From NCBI GenBank assembly GCA_963776345.1, contig CAVZMH010000024.1:64001-128000 (forward strand): a DNA stretch of 64,000 nucleotides, written 5' to 3'. The stretch is from an uncultured delta proteobacterium. GTDB lineage: Bacteria; Myxococcota; Myxococcia; Myxococcales; Myxococcaceae. The position numbers and the translations under genes are program-made. Positions 1 through 64,000 of the stretch are shown here, in pieces. The notes beneath the pieces were generated by a model that saw only the letters and a list, made by a program, of their open reading frames with translations, was not told the DNA's origin and did not search any database. Position 1 is the stretch's first letter, and each line of letters begins with the position of its first letter.

Positions 1-453
1 AAGCAGAGCATCGACGACGACCAGAGCCAGACCGGCCAGTACCTCGCCGAGTGGCTGGGCTGGAGCCAGGCCACCTTCGCCTCCAAGGTCGAGTCGCTGG
101 AGAGCGACGCGGAGAAGGCCAAGACGCCCGCCATCCAGGTCGGCCCGGACGGCAAGAGCGCGCAGGTGGTCCGCGAGGTGGACAACGGCCTGACCACCGT
201 CTCGGTCAAGCTCCCGGCGGTGGTGACCACCGACCTCCGGCTCAACCTCCCGCGCTACGCCTCGCTCCCCGGCATCATGAAGGCCAAGAGCAAGCCCATC
301 GAGGAGCTGACCCCGGCCACGCTCGGCGTCGACACCACGCCGCAGGTCGAGGTGCTGAAGCTCTCCGCCCCCCCGCCGCGCAAGGCCGGCATCAAGGTCG
401 GCGACGTGCAGGAGCTGTTCACCAAGCTGAAGAACGAAGCCAAGGTCATCTGA
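1..453 (+). CDS. etfB: Electron transfer flavoprotein beta subunit (5'-truncated by window edge)
   Basis: Frame 1 reads [26 protein letters not shown]...VREVDNGL...[26 protein letters not shown], typical ETF-beta; directly upstream of etfA. Confidence 0.95.
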
Positions 454-468
454 GGGGAACTGAGAGCC

Positions 469-1440
469 ATGTCCACCGTCCTCATCGTCGCCGAGGCCCA
501 GCCCGACGGGCACCTGCGCAAGGCCACCCTCAACGCCATCGCCGCGGGGAAGGACCTGGCGCAGAAGACCGGCGCGCCGCTCCATCTCGCCGTCCTGGCG
601 CAGGACCCGGGCGGACTCGCCGAGCAGCTGAAGCCCTACGGCGCGGCCGTCATCCACACCGTCGCCTCCCCCGCCTTCGCCCACTACGTCGCCGAGTCCT
701 TCGCCCCGGCGGTGGCGGCCCTGGCGACCTCCATCGGAGCGAACTTCGTTGGCGCCGCCGCCACCGCGCAGGGGCGTGACCTCCTGCCCCGCGTCGCCGC
801 GCGCCTGAAGGCCGCCATGGCCTCCGAGGTGCTCACCTTCTCCGGCTCGGGCGCCGACATCACGTTCACCCGGCCGATGTGGGCCGGGAGCGTCATCGCC
901 GAGGTGAAGCTGAAGACGCCGGTGAAGGTCTTCACCCTGCGCGCCACCGAGTTCTCCGCCGCCGAGCCCGCCGGCGCCGCCGCCGAGGTGAAGGCCTTCC
1001 CGCCTCCCGCCGAGGTGTCGACCGCGCCCACCCAGTTCGTCGCCTTCAACGAGGTGAAGAGCGCCCGGCCCGAGCTGACCGAGGCCAGCATCGTGGTCTC
1101 CGGCGGCCGCGGCACGAAGGGCGACTTCAAGGAGATCGAGGCCCTCGCCGACGAGCTCGGGGCCGCCGTGGGCGCCTCCCGCGCGGTGTGCGACGCCGGC
1201 TGGGTGCCCAACGACTACCAGGTGGGCCAGACCGGCAAGGTGGTGGCGCCGAAGCTGTACATCGCCGCGGGCATCTCGGGCGCCATCCAGCACCTGGCCG
1301 GGATGAAGGGGAGCAAGACCATCGTGGCCATCAACAAGGACCCCGAGGCGCCCATCTTCCAGGTCGCCGACTACGGGATCGTGGCCGACCTCTTCAAGGT
1401 CCTGCCCGAGCTCCGTGCGGCCATCCACGCGGCGAAGTGA
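469..1440 (+). CDS. etfA: Electron transfer flavoprotein alpha subunit
   Basis: FAD-binding motifs [53 protein letters not shown]. Confidence 0.97.
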
Positions 1441-2456
1441 CCACGCCGCACGCCATCCCGGACGGTGACGCGGTCCTCCGCGCCCTCGGCATCCACCGCC
1501 TGGCGATGCCGGTCCCGTTCCCCGACGCGGGCGGGCCGGTGAACGCCTACGCCATCGAGGACGGCCGGGGCGGCGTGGCGTTCTTCGACACCGGCATCGG
1601 CACACCCGAGGGCGTCGACGCGCTGCGGGCCGGCGCGGCCGCGGCCGGTCTCGACCTCCGGCGCTGCACGCACGTCCTGGTCAGCCACGGCCACGTCGAC
1701 CACTTCGGCAACGCCCAGCTCCTCTCCGAGCTGAGCGGCGCGCCGGTGCGGATCCACCCCGGCGACACCGACAAGGTGGTCGGCGAGAGCGTCTGGGAGA
1801 CCCAGGCGCCGGCCTACGTCGCCTTCCTGGGCCGGCAGGGCGTGCCCGAGGACCAGCTCCCCCGGCTCGTGGCCATGGGGCGCCACAGCGGGAAGTTCAG
1901 CCGCCGGGTCGAGCCGGAGCGGGCGCGGCCGCTGGTGGAGGGCGAGCGCTTCCAGGTGGGCAAGGTCCGTCTCGAGGTGCTCCACCTCCCGGGCCACACG
2001 CCGGGGCTGGTCTGCCTGTGGGATGCCGAGCACCGGCTGCTCTTCGCCGACGACCACCTCCTCGCCCGCACGTCGCCGAACCCGTTCCTCGAGCTCGCCG
2101 ATGCCCGGACCACCCGGCGCGCGCTGGTGCAGTACGTCCACAGCATCACCCGGGTCCGCGCGCTCGACGTGGAGTGGGTGCTGCCGGGTCACGGCGCCCC
2201 CTTCCAGGGACACCGCGCGGCCATCGACTCGCTGCTCCGCTTCTACGAGCGCCGCCAGGACAAGCTCCTCGCTGCGCTCGACGCCGGGCCGCGCACGCCG
2301 GTGGAGCTCTCGGAGACGCTGTTCGGGCCGCAGGAGGGTGCGCGGCTCTACCTCACCCTCTCCGAGGTGGTGGGGAACCTCGAGGTGCTCGAGGACGCCT
2401 CCCGCGTCCGCCGGCTCGACGACGGCCCGGTGGACCGCTGGGCGCTGGCCGCCTGA
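1437..2456 (+). CDS. MBL-fold metallo-hydrolase with C-terminal winged-helix-like region
   Basis: GTG start overlapping the etfA stop (GTGA); SHGHVDHFG, PGHTPG, FADDH and LPGHG motifs. Confidence 0.9.
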   Translation: MTTPHAIPDGDAVLRALGIHRLAMPVPFPDAGGPVNAYAIEDGRGGVAFFDTGIGTPEGVDALRAGAAAAGLDLRRCTHVLVSHGHVDHFGNAQLLSELSGAPVRIHPGDTDKVVGESVWETQAPAYVAFLGRQGVPEDQLPRLVAMGRHSGKFSRRVEPERARPLVEGERFQVGKVRLEVLHLPGHTPGLVCLWDAEHRLLFADDHLLARTSPNPFLELADARTTRRALVQYVHSITRVRALDVEWVLPGHGAPFQGHRAAIDSLLRFYERRQDKLLAALDAGPRTPVELSETLFGPQEGARLYLTLSEVVGNLEVLEDASRVRRLDDGPVDRWALAA

Positions 2457-2466
2457 GCCGGCCGGT

Positions 2467-3534
2467 TCAGCCCGCGCCGTGGCAGGCCTGGGTCATCTCC
2501 TCGGGGCCGGCGTAGCGCGGGAGCGGCGCACCCTCTCCCCCGGGCGGCAGGCGCTTGGCCCCCGAGGCCTTCTCGATCTCCCCCACCAGCCGCCAGTAGG
2601 CCTCCTTCGGCGGGACTCCCGGGTAGAGCCGGTCGAGTCCGAGGTCGCCCAGGCTGGCGCGGAGCACGGTGGCGCCCGTCTCTCCCTCGGCCCAGGCGAC
2701 GACCAGATCGGTGAGCACGGTGCTGCGGCCGTCGGCGGCGGGCACGACGCCCAGCGCGAGGCCGAGGATCTTCCGGAACGGGAGCGGGCGGGTGCCGTTG
2801 CGGTTCACCACCAGCAGCGCCCCGTCCGCGACGCCCTCGACCCGCACCGGCACGATGCGCGGGGGGGGCCGGGGCGCCGGCGGCGCCTCGTCGTGCAGGG
2901 ACGGGCGGAGCTCGAACTCGAGGCGCGTGTCCTCCGGCGGAAGCTCGATGCTCCGCGGCTCCTCGGGGAGGAACTTCTTGAGGAGCACCGTGACCCGGCG
3001 CTGCAGCTCGGGCTCGCTGGCGGTCAGGTTCGCCGCGGCCGAGAGGGCCGGGACCTTGGGCTCTGGGTCGAGCTCGAGCGAGCGGACCCGCGCCTTGAGA
3101 CCGACCAGCCCGTCCGCGGCCGCAGCCACCTCGTAGTACGGGCGCGCGCCCTGCCGATCGCCCTCGGCGTCCAGCCGCTGCGCCACCCGCCAGGCGATGG
3201 TCGGCCGCAGCACGCGCGCCTCCGCCGCCGGACCGAGCTCCTCGAGCGTCACCCGGAGGAGCTCGGTGGTCCCGCCGATCGCCTGCGCCAGGACCTGCTC
3301 CACCAGTGCTCCCGAGCCGGGGTCCGCGAGCAGGAACCCGGCACGTGCCAGGCCGGCCTTGGCGTCGAGTTGGTCCGGGCGCTCGGCCAGCACCCGCGAG
3401 AACGCCTCCCGCGCGGCGGCCGCGTCGTCCTTCGAGAGCGCCTCCTTGCCCACGAAGTACTCGGAGTGCTGCGACCACTCCACGCCGCGCTCCGCCGCGG
3501 GCGGGACAATCGTCTTGAGAAAGTTCCGAAGCAA
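2467..3534 (-). CDS. Hypothetical protein with TPR-like N-terminal helices
   Basis: Protein-like part of ORF 2467..4053 begins about LLRNFLKTIVP (TTG at 3534); start uncertain. Confidence 0.65.
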   Translation of the reverse strand: MLRNFLKTIVPPAAERGVEWSQHSEYFVGKEALSKDDAAAAREAFSRVLAERPDQLDAKAGLARAGFLLADPGSGALVEQVLAQAIGGTTELLRVTLEELGPAAEARVLRPTIAWRVAQRLDAEGDRQGARPYYEVAAAADGLVGLKARVRSLELDPEPKVPALSAAANLTASEPELQRRVTVLLKKFLPEEPRSIELPPEDTRLEFELRPSLHDEAPPAPRPPPRIVPVRVEGVADGALLVVNRNGTRPLPFRKILGLALGVVPAADGRSTVLTDLVVAWAEGETGATVLRASLGDLGLDRLYPGVPPKEAYWRLVGEIEKASGAKRLPPGGEGAPLPRYAGPEEMTQACHGAG

Positions 3535-3626
3535 TCGCGACCCCCGTCCCGTTTTAGTTGAACACCCCCTTCGCGGCGACCGGTTCGTCGAGACACTGGG
3601 GCGGGTGGAGGCTGACCCGGGCACCT

Positions 3627-4211
3627 TCAGCCGTGGCCGCGTGTGCCCGCGGGCTCTTCGCTCTCGCGTCGAACGGCGGGGAGCAGCACCCGCCGGATGA
3701 GAAGGATGCCCGGGCTGAATATCCACCAGTAGCGGCGGAAGCGCCGCCGCGCCTCCTCGTCCGTCGCCTCCACGCGCGTCTCGGTGCGGAAGAGCGAGCC
3801 GCCCGGTCGCAGCGGGTCCGGCTCGGCCTCGAGCGTCCAGACGATCTTCACCTGCCCCGGCTCGGCGAAGGCGAGGAAGCGCTCCGGCGGCACCGGCACG
3901 AACCGCACCTCTGCCTCCCAGGGCCGGGTCACCGCGCCCACCACCCGCTGCCGGCCCGGCTCGACGGCCAGGGTTTCCCAGCCGATGGCGGTCATCTCCT
4001 CGAGCAGCCCCCGGCGGGAGCGCGGTGCCGCGGACCGGGCGCCCAGCAGCCACGCGCGGACGCGGAAGAGGACGCGGACCAGGGTGAGCGACTCGAGGTC
4101 GAAGGACTCGGCCACCTCGAGGACCCGTTCCGGCGTGGCCGCGATGCGGATCTCGTGCACCTTCCGAACGTCCGCCACGGGCATGAAGCGGTCGATGAGC
4201 CGTTCTCCCAT
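3627..4211 (-). CDS. Conserved hypothetical protein (DUF2867-like)
   Basis: MGERLIDRFMPVADVRKVHEIRIAA...FRTETRVEATDEEARRRFRRYWWIFSPGILLIRR; C-terminal part of ORF 3627..6008 with its own ATG. Confidence 0.75.
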   Translation of the reverse strand: MGERLIDRFMPVADVRKVHEIRIAATPERVLEVAESFDLESLTLVRVLFRVRAWLLGARSAAPRSRRGLLEEMTAIGWETLAVEPGRQRVVGAVTRPWEAEVRFVPVPPERFLAFAEPGQVKIVWTLEAEPDPLRPGGSLFRTETRVEATDEEARRRFRRYWWIFSPGILLIRRVLLPAVRRESEEPAGTRGHG

Positions 4212-4231
4212 CCCGGTCTCCGGGCGTCCGC

Positions 4232-5858
4232 TCAGCGCTTCTCGCGGAGGTCCACCCGGCGGATCTTCCCGCTCACCGTCTTGGGCAGCTCGGAGACGAA
4301 GGAGATCTCTCGCGGGTACTTGTACGGTGCGGTGGTCCGCTTCACGTGGTTCTGGATCTCGATGGCCAGCGTGTCCGAGGGGACCACGCTGGGCTTGAGG
4401 ACCACGAAGGCCTTGATGCGTTGCCCGAGCTTCTCGTCGGGCACGCCCACCACCGCCGACTCGGCGACCGCCGGGTGCTCCAGGAGGGCCGACTCGACCT
4501 CGAAGGGGCCCACCCGGTACCCGGAGGTCTTGATGACGTCGTCCGAGCGTCCGACGAACCAGAGGTAGCCGTCCTCGTCCCGCACCGCGCGGTCGCCGGT
4601 GACGTAGAAGTCGCCACGGAACGCGGCGGCGTTGGTGGCCTCGTCGCCCAGGTACCCGGCGAACATCCCCACCGGGCGCCGGGGCTTGACCCGGACGGCG
4701 ATGTCGCCCTCCTGGCCCGCCGGCACCTCGCTTCCCATTGTGGTCGATGATCCGCACGTCGAAGCCCGGTGACGGCTTCCCCATCGACCCGGGCTTGAAG
4801 GGGAGGCACTGGAACATGCCGACCACGGCCACGGTCTCGGTCTGGCCGTAGCCCTCGCGGATGGTGAGCCCGGTGGCGCGCTTCCAGGCGTCGATGACCT
4901 CGGGATTCAGCGGCTCACCGGCGCTCACCACGTGCCGGAGCGCGGGGAAGGTCCACTTCTTGAGATCTTCGAGCACGATGGCCCGCCAGGCGGTGGGCGG
5001 GGCACAGAAGGTCGTCACCTTCTCCCGGGCCAGGAGGTCCAGGATGGCGCGGCCCTCGAAGCGGCCGCGGAAGTCGTAGACCACGGAGCACGCGCCCTGG
5101 CTCCACGGGCCGAACACCTTGCCCCAGGCGCACTTGGCCCAGCCGGTGTCCGAGAGGGTGAAGTGGACGTCGTCCGGCCCGAGGTCCAGCCAGTACTTGC
5201 CGGTGATGGCGTGCCCGATGCCATAGCTGGCGTGGGTCTGGGGCACCATCTTGGGCATCCCGGTGGTGCCGCTGGTGAAGTACACCAGCATCCGGTCGTC
5301 GGCGGCGGTGTCGGGGAACTCGGCGGCGCGGGCCCCGTCCACCGTCTGGGTGCGGAAGCGGACCCAGGGCACCGGGGCCTCGTCGGTGCAGACCCAGGCG
5401 ATGACGTCGGAGTGCGCGCCGACCTCGAACTTGGGCAGGTGCTCGGGGGTGGTGACCACGGCCCGGGCCCGCCCCAGCTCCAGCCGGTACTTCACGTCCT
5501 TCCCGGTGAGCATGGTGGTGCCGGGCATGAGCACCAGATTCGCCCGCATGCAGCCGAGGGCCAGGATCCACCACTCGGCCAGCCGGGGCAGCATGGTGAA
5601 GACGCCGTCGCCCGGCCGCAGCCCCAGGTCGCGGAGGAAGAGCGCGGCGTGCACCGACCGCTCCGCCAGCTCGCGCCAGCTGAAGACCTTCCGGTTGCCC
5701 CGGTCGTCGCAGTGGAGCATCGCCGGGGCGTCCGGCCGCTCGCTGGCCCAGCGGTCCACCACGTCGATGGCGAAGTTGAAGCGCTCGGGCCGGTCCCACC
5801 TGAAGGCGGCGACCTCCGCCTCGTAGTCGCTCATGTTCCGCGGCAGACGCTCACCCAT
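4232..5858 (-). CDS. Medium-chain acyl-CoA synthetase (AMP-binding), one apparent frameshift near 4735
   Basis: YFTSGTTGMPK, SAGEPLNP and EGYGQTET in one frame; FYVTGDRA, GRSDDVIKTSGYRVGPFEVES and LPKTVSGKIRR in ORF 4232..4738. Confidence 0.92.
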
Positions 5859-5937
5859 GGCCACGCACCTCCGGTCGATCCGACCTTTAGCAGCTTGATC
5901 CAGGGATGGGGACCGGCGAGAAGCACCCCCTCCGCCC

Positions 5938-7047
5938 GTGACTGCCACCTCCGAGCGTCCCCGCCCGAGCGGCGCGGACATCGTCTTCCTGGTCCTGCTG
6001 GTGTTCATGCCGGCCGCGGTGGTGGCCGCCTGGCTTCACGCCGGGACCCTGGTCTTCGTCCTGGCGGCCCTGGCACTGGTTCCCCTGGCGCGGTGGATCG
6101 GCACGGCGACGGAGGCGGTGGCGTGCCATCTGGGCCCCGGGCTGGGGGGGCTGCTCAACGCGACCTTCGGCAACGCCGCCGAGCTCATCGTGGGCATCGC
6201 CGCGCTGAAGGCCGGTCAGACGGCGGTGGTGAAGGCCTCCATCACCGGGAGCATCCTCGGGAACCTCCTCTTCGTCTTCGGCGCCACGGTGCTGGTGGCG
6301 GGCCTCAAGGAGCCGCGGCCGAGGTTCAACGCCACCGCCGCGCTCTCCAGCTCGGCGCTCATGTACCTGGCGGTGGTGGGGCTGGTGGTGCCGGACCTGT
6401 TCCACGCCACGCTCGGGGAGCGGGTGACGCACCTGATGCGTCCCCTCTCTCTCCTGGTGTCGATCATCCTGGTCTCGCTGTACGGGCTGAGCCTGCTGTT
6501 CTCGCTCCGGACGCACTCCCAGCTGTTCGAGGGCACGGATCCGCTCGAGCCGGAGCTGGAGTCCGAGACGATGGTCGGGTCCCGTCCCTGGTCGGTGGGG
6601 CTCGGGCTCACGGTGCTGCTCGCCTCCACCGCCGCCACGGTGGTGGTCTCGGAGCTGCTCGTCGGCTCCCTGGACACGGTCATCCAGGGCTGGGGGCTCA
6701 CCCCGACCTTCGTGGGCGTCATCGTCATCGCGGTGGTGGGCAACGCCGCCGAGCACAGCACGGCGGTCCTCATGGCCCTGGAGAGGAAGCTCGAGGTCGG
6801 GCTGACCATCTGCTTCGAGAGCAGCAAGCAGATCGCGCTGCTGGTCGCGCCGCTGCTGCTCTTCCTCTCCGGGCCGCTGGGGCACCCCATCACCCTCGAG
6901 TTCAGCCACCTCGAGGTGCTGTCGCTCGCGCTCGCCGTCGGCGCCACCGCCCTGGTGACGCTCGACGGAGAGACCCACTGGCTCGAGGGGGCGATGCTGA
7001 TCGGCGTCTACGCCATCCTGGCCCTGGTCTTCTTCTTCGTCCCGTGA
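5938..7047 (+). CDS. cax: Calcium/proton exchanger (CaCA family)
   Basis: Alpha-repeats LNATFGNAAELI and VVGNAAEH, ASITGSILGNLL, about 11 hydrophobic segments. Confidence 0.95.
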   Translation: MTATSERPRPSGADIVFLVLLVFMPAAVVAAWLHAGTLVFVLAALALVPLARWIGTATEAVACHLGPGLGGLLNATFGNAAELIVGIAALKAGQTAVVKASITGSILGNLLFVFGATVLVAGLKEPRPRFNATAALSSSALMYLAVVGLVVPDLFHATLGERVTHLMRPLSLLVSIILVSLYGLSLLFSLRTHSQLFEGTDPLEPELESETMVGSRPWSVGLGLTVLLASTAATVVVSELLVGSLDTVIQGWGLTPTFVGVIVIAVVGNAAEHSTAVLMALERKLEVGLTICFESSKQIALLVAPLLLFLSGPLGHPITLEFSHLEVLSLALAVGATALVTLDGETHWLEGAMLIGVYAILALVFFFVP

Positions 7048-7938
7048 ACGGCCGAACGGAGAAGGCAGCGCTGGCCGACGGCGTGCTGGTGGTGGTGACC
7101 GCCATCTGGGGCTCCAGCTTCGTGGTGGTGCAGGACGCGGTGAGGCTCGCCGACCCGTTCACCTTCCTGGCGCTCCGCTTCACCGTCGGCGCGGCGGTGC
7201 TCAGCGTCCGGGACTGGCGGGCGCTCGCGGACCGGCGGCTCCTCGTCACCGGAGCTGGGCTCGGGGCGCTGCTCTTCGTCGGGTTCATCACCCAGACCGC
7301 CGGGTTGCAGTACACGACGCCGTCGCGGAGCGGGTTCCTCACCGGCCTCTCGGTGCTGCTGGTGCCGTTCGTCGGGCTGGTCCTGTTCCGGAAGTGGCCG
7401 AGCCCGCCGGTGCTCCTCGGGGTCACGCTCGCGGTGGCCGGGCTGTGGTTCCTGACCGGCGGCATCTCCGGGAGCGGAGGCGCGACGGCGAAGGGGAGAC
7501 CTCCTCACCATCGCCTGCGCGGTCGTCTTCGCCTTCTACATCGTGCTGCTCGAGCCGGCGGCGAGGGTGCACCGCTCGACGCCGCTGGTGGCCGTCCAGC
7601 TCTGGGTGGTTGCCCTGCTGGCGCTGGTGGCGCTGCCCTTCGTCCCCAGGCACCTCACGGCCTCGCCCGCGCTGTGGTGGGCGGTGGTCTACACCGGCGT
7701 GCTGAGCACGGCCGTCTGCCTGCTGGCTCAGACCTGGGCCCAGGCGCGGACGTCGGCGGTACGGGCGGCGCTCATCTTCGCGCTCGAGCCGGTGTTCGCG
7801 GCCATCTGGTCGGTGGCGCTCGGGCGGGAGCGCCTCGGAAGCCGCGAGCTCGCGGGCGGGACGCTCATCGTGCTGGGCATCGTGGCCGCCGAGCTCGGTG
7901 GGGCGCTGTGGGCCCGGCGCCGGCCGGTCCCCTCGTGA
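7044..7938 (+). CDS. DMT/EamA family transporter, apparent frameshift at the G-run near 7493
   Basis: IWGSSFVVVQ, FLALRF and GLQYTTPSRSGFLTGL in the first frame; QTWAQARTSAVRAALIFALEPVFA in ORF 7543..7938. Confidence 0.9.
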
Positions 7939-8133
7939 CGCTCGGTCGCGGTCGAGGCCGTGGCGAGGTCGAGTTGGCTTGGGCGGGGACTGTCAGCACG
8001 CCGGGGTATGAGTCCAGACGCCGCCGGGCCGCCCTGGCAGACGGCGTTCGACCGATGAGCGACGAGCGTCCGACCTCCTCCCGGGCAGTCGAGCCGGTCT
8101 TCGCGGTTCTTCGTTAGAGTCCGCCCCCACGTC

Positions 8134-9111
8134 ATGCCTGTCGAGCTGCGGCGCGGAGGTCTCCACTTGTCGGGCACGGCGCTCTGGCTGGACGCGCACC
8201 GGAAGGCGCCGCTCGCCTTCGTGAGCCACGCCCACTCGGACCACATCGCCCGGCACGAGCGGGTCATCGCCACCCGGGCGACGCTCCGTCTGATGTCGCA
8301 CCGGCTCGGCGCGCTGCCCTCGTCGCTGCCGGTCCCCTACAACCGCCCGTTCGAGCTGGGGCCGCTGTGCCTCGAGCTGCTGCCGGCGGGGCACATCCTC
8401 GGGTCGGCGCAGCTGCGGGTCATCCGCTCGGATGGGACGCGGGTGACGTACACCGGCGACCTGAACCTCGAGGCGTCGTCGACGGCCGAGGCGGTGCAGG
8501 TGGCCGAGTGCGACACGCTGGTGCTCGAGTCGACGTTCGGGCACCCCAGGTACCGCTTCCCCCCCAAGGCCGAGGTGCTCGGGGCGATCGAGGCGTTCGC
8601 GCGCACGACGCTCGAGCGCGGCGCGACGCCGGTGCTCCTGGGCTACAGCCTCGGAAAGAGCCAGGAGGTCATCCGGGCGCTGACGGCGCGGGGGCACAGC
8701 GTGGTGGCCCACGAGTCGGTCTGCGCGGTGGCCGAGGTGTACCGCTCGCTCGGGGTCGAGGTGGGGGCGGTGCGCCGGTTCGACGGGACGTGGCTCCCGG
8801 GCGAGGTGGGCGTGTTCCCGCCGCACGTGTGGAAGTTCGCAAGGCTGCTCCGGCCGTGGCCCCGGCGGACCGCGGTGCTCACCGGGTGGGCAGTGGACCC
8901 CGGAACGGCGCGGCGGTACGGGGCGGACGAGGCGTTCCCGCTGTCCGACCACGCCGACTTCGAGGGGCTGCTCTCCTACGCGAAGGCGACCGGTGCCTCC
9001 GAGGTCCTCACCCACCACGGATTCGCGGAGGAGCTGGCGAGGGCGCTGCGCGACCGCGGCATCGAGGCCCGGCCGCTCGGGACGGTGCGGCAGCTCGACC
9101 TGTTCGGGTGA
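8134..9111 (+). CDS. MBL/beta-CASP nuclease (ligase-associated DNA-damage exonuclease / SNM1-like)
   Basis: FVSHAHSDH, PAGHILGS, YTGD, LVLESTFGHPRYRFP, YSLGKSQE, PLSDHADF; ends in QLDLFG. Confidence 0.9.
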   Translation: MPVELRRGGLHLSGTALWLDAHRKAPLAFVSHAHSDHIARHERVIATRATLRLMSHRLGALPSSLPVPYNRPFELGPLCLELLPAGHILGSAQLRVIRSDGTRVTYTGDLNLEASSTAEAVQVAECDTLVLESTFGHPRYRFPPKAEVLGAIEAFARTTLERGATPVLLGYSLGKSQEVIRALTARGHSVVAHESVCAVAEVYRSLGVEVGAVRRFDGTWLPGEVGVFPPHVWKFARLLRPWPRRTAVLTGWAVDPGTARRYGADEAFPLSDHADFEGLLSYAKATGASEVLTHHGFAEELARALRDRGIEARPLGTVRQLDLFG

Positions 9112-9278
9112 CCGGAGCGGTCGATCGCCAGGTCCTGAAACCTTCTCGGCTGAGGACGCGGATCCGCGGGACCCATCTTGCCCCTGGGGAAGCGGCCTGC
9201 GCGCTCCCCGGGCGCTCCGAGTATCCGGACGGGTCCAACTCGGGACAAGCCCGAAAAGCACGTTCCGGCGCGACGAGC

Positions 9279-9507
9279 GGGACGTGGAGTTGCACGTCAC
9301 ATCCCCGAACGATCTCTCGCCGGGGTGGGGTGCCCGGAGGAGGGCGCTCTTCTCGAACGTCGAAGCGTCCGTCCGGGGATGCGGAATTGCACGTGGCATC
9401 CGGAAAACGCACTCCACGTCCCCGGCGCGTGAGTTCCTCGGCGAACGCGATGGGTGCGGCGCCCCCTCACCGGACCGAGAGATCGTTTCGGAACGTGGAG
9501 TGCAACT
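9279..9507. repeat. Cluster of nested imperfect inverted and direct repeats in a 730-bp intergenic region
   Basis: 9288-9319 vs 9476-9507 inverted (26/32); 9279-9290 vs 9411-9422 perfect 12-bp inverted; 9300-9307 vs 9374-9381 perfect 8-bp inverted. Confidence 0.8.
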
Positions 9508-9842
9508 TGGCGATCTTTCGTCTCCAGCACGCACGGCTCGCGGAGACCCCGGTCACCTCCAGCCCCTCGCACGCCGAGATCTCCACCCTCGGCTCGAGCG
9601 GGCCGCGCGTCGCGAGGTGCGAGCGCCGCTGGCGCGGTTCGGTCCGCGCCTCCCCTGAGCGCTCGGAGCTCGCGCAGGCCGTTCGTCCTGAGCACGGCCC
9701 CCGACGCCCGGGGAGCCGCCGTCGACCCAGGAGCCCACCCTGCTGCATCCGGAGCCCCGGGCGTGTCGAGTCCGGGCCTCGGCTTCACGCCGATCTCGGC
9801 GCGCCGGGCGCTCCTCCGGCCCAGCCGCGGCGGCACAGCCCC

Positions 9843-11291
9843 TCACTCCTCCGGCGACTGGACCAGCAGCTTCTCCTTGCCGCACACCGCGCAGCGGAGA
9901 TGGACGAACAGGTCTCCCTCGCTGTCCTCGGGCACGGTGCCGGCCGGGACTCCGAGCTCCGCCTGGGCCAGCTCGGCGACGCGCTTCGGCACCTCCGCAG
10001 CCGGGAAGGCCTGCAAGGTGAGCATCTCCCGCTCGTGGCACTCGCGGAACTCGGGGCCCTGGAGCCACGCCGGCTCCGTCCCCGCCGGCAGGCGAGACAG
10101 CTGCTCGAGGTGCGTCGCCGACTCGGCCAGGTACGCCAGCCGCCGCAGCCGCGCCTCCTCGGGCAGGTTCGCGTAGGCAGCGAACGCCTCGCCGAGCGCC
10201 TGCCGGTCGTCGCCCACCGCCATCGCCACCAGGTCCAGCGCCGACTCGTGCGCCTCCACCGCCTCGTCCCAGTTGTTCTCCGGGGTGAAGCCGGCCTCGA
10301 GCAGCGCCTCGAAGAGCTGGGTCGCCGCGAGGCGGCGCCGCACCTCGCCCAGCGCCTCCTCGGCGTTGTGCGCCAGCCGCAGCTCCCACAGCGCGCCGGC
10401 CACCCGCGGGTCCACCGCGGCGGTGTGGTCGTCCACCTCGAGCTCCGCCCGCAAGAGCTCGCGCAGTGCGTTGGCGGCGGAGAAGCGGAAGGCGGGCTCC
10501 ACCCCGACCTCGCGGAGGTACATGACCGCGAACGGGGCCTCCTTCGAGCCGAGCCGCAGCGCGTTCTGTGCCCGCTTCACCGTCTCGGGGTCGGTGACCG
10601 GCCGGCTGCCCTCGAGCCGCTGCTTCACCGCCTCGCGCAGCAGGGACTCGAGCCCGGCGCCCGGGGGCAGACGGGTGGGGAGCGGCGGGCGAAGTCCGGG
10701 TGCGTCGAGCACCCAGGAGGGAATCGAGCCGAGGCGCTTCAGCCCGCGGTAGAGCAGGGTGCCCGGCGGGTCCTGCGGCTGGAACGGAGGCGGCTCGCCC
10801 TCGGCGGACCCGGCCAGCGCGGCCACCGTGGCCTGCCGCTGCTCGCGGGTGAAGGACGTCGACCCGTGCACCGGCGGCGGGGGCGGAGGGGGGGCCTCCT
10901 CGCCGTCGAGCCCGTGGACCCGGTCCATGTCCACGTCGTCCAGCTCCAGCGCCTCCAGGCCCTGGGCGCCGGAGAAGTCGCAGCGAAGCAGCTTCAGCCG
11001 CTCGAACGTGGCCCCGTCGAGGTTGGCACCCCGGAAGTCGCAGTCTTGCAGCCGCCCCCCGTGGAAATAGGCGTTCGAGAGGTCCGTGTCCCGGAAGCTG
11101 ACCTTCGACAGGTCGCACCGGTCCCACTCCGACCCCACCAGCACCAGCCCGGACAGGTCGGTGTTGGCGGAGAACAGGTTCTCGAACGTGGCCCCGGTGT
11201 GGTCGGTGGAGACGGTCCCCGCCTTCCGCTGCTTGTTCCACTCCGTGGAGCCGGTCTTCAACAGCTCCTCGATTCTCAATGTCTTCGGCAT
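9843..11291 (-). CDS. Pentapeptide-repeat protein with helical middle region and C-terminal CxxC
   Basis: N-terminal pentapeptide repeats (ANTDL SGLVL ... DTDLS NAYFH ... GANLD GATFE); C-terminal HLRCAVC. Confidence 0.85.
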   Translation of the reverse strand: MPKTLRIEELLKTGSTEWNKQRKAGTVSTDHTGATFENLFSANTDLSGLVLVGSEWDRCDLSKVSFRDTDLSNAYFHGGRLQDCDFRGANLDGATFERLKLLRCDFSGAQGLEALELDDVDMDRVHGLDGEEAPPPPPPPVHGSTSFTREQRQATVAALAGSAEGEPPPFQPQDPPGTLLYRGLKRLGSIPSWVLDAPGLRPPLPTRLPPGAGLESLLREAVKQRLEGSRPVTDPETVKRAQNALRLGSKEAPFAVMYLREVGVEPAFRFSAANALRELLRAELEVDDHTAAVDPRVAGALWELRLAHNAEEALGEVRRRLAATQLFEALLEAGFTPENNWDEAVEAHESALDLVAMAVGDDRQALGEAFAAYANLPEEARLRRLAYLAESATHLEQLSRLPAGTEPAWLQGPEFRECHEREMLTLQAFPAAEVPKRVAELAQAELGVPAGTVPEDSEGDLFVHLRCAVCGKEKLLVQSPEE

Positions 11292-11340
11292 AGATGGATC
11301 CTCAGTCTATCGGTGTGCTTCCATCCACCGCCCGAGGAAA

Positions 11341-12318
11341 ATGCTCGAGTTTCGCATCGACAGTGACCACGCGGGGGTGCGGCTCGACAAGGTGCTCCGC
11401 CAGCGCCTGCCCCGGGTCCCTGCCAGCCACCTCCAGAAGATGATCCGCACCAAGAAGGTGCGGGTGAACGGCCGCCGCGCCCAGCCGGAGCAGCCGCTGG
11501 CCGAGGGCGACGTGCTTACCATCCGGGGAGACGAGCGAGCGCTGCTCGGTGAGGCCACCGTCCCGCCGCGGCCGCCCGCGCCCGAGGAGGTCGCCCGGCT
11601 CCGCATCCTCCACGAGGACGCCTGGGTGATGGGGGTGGACAAGCCGTCCGGGCTGGCGGTGCACCCGGGCAGCGGCATCCGGGGCGGCACGCTGGTGGAC
11701 CTGGTCCGCGCCCACCTCGGCCCCCAGGCCGAGCGCAACGGCTTCTGGGCCAGTCCGGCGCACCGGCTCGACCGGGAGACCTCGGGGGTCATCGTGGTGG
11801 CCAAGCGGCGGCCGGCGATGGTCCACTTCACCGAGGTCTTCACCCACGGCGGGGCGAGGAAGCAGTACCTCACCCTGGCCAAGGGGACCTTCCCCCGGGC
11901 CGAGGGGCGGATCGACCTGCCGCTCTCCGAGCGCCAGCAGTCCGCCGAGTCGAAGGCCCGCCGCGGGGTCAACATGCAGGAGGCGGTGACCCGCTACCGC
12001 GTGCTGCGGCAGGGCGGGGAGGCGGCGCTGCTCGAGGTCACGCTGGAGACCGGGCGCACTCACCAGATCCGCCGTCACCTCGCCTCCATCGGGCACCCGG
12101 TGGCCGGCGACCGGAGGTACGGTGACTTCGGCTTCAACCGCGAGGCCCGGGCCCGCTGGGGGCTGAAGCGGCTGTTCCTCCATGCCGAGCGGCTGGAGCT
12201 GCCGCACCCCGAGACCGGCGCCCGGCTGAAGCTGGAGTCGCCGCTGCCCCAGGAGCTGGTGGACGTGCTCCGGCGTGCCGGCATCGTGGCCCCGGGCGGG
12301 GCCAGCGCGGCGCGCTGA
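11341..12318 (+). CDS. RluA/RluC-family 23S rRNA pseudouridine synthase with S4 domain
   Basis: RLDKVLR S4 motif, DKPSGLAVHPG, catalytic HRLDRETSG, ETGRTHQIRRHL, GHPVAGDRRYG, LFLHA. Confidence 0.95.
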   Translation: MLEFRIDSDHAGVRLDKVLRQRLPRVPASHLQKMIRTKKVRVNGRRAQPEQPLAEGDVLTIRGDERALLGEATVPPRPPAPEEVARLRILHEDAWVMGVDKPSGLAVHPGSGIRGGTLVDLVRAHLGPQAERNGFWASPAHRLDRETSGVIVVAKRRPAMVHFTEVFTHGGARKQYLTLAKGTFPRAEGRIDLPLSERQQSAESKARRGVNMQEAVTRYRVLRQGGEAALLEVTLETGRTHQIRRHLASIGHPVAGDRRYGDFGFNREARARWGLKRLFLHAERLELPHPETGARLKLESPLPQELVDVLRRAGIVAPGGASAAR

Positions 12319-12328
12319 GGCCCTCCTC

Positions 12329-13270
12329 TCAGGAGCGTGTCCTCCTCGCCCCGGCCCGCCGCCCCGGGCTGGCCGGGCGAGGGTCGCCCGCCGTCCGGGC
12401 CGACTCGGTTCCGGCCACCGCGAGGAGCCAGGCCCGGAAGGCGACCAGCGCGGGGTGGTTCTCGGACCTCGGGGGGTAGACCAGATGGTGGGCGTATCCG
12501 TCGGGAAGCCGGTGACGGGTGAGCGCCACCAGCCGCCCGCTCTCGATGAGCGGCCGGGCCATCGTCAGCCGGCCCAGCGCCACCCCCATCCCCTCCACCG
12601 CCGCGCGCTGGAGCGAGTCGGTGTCGTCGAACGCGGCCACGTACCGCGCGGGCGGGCTCCCGCCGAAGCGCGCGAACCAGGCGTGCCACCGCTCTCCGAG
12701 GTCCCGGAGCAGCGGGACGCCGGCGAAGTCCCCGCGCCCGGCCTGCGGGAAGCGGCGGAGCAGCCCGGGGCTGCACACCGGCACCATCCACTCCTCGAAG
12801 AGGAGGTGGGCCCGCAGCCCCGGCCAGCCACCCGGCCCGAAGCGGATCGCCGCGTCCACCTCCTCCCGCTCGAAGTCCACCAGGTCGCTGGTGGACTGCA
12901 GGCTGAGCTCCACCTCGGGGTGCAGCGCGGTGAAGGCCGGGAGCCGGGGGATGAGCCAGCTCGACGCCACCGAGGGCATCACGCTCACGGTCAGCGTGTC
13001 CGGGCTCCGCGCCGGCTGGGGCGCGAGCGCGGCGGAGATCGCGTCCAGGTGCGGCGCCACCTGCCCGAAGAGGCGCTCGCCGTGCGGCGTGAGGCGGAGC
13101 CCGCGCGGTCCGCGGTCGAACAGCCGCTGCCCGAGCAGCTCCTCCAGACCTCGCATCTGGTGGCTGAGCGCGCTCACCGTGACGTGCAGCGAGGCCGCGG
13201 CGCGCGAGAGGTTCAGGAGGCGGGCGGCGGCGACGAACCCCGGCAGGACGTGGAGTGGCACCTTGCTCAT
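12329..13270 (-). CDS. LysR-family transcriptional regulator (GcvA-like)
   Basis: HTH FVAAARLLNLSRAAASLHVTVSALSHQMRGLEELLGQRLFDR; WLIPRLPAF, DAAIRFGPGGWPGL; ATG at 13270 (alternative 13282). Confidence 0.95.
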   Translation of the reverse strand: MSKVPLHVLPGFVAAARLLNLSRAAASLHVTVSALSHQMRGLEELLGQRLFDRGPRGLRLTPHGERLFGQVAPHLDAISAALAPQPARSPDTLTVSVMPSVASSWLIPRLPAFTALHPEVELSLQSTSDLVDFEREEVDAAIRFGPGGWPGLRAHLLFEEWMVPVCSPGLLRRFPQAGRGDFAGVPLLRDLGERWHAWFARFGGSPPARYVAAFDDTDSLQRAAVEGMGVALGRLTMARPLIESGRLVALTRHRLPDGYAHHLVYPPRSENHPALVAFRAWLLAVAGTESARTAGDPRPASPGRRAGARRTRS

Positions 13271-13282
13271 CTTGAGCCCCAT

Positions 13283-13309
13283 TCAAGGTGGAATTGAGAA
13301 ACTCTCTCA
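13283..13309. promoter_or_regulatory. Two overlapping LysR-type interrupted dyads in the divergent promoter
   Basis: TCAA-N7-TTGA (13283-13297) and TGAG-N7-CTCA (13295-13309) in an AT-rich patch. Confidence 0.6.
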
Positions 13310-13373
13310 TGTCTTCTCTCTCAGCGGGCCATTACCTCTTCGACCGCGTTCAAGACGCGATGGAGGTCGGGTC

Positions 13374-13574
13374 ATGAGCATCTGGAGCGAGCTTCTCTTC
13401 CTGCACGGGCATCTCACCCACGTCCCCGGGTCCGGCGGCGCCGCCGAGCGTCCCGCCCCCGCCAGTCACACCGAGGACGCCGACCGGCTGCGCGAGCTGC
13501 TCGGCTGCCGGTCGGCGTCGATCCCCAGGCCGGAGCCCCGGGGCCCGCTGCTCGGGGTCCGGGGCCTCACTTGA
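13374..13574 (+). CDS. Small hypothetical protein (66 aa), divergent from the LysR gene
   Basis: GGAGG RBS at 13362-13366, ATG at 13374; MSIWSELLFLHGHLTHV... Confidence 0.7.
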   Translation: MSIWSELLFLHGHLTHVPGSGGAAERPAPASHTEDADRLRELLGCRSASIPRPEPRGPLLGVRGLT

Positions 13575-13610
13575 CGGGGGGCCCGGACATCAGGTAACCA
13601 TTTGGCTACC
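13571..13610 (+). promoter_or_regulatory. Putative -35 element and ArsR operator palindrome
   Basis: TTGACG at 13571; GGTAACCA-TT-TGGCTACC (13593-13610, 7/8 dyad) immediately before the ArsR ATG. Confidence 0.65.
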
Positions 13611-13611
13611 G

Positions 13612-13938
13612 ATGCACCGGGCCCGGGCACACGCCGACGTCTTCCGCGCCATCGCCGACCCCACCCGGCGCGCCCTCCTGGATCGCCTTCGCGCCGGGGG
13701 CCGCCCCGTCGGCGAGCTCGCCGCGGACTTCCGCACCAGCCGCCCCGCCATCTCCAAGCACCTCCGAGTCCTCCGCCAGGCGCAGCTGGTCCGCGAGCGC
13801 CGCGAGGGACGGATGCGCCGCTACGAGCTCACCCCTGCGCCGCTGGCCGAGGCCTTCGGCTGGATCGAGGGCTACCGAGCCTTCTGGGCGCTCAATCTGC
13901 AGAGCCTGAAGCGACACCTCGAGGGAGGAGACCGATGA
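13612..13938 (+). CDS. ArsR/SmtB family transcriptional regulator
   Basis: DVFRAIADPTRRALLDRL, SRPAISKHLRVLRQAQLV. Confidence 0.93.
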   Translation: MHRARAHADVFRAIADPTRRALLDRLRAGGRPVGELAADFRTSRPAISKHLRVLRQAQLVRERREGRMRRYELTPAPLAEAFGWIEGYRAFWALNLQSLKRHLEGGDR

Positions 13939-14405
13939 CCGCGGTGGCCGACGTGCAGGCAGGGACCGTCCGGGCGACGGTGGAGATCGCCGCCCCGCCC
14001 GAGGCAGTGTTCCGGGCGCTCACCGACCCGGGCGAGCTGGCCCGCTGGTGGGGAAGCCCGGACCTGTACCAGACCGAGGACTGGAAGGTGGACCTCCGCC
14101 CGGGTGGCAGCTGGAGCTGCCAGGCCAGGAGCGCACAGGGCAGCTCGGAGGTGCGGGGCCAGTACCTCGCCGTCGAGCCACCGCGACTGCTGGAGTACAC
14201 CTGGGAGCCGAGCTGGGAGCAGTACCGGCAGACCATCATCCGCTGCACGCTCGAGCCGGTGCCCGGTGGCACGCGGGTCAGCGTGCTCCACCGGGGCTTC
14301 ACCGCCGAGGAGTCGACCCGGGGCCACGCCGACGGGTGGACCCGGGTGCTCGGCTGGCTCGCCGGCCGCTTCGCCGGCACCCACTCCACCCAAGCGACCG
14401 CCTAG
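13935..14405 (+). CDS. SRPBCC/AHA1-family protein
   Basis: ATGA overlap with arsR; EIAAPPEAVFRALTDP...WW, DLRPGG, VEPPRLLEYTW, GW..L..L. Confidence 0.9.
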   Translation: MTAVADVQAGTVRATVEIAAPPEAVFRALTDPGELARWWGSPDLYQTEDWKVDLRPGGSWSCQARSAQGSSEVRGQYLAVEPPRLLEYTWEPSWEQYRQTIIRCTLEPVPGGTRVSVLHRGFTAEESTRGHADGWTRVLGWLAGRFAGTHSTQATA

Positions 14406-16286
14406 GCCCGCCGCCTCCGCCGGACGAAGGCCAGGAGCCCGAGCAGCGCGAGCCACGGTGCGGGCGGACCGGACGAGGCGGTGCAGCCGCTCTTGCTGCC
14501 GCCGCCGGTCACGCCGGCGTTGACCGTCAGCTTCGCCTGGTCGTTCGCGGTGTTGAGGTTTGAGACGGAGGCGACGGTGGCCGTCGTCGTGGCGCTGTTC
14601 CCCGAGCTCGCCTTGAGGGTGGTGGTGATGGTCTTCGTCGCCCCGGAGGAGATCGCCCAGCTCGCAGGGGAAGGCCGTGGTGCAGGCACCCGAGTTGGAG
14701 ACGAAGGTGAGGCCCGAGAGCGCGTTGGTGACCGTGACCGCGATGGCCACGTCGGGCCCCGGATTGGTCACCGTGAAGGTGAAGGTGCCGCTCTCTCCCG
14801 AGCCCAGCGTGGAGGGCCCGCTGCCAGTGATGGCCAGGTCCACCGCGAACCACCCGATGTCCCGGAGGAGCGGGAGGGTCAGGTCGAGCGTGTGGGGCAG
14901 GTCCCCGTTGATGACGGGCTCCATCAGGAGGTTGGGGAAGGCCGAGGTGTCCCAGTGCGAGACCGACGAGCCCGGCTGCAGCGTGCTCGGCGCGTACAGG
15001 AGCGGCCGCAGGGACGCGTCCGCGCCCTGGTAGCCCTGGCTCGGGTCCCGGACGATCTGGGCGTTCACGGTGCCGGCGCCCACCGCGTCCTTCAGCTCCT
15101 GCCCGTCGGTCTGGGTCATGAAGAGGACGGGGATGGTGATGTCGGGCGCGGTCCCCGACGGAGTGATGAGACCGGTGACGTTGTTGGCGATCAGCAGGCC
15201 GATGGCCCCTGCGTCCTGGGCGTTCCGGGCCTTCTCCACGAAGGTGCAGCCCGCATCCGGGGTCGGGTCCGCCCCGGTCGAGGATGGCGATCTGCCCATC
15301 GAGCGCGGCGAGCGGTCCGGAGCCGGTGCATCCCCACTGGGTCGATCCCACGCCGAGCGGGCCCGAGACCGGGGAGGTGCCGATCTGGCCGCTGAACTGC
15401 GCGACGGTCACCTGGCTGTAGTCCTTCACCACCGACGGGGTGGCGGGCGCGGAGGTCACCCGCACCAGCGGAGGGTACGCCAGGGTCGAGGGCACGGCGG
15501 CCTTCGCCGAGGGGCCATCCCACGCCAGGCCCCCGCTGATCGCCGAGGCCTTGCGCCCGGCGGCGTCGAGGTCGCTCCAGTGGCTCCCGGTGCTCTCGTC
15601 GAGCATGAAGTAGCTCCAGATGTCCGGCTCGTTCTGCTCGAAGCTCGCCGGTGCTGTTGTCGGTGAGGCTGAGGAAGCCGAGGCCGTGGCCGAACTCGTG
15701 GAGCACCACGGTGAGCAGGTCGATCAGGTTTCCGTGCTGGTTGTCGAGGCCGTAGTAGAAGCGGAGCCCGTTGCAGTTCGTGGCGTTCGGATCGTCCAGC
15801 GACGAGTTGAAGCGGGCCAGGATGTCGTAGTTGGCCGGATCGGTGCCCGTCCCGGAGAGCAGCGGCTTCCCGGCGAACCGCTCGGTCAGCGCCGAGACGT
15901 ACCAGGTGCTCGGCTTCGGGAAGACGGTCGGCGCGACGCCGCCGTCCAGCGTGGGGTCGTCGCTGGCGAAGATGTTGGTCGGGCCCGCGCTTCCGAGCGT
16001 GGCGCCGCTGGTGTCGCAGGTCAGCGGCTCGAAGTGCGACAGCACGGTGATCGGGACCGGGCTGTCCAGTGCGTCGCCCCAGATGCGCGGCCGCCTCCTG
16101 GAAGACGGCCAGCCGCTGCTCGCCGAGCGTGGTCCCGGGGTTCCCCCCGACGGCGGCCACCGGGGTGGTGTCGTTGAACCCGGCATCGGGCGGGTCGGCG
16201 TTGACGATGACCACCGTCGCCTTGCCGTGCGCGGCGGCGGCGGCGAGGAGCAGCGCTCCGCCCAGGACTCCCGCGAGCCCCTTCAC
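14402..16286 (-). CDS. Secreted PA-domain zinc metallopeptidase with DUF11-like domain and MYXO-CTERM tail; four apparent frameshifts (about 16090, 15644, 15265, 14650)
   Basis: Signal peptide, FNDTTPVAAVGGNPGTTLGEQRL, HEFGHGLGF, PA domain GCTFVEKARNAQDAGAIG, GSSVSHWD...LLMEP, C-terminal SGCTAS...WLALLGLLAFVRRRRRA, spread over five frame segments. Confidence 0.85.
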
Positions 16287-16618
16287 TGGCCGTCCCCCTG
16301 CTTGCCGCCGGCGAGGAACGACTCGGCCGCGGGCGCGCTGTCGACACAGGCGATGGACGGCTGACCGTCCGGGCCCACCCGGCCCACCAGCACGTGGCTG
16401 TAGCCGGACGGGAGGCTCACCCTCCGCATCTTCATCCCGTTGGACAGCGTGACCACGTCGCGTCGCGCTGCCGAGCGATCGGTCGCCGCCCGCACCGCCT
16501 CGGTCACGCTCGCCGGGGCGGCGCTCCCTGCGGGCCCGGCGTTGCAGCCGGTCAGCCAGCACAGCGCGATCGCCACCCACGCGCCGGTCCAGGCAGCGCG
16601 CTTCACATCTCCGTTCAT
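16283..16618 (-). CDS. Small lipoprotein (111 aa) translationally coupled to the peptidase
   Basis: GGAGG RBS, lipobox LTGC, C-terminal VLVGRVGPDGQPSIACVDS motif; GTGA overlap with the peptidase start. Confidence 0.8.
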   Translation of the reverse strand: MNGDVKRAAWTGAWVAIALCWLTGCNAGPAGSAAPASVTEAVRAATDRSAARRDVVTLSNGMKMRRVSLPSGYSHVLVGRVGPDGQPSIACVDSAPAAESFLAGGKQGDGQ

Positions 16619-16699
16619 GCGTCCTCCACGGCTTCGGACCGATGAGCCTAGGACACTCCCCACGCCGGAAGGCAGCGGCGATGTTGTAGGACGGGCGCG

Positions 16700-17404
16700 A
16701 TGCGTTCCTCCGCCAGCCTGCTCACCGTCGCGCTCGCCGCGCTCCCCGGATGTTCCCGCGGGCCGGCCCCGGCCGAGCAGGCCCCGCGGGAGGCCGTCGC
16801 CGCGGCGCGGCGCGATGCCGGGAGCGGTCCCTCCGCGCGGATGGAGGCTCCACCCCACGGGGTGGATGCGGGGACTCCACGGACGCTCCGGGCGGAGATC
16901 AAGCCGCTCACCCGGTTCCAGATCGTCCCGCTCGGCGAGGCGGCGGTCGAGCCGGCCCGCGCCATGCTCGAGCCGCTCCGGGAGCGGTACCTGGCGTACG
17001 GGTTCGACCTCGGCGCGGTCCTGTCCCTCCCTGCGGTCCGCCCGGCCGACTGCGCCGAGCTCCTGACCAGCCGGGTGGGCGCCCGGGGAACGCTCCTCGT
17101 CGTCGCCGGACCGGTGCCTTGCTCGACGCCCTTCGGGGCGGTGAACGCCGTGCTCGCCACGGGGCTCGTGCCGCTCGGCCCGCTGGGAGCTCCCGGACCG
17201 ATCGCCGAGCGGCGCCTGACCGCGCTCCTCGCGTCCCTGGTCGGAGAGCTCATCGGGCTGTCCACGCCCTGCACCGATGGCCGGGTGTGCTGCGCCCTCC
17301 GCAAGGCGCCGGACCTCCGGACGCTCGACGCTCAAGCCGCCGCGCCTTGCCCCGCCCACGCCTCCGAGCTGGACCGGATCCGCGAGGCCGCGGGGATGCA
17401 GTGA
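16700..17404 (+). CDS. Lipoprotein, possible catalytically dead archaemetzincin-like protein
   Basis: Lipobox LPGC; C-terminal SLVGELIGLSTPCTDGRVCCALR...CPAH. Confidence 0.6.
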   Translation: MRSSASLLTVALAALPGCSRGPAPAEQAPREAVAAARRDAGSGPSARMEAPPHGVDAGTPRTLRAEIKPLTRFQIVPLGEAAVEPARAMLEPLRERYLAYGFDLGAVLSLPAVRPADCAELLTSRVGARGTLLVVAGPVPCSTPFGAVNAVLATGLVPLGPLGAPGPIAERRLTALLASLVGELIGLSTPCTDGRVCCALRKAPDLRTLDAQAAAPCPAHASELDRIREAAGMQ

Positions 17405-17421
17405 TTGGGCGGAGGGGCCGC

Positions 17422-18762
17422 TCAGAACGCCCGGCCGCCCTCCACCTCGGTCACCAGCCGCTTCCGGTAGTCGTGGTAGTCCACCTCGACCGCGTGGCGG
17501 ATGGAGTCGGTGAAGGCGAAGTCCGGGCGCTCGATCTCGCGGCGGATGGCGGCGTCGATGTTCGCCGGCCGCTTCCAGGCGCCGAGCAGCGCGCGGGCCA
17601 CCAGCTTCCCCTGCCAGTCCGCCAGGGGCCAGATGCACCCCTGCGGCTGGAACAGCCCGATGAAGAAGAGGTCCTCGAACCGGGGGTGGAAGATCTTGAG
17701 GTACAGCGGCACCTCGCGCCCCGAGTAGTCGCCTACCTCGGTGGTGTCGAGGAACGGGAAGCGGGTCACGTACCCGGTGGCGGCGATGATCGCGTCGAAC
17801 TCGCTCGAGGTCCCGTCGACGAAGTGCACGGTCCTTCCGTCGAGGCGGGCGATGTCCGGGCGCGGATGCACCTCGCCATGACGGATGAAGTACAGGAGCT
17901 CGGAGTTGAGGGTGGGGTGCGCCTCGAGCGGCCCGTGCTCCGGCTCGGGGAGCCCGTAGTCGGCGTTCTTCCCCTGCACCAGACGGATGGTGAGCTTCAT
18001 CATCGGCTGCCGGAGGAGCCTGGGCAGCTTGCGCATCAACCGGTCGTTCACCACGTCGCTGGGGAGCCCCATCAGGAACTTGGGGATGAACCAGTAGCCG
18101 CGGCGCATGCTGATGTCGGTGCGGGCCGACCGGCGCGAGGTCTCCACCGCGATGTCGCACGCCGAGTTGCCGCCGCCGATGACCAGCACCCGCTTCCCGG
18201 CGAACGGCTCGGCGCTCTTGTACCCGTGGCTGTGGAGGAGCTCGCCGGTGAAGGTACCGGGGTAGCTCGGCATCCGCGGGTCCCAGTGGTGCCCCGAGGC
18301 GACCAGCAGCGCGTCGAACTCCTCGCGCCGCCCGTCACCGAGCGTCACCGTCCATCCACCGCCGGGGCGCCGCCGCGCGCTCCTCACCTCCGTGCCGAGC
18401 TGCAGCGCCCGGTCCACCCCGAAGGCCCTGGCGTAGCTCTGGAAGTACTCCTTGAGCTCTGCGTGCCCCGGATAGTCCGGGTAGCTGTCCGGCATCGGGA
18501 AGTCCTCGTACTGCGACAGCCGCTTCGAGGAGATGATGTGCGTGGTCTCGAAGACGCTGGAGTGGCTGTCGCCCGGGCGGAAGATCCAGTTCCCGCCCAC
18601 CTCGGTGTTCCGGTCGTAGACCACCAGGTCGTGAAGCCCCGCGGCGAGCAGGTTCTTCGCCGCGGTGATGCCGGACGGTCCGGCGCCGATGACGCACACC
18701 CGCGGCCGGGCGAGCGCGGGGGAGGCTGGAGGGTGGGTGAACGCGCTGGTCGGTCGCTGCAT
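17422..18762 (-). CDS. Flavin-containing monooxygenase (class B, FMO-like)
   Basis: VIGAGPSG (FAD), FTGELLHSHGYK FMO fingerprint, VIGGGNSACD (NADPH), ATGY. Confidence 0.95.
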   Translation of the reverse strand: MQRPTSAFTHPPASPALARPRVCVIGAGPSGITAAKNLLAAGLHDLVVYDRNTEVGGNWIFRPGDSHSSVFETTHIISSKRLSQYEDFPMPDSYPDYPGHAELKEYFQSYARAFGVDRALQLGTEVRSARRRPGGGWTVTLGDGRREEFDALLVASGHHWDPRMPSYPGTFTGELLHSHGYKSAEPFAGKRVLVIGGGNSACDIAVETSRRSARTDISMRRGYWFIPKFLMGLPSDVVNDRLMRKLPRLLRQPMMKLTIRLVQGKNADYGLPEPEHGPLEAHPTLNSELLYFIRHGEVHPRPDIARLDGRTVHFVDGTSSEFDAIIAATGYVTRFPFLDTTEVGDYSGREVPLYLKIFHPRFEDLFFIGLFQPQGCIWPLADWQGKLVARALLGAWKRPANIDAAIRREIERPDFAFTDSIRHAVEVDYHDYRKRLVTEVEGGRAF

Positions 18763-18906
18763 GCTCCCTGCTCCTCGGCTGGCTGCCCGCACCATCCACG
18801 TTCGCACAACCCGGTGCCCGGCGGGGTGGCCGGGGCGACCGAGCGAGCGGCCCCGGCCGCGGGAATCCGGGGGCGTTCTGGTAACCTCGCCGCCCGCTTC
18901 AACCCC

Positions 18907-21525
18907 ATGACGTCTCCGCCGATCTCCGAATCCCCCCCGCCCGACGACCGGTCCCGGCACCGGCTGGTCCTCGCGGAGCGTCCGCTCCCGCCGCCCGGCC
19001 CGCCCTGGAAGGTGTGGACGCGCCGCGGGGCGAAGGTCCTGGCGTTCCTGGCGCTGGTGGGGATGACCGCGGCGGTGATGGGCGGCGCCGCCGTCTACTA
19101 CGCGTTCAGCGAGGGCCTCCCCGAGATTCCCCGCGTCGCGGCCTGGGCACCTCCCCTCCTCACCGAGGTCTACGCCGACGATCGGGTGCTGGCCGGCGAG
19201 TTCTACGACGAGCGCCGCAAGCTCGTGCCCTACGAGCGCATCCCCAAGCGCCTGGTGCAGGCCTTCATCGCCTCGGAGGACGCGAGCTTCTTCGACCACC
19301 CCGGCATCGACGCGCTCGGCACGCTCCGGGCGGCGATCAAGACCGTGCTCAAGAAGTCCACCGGGGCGGGGAGCGTGCAGGGCGGCTCGACCCTCACCCA
19401 GCAGACTGCCAAGGCGGTCCTCGTCTCCTCCGAGGGGTTCGAGCGGGCGACGAGGCGCAGCGGCTCGGCGGGCCTCAAGCGCAAGGCACGGGAGGCCATC
19501 CTCGCGCTCCGGCTGGAGAAGACGCTCCGCAAGGAGGAGATCCTCTTCCTCTATCTGAACGGCGTGTACCTCGGGCACCACAGCTACGGGGTGCAGGCGG
19601 CGGCCGAGAACTACTTCCGCAAGGACGTGCGCGACCTCACGCTCGCCGAGTCGGCGCTGATCGCCGGCCTGCCCCAGGCCCCGAGCAAGTACTCGCCCTT
19701 CCTGAATCCAAGGAGCGCCCGCGCGCGCCGCGGCTACGTGCTGGGGCAGATGAAGGACAAGGGGATGATCTCCCGGGCCGAGTACGACGCGGCGATGGCC
19801 GAGGAGATCCACGTCTACCCGGTGGAGGACGTGTTCCACGAGTTCGCGCCCTACTTCGTGGAGCAGGTGCGCAAGGACGTGGTGCAGCACTACGGGAACC
19901 CCGCGCTGCTCCGGGGCGGGCTCAAGATCTTCACCACCATGGACTCGGAGAAGCAGCGCGCCGCGCAGGAGGCGATGCTCGGCGGTCTCCTCCAGGTGGA
20001 CAAGCGGCAGGGCTTCCGCGGCCCGGTGTTGACCCTCGACACGCCCGAGCAGAGGAAGGCGTTCGTCGACCGGAGCGAGAAGGCCCTCGAGGGCAAGCCC
20101 ATCGAGAACGGCCGCTACTACGTGGCCCTGGTCGCCGGCGTCGACGACACCCGGGTGGACGTGCAGGTCGGCACGCACAAGGGAGTCCTGCCGCTGCTCG
20201 GGATGCGCTGGGCGCGGAAGGTGAACCCCGAGGCCTACTACCCGGGGGCGATGCTCACCTCGGCCCGCAAGGTGGTGAAGCCGGGCGACGTCATCGTGGT
20301 CCGGGCGGTGCAGGCCAAGGAGCTGACGGACGACCGCGAGCAGTACGACCGGAAGCTCTTCGACGCGCTCCCCCAGAACGTCCAGCTCTACCGCCTGGAG
20401 CAGGAGCCCGAGCTGCAGGGCGCGCTGGTCTCCATCGACCCCCATCGGCAGTACCTCTCGGCGATGGTGGGCGGCTACGACTTCGACGCCAACGAGTACA
20501 ACCGGGCGTTCCAGGCCTGCCGGCAGCCGGGGAGCAGCTTCAAGCCGCTGGTCTACTCGGCGGCGCTGGAGAAGCTCGAGTGGACCGAGGCCCACGTCAT
20601 CGTGGACAGCCCCATCGTCGAGAACGACCCCGAGCATCAGGTTCGCTGGAAGCCCGAGAACTACTCCGAGGACTTCCACGGCGACGTTCTCTTGAGGACG
20701 GCGATCATCAATTCGATGAACATCCCCGCGGTGAAGACCTTCGTCGCGGTGGGCATCGAGCCGATGGCCCAGTGGGTGAAGAAGCTGGGGCTCAGCACGC
20801 CGATGAACCGGGACTTCTCGGCGGCCCTGGGCAGCTCGTGCGTCTACCCCTTCGAGCTGGCCCAGGTGTACGCGACCTTCAACCGGCTGGGGGTGAAGAA
20901 GCCCACCTTCATGCTCCGGAAGATCGAGGACCGGTACGGCCGCACGCTCGAGGACCACACGGCGTTCGACGACCCCTGGGCCTCGCTCACCGACCGGATC
21001 GCCGGCGGCTACGCGCGGCTGTACGAGCCGGGCGAGCAGGTGATGGCGCCGGAGTCGGCGTGGATCCTCACCGACCTGCTCCGCGGCGTGGTGCGCGAGG
21101 GCACCGGCAGCCCGGCGCAGCGGCTGGGGAAGCCGGCTGCGGGGAAGACCGGGACCACCAACGACTCGTTCGACGCCTGGTTCGCCGGCTTCACCCGCGA
21201 TCTCGTCACCGTCGCCTGGGTGGGCTACGACCTGAACCCGCACCCGCTCGCCCGGTACGAGACCGGCGGGCGCGCCGCGCTGCCCATCTGGCTCAGCTAC
21301 ATGCAGCGGGCCCTGGACGGACGGCCGCAACCTGAGTTCGCGCCGCCTGACTGGCTGGAGGACTCGCTGGAGAAGAAGACCGTCGACACCAAGACCGGGA
21401 AGCTTGCCTCGTCGACGAGCCGGACCGCGGCGGTGATGTGGTTCAAGAAGGGCACCGCGCCCGAGGAGAAGACGCCGTCCAAGGACAGCGTCGACCCCTC
21501 GAAGTTCATGAGCCTGCCGAACTAG
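18907..21525 (+). CDS. mrcA: Penicillin-binding protein 1A (class A bifunctional, with OB insert)
   Basis: TM anchor; EDASFFDHPG, QGGSTLTQQTAK, RKARE; transpeptidase RQPGSSFKP, NSMN, GKTGT. Confidence 0.96.
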   Translation: MTSPPISESPPPDDRSRHRLVLAERPLPPPGPPWKVWTRRGAKVLAFLALVGMTAAVMGGAAVYYAFSEGLPEIPRVAAWAPPLLTEVYADDRVLAGEFYDERRKLVPYERIPKRLVQAFIASEDASFFDHPGIDALGTLRAAIKTVLKKSTGAGSVQGGSTLTQQTAKAVLVSSEGFERATRRSGSAGLKRKAREAILALRLEKTLRKEEILFLYLNGVYLGHHSYGVQAAAENYFRKDVRDLTLAESALIAGLPQAPSKYSPFLNPRSARARRGYVLGQMKDKGMISRAEYDAAMAEEIHVYPVEDVFHEFAPYFVEQVRKDVVQHYGNPALLRGGLKIFTTMDSEKQRAAQEAMLGGLLQVDKRQGFRGPVLTLDTPEQRKAFVDRSEKALEGKPIENGRYYVALVAGVDDTRVDVQVGTHKGVLPLLGMRWARKVNPEAYYPGAMLTSARKVVKPGDVIVVRAVQAKELTDDREQYDRKLFDALPQNVQLYRLEQEPELQGALVSIDPHRQYLSAMVGGYDFDANEYNRAFQACRQPGSSFKPLVYSAALEKLEWTEAHVIVDSPIVENDPEHQVRWKPENYSEDFHGDVLLRTAIINSMNIPAVKTFVAVGIEPMAQWVKKLGLSTPMNRDFSAALGSSCVYPFELAQVYATFNRLGVKKPTFMLRKIEDRYGRTLEDHTAFDDPWASLTDRIAGGYARLYEPGEQVMAPESAWILTDLLRGVVREGTGSPAQRLGKPAAGKTGTTNDSFDAWFAGFTRDLVTVAWVGYDLNPHPLARYETGGRAALPIWLSYMQRALDGRPQPEFAPPDWLEDSLEKKTVDTKTGKLASSTSRTAAVMWFKKGTAPEEKTPSKDSVDPSKFMSLPN

Positions 21526-21549
21526 GTCAGGGCGGCCGCAGTCAGCTAG
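21522..21549. repeat. Single CTAG-flanked copy of the 24-bp repeat monomer also found in the 53934-54339 array
   Basis: CTAG-GTCAGGGCGGCCGCAGTCAG-CTAG; 21526-21549 is identical to array units at 54000, 54086 and 54316. Confidence 0.9.
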
Positions 21550-22321
21550 GCGGCGGGCGGCGGTTGCCGCCCTTTCCCATCACCCGGGCGATGACCGCCT
21601 CGGGCACCAGCCGGCCGGCGCGGCTGGCGAGCACCATGGGCCACGGGTAGGCGAAGCTCTTCTGCCGCCGGAGGATGGCGCGCCCCATCCGGTCCGCCGC
21701 ATCGTCCGTCTCGAGCAGGAACGGCATCTTGAACTTGTTCTTCGCCGTCATCTCGCTCTTCACGAAGCCGGGGTGGATGCAGGTGACGGCGACGCCGGCG
21801 CTCTTGAGGTCGAGGTGGAGACTGTCGCAGTACACCTCGAGGAAAGCCTTGGTGGCCGAGTAGACCCCCATCTTCGGCGTCACGATCCGGGCGGCGAGCG
21901 AGGACATGCCGACCAGGTGCCCGCGTCCCCGCTCGGCCATGCGCGGGGCGAGGGTGGCGAGCGTCGCGGCCGCGCCGGTGACGTTGACCTGGATCATCCG
22001 CTCCACCTTCTCCCAGGTGTCCTTCCGCGGGTTGGCCTCGCCGCCGACGCCGGCGTTGGCGATGACCACGTCGAGGCCGCCGTCCGCCTGGGAGTCGATC
22101 TCAGGGAGCACCCGGCGGATGGCGGCGACGTCCGAGACGTCGAGCTGGAGCGGGACGATGGTGCCAGGCCGCGCGGTGGGATCGGCGGCGAGGGTGTCGA
22201 GCAGCTCGGTCCGCCGGGCCGCGGCCCAGACCCGCGCGCCGCGCCGGGCGAACCACAGCGCGAGCGCGCGGCCGAGCCCGCTGGACGCGCCGGTGACGAG
22301 GACGTTGCGAGGCTCACTCAC
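21542..22321 (-). CDS. Short-chain dehydrogenase/reductase
   Basis: VLVTGASSGLG, IANAG, YSATK catalytic motif, HPGFVKSEMT; GTGA overlap with the upstream permease. Confidence 0.95.
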   Translation of the reverse strand: MSEPRNVLVTGASSGLGRALALWFARRGARVWAAARRTELLDTLAADPTARPGTIVPLQLDVSDVAAIRRVLPEIDSQADGGLDVVIANAGVGGEANPRKDTWEKVERMIQVNVTGAAATLATLAPRMAERGRGHLVGMSSLAARIVTPKMGVYSATKAFLEVYCDSLHLDLKSAGVAVTCIHPGFVKSEMTAKNKFKMPFLLETDDAADRMGRAILRRQKSFAYPWPMVLASRAGRLVPEAVIARVMGKGGNRRPPPS

Positions 22322-23640
22322 GCGGGACTTCTCCCTTCTCGTTTCCAGAGCGCGTAGACCGGGAGCCCGGCCATGACCAGCCCCAGGCCGACGAGGGTGT
22401 TCACGGGGTACGCCCAGGCGGTGGAGAGGACCACCAGGCCGGCGACGGCGACGAACGCGCCGGTGCTCCACGGATGCCCGGGAACCCCGAAGCGGATCTC
22501 CGGGTCGCCGCTCCGGACAGCGCGGCTGCGCAGCACGAACAGCGACGCGGCGGACAGCCCGAAGAACACCCAGTCGGCCGAGACCACGTAGCCGAGGATC
22601 TGCTCGTACCGGCCGGAGAGCGCCACCGCGATGCCCAGCGCCGCCTGCAGCACGATGGCCACCACCGGCGCGCGCGTCCGCTCCGAGACCCGGGCCACGC
22701 CGCGGAAGAAGAGGCCGTCGGCGGCCATGGCGAAGTAGACCCGCGGCATCGTCAGGAGCGAGTGGCTCAGAAAGCCGAGGGTGGAGATGGCGATGCCCAG
22801 CGCGATGAAGGTGGCGCCCCGCTCGCCGAGCAGCCCGCGCATCAGCGTCGAGGCGGGCGTCCCGGTCGCCGCCAGCCCCTCGGGGCCGAGCCCCTGGAGG
22901 TAGACCCAGTTGGCTCCGAGGTAGAGAACCACCACGCCCAGGACGCCGGCGATGAGGGCGCGGGGCAGGTTGCGCCGCGGCTCGCGCACCTCGGCGGCGA
23001 GGAAGTTTGCCGCCTGCCAGCCGCCGTAGGCGAAGAGCACCGGGACCATCGCCCCGCCGAAGGCCAGCAGGCCATCGCTCCGGGCAGCGACCTCCGGCGG
23101 CGCCGGGTGGTGGAGCGCCAGGCCGAGGACGATCAGCGCCAGGAGGACGCCGATCTTGAGGACCATCAGCGCACCCTGGACCAGGCTCCCGCTCTTCACC
23201 CCCAGGCAGTTGATGGCCGCGAGGAGCGCGAGGGTGAGGACGGCCACGGTCTTCTCGTCGAGCGGAACGGAGGTGAGCTCCACGGCGTAGCGACCGAAGG
23301 TCACCGCGACCGCGGCGGTGCCCCCCGCGTTGATGACCACCAGCAGGGCCCACCCGTAGAGGAAGCCCACGACCGGATGGAAGGCCTCGCGGAGGTACGC
23401 GTACTGCCCGCCCACCCGGGGCATCCGCTCCGCCAGCTCGGCGTAGACGAACGCGCCCACCAGGGCCACGGCGCCGCCCACGAGCCACGCCCCGATGATC
23501 AGCGGCCCGGTGTGGACGTGCCGGGCGACGACCGACGGATTGATGAAGATGCCCGAGCCGACGATGCCGCCCATCACCACCAGCGTCGCCTCCACCAGCC
23601 CGAGGCGCGGGACGAGCGGGGAGGGCGACCACGAGCTCAC
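22318..23640 (-). CDS. APC-family amino acid permease (LAT-like)
   Basis: GGIVGSGIF, YAELAERMPRVGGQYAYL, LFAYGGW, EVREPRRNLPRA, RVYFAMAADGLFF. Confidence 0.95.
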   Translation of the reverse strand: MSSWSPSPLVPRLGLVEATLVVMGGIVGSGIFINPSVVARHVHTGPLIIGAWLVGGAVALVGAFVYAELAERMPRVGGQYAYLREAFHPVVGFLYGWALLVVINAGGTAAVAVTFGRYAVELTSVPLDEKTVAVLTLALLAAINCLGVKSGSLVQGALMVLKIGVLLALIVLGLALHHPAPPEVAARSDGLLAFGGAMVPVLFAYGGWQAANFLAAEVREPRRNLPRALIAGVLGVVVLYLGANWVYLQGLGPEGLAATGTPASTLMRGLLGERGATFIALGIAISTLGFLSHSLLTMPRVYFAMAADGLFFRGVARVSERTRAPVVAIVLQAALGIAVALSGRYEQILGYVVSADWVFFGLSAASLFVLRSRAVRSGDPEIRFGVPGHPWSTGAFVAVAGLVVLSTAWAYPVNTLVGLGLVMAGLPVYALWKREGRSPA

Positions 23641-23700
23641 CGGGATCAGCCTAGCCCGCCCAGTCGCGCCCCGGCCCGAGGCGGACCGAGGGGGGCAAGG

Positions 23701-23756
23701 AAGAAAGGAAGGTTTCCTGTCTAGTTCATGGAAATAGACAGGAGACTTCCTTTCTT
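23701..23756. repeat. Long AT-rich hairpin (terminator or REP-like palindrome)
   Basis: AAGAAAGGAAG pairs with CTTCCTTTCTT; TCCTGTCTA pairs with TAGACAGGA; lies between the HDAC stop and the permease start. Confidence 0.75.
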
Positions 23757-23785
23757 TCTCTCACCCCTCTCGGCGAGGACGCGCG

Positions 23786-24808
23786 TCAGAGCTTCCAGTA
23801 CGGCTTCAGCGCCTCCCGGCTCGCCTCGATGGCCTTCATCGCCTCCCGGCTCGCCCCGTGCGGGAAGTCGTCGTGCCGTCCGGCCATCACCTCGAGGCAG
23901 GCGTGCACGCTCCGGGGAAGCCCGAGCAGCGAGTACCCGCCCTCGAGCAGCAGCACCAGCCGCCCGCCCGCGACCTCGTCGGCGAGCGACTTCGTCGCGC
24001 TGCACATCGCGGCGAAACCCCGCTCGGTGCAGAGCATCCCGCCCAGCGGATCGTCCTCGTGCGCGTCGAAGCCCGCCGAGACGATGATCAGGTGCGGCCG
24101 GAAGGCCTGGGCGATGGGCAGGAAGATGTCGTGGAACGCCGCGCCGAGGTCGGCGTCGGTCCGTCCGGCGGGGAAGGGGACGTTCACCGTGTAGCCGGCG
24201 CCGGCCCGCTCGCCCGTCTCGTGCGAGGCGCCCGTCCCCGGGTAGAACGGGTACTGGTGTACCGACTGGTAGAGCACGTCCCCGCGCTCCCAGAAGGCCG
24301 CCTGGGTCCCGTTCCCGTGGTGCACGTCCCAGTCGAGGACCAGCACCCGCGCCGCGCCCAGGGTCCGCGCGGCCTCGGCCGCCACCGCGGCGTTGTTGAG
24401 GAAGCAGAAACCCATCATCCGGTTTGGCTCGGCGTGGTGGCCCGGGGGGCGCACCAGGGCGAACGCGGTCCGGTGCGTGCCGCCGAGCACCGCCTCCACC
24501 GCCTCGATGGCCGCGCCCGCCGCCGCCAGCGCCGCGTCGTGGGTGCTGGGCGAGGCGAAGGTGTCCCCGTCGACGGCCACGTGCGCGCCCTGGAGCCCGG
24601 CGAACTCCTCCAGCAGCTCGGGCTCGTGCACCCGCGCCAGCTCCTCCGGCCGGGCCAGGCGGGGAGCCCGGAATTCGAGCGTGGGGAGCCGGTTCTGCTC
24701 GAGGTAGTCGAGCGTCCGCGACAGGCGGAGCGGTGACTCGGGGTGCCCGCGCCCGGGCTGGTGCTCGAGAAACAGCGGGTGGGTGAGGACCAGGACGGGC
24801 GTGGACAC
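23786..24808 (-). CDS. Histone-deacetylase-family (class II-like) amidohydrolase
   Basis: [44 protein letters not shown]. Confidence 0.96.
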
Positions 24809-24912
24809 GGGCAGGGACGCCAGAATCTAGCGCAGCGCGCCGGCCCCGGCCGGGGACGACGAACGAGCTGGCCGCCGGACCGGTCGGGGAGAGTACAGTC
24901 CGGGGCTCATCC

Positions 24913-26646
24913 GTGGTGCGGTGGCTCCGACAACTGGGGCTGAGGAACGCGCTGTTCGGCGTCTCCAGCCTGTCGCTCCTGGCCGTGCTGGCGGCCATCT
25001 GGCTCTACGTCTCCCATGACGCCGGGCTGCTCGCCGCCATCCACCGTGGCGACGAGGCCGGGGTGCTGAGCCAGCTGGGGCGGACCCTGGTTCTGGCCAT
25101 GGTCGTGGGCTTCCTGGCCTTCGCCGCCGTGCTCCTGGTGCTGAGCCGGCTGGTCCTGACCCGTCCGCTGGGCGAGATCCTCGCCGCCGCGCGGCGGATG
25201 GGCGAGGCGGACCTGACCCAGACCGTCACCCTCGAGGGAGGGGCCGAGCTGGCCGTCCTGGCCGGGGCGCTCAACCGCATCGCCCAGGGTCTCCGGGACA
25301 CGCTGGCCCGGGTGCGCAGCGTGAGCGAGGGGGTGGGCTCGGTCATCGACCAGCTCTCGCGCTCCGGGGCCCAGGTGAGCTCGGGGGCGGCCAGCATCCA
25401 GTCGCAGGTCACCGAGACCAGCCGCTCGATGGCCGAGGCGATGGGCACGCACCAGGAGGTCGCCGCGCACGTCGAGGCGCTCCAGCGCACCGCCGAGGAG
25501 AGCTCGGCCCGCATCGCGGAGATCGCCCGCGGCAACGAGGAGGTCGCCCAGGGCGTGGAGCAGATGGCGGCCAGCGTCCAGGAGACCACCGCCGCCATCG
25601 ACGAGATGACCCGGAGCATCCTGGAGGTGGCGAAGGCCATCGACGAGCTCGGCGGCTCGACCGAGGAGACCTCGTTCAGCATCAAGCAGATGGACCTCAG
25701 CATCGGCCAGGTGGAGACCAACGCCAACGAGACCGCGCGGCTCTCCGAGCAGATGTCGGCGGAGGCGGCGAACGGCGTCCAGTCGCTCCAGAAGACGCTG
25801 GCCGGCATCGACCGCATCCGCGAGTCCAGCGAGCTGGCGGCGCGGGTCATCGAGGGGCTGGGCCACCGGGTGGGCGAGGTGGTGGCCATCCTCGACGTCA
25901 TCGACGAGGTGGCCGAGCAGACCAACCTCCTCGCCCTCAACGCCGCGATCATCGCCGCCCAGGCCGGCGAGCAGGGCAAGGGCTTCGCGGTGGTCGCCGA
26001 CGAGATCAAGGAGCTCGCCGAGCGCACCGGCGCCTCGACCAAGGAGATCTCCGAGCTCATCGCCCGGGTGCAGGAGGAGAGCAGGAACGCGGTCGAGGCG
26101 GTGGAGCAGGGCGTGCGGCACGTGCAGGAGGGGGTCGAGCTGGGTCGCGACGCCGAGACCGCGCTGAAGCGGATCAGCGCCACCGCCAACCGGAGCACGT
26201 TGATGGTGAAGGCCATCGCCCGGGCCACGGTGGAGCAGGCCCGGGGGAGCAGGAGCGTCACCTCGGCCGTCCAGCGCATCGCCGACACGGTGCAGTCGGT
26301 GACCCAGTCCGCGCAGGCCCAGGCCCACGGCACGGCCCGCATCACCCAGAGCGCGCAGCACATGCAGACCGTCACCGCGGACGTGCAGCGGCGGAGCCAG
26401 GAGCAGGCGGCCGGCAGCCGGCAGATCACCCGGGGCCTCGAGGCGATGCGCGAGCGGGTCCAGCAGCTCGAGCGTGCGCAGCGCGAGCAGACCCGCGGCT
26501 CGGCGGTGGTGCTCAAGACCATGGAGGCCATCCGGGGCGTCAGCGAGGAGCAGGCCCGCTCGGTGCGTCAGCTGGAGGAGGCCATCGCCCGGCTCCAGGA
26601 GGAGGCCGAGGTCCTTCGCGGGGAGGTGCGCCGGTTCCGTCTATGA
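24913..26646 (+). CDS. Methyl-accepting chemotaxis protein (2 TM, HAMP, long signalling domain)
   Basis: [43 protein letters not shown] hairpin tip. Confidence 0.95.
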
Positions 26647-26797
26647 GTCCCCGCCGCGCGCCGTATCGCAGGTGCTGTTCGTGCAACCCGACGGCAGGCT
26701 GGGCAACGTGCCGGCGCTCGGCCGGATGGCCATCGCGCTGACCCCGGTCCCGGGGGGAATGGCAACCGCCTCAAAAGAGGTTTAAGAGCGCGGAAGG

Positions 26798-27262
26798 ATG
26801 TTCAACCTTGGCGCCGGCGAGATCGCCGTCATCATGATCGTCGCCCTGCTGCTGCTCGGCCCGGACAAGCTGCCGGAGCTGGCACGCGGGATCGGCAAGT
26901 TCGTGCGCGAGTTCCGGCGGCAGACGGACGACGTGCGCGGCCTGGTCGAGCGCGAATTCTACAAGATGGACCAGGAGGTCTTCACCGAGGACCCCGCGCA
27001 GGCCAAGCGCATCGAGCCGCCCGCGCCGGCCGAGCCCGTGCCCCCGCCCGCCGTCGGTCCGGAGGGCGAGCTGACCCCGCCGGCGTACCCGTCCATCTTC
27101 CCGCCGCCCGAGGGAGTCGTCGCCGCGTCCTCGGCCGGCCCCGCGCCCCTGACGCCGGAGGAGCCGCCGGCGCCCGCCACGCCCGTGGAGCCGGCCACGG
27201 CGCCGCCCTCCGAGCCCGTCGCCGCCGCGCATCCGGAGGGCGACCCCGCGCAGCATGGCTGA
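26798..27262 (+). CDS. tatB: Twin-arginine translocase TatB
   Basis: MFNLGAGEIAVIMIVALLLLGPDKLPELARGIGK; Pro-rich tail; precedes tatC. Confidence 0.92.
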   Translation: MFNLGAGEIAVIMIVALLLLGPDKLPELARGIGKFVREFRRQTDDVRGLVEREFYKMDQEVFTEDPAQAKRIEPPAPAEPVPPPAVGPEGELTPPAYPSIFPPPEGVVAASSAGPAPLTPEEPPAPATPVEPATAPPSEPVAAAHPEGDPAQHG

Positions 27263-28484
27263 GGAGCCGATCCAGGCGCGGATGAGCCTCGCCGAGCATC
27301 TCGGCGAGCTACGCAAGCGGCTCCTCCGCGTGGTCATCGCCGTGCTGGTGCTCGGCGCGGCGGGCCTGGTGTTCGCCCGGCCCATCTTCGGCTTCCTGAT
27401 GAAGCCGGTGCTGGACGCGCTCCCGCCCGCGGACCGGAGCCTCATCTACACCTCGGGCATCGAGGAGCTGAACGTGTTGATGAAGGTCGGCCTGTACGCC
27501 GGCATCTTCCTCGCCACCCCCGTGCTCCTGGGGCAGGTCTGGGGCTTCGTCGCCCCGGGGCTCTACCCGCGCGAGCGGAAGTACGCCTTCCCCTTCGTGC
27601 TGCTCGGCTCGATCGCCTTCCTGCTCGGCGCGACGTTCTGCTACCTGGTGGTGCTGCCGACCATGTTCAATTTCCTGCTCTCCAGCGGGGAGACCGGGCC
27701 GATCAAGGCGCGGGTGGAGCGGGCGCGGGCGGTGGAGCTGGAGGCGCTGCGCTTCGCCCGTTCGGGTGATTTCGAGCGCGCCGCCAACCTGGCCGACGGT
27801 GAGGTCCAGCGGCTGACCGGCCTCGGCGACGGACGGGTGTCCACGCCCGACCGGTTTGCCGACGGGGTGGTGGAGCTGCAGGCCCGGCTCGAGGCCGAGG
27901 GGCGGCTGCTGGACTCGACCCGCGACGGACTCGGGCTGGGCGCCGCGCCGGCGCTCCGACAATCGCTGGAGAAGCGGATGGAGGCGGTGGACGCGTTCCA
28001 GTCCGGCTCGCTGGGGAAGGCGTCGGAGTCGCTGGAGCAGTCGGCCTCGCTGCTCGCCGGCGCCGCCGGGAGCCAGGGCTCCCAGGTGGCGAGGCTGTGG
28101 AAGATGCAGAAGACGCTCGCCGCAGGTCAGAGCTCGCTGGCCCAGGAGGCCTGGACCCGTCCGCTGCTCACCATGAGCGAGCAGCTGTCCCTGGTGCTGA
28201 TGCTCCTGCTCGCGCTCGGGGTGGTGTTCGAGCTGCCGCTGGTGATGGCCCTGCTCGCCGCGCTGGGTTTGGTGAAGGCGCGCTTCCTGATGAGGTACCA
28301 GCGGCACGCCATCGTGGTCTGCCTCATCCTCGCCGCGGTCATCACCCCGACGGGCGACCCCATCAACATGGGCATCCTCGCCGGGCCGATGCTGCTCTGC
28401 TACGAGGTGGGCGTGGTGGCCGCCTGGCTCATCGAGCGCCGGCGGACGCGGAACTCGGCGGAGACCGCGCTCACCCCCACCTGA
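27255..28484 (+). CDS. tatC: Twin-arginine translocase TatC with a large loop insertion
   Basis: MSLAEHLGELRKRL, WGFVAPGLYPRE, GVVFELP, AVITPTGDP, YE. Confidence 0.93.
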   Translation: MAEEPIQARMSLAEHLGELRKRLLRVVIAVLVLGAAGLVFARPIFGFLMKPVLDALPPADRSLIYTSGIEELNVLMKVGLYAGIFLATPVLLGQVWGFVAPGLYPRERKYAFPFVLLGSIAFLLGATFCYLVVLPTMFNFLLSSGETGPIKARVERARAVELEALRFARSGDFERAANLADGEVQRLTGLGDGRVSTPDRFADGVVELQARLEAEGRLLDSTRDGLGLGAAPALRQSLEKRMEAVDAFQSGSLGKASESLEQSASLLAGAAGSQGSQVARLWKMQKTLAAGQSSLAQEAWTRPLLTMSEQLSLVLMLLLALGVVFELPLVMALLAALGLVKARFLMRYQRHAIVVCLILAAVITPTGDPINMGILAGPMLLCYEVGVVAAWLIERRRTRNSAETALTPT

Positions 28485-30271
28485 GCCCCGGTCGCTCCGC
28501 GGCGGTCGACGCGCGTCGGCCGGCGCCGGCTCGCCCAGGCGACGACGGCGAGGAGGGCGAGCGCCCCGCCCGGTCCGCTTCCGGTGCTGCTGCAGCCCGA
28601 GGCCCGGGTGGCGACCACGGTGGTGCTCGCGTCGCGGGCGGCCGGCGCGGGGCTTCCGCCCGAGATGTGGAACGCGACCGACACCTGTGACGGTGCGCCG
28701 CTCCTCAGGGCGTAGCTGGCGATGACCGTCTTCACCGCTCCTGCGGCGAGGTCCCCCAGGGCGCAGGGAAGGCCCCCCGAGCAGTCGAGCGACGTCGACT
28801 CGAGCACCAGCGACGGGTCGGCGCTGGCATCGAGCACCACCCCGGTGGCGGGGGCGCTCCCGCGGTTGACGACCTGCACGATGAACCGGGGGGCCCGGCC
28901 GCCGCTGAAGTCCGGTCCGAGCGTCGTCGCGCCGATGCTCAGCCCGGTGGGTGGAGACCAGCCCACGTCCTGCAGCGCTGCCGGGGTGAGGTCCAGGGTC
29001 CGCGGCAGGTGAGGGTTGATGGTGGGCTCCATCAAGAGGGGAGGCGAGGCGCTGGAGTCCCAGTGCCCCACGCTCGAGCCGTCGGAGAAGGCGCTGGGGG
29101 TGTAGAGCAGCACGTCCCCGGCGAGGTTCTCGCCGGCGCGCCGCCCGTCTCCGTCGACCAGCACCGTGGCGCCGCCGGCGTCGAGCACCGCTTCGAGCGT
29201 CGCGCCGTCCTCGTAGGAGATGCCCCACACCGGGATGGTGAGGTCGGACCCGGCGTCGCCGGTGTACGAGACCGGTCCGGCGCCGGGCGCACCGTGGCGG
29301 ACCAGGAGACCCACCGCGCCGGCGGCCTGCGCGTTCAGCGCGCGCTGGGAGACGAAGCAGACCAGTCCGCCGTCGGGCCGGAGCGTGCGCTCGGCGAGCA
29401 CCAGCGCGCCGGGGACCGGGACGATGGGGGCGCAGGCATCGACCGCGCTGCCGCCATCGCTGTCCTGGGCGAGCACCAGCGGGGCGGTGAGGGTGACGTG
29501 ACCCGGTCCGAAGCGGGCGCGGGCGACGGGGAACGCCCCTCCGTCCGGGAGCCGGAGCACCCCGTCCGTCTTGTCCAGGATCGAGTCCTTGGTGGCCCGC
29601 ACCGCGGGGCCGATCCAGCTCACGCCCAGGGGCCGCCGGATGGCCGCGTCGTAGTCGGCCGTGGAGAGCTGGGAGAGGAGGACACCGCTCGTGTCGTCGA
29701 GGGCCTGGTCGCGGAACGCGGTCGCCGACTTGATGAAGCCGAGCCCGTGCGCGAGCTCGTGCATGAACACCGAGGGCAGGTCGGTCATCCCGGTGGGCGC
29801 GACGTTGTCCAGGCCGGTGTACCAGTGGGTGACCGCGCAATCGGACTGGCCCACGCGGGAGTTGAAGCGTGCGTCGATCTCCTCCCGCCCCGGGTCGAGG
29901 TCGCGCCCGGCGCGCTCGTTCGCCAGCGCCGCCGGGAAGCGGCTGCTGTCGTAGAGCGCGGTCGGCCCGGTCGCTCCGAGCACCGCGGTGCCGCCCGAGC
30001 AGTCGAGGTCGGTGAACTCGGTGCGGATGGAGATGGGGACCTGGTTGCCGAGCGTGGCCGACCAGAGCGCGGCGGCATACTGGGAAGCGATCAGCCGCTG
30101 TTCGCCGATGCTCGTCCCCGGGTTGCCGCCCACCGGGACGGTGGCCGTGCGGTCGTTCAGGCCCTCGCCCGAGCCGTTGGCGTTCACGATGCGGATCTCG
30201 GCTCCGCCCAGGGCCGCCGGACAGACGAGCAGGCACGCGAGCCCCAGCGCCCGGACGCGGCGAGCGGTCAT
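28400..30271 (-). CDS. Second secreted PA-domain zinc metallopeptidase with MYXO-CTERM-like tail
   Basis: GLNDRTATVPVGGNPGTSIGEQRL, HELAHGLGF, CFVSQRALNAQAAGAVG, GSSVGHWD...LLMEP, SGCSST...LALLAVVAWASRRR; 3' end overlaps tatC by 85 bp. Confidence 0.88.
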   Translation of the reverse strand: MTARRVRALGLACLLVCPAALGGAEIRIVNANGSGEGLNDRTATVPVGGNPGTSIGEQRLIASQYAAALWSATLGNQVPISIRTEFTDLDCSGGTAVLGATGPTALYDSSRFPAALANERAGRDLDPGREEIDARFNSRVGQSDCAVTHWYTGLDNVAPTGMTDLPSVFMHELAHGLGFIKSATAFRDQALDDTSGVLLSQLSTADYDAAIRRPLGVSWIGPAVRATKDSILDKTDGVLRLPDGGAFPVARARFGPGHVTLTAPLVLAQDSDGGSAVDACAPIVPVPGALVLAERTLRPDGGLVCFVSQRALNAQAAGAVGLLVRHGAPGAGPVSYTGDAGSDLTIPVWGISYEDGATLEAVLDAGGATVLVDGDGRRAGENLAGDVLLYTPSAFSDGSSVGHWDSSASPPLLMEPTINPHLPRTLDLTPAALQDVGWSPPTGLSIGATTLGPDFSGGRAPRFIVQVVNRGSAPATGVVLDASADPSLVLESTSLDCSGGLPCALGDLAAGAVKTVIASYALRSGAPSQVSVAFHISGGSPAPAARDASTTVVATRASGCSSTGSGPGGALALLAVVAWASRRRPTRVDRRGATGAQVGVSAVSAEFRVRRRSMSQAATTPTS

Positions 30272-30606
30272 CGCTCCTCGTCGGGCGGCCGGACCAGCGC
30301 CTCCGCTCCGTCCTCGCTGTCCACGCACCCGACCCGGAGGGTGCCGTCGGGCGCGAGGTACCCGAGCACCACCGCGGTTGGCCCTGGCGTCACCGCGGCG
30401 CCGGACGAGTCGCGGGCGGTCGGCGTGGACAGGGCGTTCCGGGCGAGGTGGGGACGCACCAGCGCCCGGGCGGTGGACCTGGCCGAGGGGCCGGACTCCG
30501 GGGCGCCGGTTCCGGGGCCGCAGCCCAGGATGGCCGAGGTTCCGAGAGCCAGGAGGACCCAGCACGCGCGGGGACGGAGGATCGGCAAGCGGCTTCCCAG
30601 CATCAT
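30268..30606 (-). CDS. Small lipoprotein, paralog of 16283-16618, coupled to the second peptidase
   Basis: Lipobox ILGC; VVLGYLAPDGTLRVGCVDS motif; ATGA overlap with the peptidase start. Confidence 0.75.
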   Translation of the reverse strand: MMLGSRLPILRPRACWVLLALGTSAILGCGPGTGAPESGPSARSTARALVRPHLARNALSTPTARDSSGAAVTPGPTAVVLGYLAPDGTLRVGCVDSEDGAEALVRPPDEER

Positions 30607-30665
30607 CGGGGGCCCCCCTTCCCGGCAAGGCGTGGTATCGATGCTGAACAGAGGGTGACGGCGCG

Positions 30666-30875
30666 ATGACGACGGATGGCGCGAAGACCTCGCGGGAGCG
30701 GGCGAAGGAGATCGCCGAGCAGCGGCGGGCCGAGCGGCGGCAGCGGAAGCGCCACTGCGTCCTGTGCGGCGTGGAGGAAACGGACCGGACCCCCCTCGGC
30801 CCTCACCCGGACGGCGTCGGTCCGTCGTGCCGCGAGGAGTCGGCCTGCGTCGCCCGCAGGGCACGCTCGCTGTAG
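30666..30875 (+). CDS. Small basic protein with a four-Cys putative zinc-binding motif
   Basis: RERAKEIAEQRRAERRQRKRHCVLC...GPSCREESAC; GC-typical codon usage. Confidence 0.7.
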   Translation: MTTDGAKTSRERAKEIAEQRRAERRQRKRHCVLCGVEETDRTPLGPHPDGVGPSCREESACVARRARSL

Positions 30876-30927
30876 CTTTCCAATGCCGTTGCTCCCTCCG
30901 CGACATCGGAGGTAAGAAGAATCCCTC

Positions 30928-31140
30928 ATGGCCAGCGCCCCCTTCACCGGAGTGAAGGTGTTCTCGACGACGCTCGCCCGGGACCGGGAGACCATGGGTG
31001 ACAACATCACCAAGTGGCTCCGGGACAACCCCGGGGTCGAGGTGGTGGACCGCGTGGTGACCCAGAGCTCCGACAAGGAGTTCCACTGCCTGACCATCAC
31101 CCTGTTCTACCGGCACCGAGAGGCGGCTTCCCGGAGCTGA
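30928..31140 (+). CDS. Small conserved hypothetical protein (myxobacterial type)
   Basis: FTGVKVFSTTLARDRETMGDNITKWL...VVTQSSDKEFHCLTITLFY; strong coding codon bias. Confidence 0.8.
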   Translation: MASAPFTGVKVFSTTLARDRETMGDNITKWLRDNPGVEVVDRVVTQSSDKEFHCLTITLFYRHREAASRS

Positions 31141-31200
31141 TCGAACGCGGCGGGCGCGGGGGGGTTGCGCGCCGGCCCCGGGTCGGGGAGACCTCTGGGG

Positions 31201-31923
31201 ATGCGTCCCATGCGCCGGGGTTTCCGGCCCGTCCTTCCAGGTCTCCAGGGTGCCGCCGCGTGGCTCGCGGTCGCGCTCGTCGTCGGCTCGGTGGTCTTCG
31301 CGCTCACCCACGAGGGCGTGGGCGGCCTGCTTCTCCTCGTCCCCGGCGCGGTGCTCCGCGGGCTCCTCTGGCAGCCCCTCACCTACGGCTTCGTCGAGAA
31401 CTCGCCGATGGGCGTCATCTTCGGGGCGCTCATCGTCTGGCAGCTCGGCGGAGCGCTCGAGCAGACCTGGGGCTCCCGGCGGATGGCGCTGTTCGCGGTG
31501 GGCACCACGGTGCTCGCGGGCATCGGCACGGTCCTCCTCGCGCTCGCGGTTCCGGCGCTCCGCTCCCTCCCCTTCTCCGGCGGCTTCGTGATGGGCTCGG
31601 CGCTCTGGGTCGCGTACGGGCTCAGCTTCGGACGGCGGCAGACCAGCTTCTGGGGCCTGCCGGTGAGCGGGAACGTGTTCGCGCTGATCGGCGTGGGCTT
31701 CGTGTTCCTGAATGGGGCCTTCTCCAGCTTCTACCGGGTCCTCCCCGACGCCTTGGCGCTGCTGCTGACCTGGGCCTACTTGCGACTGGGTGGCCCGTCG
31801 GACTGGCTGCTCCGGCTCCAGGATTGGAGGCTGAAGCGGCAGCTCCGGTCCCGCAGCAAGCACCTGACGCTGGTCAGCCCTGACCGGAATACCCCGAGGG
31901 ATTCCGACCGTTTCATCCAGTGA
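31201..31923 (+). CDS. Rhomboid-like membrane protein (probably non-catalytic)
   Basis: LWQPLTYGF, QLGGALEQTWGSRR, about 6 TM; no GxSG or catalytic His evident. Confidence 0.75.
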   Translation: MRPMRRGFRPVLPGLQGAAAWLAVALVVGSVVFALTHEGVGGLLLLVPGAVLRGLLWQPLTYGFVENSPMGVIFGALIVWQLGGALEQTWGSRRMALFAVGTTVLAGIGTVLLALAVPALRSLPFSGGFVMGSALWVAYGLSFGRRQTSFWGLPVSGNVFALIGVGFVFLNGAFSSFYRVLPDALALLLTWAYLRLGGPSDWLLRLQDWRLKRQLRSRSKHLTLVSPDRNTPRDSDRFIQ

Positions 31924-32019
31924 GACGGTCTGTTTCACGACGGAATCGTTGAATCACGCGCGCGGGGGAGGCATCCAACGGCCCGCGTCTCAGCTACCCC
32001 TCGATTCCGGAGACACCCC

Positions 32020-32610
32020 ATGCGCTCGTTCGTTGCCCTTGCAGCCCTCGTTGCACTCCCCGCCGCCGCCTCGACCTGGGACGTGGACCCTGCCCACACC
32101 GAGAGCTCCTTCGTCGTGCGGCACATGATGGTGAGCAACGTCCGCGGTCAGTTCGGCAAGACCACCGGCGTCATCCAGCAGGACGACAAGGACCTCACCA
32201 AGAGCTCGGCGGAGATCACCATCGACGCGACCACCGTCGACACCCGCGAGCCCAAGCGCGACGCCCACCTCAGGTCGCCCGACTTCTTCGACGTCGAGAA
32301 GTTCCCGACCATCACCTTCAAGTCCACCAAGGTCACCAAGGGCGAGGGCAACAGCCTCAAGGTCTCGGGCGATCTCACCATCCACGGCGTGACCAAGCCG
32401 GTGGTGCTGAACCTCGAGTACACGCCCGAGACGCTGGCCGGCGGCAAGATGCGCCGCGGTCTCACCGCCACCACCAAGGTCAACCGCAAGGACTTCGGGC
32501 TGCTCTGGAACAAGTCCATCGAGGCCGGTGGGGTCATCGTCGGTGACGAGGTCACCATCAACGTCGAGATGGAGCTCATCAAGCAGGGCCCGCCCACCGC
32601 GTCGAAGTGA
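32020..32610 (+). CDS. YceI-family lipid/polyisoprenoid-binding protein
   Basis: Signal peptide; WDVDPAHT, VRGQF, RDAHLRSPDFFDVEKFPTITFKS, GDLTIHGVTKPV, NRKDFG. Confidence 0.95.
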   Translation: MRSFVALAALVALPAAASTWDVDPAHTESSFVVRHMMVSNVRGQFGKTTGVIQQDDKDLTKSSAEITIDATTVDTREPKRDAHLRSPDFFDVEKFPTITFKSTKVTKGEGNSLKVSGDLTIHGVTKPVVLNLEYTPETLAGGKMRRGLTATTKVNRKDFGLLWNKSIEAGGVIVGDEVTINVEMELIKQGPPTASK

Positions 32611-32620
32611 CGCGGGCGCC

Positions 32621-34840
32621 CTACGCGGCGTTGATCGACTGGACCCCCGCCCGGAAGACGTAGATCCGGGCGGTGTGCGTGCGGGTGTCGGCGGGCACGA
32701 GGAAGAAGCCCTGCTCGCCCGCGTCGACGTCCTCGGAGAAGCCGACGATCTGCCTGCCGTCGGCGAAGGCCACGCGGATTCGCCGCCCCGTCGAGGAGAG
32801 GGGCGCCGTCCCGGGCTCCTGCATGAAGAAGATGGCCTTCACCCGCTCGGCGGCGATCGCCTCGGGCGGCCGGCCGGGCTGGGCCAGGCGGATGACCGGG
32901 TCGAGCAGGTCCACGTCCTTCACCGTTCCGCGGCGGACCTGACCCTCGAGGGTGTGGAGCACCACGCGGTGCTCCCCCTCGACGAAGGTCGGGCTGAGGT
33001 ACGCGCCGCCGAAGACCTCCGCCCCCGTGGCCACGTCGGTCGCAGGGGGCGGGGTGGGCTCGGACGGGCCCGACTCGGCGTCGTCCATCACGTCGAGCGA
33101 CGCCGGGGTGAGCAGGAGGGACTTCCCCTTCGCGAACGGTCCGCTGCGGCCGAAGGCGGTGTTGAGCTGGGGCGGCTCGGGGCGCGCCGCGCTGAGCGCC
33201 GGGACGAGACGGCCGTCGTCGCCGAGGGCGAACGCCGCGGGGGGCGGCGGCGGTGGCACACCGGCCCCGGCTCCGGAGGCGCGTGACGCCATCACCGGGG
33301 CCGGAGGCGCGGCCGGCGCCCGCTGCGGCTCGGGCGCGGCAGGTGGCTCGGGCGCGGCCACCGGCGCGGCGACCGGTCGCGGCGGCGGTGGTCCGGGCGG
33401 TGGCCTGGGGACGGAGATCCGAGGCGCCGCCGGAGGGGGCGGGGGGGGCTCCGCCTCCAGCTCGGGCAGCGTCTCGAGCGCGGCCGGCTGGAAGGTCCCG
33501 GGCTCGGCCGCCAGCTCCGCCCCCGTCGCCTGGAGGTCCTCGGGGGCGAAGGTGGGCCCGTCGCCCTGGTCGTCGAACGCGAGCGCGCGTGGGTCCTGGG
33601 GCTGCTCGCCGACGAACTCGTAGAGCCCGGCGAGCGGCACCGGGTCCTCGGGCTGGCCGCCGAGCTCGGGCTCGGGGCCGCTCTCGCTCTCCAGCAGCAC
33701 CACGTCCGCCGAGGACAGCTCGATGGGGGCGGCGGCGTCGGCGAAGCCGGGCTCGCCCGAGTCGGCCACGTCGAGCGGCGTCGCTCCGAGATCCGCCGGG
33801 GCCAGCGCCTCCGGCGTGGCCTGGACCGCGCCCCAGGGGAGCTCCTCCGCGCCCGGAGGTGGCTCGGCCTCGGAGGCCTCGACGACGGCGTCGATGCGCT
33901 CGGCGAGGCTCGGGCGGTGGGGCGCGTCGGCGGCTCCGGTGTCCCCTCCAGCCGCGGCCTCGAGCGCGACGTCCGGAGGAACGGCTCCAGGCTCCACGGG
34001 AGGAAGGAGCTCGAGCGACGGTGCGGTGTCCTCGGGTGCCGCCAGGAGCTCGTCGGCGCCGGCCGGCGTCAGGGTCGCGCCCGGGTCGGGCAGCGCCTCG
34101 AGCGTGGGCTGGGAGGTGGGCTCGGCAGCGGCGAGCGGCTCGAGGTCCGGCAGCGTCGTCTGCAGGCCCGGGTCCGTCGGGGCCTCGGCGGCCGCCTCGA
34201 GCGTGGGCTGGGTGGTGGGCTCGGCAACGGCGGGCGGCTCGAGGTCCGGCAGCGTCGTCGTCCACTCGGCGGCGGCTTGGGTCTGCAGGCCCGGGTCCGT
34301 CGGGGGCTCGGCGGCCACCTCGCGCACGGGCTGGGTGGTGGGCTCGGCAGCGGCGGACTGCTCGAGCTCCGGCAGCGTCGTCGTCCACTCGGCGGCGGCC
34401 TGGGTCTTCAGGCCTGGGTCCATCGGGGGCTCGCCGGCCGCCTCGAGCGTGGGCTGGGTGGTGGGCTCCGCGACCGGCTGCCGGACGTCGGCTGGTGGAC
34501 TCACCGGCCCGGGAGCGGGCTCGACGCCGCGCGGTGGCGTGACCGGGGTCTCGAGGCGAGGAAGGGAGAAGACCGGCACGGGCGTCGGCCCTGCCGGTCG
34601 CGCGACCGCGGTCGCGCTGGCCGCCGTGACGGTGCGTGGGGCGTCGGCGGCTGGACCGGAGGGCGGAGCGACGGCGCCAGGCTGAGGGCCTGCAGGCCGG
34701 GCCTCCGCCGGTTCGGACGGCAAGCCCAGCCTCTCCCGCAACTCGGCGAGCCGGCCCCGCTCCTGCTCGGTGAGACCCTGCGTACTTCGCTTCTCGCTGA
34801 GGGAGCGCAGCTCGCGGATGGCCGCGCGCGTGTCGGACAT
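32621..34840 (-). CDS. Pro/Ala/Glu-rich protein with internal tandem repeats and a small globular C-terminal beta domain (DUF6982-like)
   Basis: Short N-terminal helix, long acidic low-complexity linker, C-terminal EGEHRVVLHTLEGQVRRG...RIRVAFADGRQIVG...GFFLVPAD. Confidence 0.75.
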   Translation of the reverse strand: MSDTRAAIRELRSLSEKRSTQGLTEQERGRLAELRERLGLPSEPAEARPAGPQPGAVAPPSGPAADAPRTVTAASATAVARPAGPTPVPVFSLPRLETPVTPPRGVEPAPGPVSPPADVRQPVAEPTTQPTLEAAGEPPMDPGLKTQAAAEWTTTLPELEQSAAAEPTTQPVREVAAEPPTDPGLQTQAAAEWTTTLPDLEPPAVAEPTTQPTLEAAAEAPTDPGLQTTLPDLEPLAAAEPTSQPTLEALPDPGATLTPAGADELLAAPEDTAPSLELLPPVEPGAVPPDVALEAAAGGDTGAADAPHRPSLAERIDAVVEASEAEPPPGAEELPWGAVQATPEALAPADLGATPLDVADSGEPGFADAAAPIELSSADVVLLESESGPEPELGGQPEDPVPLAGLYEFVGEQPQDPRALAFDDQGDGPTFAPEDLQATGAELAAEPGTFQPAALETLPELEAEPPPPPPAAPRISVPRPPPGPPPPRPVAAPVAAPEPPAAPEPQRAPAAPPAPVMASRASGAGAGVPPPPPPAAFALGDDGRLVPALSAARPEPPQLNTAFGRSGPFAKGKSLLLTPASLDVMDDAESGPSEPTPPPATDVATGAEVFGGAYLSPTFVEGEHRVVLHTLEGQVRRGTVKDVDLLDPVIRLAQPGRPPEAIAAERVKAIFFMQEPGTAPLSSTGRRIRVAFADGRQIVGFSEDVDAGEQGFFLVPADTRTHTARIYVFRAGVQSINAA
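34090..34475 (-). repeat. In-frame 123-bp (41-aa) coding tandem repeat, plus one 99-bp variant
   Basis: GGGCTGGG(T/A)GGTGGGCTC recurs at 34106, 34205, 34328 and 34451; peptide AEPTTQPTLEAA..P.DPGL.TQAAAEWTTTLP.LE. Confidence 0.9.
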
Positions 34841-35036
34841 CGTTCGAGGGGAGTGTACCGGGCAACCCGGGGGCGACGAAAGGAATGGGCAGGCGCGCGA
34901 ACGCACGGGTTGAAGCCGTGACGCAACCCTCCCACCTGGGCGACCGTCACCTACCTGCGCCTTGTGTCGAGCCCTGCGGTGCGCCAGAAACAGGTCGTCG
35001 GCCTAACGGCGCCGTTTCCCCACATCGGGAGTACCC

Positions 35037-37092
35037 GTGCCCCAGCAAGGAATCGAGAAGCTCGCCATCGACACCATCCGCACCCTGTCGATGGATGCGG
35101 TGCAGAAGGCGAACTCCGGGCATCCCGGCGCGCCGATGGCCCTCGCCCCGGTGGCATACGCCCTCTGGCAGAACGTCCTCCGCTACGACCCGGCGAACCC
35201 GACCTGGCCGAACCGCGATCGCTTCGTGCTCTCCAACGGGCACGCCTCGATGCTCCTCTACTCGGTGCTCCACCTGACCGGCGTGCGCCAGCTGGACCGG
35301 GAGGGACGGGTGCTGGACGCGCCGGCGGTCTCGCTCGACGACCTCAAGTCCTTCCGCCAGATGGACAGCCGCACCCCGGGTCACCCCGAGTACCGCATCA
35401 CCAGCGGCGTCGAGTGCACCACCGGGCCGCTGGGCCAGGGCGCGGCGAACTCGGTGGGCATGGCCATCGCCTCGCGGTGGCTCGGGCGCCCGGTACAACA
35501 GGCCCGGGCTCACGCTGTTCGACCACGACGTCTACGCCATCGTGGGCGACGGCGGCATGATGGAGGGCATCACCTCCGAGGCCGCCTCCCTCGCCGGGCA
35601 CCTCGCGCTGCCCAACCTCTGCTGGCTCTACGACAGCAACCACATCTCGCTCGACGGGAAGCTCTCGCTCTCCTTCAGCGAGGACGTGCCGAAGCGCTTC
35701 GAGGCGTACGGCTGGGCGGTCACCCACGTCACCGACGCCAACGACCTCGGCCAGCTGGGAAAGGCGCTCGCGTTCTTCAAGGGCCAGGGCAGGCCCACGC
35801 TCATCGTCGTCGACTCGCACATCGGCTACGGCAGCCCCAAGAAGCAGGACACCAGCGCCGCGCACGGCGAGCCGCTCGGCGAGGAGCAGGTCCGCGCGGC
35901 GAAGAAGAGCTACGGCTGGCCCGAGGACGCGCAGTTCCTGGTCCCCGAGGGCGTCCGCGAGCACTTCGCCCAGGGCATCGGCGCGCGGGGACGCAAGCTC
36001 CGGCAGGACTGGGAGGCGCTCCGCGAGCGGCATCGGAAGGAGTTCCCCGAGCTCGCGGCGGAGCTGGATCGGATCGACCGGCTCGAGCTCCCGCCGGGCT
36101 GGGACAGCGAGCTGCCGGTCTTCCCCGCCGACCCCAAGGGGATGGCCACCCGCGAGTCGTCGGGGCAGGTGCTGAACGCGCTGGCGAAGAAGATCCCCTG
36201 GTTGCTCGGGGGCGCCGCCGACCTGAGCGGCTCGACCAAGACCACCATCAAGGGTGAGCCGAACCTCGCATCCGGCGAGCCCGGAGGCCGGAACATCTAC
36301 TTCGGCGTCCGCGAGCACGCGATGGGCGCCATCGTGAACGGGATGGTGCTGAGCAAGCTGCGGGCGTTCGGGAGCACGTTCCTCACCTTCGTGGACTACA
36401 TGCGCGCGCCGGTCCGGCTCGCGTCGCTGATGGAGATCCCGGTGTTCCACGTGATGACCCACGACTCCATTGGGCTCGGCGAGGACGGGCCGACGCACCA
36501 GCCGGTGGAGCAGATCGCGTCGCTCCGGGCGATGCCCGGGCTCCTGGTGCTCCGCCCGGGGGACGCGAACGAGGTCACCGAGTGTTACCGGGTGGTGATG
36601 GAGAGCAGGCACCACCCGGCGATCCTGGTCTTCAGCCGACAGGCGCTCCCCACGTTCGACCGGACGAAGGTCAGTCCCGCGACGGGAGTGCGAAAGGGCG
36701 CCTACGTGCTGGCCGACGCCGAGGGTGGCAAGCCCGAGGTGCTGCTGATGGCCACCGGGAGCGAGGTGCGGCTCATCGTCGAGGCCCAGGAGAAGCTCAA
36801 GGCCGAGGGCATCCGCGCCCGGGCGATCAGCATGCCGTCGTGGGAGCTGTTCGAGCAGCAGTCGCCCGAGTACCGGGAGTCGGTGCTCCCCTCAGCGGTC
36901 ACCGCCCGCGTCGCCGTGGAGCAGGCGGCGACGTTCGGCTGGGCGACCTACGTGGGGCGGAGCGGGAAGATCCTGGGGATGAGGAGCTTCGGGGCGTCGG
37001 CGCCGCTCAAGGATCTGCTCCAGCACTTCGGGTTCACCACCGAGCACGTGGTGGCGGCGGCGAAGGAGCAGCTCGGGAAGAAGGGACGTTGA
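35037..37092 (+). CDS. tkt: Transketolase, apparent frameshift near 35488
   Basis: [31 protein letters not shown], then [32 protein letters not shown] in ORF 35542..37092. Confidence 0.96.
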
Positions 37093-37096
37093 GGCC

Positions 37097-37558
37097 ATGC
37101 GAATCGCGCTCGCCGCCGACCACGCCGGCTACGCCTTGAAGCAGCACCTCCTGGAGGTCGTCCGCGCCCTCGGGCACGAGGTGACGGATCTGGGCACGGA
37201 CTCCGAGGCCCCGGTCGATTATCCGGACTTCGCCGAGAAGCTGGGGATGGTCGTCCGCGAGGGCCGGGCCGACCGCGGGATTCTCCTGTGCGGGAGCGGG
37301 GTGGGCGCCTCGGTGGCGGCGAACAAGATCCCCGGGGTGCGCGCGGGCCTGTGCCACGACGGGTACTCCGCCCACCAGGGGGTGGAGCACGACGACGTGA
37401 ACGTCCTGGTGCTCGGGGCGCGGATCATCGGTCCGGCCCTGGCGGACGATCTGGTGACGACGTTCCTGGCCGCCCGTTACACCCACGAGGAACGTCACGA
37501 GCGGCGGCTGGGCAAGGTCAAGGCGCTGGAACGGCGCTGGTCGAAGGAGCAGCCATGA
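37097..37558 (+). CDS. rpiB: Ribose-5-phosphate isomerase B
   Basis: ADHAG, DYPDFA, CGSGVG, AANKIPGVRA, RHERR. Confidence 0.97.
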   Translation: MRIALAADHAGYALKQHLLEVVRALGHEVTDLGTDSEAPVDYPDFAEKLGMVVREGRADRGILLCGSGVGASVAANKIPGVRAGLCHDGYSAHQGVEHDDVNVLVLGARIIGPALADDLVTTFLAARYTHEERHERRLGKVKALERRWSKEQP

Positions 37559-38688
37559 ATCCACTCAAAGCGCTCGGAGAGCTGGGCCAGAGCATCTGGC
37601 TGGACTACATGCAGCGGAGTCTCGTCACCACGGGGAAGCTGCAGCGACTCATCGAGGACGATGGCCTCAAGGGCCTGACGTCGAACCCCACCATCTTCCA
37701 GAAGGCGGTCGAGGGCAGTCAGGACTACGACGACCTGTTCCAGGAGTGGGCTCCCCGCGGCGCGTCGGCCGGCGAGGTGTTCGAGGCGCTGGCGATCCGG
37801 GACATCGGTGATGCGGCGCGGATCTTCCGGCCGGTCTGGGAGAAGACCAGACACCGCGATGGCTACTGCTCGATCGAGGTCACACCCACCCTGGCCCATG
37901 ACACCCAAGGGACCGTGGTCGAGGCGCGCCGGCTCTGGAAGAAGCTCGGCGTTCCCAACGTGATGGTCAAGATCCCGGGGACGGTGGAAGGTGTTCCGGC
38001 GATCGAGCAGTGCGTCTCCGATGGTCTCAACATCAACGTGACCTTGCTGTTCAGCCAGGACGCCTACGTCGCCGTTGCCGAGGCGTACATCCGGGGACTG
38101 GAGAAGCGAGTCGCCCGCGGCGAGGACGTCTCGGAGAGCGCTTCGGTGGCGAGCTTCTTCGTGAGCCGGATCGACACCCTGGTGGAGAAGACCATCGCCA
38201 GCCGCGTGAAGGCCGAGCCCACCCCTCGGCAGAAGGCCCTCTTCGACGAGATCGCGGGCAAGGTGGCCATCGCCAACGCCAAGCAGGCCTATCAGAAGTA
38301 CCAGAAGCTGTTCTCGGGTTCGCGCTGGCAGGCGCTCGCCGACAGGGGAGCCAAGACTCAGCGGGTCCTGTGGGCCAGCACCGGCACCAAGAATCCCAGG
38401 TACTCCGACGTCCTCTACATCGACGAGCTGATCGGGCCGGACACGGTGAACACGATCCCCCCGGCCACGCTCGACGCCTTCCGCGACCACGGCAAGGCCC
38501 GGCGGACCCTGGACGAGGGGCTCGAGCAGGCGGATGCGGTGATGCGCAAGCTGGAGCAGTCGGGAATCTCGATGAAGGCGGTCACCGACCAGCTGGTCGA
38601 CGAGGGCGTGAAGAGCTTCGAGGACAGCTTCCGCCAGCTGATCTCCGCGGTGGACGGCCGACTGAAGAGCGAGGGAGGGCGGAAGTGA
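37555..38688 (+). CDS. tal: Transaldolase (long, family 2)
   Basis: GQSIWLD, GLTSNPTIF, NVMVKIP, NINVTLLFS, SVASFFVSRID, QRVLWASTGTK. Confidence 0.96.
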   Translation: MNPLKALGELGQSIWLDYMQRSLVTTGKLQRLIEDDGLKGLTSNPTIFQKAVEGSQDYDDLFQEWAPRGASAGEVFEALAIRDIGDAARIFRPVWEKTRHRDGYCSIEVTPTLAHDTQGTVVEARRLWKKLGVPNVMVKIPGTVEGVPAIEQCVSDGLNINVTLLFSQDAYVAVAEAYIRGLEKRVARGEDVSESASVASFFVSRIDTLVEKTIASRVKAEPTPRQKALFDEIAGKVAIANAKQAYQKYQKLFSGSRWQALADRGAKTQRVLWASTGTKNPRYSDVLYIDELIGPDTVNTIPPATLDAFRDHGKARRTLDEGLEQADAVMRKLEQSGISMKAVTDQLVDEGVKSFEDSFRQLISAVDGRLKSEGGRK

Positions 38689-40391
38689 ACCGCATCTCCC
38701 TGCATCTTCCGGCCGAGCTCGACTCGGACGTGAAGCGGACCCTCGCCGACTGGGACCAGGGCAAGAAGATGCAGCGCCTCTGGGACCGCGACGCCTCGCT
38801 GTGGACCGGTCAGGACGAGGCGAAGTGGCTCGGGTGGCTGGACGTCGTGGACGCGAAGACGCCGGTGAGCCCCGAGCTGGGGAGCTTCCTCCAGTCGATC
38901 GAGCTGGACCGGTTCGGCCAGGTCCTGCTGCTCGGGATGGGGGGCAGCTCGCTCTGCCCCGAGGTGATGGCCCAGACGTACGGGCCGGTGAAGGGGAAGC
39001 CCGAGCTCTTGGTGCTCGACTCCACCGACCCGGTCCAGGTGCAGTCGTTCGCCAGGCGCGTCGACCCGGTGCGGACGCTGTTCATCGTCTCCAGCAAGAG
39101 CGGGAGCACGCTCGAGCCGAACATCTTCTTCCAGTTCTTCTGGGCGAAGACGGTGGAGGCGGTGGGGCAGGAGAAGGCCGGGCGGCACTTCGTGGCCGTC
39201 ACCGACCCGGGCTCGAAGATGGAGCAGGTGGCGAAGGAGCACCGCTTCCGCGCCATCTTCCCGGGGAGGCCGAGCATCGGCGGGCGCTACTCGGCGCTGT
39301 CCAACTTCGGCCTGGTGCCGGCGGGCGCGATGGGCGTGGACCTCCCGCGGTTCCTCGGGAGCACGCTGACCATGGTGCAGGCCTGCGCCGGGAGCGTCGT
39401 CGCCTCGAAGAATCCGGGCGGTATCCTCGGCGCGGTGCTGGGGACGCTGGGCAAGGCGGGGCGGAACAAGGTGACGCTGGTCACCAGCCCGGGCATCGGC
39501 GACGTGGGCGCCTGGCTGGAGCAGCTGCTGGCCGAGTCGACCGGCAAGCAGGGCAAGGGGCTCATCCCGGTGGACCGCGAGGCGCTGGGCGCGCCCGAGC
39601 AGTACGGGCAAGACCGGCTCTTCGCCTACCTGCGGCTCGAGTCGGCGCCGGACACTGGCCAGGACCGGGGCGTGGAGGCGCTGGCCAGGGCCGGGCACCC
39701 GGTGGTGCGCATCGCCGTGGAGGACCCCTACGCGCTGGGGCAGGAGCTCTTCCGGTGGGAGATCGCGACCGCCGTGGCCGGGGCGGTCCTGGGCATCAAC
39801 CCCTTCGACCAGCCGGACGTCGAGGCGAGCAAGGTCGAGACCCGGAAGCTGACCGAGGCGTACGAGAAGACCGGGTCGCTGCCGGACGAGCGCCCGTTCC
39901 TCGAGGACGGGCCGGTGGCCCTGTTCGCGGACCCGGCCAACGTCCAGGCGCTCCAGGGCGGCAAGACGCTGGCCGACGTGCTCCGGACGCACCTCGGGCG
40001 GCTCGGGGCGGGCGACTACCTGGGCCTGCTCGCGTACATCCCGATGACCAGGGAGAACGAGGCGGTGCTGCAGGCGGGGCGCATGCGGGTGCGCGACGCG
40101 CGGAAGGTCGCCACCTGCCTCGGCTTCGGGCCGCGGTTCCTCCACTCCACCGGCCAGGCCTACAAGGGCGGGCCGAACTCGGGCGTGTTCCTGCAGGTCA
40201 CCTGCGACGATCCGGTGCAGCTCCCCGTCCCCGGGCAGAAGTACACCTTCGGGGTGGTGAAGGCGGCGCAGGCGCGGGGTGACTTCGAGGTGCTCGCGGC
40301 GCGGAAGCGCAGGGCGCTCCGGGTGCACCTGCGCGGGCCGCTCGATGCCGCGCTCCGGAAGCTGCGCGAGACCATCGACCGGGCGGTCTGA
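38685..40391 (+). CDS. pgi: Glucose-6-phosphate isomerase (type usually fused to transaldolase)
   Basis: [62 protein letters not shown]. Confidence 0.93.
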
Positions 40392-40394
40392 GAG

Positions 40395-40422
40395 GGCAGT
40401 CCCCAACAGGCAGTCGGCAGTC
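40395..40422 (+). repeat. Short heptamer repeat tract (GGCAGTC)
   Basis: GGCAGTC at 40395, 40409 and 40416, in 7-bp register, in the pgi-gnd spacer. Confidence 0.6.
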
Positions 40423-40435
40423 AGGAGCGACAGCG

Positions 40436-41407
40436 ATGCAGATCGGGATGATCGGCCTGGGTCGGATGGGCGGGAACATGGTCCGCCGGCTGATGAAGGG
40501 CGGGCACGCGTGCGTGGTTCACGACCGCGGCGCCGACGTGGTCGCGGCCTTCGCCAGGGAGGGCGCCACCCCGGCGAAGACGCTGGAGGAGCTGGTGTCG
40601 AAGCTCCAGAAGCCACGCGCGGTGTGGATCATGGTCCCCTCCGGCGGGCCCACCGAGGACACGGTGCAGTCGCTGGCCAGGCTGCTCGACGCAGGCGACA
40701 CGATCATCGACGGCGGGAACAGCTTCTTCAAGGACGACGTCCGCCGGGCGAAGGAGGTCGCGAAGAAGGGCATCCACTACGTCGACGCCGGCACCAGCGG
40801 CGGGGTGTGGGGCGCCGAGCGCGGCTACTGCCTGATGGTGGGCGGCCCGAAGGAGGCGGTGCAGCGCATCGAGCCGGTGCTCCGGACCCTCGCCCCGGGC
40901 AAGGGCGACATCCCGGCGACACCGGGGCGCGACGGGAAGAGCACCGCGGAGCTGGGGTACCTGCACTGCGGCCCCCCGGGCTCCGGGCACTTCGTGAAGA
41001 TGGTGCACAACGGGATCGAGTACGGCCTGATGCAGGCCTACGCCGAGGGCTTCGACATCTTCAAGAATGCGGGCTCGGAGCAGCTGCCCGAGGAGATCCG
41101 CTACGACCTGAACATCGCCGACATCGCCGAGCTGTGGCGGCGGGGCAGCGTGGTCTCCAGCTGGCTGCTCGACCTGACCAGCATCGCGCTCGCCCAGGAC
41201 CCGACGCTGGAGAGCTACTCGGGGTTCGTCCAGGACTCGGGCGAGGGCCGGTGGACGGTGCAGGCGGCGGTCGACGAGGCGGTGCCGGCCGAGGTGCTGA
41301 CCGCGGCGCTCTACACTCGCTTCCGCTCGCGGCAGCAGCACACCTTCGCCGAGAAGCTGCTCTCGGCGATGCGCAAGCAGTTCGGCGGCCACGTGGAGCC
41401 CAAGTAA
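40436..41407 (+). CDS. gnd: 6-phosphogluconate dehydrogenase (decarboxylating, short YqeC type)
   Basis: [48 protein letters not shown]. Confidence 0.97.
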
Positions 41408-42940
41408 ATGGTGCAGAAGCTGGAGACGGCGCTCACCCCTCCGCACAACCGCACCGCCGACCCGTGCGTGGTCATCATCTTCGGGGCCTCGGGTGACCTG
41501 ACCCGGCGGAAGCTCATCCCGGCCATCCTCAACCTCCAGAACGCGGGCTTCCTCCCGCGGAACCTGGCGGTGGTGGGCGTGGCCCGGACGCAGATGAGCA
41601 ACGTGCAGTTCCGGGACGAGGTGAAGCCCGACGACAAGGTCCTCTCCACCGAGCCGATGCGGGCGGCCTGGGGAGCGCTCTCCGAGCGCATCTTCTACTT
41701 CTCCGCCGACGCGACGAAGCCCGAGTCGTTCACCGGCCTGGCCGAGTTCCTCAAGAAGACCGACGGCCAGGTGGGGACGCCCGGGAACTACCTGTTCTAC
41801 CTCTCGGTGGCGCCGACCTTCTTCGCCCCCATCGTGCAGAACCTGGGCCAGAGCGGCCTGGCGAAGGAGGAGAACGGCCGCTGGCGCCGGGTGGTGATCG
41901 AGAAGCCCTTTGGACACGATCTGCCCACCGCGGTGGAGCTGAACCGGAGCATCAAGTCGGTGATCGGCGAGAGGCAGATCTTCCGGATCGACCACTACCT
42001 GGGGAAGGAGACGGTCCAGAACCTCATGGTGTTCCGGTTCGGAAACGGGATGTTCGAGCCGATCTGGAACCGGAACTACATCGACCACGTGCAGATCACC
42101 GTGGCCGAGGAACTGGGGGTCGAGGGCCGGGGCGGCTACTACGACACCGCCGGCGCGATGCGGGACATGGTGCCCAACCACATCGCCCAGCTGGTGAGCC
42201 TGGTGGGTATGGAGCCGCCGATCTCGTTCAGCGCGGATGCGGTCCGAGACGAGCAGGTGAAGCTCCTCAACTCCATCGAGCCGATGTCGCCGGAGGACGT
42301 GCTGCACCAGGCGGTGCGCGGGCAGTACGGGGCGGGCGACGTGGACGGGAAGAAGGTGCCCGGCTACCGCGAGGAGGAGAAGGTCCCGCCCGAGAGCCAC
42401 ACCGACACCTTCGTCGCGCTGCGCCTGATCGTCGACAACTGGCGCTGGGCGGGGGTGCCGTTCTACGTGCGCACCGGGAAGCGCCTGCCCAGGCGCGTGA
42501 CCCAGATCGTCATCCAGTTCAAGCACGCGCCGGCGATGCTCTTCCAGCACACCTCGGTGGACCGGCTGACCACCAACCGGCTCTACATCCACATCCAGCC
42601 CAAGGAGGGCATCTCGCTCCGCTTCGGGGCGAAGGTGCCCGGACCACTGCTCACCGTTGGCGCGGTGGAGATGGACTTCGACTACCTGGACTACTTCGGC
42701 AAGGTGGCGAGCACCGGCTACGAGACGCTGCTCTACGACGCGATGATCGGCGACGCCACGCTGTTCCAGCGCGCGGACATGGTGGAGGCGGGCTGGTCGA
42801 TGGTGCAGCCGATCCTCGACGTGTGGAAGGCGCTCCCGCCTCGGAGCTTTCCCAACTACGCCTCGGGGAGCTGGGGCCCGGCCGAGGCGGACGAGCTGCT
42901 CCGCCGGGAGGGCCGCCACTGGGAGAACACGGGGACGTGA
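41408..42940 (+). CDS. zwf: Glucose-6-phosphate 1-dehydrogenase
   Basis: [44 protein letters not shown]. Confidence 0.97.
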
Positions 42941-43920
42941 TCGTCGCCGGCGACATCGGGGGCACCAACGCCCGCCTGGCGACGTTCGAGGTCCACGCCG
43001 GGCAATTGCTGTTGACCAAGGAGATCGTCTACCCCAGCCGTTCCGCGCCTGACCTCGAGACCATCGTCCGCCGCTTCGTGGAGGAGGTGCGGCCGGCGGC
43101 CAGCGCGGTGGCGCTGGGGGTGGCTGGACCGGTGAGGGACGGGCGCACCGAGACTCCGAACCTGCCCTGGGTGGTCGATGCGCGCGGCCTGGCGGACGTC
43201 CTGGGCGTCCGGCGAGTGACGCTCCTCAACGACCTCAAGGCCAACGCCTACGGCCTGCGGCACCTCGGACCCGCCGACTTCGCGACGCTGCAGCCTGGGG
43301 CGAAGGACGCCACCGGGAACCAGGCCATTCTCTCGGCGGGAACCGGGCTGGGGGCGGCGGGGCTGTACTGGGACGGAGAGCGGCACCGTCCCTTCGCCAC
43401 CGAGGGCGGGCACGCCGACTTCGCGCCCCGGAACCGGCTCGAGGCGGAGCTGATGGAGCACGTCGCCCGGGAGAAGGGGCGGGTGAGCGCCGAGCGGATC
43501 CTCTCGGGCAGCGGGCTGGTGCGCATCTACCGCTTCCTCCGGGCGCGCTCCGGGCAGCCCGAGGACCCTGCGCTGACCGAGCGTCTGGCGAAGGAGGACC
43601 CGGCGGCGGTCATCTCCCGCTGCGGCCTGGACGACGCGGACCCGGTGTGCGTCCAGGCGCTGGAGCTGTTCGTCTCGCTGTACGGGGCGGAGGCTGGGAA
43701 CGTCGCCCTGCGGATGCTCGCCACCGGCGGCGTCTTCCTCGGCGGGGGCATCGCGCCCAAGCTCCTCCCCCGGTTCAAGCGGGATGGTCTGTTCCTCTCC
43801 TCCTTCCTGGACAAGGGCCGGATGCGACCGCTGCTGGAGGACATCCCGGTGCTGGTGGTGCTCAACGACCGGGCGGCGCTCTGGGGCGCGGCGCACTGCG
43901 CGGCCTTCGACGAGACCTGA
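42937..43920 (+). CDS. glk: Glucokinase
   Basis: [50 protein letters not shown]. Confidence 0.95.
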
Positions 43921-43931
43921 GGTGCGTGGCG

Positions 43932-44669
43932 ATGGCGGGTCCGCAACTTCGAGTGCTGGAGAGCCGGGACGCGGTGGCTCGCACCGCGGCGCAGTGGGTG
44001 CATGACCGGGCCTGGGCGGCGGCGAACGCGCGGGGCCGCTTCACGCTCGCGCTCTCGGGGGGGACGACGCCGCGCGCGCTCTACCAGCAGATGGCGGCGG
44101 GCCCGAGGCTACCCTGGGACCGGACGGTGTTCTGCTTCGGCGACGAGCGGAACGTCCCGCCGGACGACCCCGAGAGCAACGCCAGGATGGCCCGGGAGGC
44201 GCTGACCGGGCAGCCGTTCGTGAACCAGTCCAGCGTGCACCGCATCCGGGGCGAGCTGCCGGCCGCGGAGGCGGCGGCCGACTACCAGCAGACCCTCCGG
44301 AAGCTGTTCCCCGGGACGACGTCGTTCCCCAGCTTCGACCTGGTGCTGCTGGGGCTCGGGCCGGATGGCCACACGGCGTCGCTGTTCCCGCACTCGCCGG
44401 CGCTCGACGAGCGGGCGGCGTGGGTGGCGGCGAACTGGGTGGAGAAGTTCCGGACGCATCGCATCACCCTGACCTTTCCGGTGCTGAACGCGGCGGCCGA
44501 GGTGCTGTTCCTGGCCACGGGCGACGACAAGGCCTGGGCGCTGCGGAAGGTGCTGCGAGGCAGCGCGCCGGTGGCCGAGATTCCCGCCCGGGGCGTCGCG
44601 CCGGCGTCGGGCCGGGTCACCTTCCTGGTGGACCGGGCGGCGGCAGCCGGGCTAGGTCAGTCGACCTAG
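43932..44669 (+). CDS. pgl: 6-phosphogluconolactonase
   Basis: LSGGTTP, FGDERNVP, DLVLLGLGPDGHTASLFP, RITLT. Confidence 0.96.
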   Translation: MAGPQLRVLESRDAVARTAAQWVHDRAWAAANARGRFTLALSGGTTPRALYQQMAAGPRLPWDRTVFCFGDERNVPPDDPESNARMAREALTGQPFVNQSSVHRIRGELPAAEAAADYQQTLRKLFPGTTSFPSFDLVLLGLGPDGHTASLFPHSPALDERAAWVAANWVEKFRTHRITLTFPVLNAAAEVLFLATGDDKAWALRKVLRGSAPVAEIPARGVAPASGRVTFLVDRAAAAGLGQST

Positions 44670-45343
44670 GTGAAAGTACTTCCCTCCATCCTGGCCGCGG
44701 ACTACTGGCGGCTGGGCGAGCAGGTCGCCGACGCCGAGCGGGGCGGGGCGGACCGCTTCCACATCGACATCATGGATGGGCTGTTCGTGCCCAACCTCAC
44801 GCTGGGCATCCCGGTGGTGGAGGCGATGCGGCGGGGAACGAAGCTCCCCCTCGAGATTCACCTCATGATCGAGCGGCCGGAGCGGTACACGGCGGACTTC
44901 ATCAAGGCGGGGGGGATCTCCTGATTCTTCACCAGGAGGCCACTCCGAACCTGCACCGCGCCATCCAGCAGGTCCGACAGCTCGGGAAGCAGGTCGGGGT
45001 GGGGCTCAACCCGGCGACGCCGCTCAACGTGGTCGAGGAGGTCATCGAGGGGCTGGATCTCCTGCTCCTGATGACGGTGAACCCGGGCTTCGGCGGGCAG
45101 AAGTTCATCCGCGAGATGCTGCCCAAGCTGACGCGGGCCCGGTCGCTCATCCAGCAGCGGAGTCCCGGCTGCGAGCTCGAGGTGGACGGCGGGGTGGACC
45201 TGACCACCGGTCCCCTGGCGGTGGCGGCAGGCGCCGATGTCCTCGTGGCGGGCACCTGCGTCTTCGCTCACCCTGGCGGGCCGGGTGCCGGCGTGCGGGC
45301 GCTCCGCGAGGCCGTGAAGCGCGGTCCGGCCGCGGCGCCGTAG
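44670..45343 (+). CDS. rpe: Ribulose-phosphate 3-epimerase, frameshift in the G7 run at 44909-44915
   Basis: PSILAAD, HIDIMDGLFVPNLT, IHLM; next frame LNPATP, MTVNPGFGGQ, EVDGG, VAG. Confidence 0.93.
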
Positions 45344-45382
45344 CCCCGCGAGCGAGGGCGAGAGGTCAGACCGTTCGGCCGT

Positions 45383-45907
45383 TCAGGAGGCGGTGTCGTG
45401 ACCGAGCGCCCGCTGCGCCTCGGCGACCCCGGCCTCGGCGTTTCCGCTCTGGAGCAGCTGCACCAGCCGGGCATTCACCGCGCCGAGGCGGCGAGCGAGG
45501 AGCCGGGCCAGTCCATGGGCGATCTTCAGCGCGGCGACGTTCCCGCTCGACAGCCGGGTCCGGAGCGCCGGACCGGGGATGGCGGCGACGGTGACCGGCC
45601 CGACGGCGATCGCCGAGGCGCTGCGCTTTCCTCCGGCCTCGAGCACCGCCATCTCCCCGAGCACCGCCGGCGCCGAGACGACGGAGAGGATCTGATGCTT
45701 CCCGGCCGGGTCCCGCTTCACCACCTGCGCCGAGCCCGAGAGGAGGAACACCAGCGCGTCGCCGGGGTCGCCCTCGCGGAACAGCGGCAGCTGCGGCTCC
45801 AGGCCCTTCACCTCGGCGAGCCCGGCGATCTCCTCCAGCTCGGCCGCGCTCAACCCCGAGAGCAGCGGAACGTGGCGCAGGGCCTCGGCGCTCGGGCGCT
45901 CGCTCAT
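45383..45907 (-). CDS. Stand-alone cyclic-nucleotide-binding (CAP/Crp-type) domain protein
   Basis: VPLLSGL, LFREGDPGD, LGEMAVL...RSASA; no HTH; ATGA overlap with the helicase stop. Confidence 0.88.
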   Translation of the reverse strand: MSERPSAEALRHVPLLSGLSAAELEEIAGLAEVKGLEPQLPLFREGDPGDALVFLLSGSAQVVKRDPAGKHQILSVVSAPAVLGEMAVLEAGGKRSASAIAVGPVTVAAIPGPALRTRLSSGNVAALKIAHGLARLLARRLGAVNARLVQLLQSGNAEAGVAEAQRALGHDTAS

Positions 45908-47817
45908 CGGCGCCTCGCCCGCTCGAGTCGAAGCGACTTCTCGCCTCGCGACTGCCCGTCCAGCTTCTCGAACGCCGCCGCGTCCTCCTCGGCCACGAAG
46001 GCGTAGCTGTAGGTCGGGCGGACCTCGAGGCGCTGCAGCTTTCCGGCCGGAGCGCCCAGGCCCTCGAGCATCGAGGTGATGCCAGCGGCGTCGAGCCCCT
46101 CCGAGCTCCCGACGTTCATCCACAGCCGCACCTGTCCGGGAGTGCCGGCCTCGGCCTCCGGAGGCGACCCCTCCTCGGGCTTGTCCCGGCGGGGCGGGCG
46201 CTCGCGGTGCTCCCGTCGCTCGCGGGGGGCGCCGGAACGCTCGCCCCGGTCCGGGCGCTCGCCGCGCTCCGGCCGGTCTCCACGGTCGCTCCGCTCGCCG
46301 CGCTCACCTCGTCCGCCACGCTCGGACCTGGGCGGCCGGTCGCCCCGGGACCGCTCGCGCTCGCGGTGCGGCCGCGCCGGCGCCGGCGCCGGTTCCGGCG
46401 CTCCGGCGGCCTTCAGCTTCTCCATCCGCAGATGCCCGAAGAAGAACTTCAAGAGATACGCGATGGCGTCGTCGGCGTCGGGCCGCTGCTTCAGCTCGCC
46501 GGCGAGGCCGAGGTAGCCCTCGTACACGCTGCCCGCCGCGGCGGACTGGATCTCCCGGACGTGCCGCTCGGTCCACATCCGCATCGCTTCGTCGGGCGCC
46601 GGCATCTCGCGCTTCTCGAACTTGATGCCGTACTTCTTCTCCAGCACGGTGAAGGTGCCCAGCTCGCGCCCGGAGATCAGGTTGATCGCCGTGCCCTTCT
46701 TCCCGATGCGCCCCGTCCGCCCGACGCGGTGGAGGTACACCGCCGGGTCCTCGGGCAGGGAGTAGTTGATGACGTACTGGAGATCGGAGATGTCGATCCC
46801 CCGGGCGGCGATGTCGGTGGCCACCATGAAGGCCACCTCGCCCCGCTTCACCTTGGCCATCACCCGCTCCCGCTCCTTCTGGGGCAGGTCGCCGTTGAGC
46901 AGCTCGGCGTCGAAGCCGTTGCGGTTCAGCACCGCCGTCACCAGCGCCGTGTCGTCCCGGGTGTTGCAGAAGACGATGGCGTTGTCCGGCTCCTCCATCT
47001 CCAGCACGTAGATGAGGTTCCGGGGCTTCGGGTACGCGTCGGTCACGTCGTAGCGGACGTGGTGGATGTGGTCGACGGTGAGGACGTCGCCGGAGAGCAT
47101 CAGCATCTCCGGCGAGGTGGTGTACTGGCTGATGAGGTGCTGGATCTCCGGCGGCACCGTGGCGCTGAAGAGCAGGACCTGCCGGTCCTTGGGGAGCTGG
47201 TCGAGGATGCGGGTGACCTCTTCGTAGAACCCCTGGTTCAGCATCTCGTCGGCCTCGTCGAGCACGACGTGCCGGCAACCCTGGAGCTTGAGGTTCTTCC
47301 GCCGGATGTGGTCGTAGATCCGGCCCGGCGTGCCCACCACGATGGGCGAGCCGGCCACCAGCGCGTCCTCCTGCTCCTGCATCGACGCGCCGCCGTAGAT
47401 CGCGGTCACCCGGACGCCCTTGTACTTGGCGAGGTCCTGGAGCTCGGCGGCCACCTGGAGCGCCAGCTCCCGGGTGGGGCAGAGCACCAGCGCCCGCACC
47501 GCCTTGTCCTGGGAGTCCATCTTCTCCAGCAGCGGGAGCCCGAAGGCGGCGGTCTTCCCCGTCCCGGTCTTGCTCCGGACGATGAGGTCCTTGCCCTGCA
47601 TCACCGGGTCGAACGCCTGGGCCTGGACCGGCGTGGGGTGGGTGTAGCCCCGGTCGACCAGGGCGCGCCGGATCTCGGGGGAGAGGGCCAGGTCCTCGAA
47701 TCCCACCTCGGCCAGGTAGTCGGAGGGTCCTTCGGGGGTCGCCTCTTCCGCGGCCGGAGCCGCGTCGGGGGGCACGGGAGAATCGCCGCGTTCGGGCGCG
47801 GGCGGGTTGTCACTCAT
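45904..47817 (-). CDS. DEAD-box RNA helicase (DeaD/CshA-like, C-terminal DbpA-type RNA-binding domain)
   Basis: Q motif, SKTGTGKT, PTRELA, TPGR, DEAD, SAT, TDIAARGID, HRVGRTGR. Confidence 0.96.
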   Translation of the reverse strand: MSDNPPAPERGDSPVPPDAAPAAEEATPEGPSDYLAEVGFEDLALSPEIRRALVDRGYTHPTPVQAQAFDPVMQGKDLIVRSKTGTGKTAAFGLPLLEKMDSQDKAVRALVLCPTRELALQVAAELQDLAKYKGVRVTAIYGGASMQEQEDALVAGSPIVVGTPGRIYDHIRRKNLKLQGCRHVVLDEADEMLNQGFYEEVTRILDQLPKDRQVLLFSATVPPEIQHLISQYTTSPEMLMLSGDVLTVDHIHHVRYDVTDAYPKPRNLIYVLEMEEPDNAIVFCNTRDDTALVTAVLNRNGFDAELLNGDLPQKERERVMAKVKRGEVAFMVATDIAARGIDISDLQYVINYSLPEDPAVYLHRVGRTGRIGKKGTAINLISGRELGTFTVLEKKYGIKFEKREMPAPDEAMRMWTERHVREIQSAAAGSVYEGYLGLAGELKQRPDADDAIAYLLKFFFGHLRMEKLKAAGAPEPAPAPARPHRERERSRGDRPPRSERGGRGERGERSDRGDRPERGERPDRGERSGAPRERREHRERPPRRDKPEEGSPPEAEAGTPGQVRLWMNVGSSEGLDAAGITSMLEGLGAPAGKLQRLEVRPTYSYAFVAEEDAAAFEKLDGQSRGEKSLRLERARRR

Positions 47818-47900
47818 CGGGCACGGGCTTAATCCCTCCCATCCACCGTGGCAATCACGCAGCCCGGGGGTCCTGCTAGAAGCAGGCCGTCCGTCCGTCC

Positions 47901-49085
47901 ATGGCCCGTCCACCGAAGAAGAAGGCGAAACCACGACGCAAGCCCGCTGCCCGGGCCGCCGCTCCGTCCGCGCATCCCGCCGCTCCGTCCGCGCGTCCCG
48001 CCGCCCGCCGGCCGGCGACGGGCGCCCGAGGCGCGCGGAAGCGGGCGCCCCAGGCCGAGGAGGTCCGGGAGGCACGGCCGGAGGAGGAGGAGGAAGTCGA
48101 GTCCCCCGAGGTCGCCGAGCTCGCAGAGCCGGTGGAGCCTGATGGCGAGGAGCTGGCGGAGCTGGAACCGGTGGTGGCCGCGGCGCCGGCGGTCACCCCG
48201 CCCAGGTCCAGCGAGGGCAGTCTCGCCCGGACCGACGCGATGTCGGCGTACATGGCCGAGGTTCAGCGCCATCCGCTGCTCTCGCGCGAGGAGGAGGGCC
48301 GCCTGGCCCGGCTCTACCGCGACCATGGCGACCTGGACGCCGCCGCCCGGCTGGTCTCGGCCAACCTGCGCCTGGTGGTGAAGCTGGCCCACGAGTACCA
48401 CCGCAATCCGCTCGCGCTCCTGGACCTGGTGCAGGAGGGGAACATCGGGCTGATGCAGGCGGTGAAGAAGTTCGATCCGGAGCGCGGGGTGAAGCTCTCG
48501 ACCTACGCGGCCTGGTGGATCCGCGCGTACATCCTTCGCTACATCATGGACAACTGGAAGATGGTGAAGCTGGGGACCACCGAGGCCCAGCGGAAGCTCT
48601 TCTTCAAGTTGCGCCAGGAGCAGGAGCGGATGCTGAAGCTGGGCTACGAGGCGACGCCCAAGCTGCTGGCCGAGCGGCTCAACGTCACCGAGCAGGACGT
48701 GGTGGAGATGGACCAGCGGCTCGGGCCGGACGAGGTGTCCATCGACGCGCCGGTGGGCGACGACGGCGACGCCACGCGCGGCGATCGCCTCCTCCCCTCC
48801 AGCGGCTTCCCGGCGGCGGACGAACGGCTGGCGACCGAGGAGCTGAAGCGGCTCTTCCGCGACAAGCTGAAGGTTTTCGGGCGCACGCTCGAGGGCAAGG
48901 AGAAGTACATCTTCGAGAAGCGCCTCACCGCGGACGAGCCGATGACGCTCCAGGACATCGGCACGCACTTCGGGTTCTCGCGCGAGCGCGCCCGGCAGAT
49001 CGAGGCGGCGCTGGTGGACCGGATGCGCGAGTTCGTTCGCTCGGAGATGCCCGACTTCGACCTGATCGCCGAGCCGAAGCCGTAG
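47901..49085 (+). CDS. rpoH: RNA polymerase sigma-32 (RpoH) family factor
   Basis: ANLRLVVK, DLVQEGNIGLMQAVKKFDP, YAAWWIRAYI, RpoH box QRKLFFKLR, SRERARQIE. Confidence 0.9.
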   Translation: MARPPKKKAKPRRKPAARAAAPSAHPAAPSARPAARRPATGARGARKRAPQAEEVREARPEEEEEVESPEVAELAEPVEPDGEELAELEPVVAAAPAVTPPRSSEGSLARTDAMSAYMAEVQRHPLLSREEEGRLARLYRDHGDLDAAARLVSANLRLVVKLAHEYHRNPLALLDLVQEGNIGLMQAVKKFDPERGVKLSTYAAWWIRAYILRYIMDNWKMVKLGTTEAQRKLFFKLRQEQERMLKLGYEATPKLLAERLNVTEQDVVEMDQRLGPDEVSIDAPVGDDGDATRGDRLLPSSGFPAADERLATEELKRLFRDKLKVFGRTLEGKEKYIFEKRLTADEPMTLQDIGTHFGFSRERARQIEAALVDRMREFVRSEMPDFDLIAEPKP

Positions 49086-49109
49086 AAGGACGGCGCCGCC
49101 CGTCCAGGC

Positions 49110-50531
49110 TCAGGGCGGCCGGACCTTGAGGTTGTCGAAGTTGACCTTCGACTCCCAGCCGGAGACCGCGAAGTACCGGTGCGCCGGGCCGCGCAGCGGA
49201 TCCGGATCGTCGAGCGCGAGGAAGGGCTGTCCGTCCACCAGCCAGGTGAGGACGCGGCCTTGCCGGCGGATGGTCCAGTGGTACTTGCGGCCGGGCACCA
49301 CCCGCACGTCGGCGCGGGTCACCCGGTCGGCGCCGTGCTCGTGCTGCCGCGCGATGGCGGAGAGGCTGTTCCGCCAGCCGCCCATCACCAGCACGTACCC
49401 GGTCGCGTCGTAGGACGCGCCGGGATCGCCGCGGTGAAACGACTGGCCATCGCCCCAGACCTCGACCTTCATGTCGCCGTCGGGGCTGTCGGTCCAGACG
49501 TCGAGGTCGATGACGGCGTCGTCCGGGATGGGCCTCCGGAGCCACACCGGGTGGTTGCGGGCCCGCTGCACCACCAGCGCCCCTTGCTGGAGCGAGACGG
49601 CGGCCGGGTCGGTCGCGAGCCAGTCCGGGCCGAGCTGGGTGCGCTCGAAGTCGTCGGAGAACGGCCCTGCGGCGGGCTCGGGCGGGGCTGCGGCGACGGG
49701 GGCGAAGGCGCCGCCGCTCGCGGGGCTCACCCGGAGGTCGTCGTAGTAGACGTCCCACTCGCCGCTGGAGAGGCCGAGCCGGTCGTGCCCCGGCCCGGTG
49801 AGCGGGAACGGATCGTCCAGCTCGGCCATCAGCCGGCCGTCCACCGTCCAGCGCAGCACCGAGCCGCGGCGCTCGAAGCGCATCCGGTAGACGTGGCCCG
49901 GGTCGAGGCTGGCCGGCGTCGCCTCGACGCGAAGCGCCGAGTCCTTGCCGAACCCCGCCGAGCGCAGGTCTCCGGGGACGCGCGCCCGGGACAGCCAGCG
50001 GGAGAGCGTGACCCCGTTCTCGTCCAGCCGCACCAGGCTCGGGCCGAGCCGCGCCGGCGAGCCCATGGGGCTCCAGGGCCCGAGCACGGCCTGGTAGCCG
50101 GTGTCGGCGTCCAGCCCGTTCCCGAAGAGCGTCACCCGGATCTCGCCGTCGGGGCTGATGGGGCGGGCGGAGACCTCGACCACCACGTCGTTTGGGAGCG
50201 CGGCGTCGAGCCACAAGGGGTTGTTCTTCGTCCCGGGAGAGAGCAGCTCGCCGTTGATGACCCGCGGGTAGCCGCCGAGCGAGCGGTAGTTGCGCCCCAC
50301 GGTTCCCCGGTCGGAGAAGTCGTCGGAGAAGGGGATGTGTCCGGACGCGGGCGGCTGGCCCCGGACGAGCAGGTGCAGGACGGGGAGATTCACCAGGAGA
50401 ACGACGACCCCCAGCACCAGCCAGCCCCTCTTGCCGAGCGGGGCCGGGCGGCGGGCAGCCGCGGGGACCGCGGTCTCCGTCGTCATCTCTGCCCGCGCCG
50501 CCTCCGCCGCGGTGGCTGGACGCCGCTTCAC
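49110..50531 (-). CDS. Membrane-anchored protein with two tandem ConA/LamG-like beta-sandwich domains
   Basis: One TM, then the duplicated motif FSDDF...N(N/H)P(L/V)WL...DG(E/D).(R/K)V..(F/W)G.G...DDP.PL.GP.H...DDL/DNL. Confidence 0.75.
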   Translation of the reverse strand: MKRRPATAAEAARAEMTTETAVPAAARRPAPLGKRGWLVLGVVVLLVNLPVLHLLVRGQPPASGHIPFSDDFSDRGTVGRNYRSLGGYPRVINGELLSPGTKNNPLWLDAALPNDVVVEVSARPISPDGEIRVTLFGNGLDADTGYQAVLGPWSPMGSPARLGPSLVRLDENGVTLSRWLSRARVPGDLRSAGFGKDSALRVEATPASLDPGHVYRMRFERRGSVLRWTVDGRLMAELDDPFPLTGPGHDRLGLSSGEWDVYYDDLRVSPASGGAFAPVAAAPPEPAAGPFSDDFERTQLGPDWLATDPAAVSLQQGALVVQRARNHPVWLRRPIPDDAVIDLDVWTDSPDGDMKVEVWGDGQSFHRGDPGASYDATGYVLVMGGWRNSLSAIARQHEHGADRVTRADVRVVPGRKYHWTIRRQGRVLTWLVDGQPFLALDDPDPLRGPAHRYFAVSGWESKVNFDNLKVRPP

Positions 50532-50785
50532 GGCTGTGCGCTCCGGAGCACGGCGACCAGCACCAGGAGGAGGAAGCAGACCGCCGCCGCGGCCCCGTAG
50601 CCGAGCAGCGGCCAGGCCACGTCCGTCCGGGCGAGGATGTCGCGGGCCTCGCCGGCCTCGCTCTCGCGGGGGTTCGCCGCCAGCGCCTGCCGGGCGAGGC
50701 GCCGGGCGGCCACCACGTTGCCGGCGGTGAGCGCCTTCTGGGCCCGGCGGAGCGCCTCGGCGGGTTCGGAGTCGGATGCCTTCAT
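50528..50785 (-). CDS. Small protein with TPR-like helices and a C-terminal TM
   Basis: 85-aa ORF coupled (GTGA) to the downstream gene; hydrophobic C-terminus. Confidence 0.7.
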   Translation of the reverse strand: MKASDSEPAEALRRAQKALTAGNVVAARRLARQALAANPRESEAGEARDILARTDVAWPLLGYGAAAAVCFLLLVLVAVLRSAQP

Positions 50786-50904
50786 GGAAGGGGGACGGGA
50801 GACGCGGCGCCCCGTCTATACACGGTCCACCGGGGCAGGATGAAGCGCGCCGGCGCGGCTGTTCGGGCGAGGGGCGTGGTAAGCGAGCCCCCCTGGCTCC
50901 GGCA

Positions 50905-51654
50905 ATGGCGTTTCCTCTCTCTCGACGAACCCTCCTCCGGAGCCTCCCGCTCCTGACGCTGGGCCGCCGCGCGCTGGCCTTCGGAGAGGGAGCACGCTTC
51001 GTGCCCGGCGTGGCCCAGCACGGCGGGCGGTGGGACGGACGGCTGTCCGGGCTCCGGCGGCTCGCCTGGGAGCTGCAGCGACGCACCTCGGTGGAGGTGG
51101 TGCCCGAGGCCCGCGGCCTCGCGCTCACCAGTCCCCGGCTGTTCGACCACCCCTTCCTCTACTTCGGCGGCGAAGGCGAGTTCCCCCCGCTCTCCGCGGC
51201 GGAGGTGGAGGCGCTGCGCCGCTACCTGACGTTCGGCGGCTTCATGCTCGCCGACGCCAACGACGGGAGCGGCGGGCGCGGCTTCGACGTCAGCTTCCGC
51301 CGGGAGCTGGCCCGGGTGCTCCCCGGCTCGCCGCTCGAGCCGGTGCCGAGCACGCACGTGCTGTTCAAGACCTTCTTCCTGCTCGACTCGGCACCCGGAA
51401 GGCTCTTCCTCCATCCGCAGCTCCACGCGGTGAGCCTCGGGAACCGCGCCGCGGTGGTGTACTCGCAGAACGACCTCGCCGGCGCGTGGGAGCGCGACGA
51501 GAGCGGCGCGTACGCCTACGAGGTCTCGCCGGGCGGTGAGCCCCAGCGCGAGCTGGCGGTGCGGGTGGGCATCAACGTCTGCATGTACGCGCTCTGCCTC
51601 GACTACAAGGACGACGCGGTGCACCTGCCGCTGATCCTCAAGAAGCGGAGATGA
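50905..51654 (+). CDS. DUF4159-family protein with a Tat signal peptide
   Basis: MAFPLSRRTLL; LFDHPFLY, LRRYLTFGGFMLAD, GINVCMYALCLDYKDDAVH. Confidence 0.88.
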   Translation: MAFPLSRRTLLRSLPLLTLGRRALAFGEGARFVPGVAQHGGRWDGRLSGLRRLAWELQRRTSVEVVPEARGLALTSPRLFDHPFLYFGGEGEFPPLSAAEVEALRRYLTFGGFMLADANDGSGGRGFDVSFRRELARVLPGSPLEPVPSTHVLFKTFFLLDSAPGRLFLHPQLHAVSLGNRAAVVYSQNDLAGAWERDESGAYAYEVSPGGEPQRELAVRVGINVCMYALCLDYKDDAVHLPLILKKRR

Positions 51655-53937
51655 ACGCAGGCGCCACCACCACCTGGCGGCTGGTGAGCCTCTCTCCGCT
51701 TCCGGCCTGGGCGCTCGGGCTCCTCACCGTGCTGGTCCTGGCGGGCGTGGTGCTGGCGGTGCTCGGGCTCCGGCGCGAGCCGTCGGCGCTCCGCCGGAGG
51801 GTGCTGCTCGTGCTCCGGCTGCTCGCCGGGGCGATGGCGCTGTTCTTCCTGCTCGAGCCGGGGCTGCGACAGCTCGCCCAGGTCCGGGTGAAGAACCGCC
51901 TCGCGGTGCTGGTGGACCGGAGCGCGAGCATGGGCTTCCCGGTGCACCCGGACGGGCAGACCCGGGCGGCGGCGGCAGCCGAGGCGCTGGACCGCTTCGC
52001 CCCGGGGCTCGAGGCGCTGCGCGATCGGTACCAGGTGGAGGTGCTGGGCTTCTCGCCCGAGCTCGCGCCGGTGTCGTCCGAGGCGCTGCGGACCCCGGGC
52101 AGCGGGAACCGGACCGACCTCATGGCGGCGCTCCGGGCCCTGAAGTCCACCGACACCGGCGGGAGCCGGAAGCTCGCCGGCGCGATTCTCCTCTCGGACG
52201 GAGCGGACAACGCCGAGCTCCAGGCCGGGCTCCAGACGCGCCAGTCCGAGGAGCTGGGCGCGCTCGGCTTCCCCGTGTCCACGGTCCGCGTCGGAGAGCC
52301 GGCGCTGGTGGATCTGGCGGTCGAGGCCGTGAAGGTGGACGACTTCGCCTTCGTCCGGAACGCGGTGACGGTGGACCTCGAGCTGCACGCCCGGGGGCTC
52401 AAGGGGCGCGACGTCCCGGTGGTGCTCCAGCGCGAGGGGCTCACCGTGGGGACGCGCACGGTGCACCTGGACCAGGACGACCAGCGCACGCCGGTGTCCT
52501 TCACCTTCACCCCGGACCAGACCGGGCGCTTCGTCTACACGGTCGGCGCGCCGGTGTTCCCCGGCGAGGCGGTGGTGGAGAACAACACCCGCTCGTTCGT
52601 GCTCAAGGTGATCCGCGACCGGGTGCGGGTGCTGCTGGTGGTGGGGCGCCCCAGCTGGGACGAGCGGTTCCTCCGGGGGCTCCTCAAGCAGGACCCCAAC
52701 GTGGACCTGGTGTCGTTCTACATCCTCCGGACCTCAGCGGACGACACGCAGACCCGGAACCCCGAGCGAGAGCTGTCGCTGATCCCCTTCCCGATGGAGG
52801 AGATCTTCGACACCAAGCTCCACACCTTCGACGTGGTGGTCTTCCAGAACTTCGGCTACGCCGAGCCGGCGCTGTCCATCGCCAGCTACGAGCGGAACCT
52901 GGAGCAGTACGTGGCGGGCGGCGGCGCGCTCCTGGTCATCGGGGGGGACCACGCCTTCGGCGAGGGGCGGGCGGCGTACCCGGTGCTGGACCGCGCGCTC
53001 CCGGTGGACCCGAGCGGAACGCCGGCGGCGGTCGAGCCGTTCAAGATCAGGCTCACCCCGGACGGGCTGCGGCATCCGGTGATGCGGGTGCAGACGACCG
53101 AGGGCGGCACCCAGGGCTCGTGGGACGAGCTCCCGCCCGCGAGCGGCATGAACATGGTGCGGGTGAAGCAGGGGGCCACGGTGCTGCTCGCGCATCCGAC
53201 GCTCAAGGTGGACGGGCAGCCAGCGCCGGTGCTTGCGCTCTGGGACCACGGCCGTGGCCGGGCCATGGCGATGATGACCGACGACAGCTGGACCTGGGCC
53301 TTCACCGCCCGCCGCACCGGGGAGCAGAATCGCCACTACGACCGGTTCTGGAGCAACGCTCTGCGCTGGCTGGTGCGCGACCCCGACCTGACCTCGCTGC
53401 AGATCGCCGCGGATCCGCCGACGGTCGAGCCCGGGCACCCGGTGGGCGCCGTGGTGACCGCCCGGCAGCCGGACTACCAGCCGGCGGGCTCCGCGGAGGT
53501 GCGGGTGGACCTCTTCTCGCTCGCCGACCGGCGGGTGCTGCAGACCCGCACCGCCGCCGCCGGACCGGACGGTGTGGGCCGGGTGGTGTTCGAGCCGGTC
53601 CCTCCGGGCGCGTACAAGCTCCGGGCGACCGCACGCCTGGATGGGCGCGACCTCGGGGAGGCGGAGGACGCGGTGGCGGTGCGCTCGGTGGGTCCGGAGA
53701 TGGCGGACGCGTCGGTGCGGACCGAGCTGCTCGCCGACATCGCCCGGGCCACCGGCGGCCGAGGCTACCAGCTGCCGATGGGCGGATTCCCGGATGCCCC
53801 GCTGCTGGATTCCCCCGCTCATCGAGGTGGGACGGAGCAAGGACGCGCCACTCTGGGACCGCTGGGGCTGGCTGGTGGCGCTGGCGGTGCTGCTCGGCGG
53901 CGAGTGGTTCCTTCGCCGCCGCTTCGGCTACATCTAG
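51651..53937 (+). CDS. Membrane protein with vWA-like, Ig-like and glutamine-amidotransferase-like (DUF1355-type) domains; frameshift near 53811
   Basis: Two N-terminal TMs, LVDRSASM, LLSDGADN, GGALLVIGG, GRGRAMA, FWSNALRWL; C-terminal PLWDRW...EWFLRRRFG in ORF 53572..53937. Confidence 0.85.
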
Positions 53938-54339
53938 GTCAGGGCGGCCGCAGCCGAGGTCCGGGTCAGGGTGTCGTCAGGCGGGCTGCAGTCGGCGAGG
54001 TCAGGGCGGCCGCAGTCAGCTAGGTCAGGGCGGCCGCAGCCGAGGTCCGGGTCAGGGTGTCGTCAGGCGGGCTGCAGTCGGCGAGGTCAGGGCGGCCGCA
54101 GTCAGCTAGGTCAGGGCGGCCGCAGCCGAGGTCCGCGTCAGGGTGTCGTCAGGCGGGCTGCAGTCGGCGAGGTCAGGGCGGCCGCAGCTCGGTCAGGGCG
54201 GCCGCAGCCGAGGTCCGCGTCAGGGTGTCGTCAGGCGGGCTGCAGTCGGCGAGGTCAGGGCGGCCGCAGCCGAGGTCCGGGTCGGGGTGTCGTCAGGCGG
54301 GCTGCAGTCGGCGAGGTCAGGGCGGCCGCAGTCAGCTAG
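53934..54339. repeat. Higher-order tandem repeat array (62-bp and 24-bp units), CTAG-bounded, between convergent stop codons
   Basis: GTCAGGGCGGCCGCAG occurs exactly at 53938, 54000, 54024, 54086, 54110, 54172, 54192, 54254 and 54316. Confidence 0.95.
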
Positions 54340-54710
54340 TTCGGCTCGTGGTCGAGCCAGCTGGCCTGTGCCGGGAGCCGGTGCGGGCCGTGGACCCCGC
54401 GGCAGGTGCGGCACCAGGACTGGGCCACCCGCCGGCCGCGCAGCGTGCGGACGCCGAACTCCCGCAGCGTGTCGCCCACGCGCTGGCACCGGGGGCAGCG
54501 GCTCCAGCGCGGGAGTTCGGTGGCCTCGCGGGCCTTGCGGCCGTGCTCCACGACCAGGGCCAGGGCCTTGGCGAAGCCGATCTGCCACCGCGGATCGACG
54601 TGGACCGGCGTTCCGGGTCGCGGCCCGGGGCGCACGAGGTCCACACCGCCGAGCAGCGACTGCTGTTCGAGAAGCGGAGCTGGACGGACGGTGCGTTCCA
54701 TGGGCGACAC
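54336..54710 (-). CDS. Small zinc-finger protein (CxxC...QSWCxxC)
   Basis: AGAGG RBS, GTG at 54710 (or ATG at 54701); RCPRCQRVGDTLREFGVRTLRGRRVAQSWCRTCR. Confidence 0.7.
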   Translation of the reverse strand: MSPMERTVRPAPLLEQQSLLGGVDLVRPGPRPGTPVHVDPRWQIGFAKALALVVEHGRKAREATELPRWSRCPRCQRVGDTLREFGVRTLRGRRVAQSWCRTCRGVHGPHRLPAQASWLDHEPN

Positions 54711-54724
54711 ACTACCTCTTGGGA

Positions 54725-54741
54725 CTGACAGCCCGTTCAGT
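54725..54741. promoter_or_regulatory. Candidate myxobacterial LexA (SOS) box
   Basis: CTGACAGCCCGTTCAGT matches the M. xanthus consensus CTRHAMRYBYGTTCAGS (as recalled) at 15/17; 15 bp upstream of the zinc-finger gene. Confidence 0.55.
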
Positions 54742-54933
54742 GGTCCCGGGCCGGGAGCCGGATCAGGCAGCCCGACGGGGTCGAGGAGCAGAAGCACCAA
54801 TCTTCCTCGATAGATGCAACGGTGCTGCGCCAGCCTGGGCCTGGGTGTCCACGTCGGCGGACTCGTCTACCGTTCGCGTGTCCGGCGAATCGCCGGACAG
54901 GGCCGGCGCATCGCCGGCTCGAGGGGAGGAACG

Positions 54934-55842
54934 ATGCGCGTTGGATTTCGTGGCGGTGTGCTGTGCGCAGCGATGGCGCTGTCGGCCTGCGGCGCGGGCG
55001 TCGAGCAAGGAAACACGGCGGGTGAGGATCTGCTGCCCACCGGCAAGGGCGCGGTGACGCTGCAGCAGATCGGAGAGGCATCAGCGGCCGCGCGGGTGCG
55101 CAGCAACGGGATCACCTACCACGGCGGACCGGTGATCACCGGCACCACCAACGTCTATTACATCTGGTACGGCAACTGGAGCGGCAACACCGCGACGACC
55201 ATCCTCACCGATTTCGCCAGCAGCATCGGCGGCTCGCCGTACTTCAACATCAACACCACCTATTACAACGGCTCCAACGTGCACGTGAGCAACTCGGTGC
55301 ACTACGCCGGCTCCACGACCGACAGCTACTCGCAGGGCACGTCGCTCTCCGACGCGCAGATCCAGACCGTCGTCTCCAGCGCCATCAGCTCCGGCCGGCT
55401 GCCCAAGGACACCAACGCGGTCTACTTCGTCCTCACCTCGAGCGACGTGACCGCCAGCTCGGGCTTCTGCACCCAGTACTGCGGCTGGCACACCCACGGG
55501 ACCATCTCCGGGTCCGACATCAAGTACTCGTTCGTGGGGAACCCCGACCGCTGTCCGTCGGCATGCGAGGCCCAGACCACCGGCCCGAACGGGAACGCCG
55601 GCGCGGACGGGATGGCGTCGATCGTCGCCCACGAGCTCGAGGAGGCGGTGACCGATCCCGACCTCAACGCCTGGTACGACAACCGGGGCTACGAGAACGC
55701 CGACAAGTGCGCCTGGACGTTCGGGACCGAGTCCACCGCGTCCAACGGGGCCAAGTACAACGTGACCCTCGGCAGCCGTCAGTACCTCATCCAGCGGAAC
55801 TGGGTGAACGCCAGCGGCGGCTACTGCTCGATGAGCTACTAG
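54934..55842 (+). CDS. Lipoprotein with a Phi-1/EXORDIUM-like domain
   Basis: GGAGG RBS, lipobox LSAC; ITYHGGPV, YYIWYGNW, VYFVLTSSDV, FCTQYCGWH, NGNAGADGM, AHELEEAVTDP, ENADKC, YLIQRNW. Confidence 0.85.
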   Translation: MRVGFRGGVLCAAMALSACGAGVEQGNTAGEDLLPTGKGAVTLQQIGEASAAARVRSNGITYHGGPVITGTTNVYYIWYGNWSGNTATTILTDFASSIGGSPYFNINTTYYNGSNVHVSNSVHYAGSTTDSYSQGTSLSDAQIQTVVSSAISSGRLPKDTNAVYFVLTSSDVTASSGFCTQYCGWHTHGTISGSDIKYSFVGNPDRCPSACEAQTTGPNGNAGADGMASIVAHELEEAVTDPDLNAWYDNRGYENADKCAWTFGTESTASNGAKYNVTLGSRQYLIQRNWVNASGGYCSMSY

Positions 55843-55845
55843 CCG

Positions 55846-56974
55846 CTACGGCGGCCAGTGGCAGACCTCCACCGCCGGTCTGCACTGGCCGGCGGTGCAG
55901 CCTCCGCTCCGGCACTGCGCGGGGCGGAGGCAGGCCGCTCCGTCGTCCTCGAGCGGCAGGCACTGCCCGGCATCGCAGTAGGCCACGGTGGTGTCGCAGA
56001 CGTCGTGCAGCGCGCAGGCACCGGTGCTGGGTGGCGCCCCGCAGCGTCCTCCCGCGCAGAGCAGCCCGGTGAGGCAGCCGTCGAGGAACTCCTGGAGCCC
56101 CGCCGGCTCGTCGTCGCAGCTGCCGCCCGTGTCCGAGGGTCTCCGGCAGACGCCCGCGACCGGGGCGCCGGCCGCGGTCAATCCCGCGCCGCGGCAGATG
56201 AGTCCCTCGACACACCCCGCGAACCGGAACGCCGCGTCGACCTCGTCCAGCGTCGTGGCGCAGGGCCGGCCCTCGCGGGCGCGCGCGACGCACCGGTTCC
56301 CGACGCAGGCCAGCCCGACCTCGCAGGCCGCGTCTCCTTCACACTCCTGCCCCTCGCCGCGAAGTGCCGCGCACGTCCCCGAGACGCAGACGTGCTGCGA
56401 GTCGCAGTCGAGGTCGCTGTCGCAGCCCGCGCCGTCCTGTCCGAGCGGACGGCACTCCCCCTGGATGCAGCCCAGCGACTGGCGCACGTCGCACTCGGGC
56501 CCCTGGTGGAGCTGGCAGCTCGCGCTCCTGCCGAGGACCGTCGGGCAGCTCGAGGGGCACGCGCCGGCGGCGTCCGGGATGCAGAGCCCACCGGCGCACT
56601 CGAAGAGTCCGGAGCACTCGCCGCCGGGGACGACCTCGCCGGCGACCGCGGCGAGGCAGTCCGCCTGCACCGCGTCGGGGAGGCCGTCGCGGAGGCAGGG
56701 CGCGCCGTGGAGCCCGTCCACGCAGGCGCGGGCCAGGTCGCCGTCGTAACGGATGCGCCCGGCCGCGATGCCGCGCTGCACGTCGTCGCCGAGGACCGCG
56801 CTCACGCTCTGCTCGCAGGACGCGACCAGTGCCGCGTCCAGCAGGTTGCAGCGCGCCGACTGCGTGCAGGTCGCCTCCGCATACGCCCGGGCGAAGTCGG
56901 CCGAGGCCACGGGCGACTTCCCGCACCCGCGGCGACCGGCCCGAGGGCGAAGCCCCGGCGGCTGTGCGCCTCAC
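55846..56974 (-). CDS. Cys-rich (Dickkopf/EGF-like repeat) putative lipoprotein; 5' end apparently frameshifted
   Basis: ORF 55846..56910 has many C-x5-C-x4/5-C-x4-C units; upstream fragments give VRRTAA..FALG.VAA/GCGKSP, consistent with a lipobox after indel correction. Confidence 0.75.
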
Positions 56975-57252
56975 CTCGCCCCGGGCTTCGGCGGGGGGCC
57001 CTCGTGCCGGTAGCAGGCCACCGGCGGGTCGCCCGGCATGAGCGCCGCGAGCAGGTAGCCGCTCGGCGCGAGCTCCAGCGCATCCCGCTCCAGGGTCTGC
57101 GCCAGCTCCTGTCCGCTCTTCCCGCGGGCGTCGGCCACGGCGCGGCAGACCACCGGCTTCACCGCCGTGCCTCCGTGCCCCGGCTTCGCATCCGCCGCAT
57201 CGGCCGCCGTCCCCACGACACACCCCAGGACCACCCACCTTGACAGCTTCAT
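56971..57252 (-). CDS. Small secreted hypothetical protein
   Basis: MKLSRWVVLGCVVGTAADA signal-like start; GTGA overlap with the Cys-rich gene. Confidence 0.6.
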   Translation of the reverse strand: MKLSRWVVLGCVVGTAADAADAKPGHGGTAVKPVVCRAVADARGKSGQELAQTLERDALELAPSGYLLAALMPGDPPVACYRHEGPPPKPGAR

Positions 57253-57336
57253 CGCTCGCGCTCCTCGACTCGCCCCGGGCCGAGGCTCACCCGCGGCGGC
57301 GGCGAGTCGCAAGAGGAACCATCCGGCGCCCGGGGC

Positions 57337-58881
57337 TCATCCGTGGTCCAGCGGCACCGGCAGAACCCGCGTGCATCCGAACGCGGGCGCCCAGACCTCC
57401 TGGACCTCGGGCGAGTTGACGAAGGCGGCGATGCGCCGGAAGGCCTCGCGCGGTCCGCCGACCCGCGCCGCCCAGGCGAGGCCGGCGCGAGAGAGGTTGG
57501 GGACCAGAGGTCCGAGCGACGCGGCCCGGAGCCCCGCGCGCGGCCCCTCGCTCCGGACGCGCTCGGGGACGAGGAGCGGCGCGAACCGGGTGTGGCGGTG
57601 GGCAGGGATGCAGCCGGGCGCCCCGAGCAGGGCGGCGGCGAGCGGCAGCTCCCGCAGGTTGAAGACCAGCTTGCAGTCGCCGGCGTGCGGGTCGAAGGCG
57701 CCCACCAGCCGGTGGTCGCCGCGGGGGATGAGCCGGCGGTCGAGGTAGCAGGCTGCCCGCGAGCTCTCCGGGAGGCCCCCGCGGTGGCGCGCGCCCGCCC
57801 AGCGGTGGAAGGGGCGGACCGCCCGCGGGTCGGCGCGCGAGGGGAGGCCGGGTGAACGGCGCAGCGCCTCGAGCTTGGGGAGGAGCGCGGGAGGAATCCC
57901 GTGTGCGTGGGCGAAGCGAGGCAGGTCCCGGGTCCGCAGAAATGCGTCGACCCGGGCCACGAGCCTCTCCGCGTCCTCGTCGACCAGCAGCTCGTCGAAG
58001 CGCGTCTTGAGGCCGGTGCAGCTCACCGGGACCAGGACGTCGAGCGGCTCACCCCGCGCGCGCCAGCGGGCGTCGAGTCGCTCGGCCTCCGCCGGGACCG
58101 GCCGGAGGCTCCACTCCGGTCCCTCGAGCCGGAAGCGCCGGGGAGCCGACGCCTCGACGGGCGCGGAGCCGGGCGCCCAGGCGCGGAACCGGGGCGAGGG
58201 CGCCGGACCTCGCCGGCTCCGCCACACGGTGATGCAGGTCCGCACGCGCGTTCCCGGAAAGACGGCCGGCCCGAGGTCGACGACCTCGCGCAGCTCGAGC
58301 CGGTCCAGCAGCCGTCGCCGCAACGGAGCGTAGAGGTACGCGTCGAGGAGCGTGGCCGACGTCACCCAGGCGAGCACGCCCGCGCGCCGGGCCAGCCGCT
58401 CCGAGGCGAGCAGGAGGAAGAAGGCGTAGTCGTCGCGCAGGCTGGTCCCCCGGGGGAGGGCCTCGTCGAGGTCGACGCGGGCTCGCAGGGCCCGATAGGC
58501 CCGGGCGTCCCGGAGCAGCGGCGACGTCCCGTTGTAGGGCGGATTCCCGAGCCAGAGCTCCTCGCCCTCGCCCGGGAGCGCCCGGGCCAGCGCATCCCAG
58601 CCGCCGCGGAGCGCGTCTCCCACGAGGATGCGCGCGGCGGGGACGCCGCGGCGCGCGGACGCGGCGTGGGTCGGGTCCAGCTCGAGCCCGTGGAGCCGGG
58701 CGCGCGGGAACGCCCGGGCCGCGGCGGCGAGGAACGCGCCATCGCCGCACGCCGGGTCGACCACGGTGAGCGGCCCGGGTCCGACGTGGGGAACGGCGAG
58801 CGAGAGCACCGCCTGCACCAGCGGTGGGGGCGTGAAGTACTCGCCGCGGATCCTCCGCGCCTCGGCGGATGGGGCCGGCAC
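57337..58881 (-). CDS. Orphan N6-adenine DNA methyltransferase (gamma class) with extended C-terminal target-recognition region
   Basis: GEYFTP, VVDPACGDGAFL (motif I), GNPPY (motif IV), DDYAFF; start approximate (GTG at 58881). Confidence 0.88.
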   Translation of the reverse strand: MPAPSAEARRIRGEYFTPPPLVQAVLSLAVPHVGPGPLTVVDPACGDGAFLAAAARAFPRARLHGLELDPTHAASARRGVPAARILVGDALRGGWDALARALPGEGEELWLGNPPYNGTSPLLRDARAYRALRARVDLDEALPRGTSLRDDYAFFLLLASERLARRAGVLAWVTSATLLDAYLYAPLRRRLLDRLELREVVDLGPAVFPGTRVRTCITVWRSRRGPAPSPRFRAWAPGSAPVEASAPRRFRLEGPEWSLRPVPAEAERLDARWRARGEPLDVLVPVSCTGLKTRFDELLVDEDAERLVARVDAFLRTRDLPRFAHAHGIPPALLPKLEALRRSPGLPSRADPRAVRPFHRWAGARHRGGLPESSRAACYLDRRLIPRGDHRLVGAFDPHAGDCKLVFNLRELPLAAALLGAPGCIPAHRHTRFAPLLVPERVRSEGPRAGLRAASLGPLVPNLSRAGLAWAARVGGPREAFRRIAAFVNSPEVQEVWAPAFGCTRVLPVPLDHG

Positions 58882-58990
58882 GGGGCCTATCCTAGCTCCG
58901 GGACCGACGTGCCCCGGGGGAGCCCGCGATTGCCAGCCCAGCGGCGAAGGTGGAGCATCCCGCCCGCGAACCGGCTGCCCCGGAGGGAAC

Positions 58991-59659
58991 ATGGCCTTCA
59001 TCGGCTTCGACGTGTACGGGACGCTGGTCGACCCGCTGGGGATGGATGCGCCCCTGCGCGAGCACGTGGGCGACCTGGCCGAGCGATTCGCGGCCATCTG
59101 GCGCGAGCGGCAGATCGACTGGACCTTCCGCCGGGCGCTGATGGGACGCTACGAGGACTTCGACGTGGTGACCCGCGACGCCTTCCGGGCCACCTCGGCC
59201 ATCCTCGGGGCGGACCTGCGCACCGCCGAGGCGGGCCTGCTCGACACCTACCGGCGGCTCCCGGCCTTCGCCGACGCGCACGACGGGCTGGCGCAGCTCG
59301 CCGGGGCCGGACACCGGCTGGTCGCGTTCAGCAACGGCGTCGGGGCGACGCTGCGAGGGTTGCTCACCCACGCCCGGCTGCTCCCGCCGCTCACCGACGT
59401 GGTGAGCGTGGACGAGGTCCGGACCTACAAGCCGAGCCTGGCGGTGTACCACCACCTGGTCGCACGGGGCGGGTCGAGCCCGGACCGGACCTGGCTCGTC
59501 TCCTCGAATGCCTGGGACGTGCTCGGGGCGAAGTCGGCCGGGCTCAGGGCCGCCTGGGTCCGCCGCTCGCCGCGCAGCCACTGGGACGGCGGGGGCATCG
59601 CCGAGCCGGACCTGGTGGTGGCCTCGCTCTCCGAGCTGGCCGGGCGACTCCCGGCGTGA
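58991..59659 (+). CDS. Haloacid dehalogenase type II (HAD superfamily)
   Basis: FDVYGTLVD, WRERQ, FSNG, YKPS..VY, VSSNAWDVLGA. Confidence 0.93.
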   Translation: MAFIGFDVYGTLVDPLGMDAPLREHVGDLAERFAAIWRERQIDWTFRRALMGRYEDFDVVTRDAFRATSAILGADLRTAEAGLLDTYRRLPAFADAHDGLAQLAGAGHRLVAFSNGVGATLRGLLTHARLLPPLTDVVSVDEVRTYKPSLAVYHHLVARGGSSPDRTWLVSSNAWDVLGAKSAGLRAAWVRRSPRSHWDGGGIAEPDLVVASLSELAGRLPA

Positions 59660-59819
59660 GGTCGGAGGTGAGATCGGAGGTGTCGAGATCGGAGGTGTCT
59701 GACACTTCCCCGGACACTTCCCGGGACGAGCGCCTCGGTGCGCCACCGGCCGGGCGCATCCGGCGTGCCTCCCCCGCGGCCCCGGGACGAGTCGGCCGGA
59801 CGGAGGTGTTTGACACCTC
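59658..59819. repeat. REP-like palindrome pair with short direct repeats
   Basis: GGAGGTGTC-T-GACACTTCC (59691-59709) and GAGGTGT-TTG-ACACCTC (59803-59819); GAGATCGGAGGTGTC twice; GACACTTCCC twice. Confidence 0.8.
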
Positions 59820-59903
59820 GTGCCGGAGGCGCTGGACGACGAGGCCAGCTTCCGGCCAGTCTCGCAATCTGGTGGCTTCTTCTCTCTCGACGCGAGGTGG
59901 ACG

Positions 59904-60356
59904 ATGAACGAGTCGGAGTCGGCCGCGGTGATCGGCACCCTGAATGAGATCCTCGAGCTCGAGCTCGCCGGGGTCGTTCGCTACTCGCACTACTCGTTGA
60001 TGATCTTCGGGCACTCCCGCATCCCCATCGTCTCGTGGATGCGCGCCCAGGCGACGGAGGCGCTCGACCACGCCGTGACCGCGGGTGAGTACGTGACCGC
60101 GCTGGGAGGTCACCCCTCGCTGGGGATCGGCAAGCTGCTCGAGACGCACAAGCACGACATCGACCAGATCCTCCGCGAGGCGCTGGAGCACGAGCTCGAG
60201 GGCATCGCCGCCTACAAGAAGCTCCTGAAGCAGACGGAGGGGAAGAGCGTGGTGCTCGAGGAGTACGCGCGGAAGATGGTCCACGGCGAGGAGACCCACG
60301 TCATGGACATCGAGAAGATGCTCCGCCGCCCCGGGAAGCTCGAGCCGGCCCGCTGA
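59904..60356 (+). CDS. Bacterioferritin-like protein (ferritin superfamily)
   Basis: LNEILELELAGVVRY, EALDH, ELEGIAAY, EETH ferroxidase-type ligands. Confidence 0.88.
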   Translation: MNESESAAVIGTLNEILELELAGVVRYSHYSLMIFGHSRIPIVSWMRAQATEALDHAVTAGEYVTALGGHPSLGIGKLLETHKHDIDQILREALEHELEGIAAYKKLLKQTEGKSVVLEEYARKMVHGEETHVMDIEKMLRRPGKLEPAR

Positions 60357-60449
60357 CCTCGCCGCCGGCCGGGTCGCCGGACACCCTTCGCCTGCGGGCG
60401 ACACAACTTCACCACACGCTCCGGGGCTCCCGTCGTAGACCTCCGGCCC

Positions 60450-61370
60450 ATGAGCCCACTGCTTGCCCTCGCGGCGCTGCTGACGATCACCGCCCCCGCG
60501 CAGCCCGCTCCTGGTCACCCGCTCGCTCTTCCCGTGCAGCTCCTCGAGGGACGCTTCGTCCTCACCCCGCGTCTCCAGGGTGGACGGGTGGTCCGGCTCT
60601 ACTCGGACTCGGGCGGCGGGCGGACCATGCTGACCCCGGAGCTGGTGGGTGAGGCCCGCCTCCGGGTGGAGCACCCGGACGCCGGCGCCGACGCGCTCGC
60701 GCTCACCGGGTGGCCGGCCTGGGCGCCGGGAGCCTCGATCCCTCCGCCCGCGAGGCCGGCGATGGTGCGGGCCGCCCCTCCGCTCGAGCCGGACCTCGAC
60801 GGCTTCCTCGCCCAGGACTGGTTCGGCGGACGGACCTGGACCTTCGACTATCCGGGGAAGCGGCTGCTGCTGCGCGCGGGCGGTGACGTGCCGAGGGGCC
60901 ATCGGGTTCCGTTCCATCTGCCGAGGCCCGGACCGGACTCCCTGGCCTTCGGACGGATCACCATCGAGGTCGACGGCAAGCCGCTGGACGTGCTGTTCGA
61001 CACCGGGGCGACGACCGAGCTCACCCCGGCCGCGCTCGCCGCGGTGGGTGGTGGCCGCGCGCCGCACCGGGCCGCCAGCTTCATGAAGGCGGCCATCTTC
61101 GACGGCTGGCGCAAGGCGCATCGGCAGTGGACCGTGGTGGAGAAGGCGGAGGTCGGTACGGGCGCGGACATGATCCGCGTGCCGGCCGTCGTCGTCGGCG
61201 GACAGAAGGTCGGCCCGGTGTGGTTCACCCGGCGGCCCGACCCGGCCTTCGACAGCTTCATGTCCTCGATGATGGACGCCCCGGTCGTCGGCGCGCTCGG
61301 GGGAAGCGGCCTCCGGTACTTCCGGATCACCGTGGACTACGCGCAGGGCGTGGCGGTGTTCGAGCGCTGA
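60450..61370 (+). CDS. Secreted protein with tandem retropepsin-like aspartyl protease domains
   Basis: Signal peptide; YSDSGGG...DGFLAQDWF and LFDTGA...VGALGGSGLRYFRITVDY. Confidence 0.8.
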   Translation: MSPLLALAALLTITAPAQPAPGHPLALPVQLLEGRFVLTPRLQGGRVVRLYSDSGGGRTMLTPELVGEARLRVEHPDAGADALALTGWPAWAPGASIPPPARPAMVRAAPPLEPDLDGFLAQDWFGGRTWTFDYPGKRLLLRAGGDVPRGHRVPFHLPRPGPDSLAFGRITIEVDGKPLDVLFDTGATTELTPAALAAVGGGRAPHRAASFMKAAIFDGWRKAHRQWTVVEKAEVGTGADMIRVPAVVVGGQKVGPVWFTRRPDPAFDSFMSSMMDAPVVGALGGSGLRYFRITVDYAQGVAVFER

Positions 61371-61393
61371 ACCGCCGGGGAAGCCCGGCCCGG

Positions 61394-62084
61394 TCAGCCC
61401 AGCAGCACCGACAGGGCGATCGCCCCGGCGCCGACGAGCAGCGCCGACAGCGTCAGCGCCACCACCCCGGCCGCGCCCGGACAGCGGGTCCTCCTCGAGG
61501 GCGCGGGCGGTGCCGAGGACGTGGGAGAGCGTTCCCAGCGCCAGTCCCCGGGCCACCGGCGAGCGGACCCGGGCCCAGCTCAACAGAGCGGGACCGACCG
61601 CGGTTCCCAGCAGCCCGCTGCTGAACACGCAGAGGGTGGTGACTCCAGGCTGCGTCCTCACCACCTCGGTCAGCCCGAGCGCCACCGGCAAGGTGACGGA
61701 CTTCAGCGCGGCCGCCCACATCAGCGCGCCGGACAACCCGAGCAACGCCCCGAGCCCCCAGACCACGCCCACCGTGCTTGCGCACCCGGCGGCCACGGCC
61801 AGCAGCGCGGTCCAGGGATGGGCAGCGAGGAACGCTCGACGCCGGAAGAAGGGCAGGGCGAGTGCCGCCGTGGCCGGTCCGAGCAACCAGGTGATCGGCG
61901 CGGCGCCCTCGAGGTATGCATCGAGCCAGCGAGGCGGCAGCATCGCGAACAGCGCGCCACCGGCGAGCACGGCGAGGAAGACCGGGTGGAGGAGCGATGC
62001 CCGGAGCCGCCGCTGCACCCGGGTGCAGGCCCAGTAGAGGGCCGCGGTGAATGCGGTCGCTCCGACGACCTCGAGCGCGATCAC
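61394..62084 (-). CDS. lrgB: LrgB/CidB family protein, frameshift near 61478
   Basis: LLGPATAALALP, KSVTLPVA, RGLALGTLSHVLGTARA; last TM in a shifted frame ending at 61394. Confidence 0.88.
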
Positions 62085-62434
62085 CGCCGCTCCCGGATGG
62101 CAGCGGCCTGGCCGACGACGCCCGCCATCAGCAGGCCCACCAGCACGCTCGCCGCCAGGACCAGCGCCAGCGTCAGCCCGTGCCCCCGGAGCAGGGGCAG
62201 CTCGCGGAGGACCCCGATCCCCGAGGGCACGAAGAGCGCCGGGAGGATGCGAAGCAGCGCATCGGCTCCGCTTCCCACTGCGCGCTCGGGCACGGCCCGC
62301 GTCAGGAGAAGCACGGTCAGGACCACCAGCGCGAGAAGGCCCGCCGGGACCGGCAGCCCGGTGCGTGCCACCACCCAGCGGCAGAGCGCGAACAGCGCAC
62401 CGAGCACCACGAGCTGCAGGCCGGTGCGGATCAA
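62081..62434 (-). CDS. lrgA: CidA/LrgA holin-like protein
   Basis: LPVPAGLLAL, LPALFVPSGIGV; 4 TM; GTGA overlap with lrgB. Confidence 0.88.
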   Translation of the reverse strand: MIRTGLQLVVLGALFALCRWVVARTGLPVPAGLLALVVLTVLLLTRAVPERAVGSGADALLRILPALFVPSGIGVLRELPLLRGHGLTLALVLAASVLVGLLMAGVVGQAAAIRERR

Positions 62435-62452
62435 GAAAGGCTCGCCGGCGCC

Positions 62453-64000
<1,548 letters not shown>

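Follow-up and report, generated by a model that had tools for sequence, protein, structure and literature searches.

The window analysed here (G000:C24:64001-128000) is a stretch of DNA of 64,000 nucleotides from a genome of 72% GC (G000) whose relatives are Myxococcaceae. A small gene on its minus strand, with the stop codon at 54338-54336, lies between a tandem repeat array and a region with overlapping promoter and operator elements. The features of the gene and its surroundings are as follows.

54336..54701, minus strand: ORF of 121 aa (P0001) with an ATG start at 54701, likely leaderless; M. xanthus orthologue MXAN_7092 / Q1CWL8
54709..54714, minus strand: TAGTGT, predicted -10 hexamer at spacing 10 from TGTCAG, with the ATG 7 nt further on
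54725..54730, minus strand: TGTCAG, predicted PafBC -26 element, one half of the LexA-like box
54725-54741, strand unspecified: LexA-like operator CTGACAGCCCGTTCAGT, 15/17 to the M. xanthus consensus, overlapping the -26 element
53934..54340, strand unspecified: tandem array of 27+35+24 nt sub-units, a dispersed intergenic repeat adjoining the gene

The ORF is real: 43 homologues were found, the cysteines are invariant and, judged from the aligned codons, the gene is under purifying selection, with 26-36 synonymous versus 5-8 non-synonymous codon changes in each of five orthologues (110 codons). A preliminary description of this DNA had given a length of about 124 aa, which counts from a GTG at 54710-54708, three codons before the ATG; the ORF exists, but its product is likely of 121 aa from ATG 54701. 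The GTG overlaps the predicted -10 hexamer (54714-54709), and both GTG and TTG were discarded as starts of the ORF, their positions being within the predicted -10 or upstream of it. The M. xanthus DK1622 orthologue (ABF86836.1, Q1CWL8, MXAN_7092) is among the proteins detected in the proteome data of Jung et al. 2025 (PMC12288472, Table S1) and is therefore translated.

Of 151 genomes sampled from the class, 73 have a full-length copy of the gene (profile, E below 1e-15), one of these carriers being unpublished (G206), and all 73 fall among the 95 genomes of the window's family, the Myxococcaceae. The flanking genes differ between genera. Searches of Pfam, NCBIfam and PDB sequences assigned the protein to no family, a full-text literature search by locus tag returned no mention of MXAN_7092, and in the ESM Atlas P0001 matched unnamed clusters only, while the N-terminal part of P0084 matched nothing. 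AcrIF23 (E 0.039) was considered as a relative and rejected, its row being without the cysteines. The gene thus described likely encodes a new, uncharacterised, family-wide small protein of the DNA-damage regulon. A second, finger-only paralogue of 128 aa, unnamed, is present at G000:C13:208414 (minus strand); it has a TGTCAG upstream but without TA at spacing 10, and weak matches like it occur in 93/94 genomes of the window's family and in 33/33 of family f7.

Alignment of the upstream regions of the homologues showed TGTCAG, 10 nt, TA (or GA) and then the start codon. Of 80 homologous loci scored by script, 73 have TGTCAG-N10-[TG]A before the gene; inspection by eye adds three myxobacterial loci with broken ORFs, which brings the count to 76/76 myxobacterial homologues, and the four loci of the 80 without the pattern are non-myxobacterial finger-only matches (Nitrosopumilus, Obscuribacter). 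The start codon lies 7 nt after the -10 in 62/73 loci, and the final T of the -10 is missing at many myxobacterial sites. No -35 element was recognisable in the window promoter. PafBC is a damage-sensing activator that has been characterised until now in actinobacteria. In mycobacteria the PafBC motif is tGTCgg(N10)tA(N3)T, which comprises the -26 element and the -10 (Muller 2021, PMC8635444). The signal kept by all myxobacterial homologues would accordingly appear, from its letters and spacing, to be a PafBC-type -26/-10 promoter and not the LexA box, and the gene's promoter is likely of the DNA-damage type under PafBC-type control. Neither the text supplements of PMC8844925 nor the raw reads of RNA run X24, which cover the gene, gave a start site for MXAN_7092.

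The exact pattern TGTCAG-N10-TA occurs at five sites in the source genome, and the genes downstream of them are recA, ssb, recJ, the one for a ligase-associated exonuclease, and the gene described here. One of these sites is also in the window, at 7991-8012 (plus strand), upstream of the exonuclease gene, whose TIGR04122 assignment (ligase-associated DNA damage response) falls below the cut-off. When the pattern was relaxed to [TC]GTC[AG]G-N10-TA, spacing 10 gave 25 promoter-located sites, and the other spacings from 5 to 16 gave 4-12. Ten of the 25 precede repair or replication genes (rmuC, recN, recJ, xseA, polX, a pcrA/uvrD helicase, ssb, fpg, the ligase-associated exonuclease and dnaE), compared with 1 of 33 control genes (Fisher p 0.0005), where 23 of the 25 downstream genes were scanned, this gene and its divergent Phi_1-family neighbour being left out, and the controls were 33 distinct genes at spacings 8, 9, 11, 12 and 13 with repeats dropped, imuA being the sole repair gene among them. 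Near variants of the pattern precede dnaB and mutS; these two and recA were counted apart from the 10/25, because the crude gene caller had missed recA and mis-started some genes. Since its TGTCAG-N10-TA pattern is common to the DNA-repair genes of the genome, the gene is likely to be PafBC-activated. XseA (G000:C15:436897-438699) carries, besides the -26/-10 promoter pattern, an N-terminal extension with a clamp-like QGDLF.

The source genome also has a tandem pair of WYL genes, the pafB/pafC pair, at C22:144924 and 145904. Its PafB matches the solved PafB (7p5x) with E 2.6e-20, and both of the arginines that contact GTC, R46 and R50 (PMC8635444), are retained in it. The likeness to the mycobacterial PafBC regulon thus comprises a -26 hexamer with GTC placed 10 nt before the -10, tandem HTH-WYL genes with R46/R50, targets that include recA, ssb, a uvrD-type helicase and other repair genes, and a LexA box on some of the promoters. 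The two differ in that the host belongs to the Myxococcota and not to the Actinobacteria, the system here being a predicted one, in that the myxobacterial hexamer is mostly TGTCAG and the last T of the -10 is often missing, and in that pafBC is under LexA control in M. xanthus.

In M. xanthus AM003, 44 exact TGTCAG-N10-TA sites were counted versus 30 for the reversed pattern. Among the 33 downstream ORFs scanned were ligA, smc (315 nt away), recN, recA, sbcD, ssb and nth, together with genes of the gyrA, DUF4130 and XRE types; most of the other ORFs are unnamed or unrelated, and most of the 44 sites do not stand before recognisable repair genes. Matched by name, ligA, smc, recN, recA2, sbcD, ssb, gyrA and endonuclease III are listed as UV-induced in Table S1 of Sheng 2021 (PMC9705874). 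The XRE gene clusters with Q1DEM2 and adjoins a HEAT-like gene, and we infer that it is ddiA (MXAN_0633), because the neighbouring identifier Q1DEM1 is MXAN_0634. Its candidate promoter is the following.

G041:C221:627-644, minus strand: TGTCAG-N10-TAATCT, promoter of the presumed ddiA, with the published start site placed on AM003 DNA

The ddiA start codon has been placed at +94 (Jung 2025, PMC12288472). On AM003 DNA, TGTCAG then falls at -29 to -24 and TAATCT at -13 to -8 of the published start site, which lies 7 nt after this -10, so placed that both elements are within one base of the PafBC positions. In the account of Jung 2025 (PMC12288472) the inducer of ddiA is unknown, LexA- and DdiA-independent damage regulators are yet to be identified, and MXAN_1359/1360, the PafB/PafC homologues, are left aside. 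The PafBC idea is not wholly new, since Sheng 2021 (PMC9705874) had named pafBC and stated a PafBC-binding sequence for 24/51 genes; neither a motif nor a test was found in that paper, of which the remaining supplement and Fig. 4A may hold more. The literature search found no paper that defines the motif in myxobacteria, although subscription papers, preprint supplements and figures may hold more, and none that shows PafBC binding or activity in any myxobacterium.

The promoter pattern is the stronger result, compared with the protein, since it directs attention to PafBC as the myxobacterial damage regulator that has been missing. It names a candidate regulator, its sites, that of ddiA included, and the bases to mutate, and therefore the regulator question raised by Jung becomes directly testable in the model organism. 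TGTCAG-N10-TA could instead be read by another myxobacterial factor or mark replication-linked housekeeping promoters, with the gene outside the damage response. The pattern does stand before dnaE, dnaB-type and unrelated genes, and MXAN_7092 is present without damage and is not induced in the wild type; but sequence and spacing equal those of the PafBC motif, the reading residues of PafB are kept, and many pattern-bearing genes are, by name, UV- or mitomycin-induced in published tables. This other assignment is consequently considered very unlikely, and PafBC-type control is preferred.

The LexA-like box had been reported as a 15/17 match to the M. xanthus LexA consensus CTRHAMRYBYGTTCAGS, as quoted in PMC9705874, and the same match count was obtained here for CTGACAGCCCGTTCAGT. 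The distance of 15 bp upstream given for it has to be adjusted: the box lies 14 nt from the GTG at 54710-54708 and 23 nt from the likely ATG at 54701. By itself a 15/17 match is at chance level, with 1.38 expected per shuffled window and at least one in 72/100 shuffles. It becomes meaningful because the box is kept in 10/10 same-genus orthologues, though the DNA further upstream differs, and is common to lexA (0 mismatches), imuA (1) and recA (2) in the source genome, which has one lexA. The expected conservation in homologues holds in full within the genus but in part beyond it. A box within 3 mismatches is found in 45/73 family loci, which are kin and come in some cases from the same genomes, versus 63/2000 random stretches, and is absent from 28/73. 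Relative to TGTCAG the box stands at -11 (16 loci), -16 (7) or -62/-63 (20). In gel shifts with M. xanthus boxes, LexA did not bind that of recN and bound that of pafBC weakly (Sheng 2021, PMC9705874); the recN box has two mismatches, as has that of the window, and the mismatch at position 5 is common to both. LexA probably binds the box of the window. Two related unnamed ORFs of ~135 aa (G000:C12:43175 and C16:894144) have near-perfect palindromic LexA-like boxes 2-3 nt before them.

In the preliminary description the gene was a plain LexA-repressed SOS gene with a clamp-binding product. The presence of the box in all ten same-genus orthologues, its fixed offsets in 43/73 loci and a match to the consensus as good as that of recA's own box are in agreement with this model. 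As in the M. xanthus LexA regulon, a box, here of 15/17, overlies the promoter, and lexA, recA and imuA of the source genome are preceded by the same kind of box. Against it, no -35 is recognisable, the -26/-10 pattern is universal and the box is not, and a half-site of the window box doubles as the -26 hexamer, in which it differs from that regulon. A further difference is that MXAN_7092 was not derepressed in the proteome of an M. xanthus lexA deletion (-2.39 log2, not significant; PMC12288472), unlike recA2, recN and PafBC in the same deletion. This result leaves the window's clade unsettled, because the M. xanthus box is at -62 and not over the -26 element. Altogether the plain SOS model is judged improbable.

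The predicted induction by DNA damage was not borne out for the orthologue, since mitomycin C changed MXAN_7092 by +0.46 and +0.55 log2 in the wild type, neither being significant (PMC12288472). Of the earlier designation as an uncharacterised DNA-damage-inducible factor there remains a real, uncharacterised and translated protein with a damage-type promoter, but one whose orthologue is not raised by mitomycin in the wild type. The rise of MXAN_7092 was confined to the mitomycin-treated ddiA deletion (PMC12288472) and amounted there to +2.14 and +1.58 log2, significant against the treated wild type. RecX, which is repressed by DdiA, shows the same pattern in that study. There may be a loop in which PafBC turns on ddiA and this gene while DdiA holds the gene down; alternatively, the gene is simply not damage-induced. 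In a public RNA run (X1) the contig depth was 23,000-41,000 over the M. xanthus orthologue versus 432 upstream, and three runs were without this. A depth 10- to 100-fold above that of the upstream contig spans L044:3056-3730, the orthologue and just beyond, and X1 showed no peak over imuA, imuB or dnaE2. The run was left out of the argument because contig depth cannot rank genes.

The protein comprises an N-terminal hairpin, a conserved helix, a C4 zinc finger and a short C-terminal segment.

54633..54671, minus strand: predicted beta-hairpin, residues 11-23, with QQSLL (54651-54665) at the turn
54522..54593, minus strand: conserved predicted helix, residues 37-60, with GFAxALALVVEHG (conservation and model)
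54402..54497, minus strand: arginine-rich C4 zinc finger C69-C72...C97-C100, pLDDT 87-93 over residues 61-100
54354..54368, minus strand: C-terminal QASWL, second clamp-motif-like segment; homologues have QxDLL, GWLF or QLxL there

The model of P0001 (pLDDT 69.6) has strands at 11-14, 20-23 and 33-35, the helix at 37-60 and a confident finger; a divergent member folds as three strands plus helix with pLDDT 85. With the two models Foldseek gave no match at E up to 0.001, and the best VIA-align Z (6.2) was to PH domains, a common arrangement, with the finger barely covered. Of the finger as first described, CPRC-x9-FGVR and QSWCRTC are present, but the second gap is x8 and not x7. The finger by itself occurs widely, with 867 representatives at E up to 0.001, and is found stand-alone, repeated or fused. 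Its reported likeness to phage endonuclease-associated modules extends to the same CxxC...FG...QSWCxxC pattern, though the PHROG matches are weak: phrog_34160 and phrog_7682 were matched by 41/42 and 38/42 members at E up to 0.1 (best 1.5e-6). The pattern is common to this protein and to those C4 fingers (phrog_34160 and phrog_7682, weakly the endonuclease VII and HNH families), whereas the present gene is chromosomal, single-copy and without a nuclease domain. From its basic surface and the phage and fusion contexts, we consider DNA binding by the finger a probable function.

The QQSLL that had been compared with the beta-clamp motif is present at residues 13-17. The clamp consensus is QL[S/D]LF or QxxLF (PMC12309361); QQSLL is without the usual F, having L at position 5, where several homologues have F. 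The motif was expected to be conserved, and indeed QQSLL is kept and clamp-like motifs, by an author-defined pattern that allows L or W at position 5 and QxxLxL, occur in 30/44 helix-plus-finger representatives, versus 1.3 in shuffles, 3/76 finger-only proteins and 3.7% of proteome windows. Most of the matches represent one homologous position, and about ten are elsewhere (QPTLF, QLSLPL, QLDLL). In the source genome DnaE (QSSLF) and XseA (QGDLF) have clamp-like motifs as well. Known clamp clients (PMC12309361) share with the protein Q at position 1, S at 3, L at 4 and the location of motifs at the termini; L in place of F in the window's clade, the predicted hairpin and the lack of a catalytic domain set it apart from them.

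The conservation runs beyond the pentapeptide to GG-x-D-[VL], and short WGR proteins have a QPDLFGG hairpin to which QQSLLGG-x-D-L aligns at a profile probability of 77% for the window's clade and 94-95% with divergent members. For the latter, E was 4e-8 to 2e-7. Column-shuffled controls scored at most 15 versus 41; the alignment covers 19-23 columns, the hairpin alone, and the WGR subset was picked after the likeness had been noticed. When most myxobacterial WGR domains were taken for the profile comparison, the probability was 4-9%. Pfam WGR (PF05406) matched neither P0001 nor 34 relatives, the W-G-R signature being eroded. WGR structures were found among the fold matches at Z 4.5-4.9 (2ra8, Z 4.9, rmsd 3.1 over 52; 2eoc, Z 4.8, rmsd 3.3 over 57); they ranked below PH domains and stood together with many unrelated structures. 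The protein resembles the short bacterial WGR proteins (PF05406, QPDLFGG type; P0412-P0429) in the QxxLFGG-x-D-V hairpin, in the three strands and helix of the model and, in several, in a C-terminal QLxL; it differs in that the first strands and the W-G-R signature are missing and in its fusion to a C4 finger. In the short WGR proteins P0412-P0424 the QPDLF hairpin and the C-terminal QLxL are both clamp-motif-like.

The conserved QQSLL sits in a predicted hairpin that matches short WGR domains; the protein may bind the beta clamp, which we put at somewhat less than an even chance. No paper linking WGR to DnaN or to the clamp was found, although subscription papers, preprint supplements and figures may hold more. 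QQSLLGG could then be the leftover of a WGR hairpin, and the product a damage-regulon protein off the clamp that acts as a two-part nucleic-acid binder of eroded WGR and finger. The hairpin alignment with its low-scoring shuffles, the three strands and helix of the divergent member with WGR structures among its matches, and the conservation past the pentapeptide all speak for this. The few columns aligned, the late choice of the subset and the rank of the WGR matches below PH domains speak against it, as does the fact that, where the hairpin has been lost, QPTLF, QLSLPL or QLDLL is still present at one or other terminus, as would be expected of a short docking motif. A WGR remnant without clamp contact is rated rather unlikely. 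Moreover, the two readings are not exclusive, as the hairpin turn could itself be the docking motif.

As a whole, the locus is best explained by a PafBC-activated, LexA-dampened small helper that grips DNA and is maybe docked at the clamp, an explanation to which we give slightly more than even credence. By inference from Mycobacterium, PafBC would on damage bind single-stranded DNA, insert between sigma region 4 and the DNA and read the -26 hexamer, which would let the housekeeping RNA polymerase use the -10 and yield a leaderless transcript that begins at the ATG or right next to it. As LexA would cover the -26 hexamer in the window, expression may require an AND gate of cleaved LexA and active PafBC, and in M. 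xanthus DdiA possibly dampens the gene as well. The weakest step concerns the product: it would be a non-enzymatic helper whose basic C4 finger likely grips DNA, whose N-terminal three-strand and helix part may be an eroded WGR-like domain, and whose QxxL[LF] turn, with the second motif at the C-terminus, could tether it to DnaN at stalled forks. MXAN_7092 would thereby be added, as an unnamed family-wide small protein in which a clamp motif is to be weighed against a WGR remnant, to the candidate damage regulon. The most far-reaching version combines a full PafBC sigma-adaptation regulon in myxobacteria, in which PafBC would be the damage regulator still sought that needs neither LexA nor DdiA and would also induce ddiA, with a PafBC/LexA/DdiA-gated, eroded-WGR, clamp-docking zinc-finger factor that controls clamp access at stalled forks; in all its parts together it is speculative and rather doubtful.

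The repeat array fills the gap between two convergent genes. As the preliminary description had stated, the 3' end of the gene runs into it, the stop codon overlapping the last unit, and a protein that binds the array or is functionally tied to it might be imagined from this overlap. However, relatives of the array are present at 15 other loci of the genome, in a lineage-specific repeat family with modular units, and the proposed conservation of the array downstream of the gene was not found, related copies lying beside 3/10 orthologues of the same genus and being absent from the more distant loci. The array is regarded as a dispersed intergenic repeat outside the gene's system, the chance of a link between the two being practically negligible, and the same applies to its binding by the protein. 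On its other side, a surplus base at about 53811 seems to shift the frame of the convergent vWA/GATase-like gene (from 51651). The conserved C-terminus of that gene, which ends at 53937, lies in a different frame, while orthologues read through, and the frameshift is probably a sequencing error. Upstream of the zinc-finger gene, the divergent neighbour at 54814-55842 (plus strand) encodes a Phi_1/EXORDIUM-like putative lipoprotein that is missing there in orthologous loci, and a weaker CGTCGG-N10-TA site lies at 54852.
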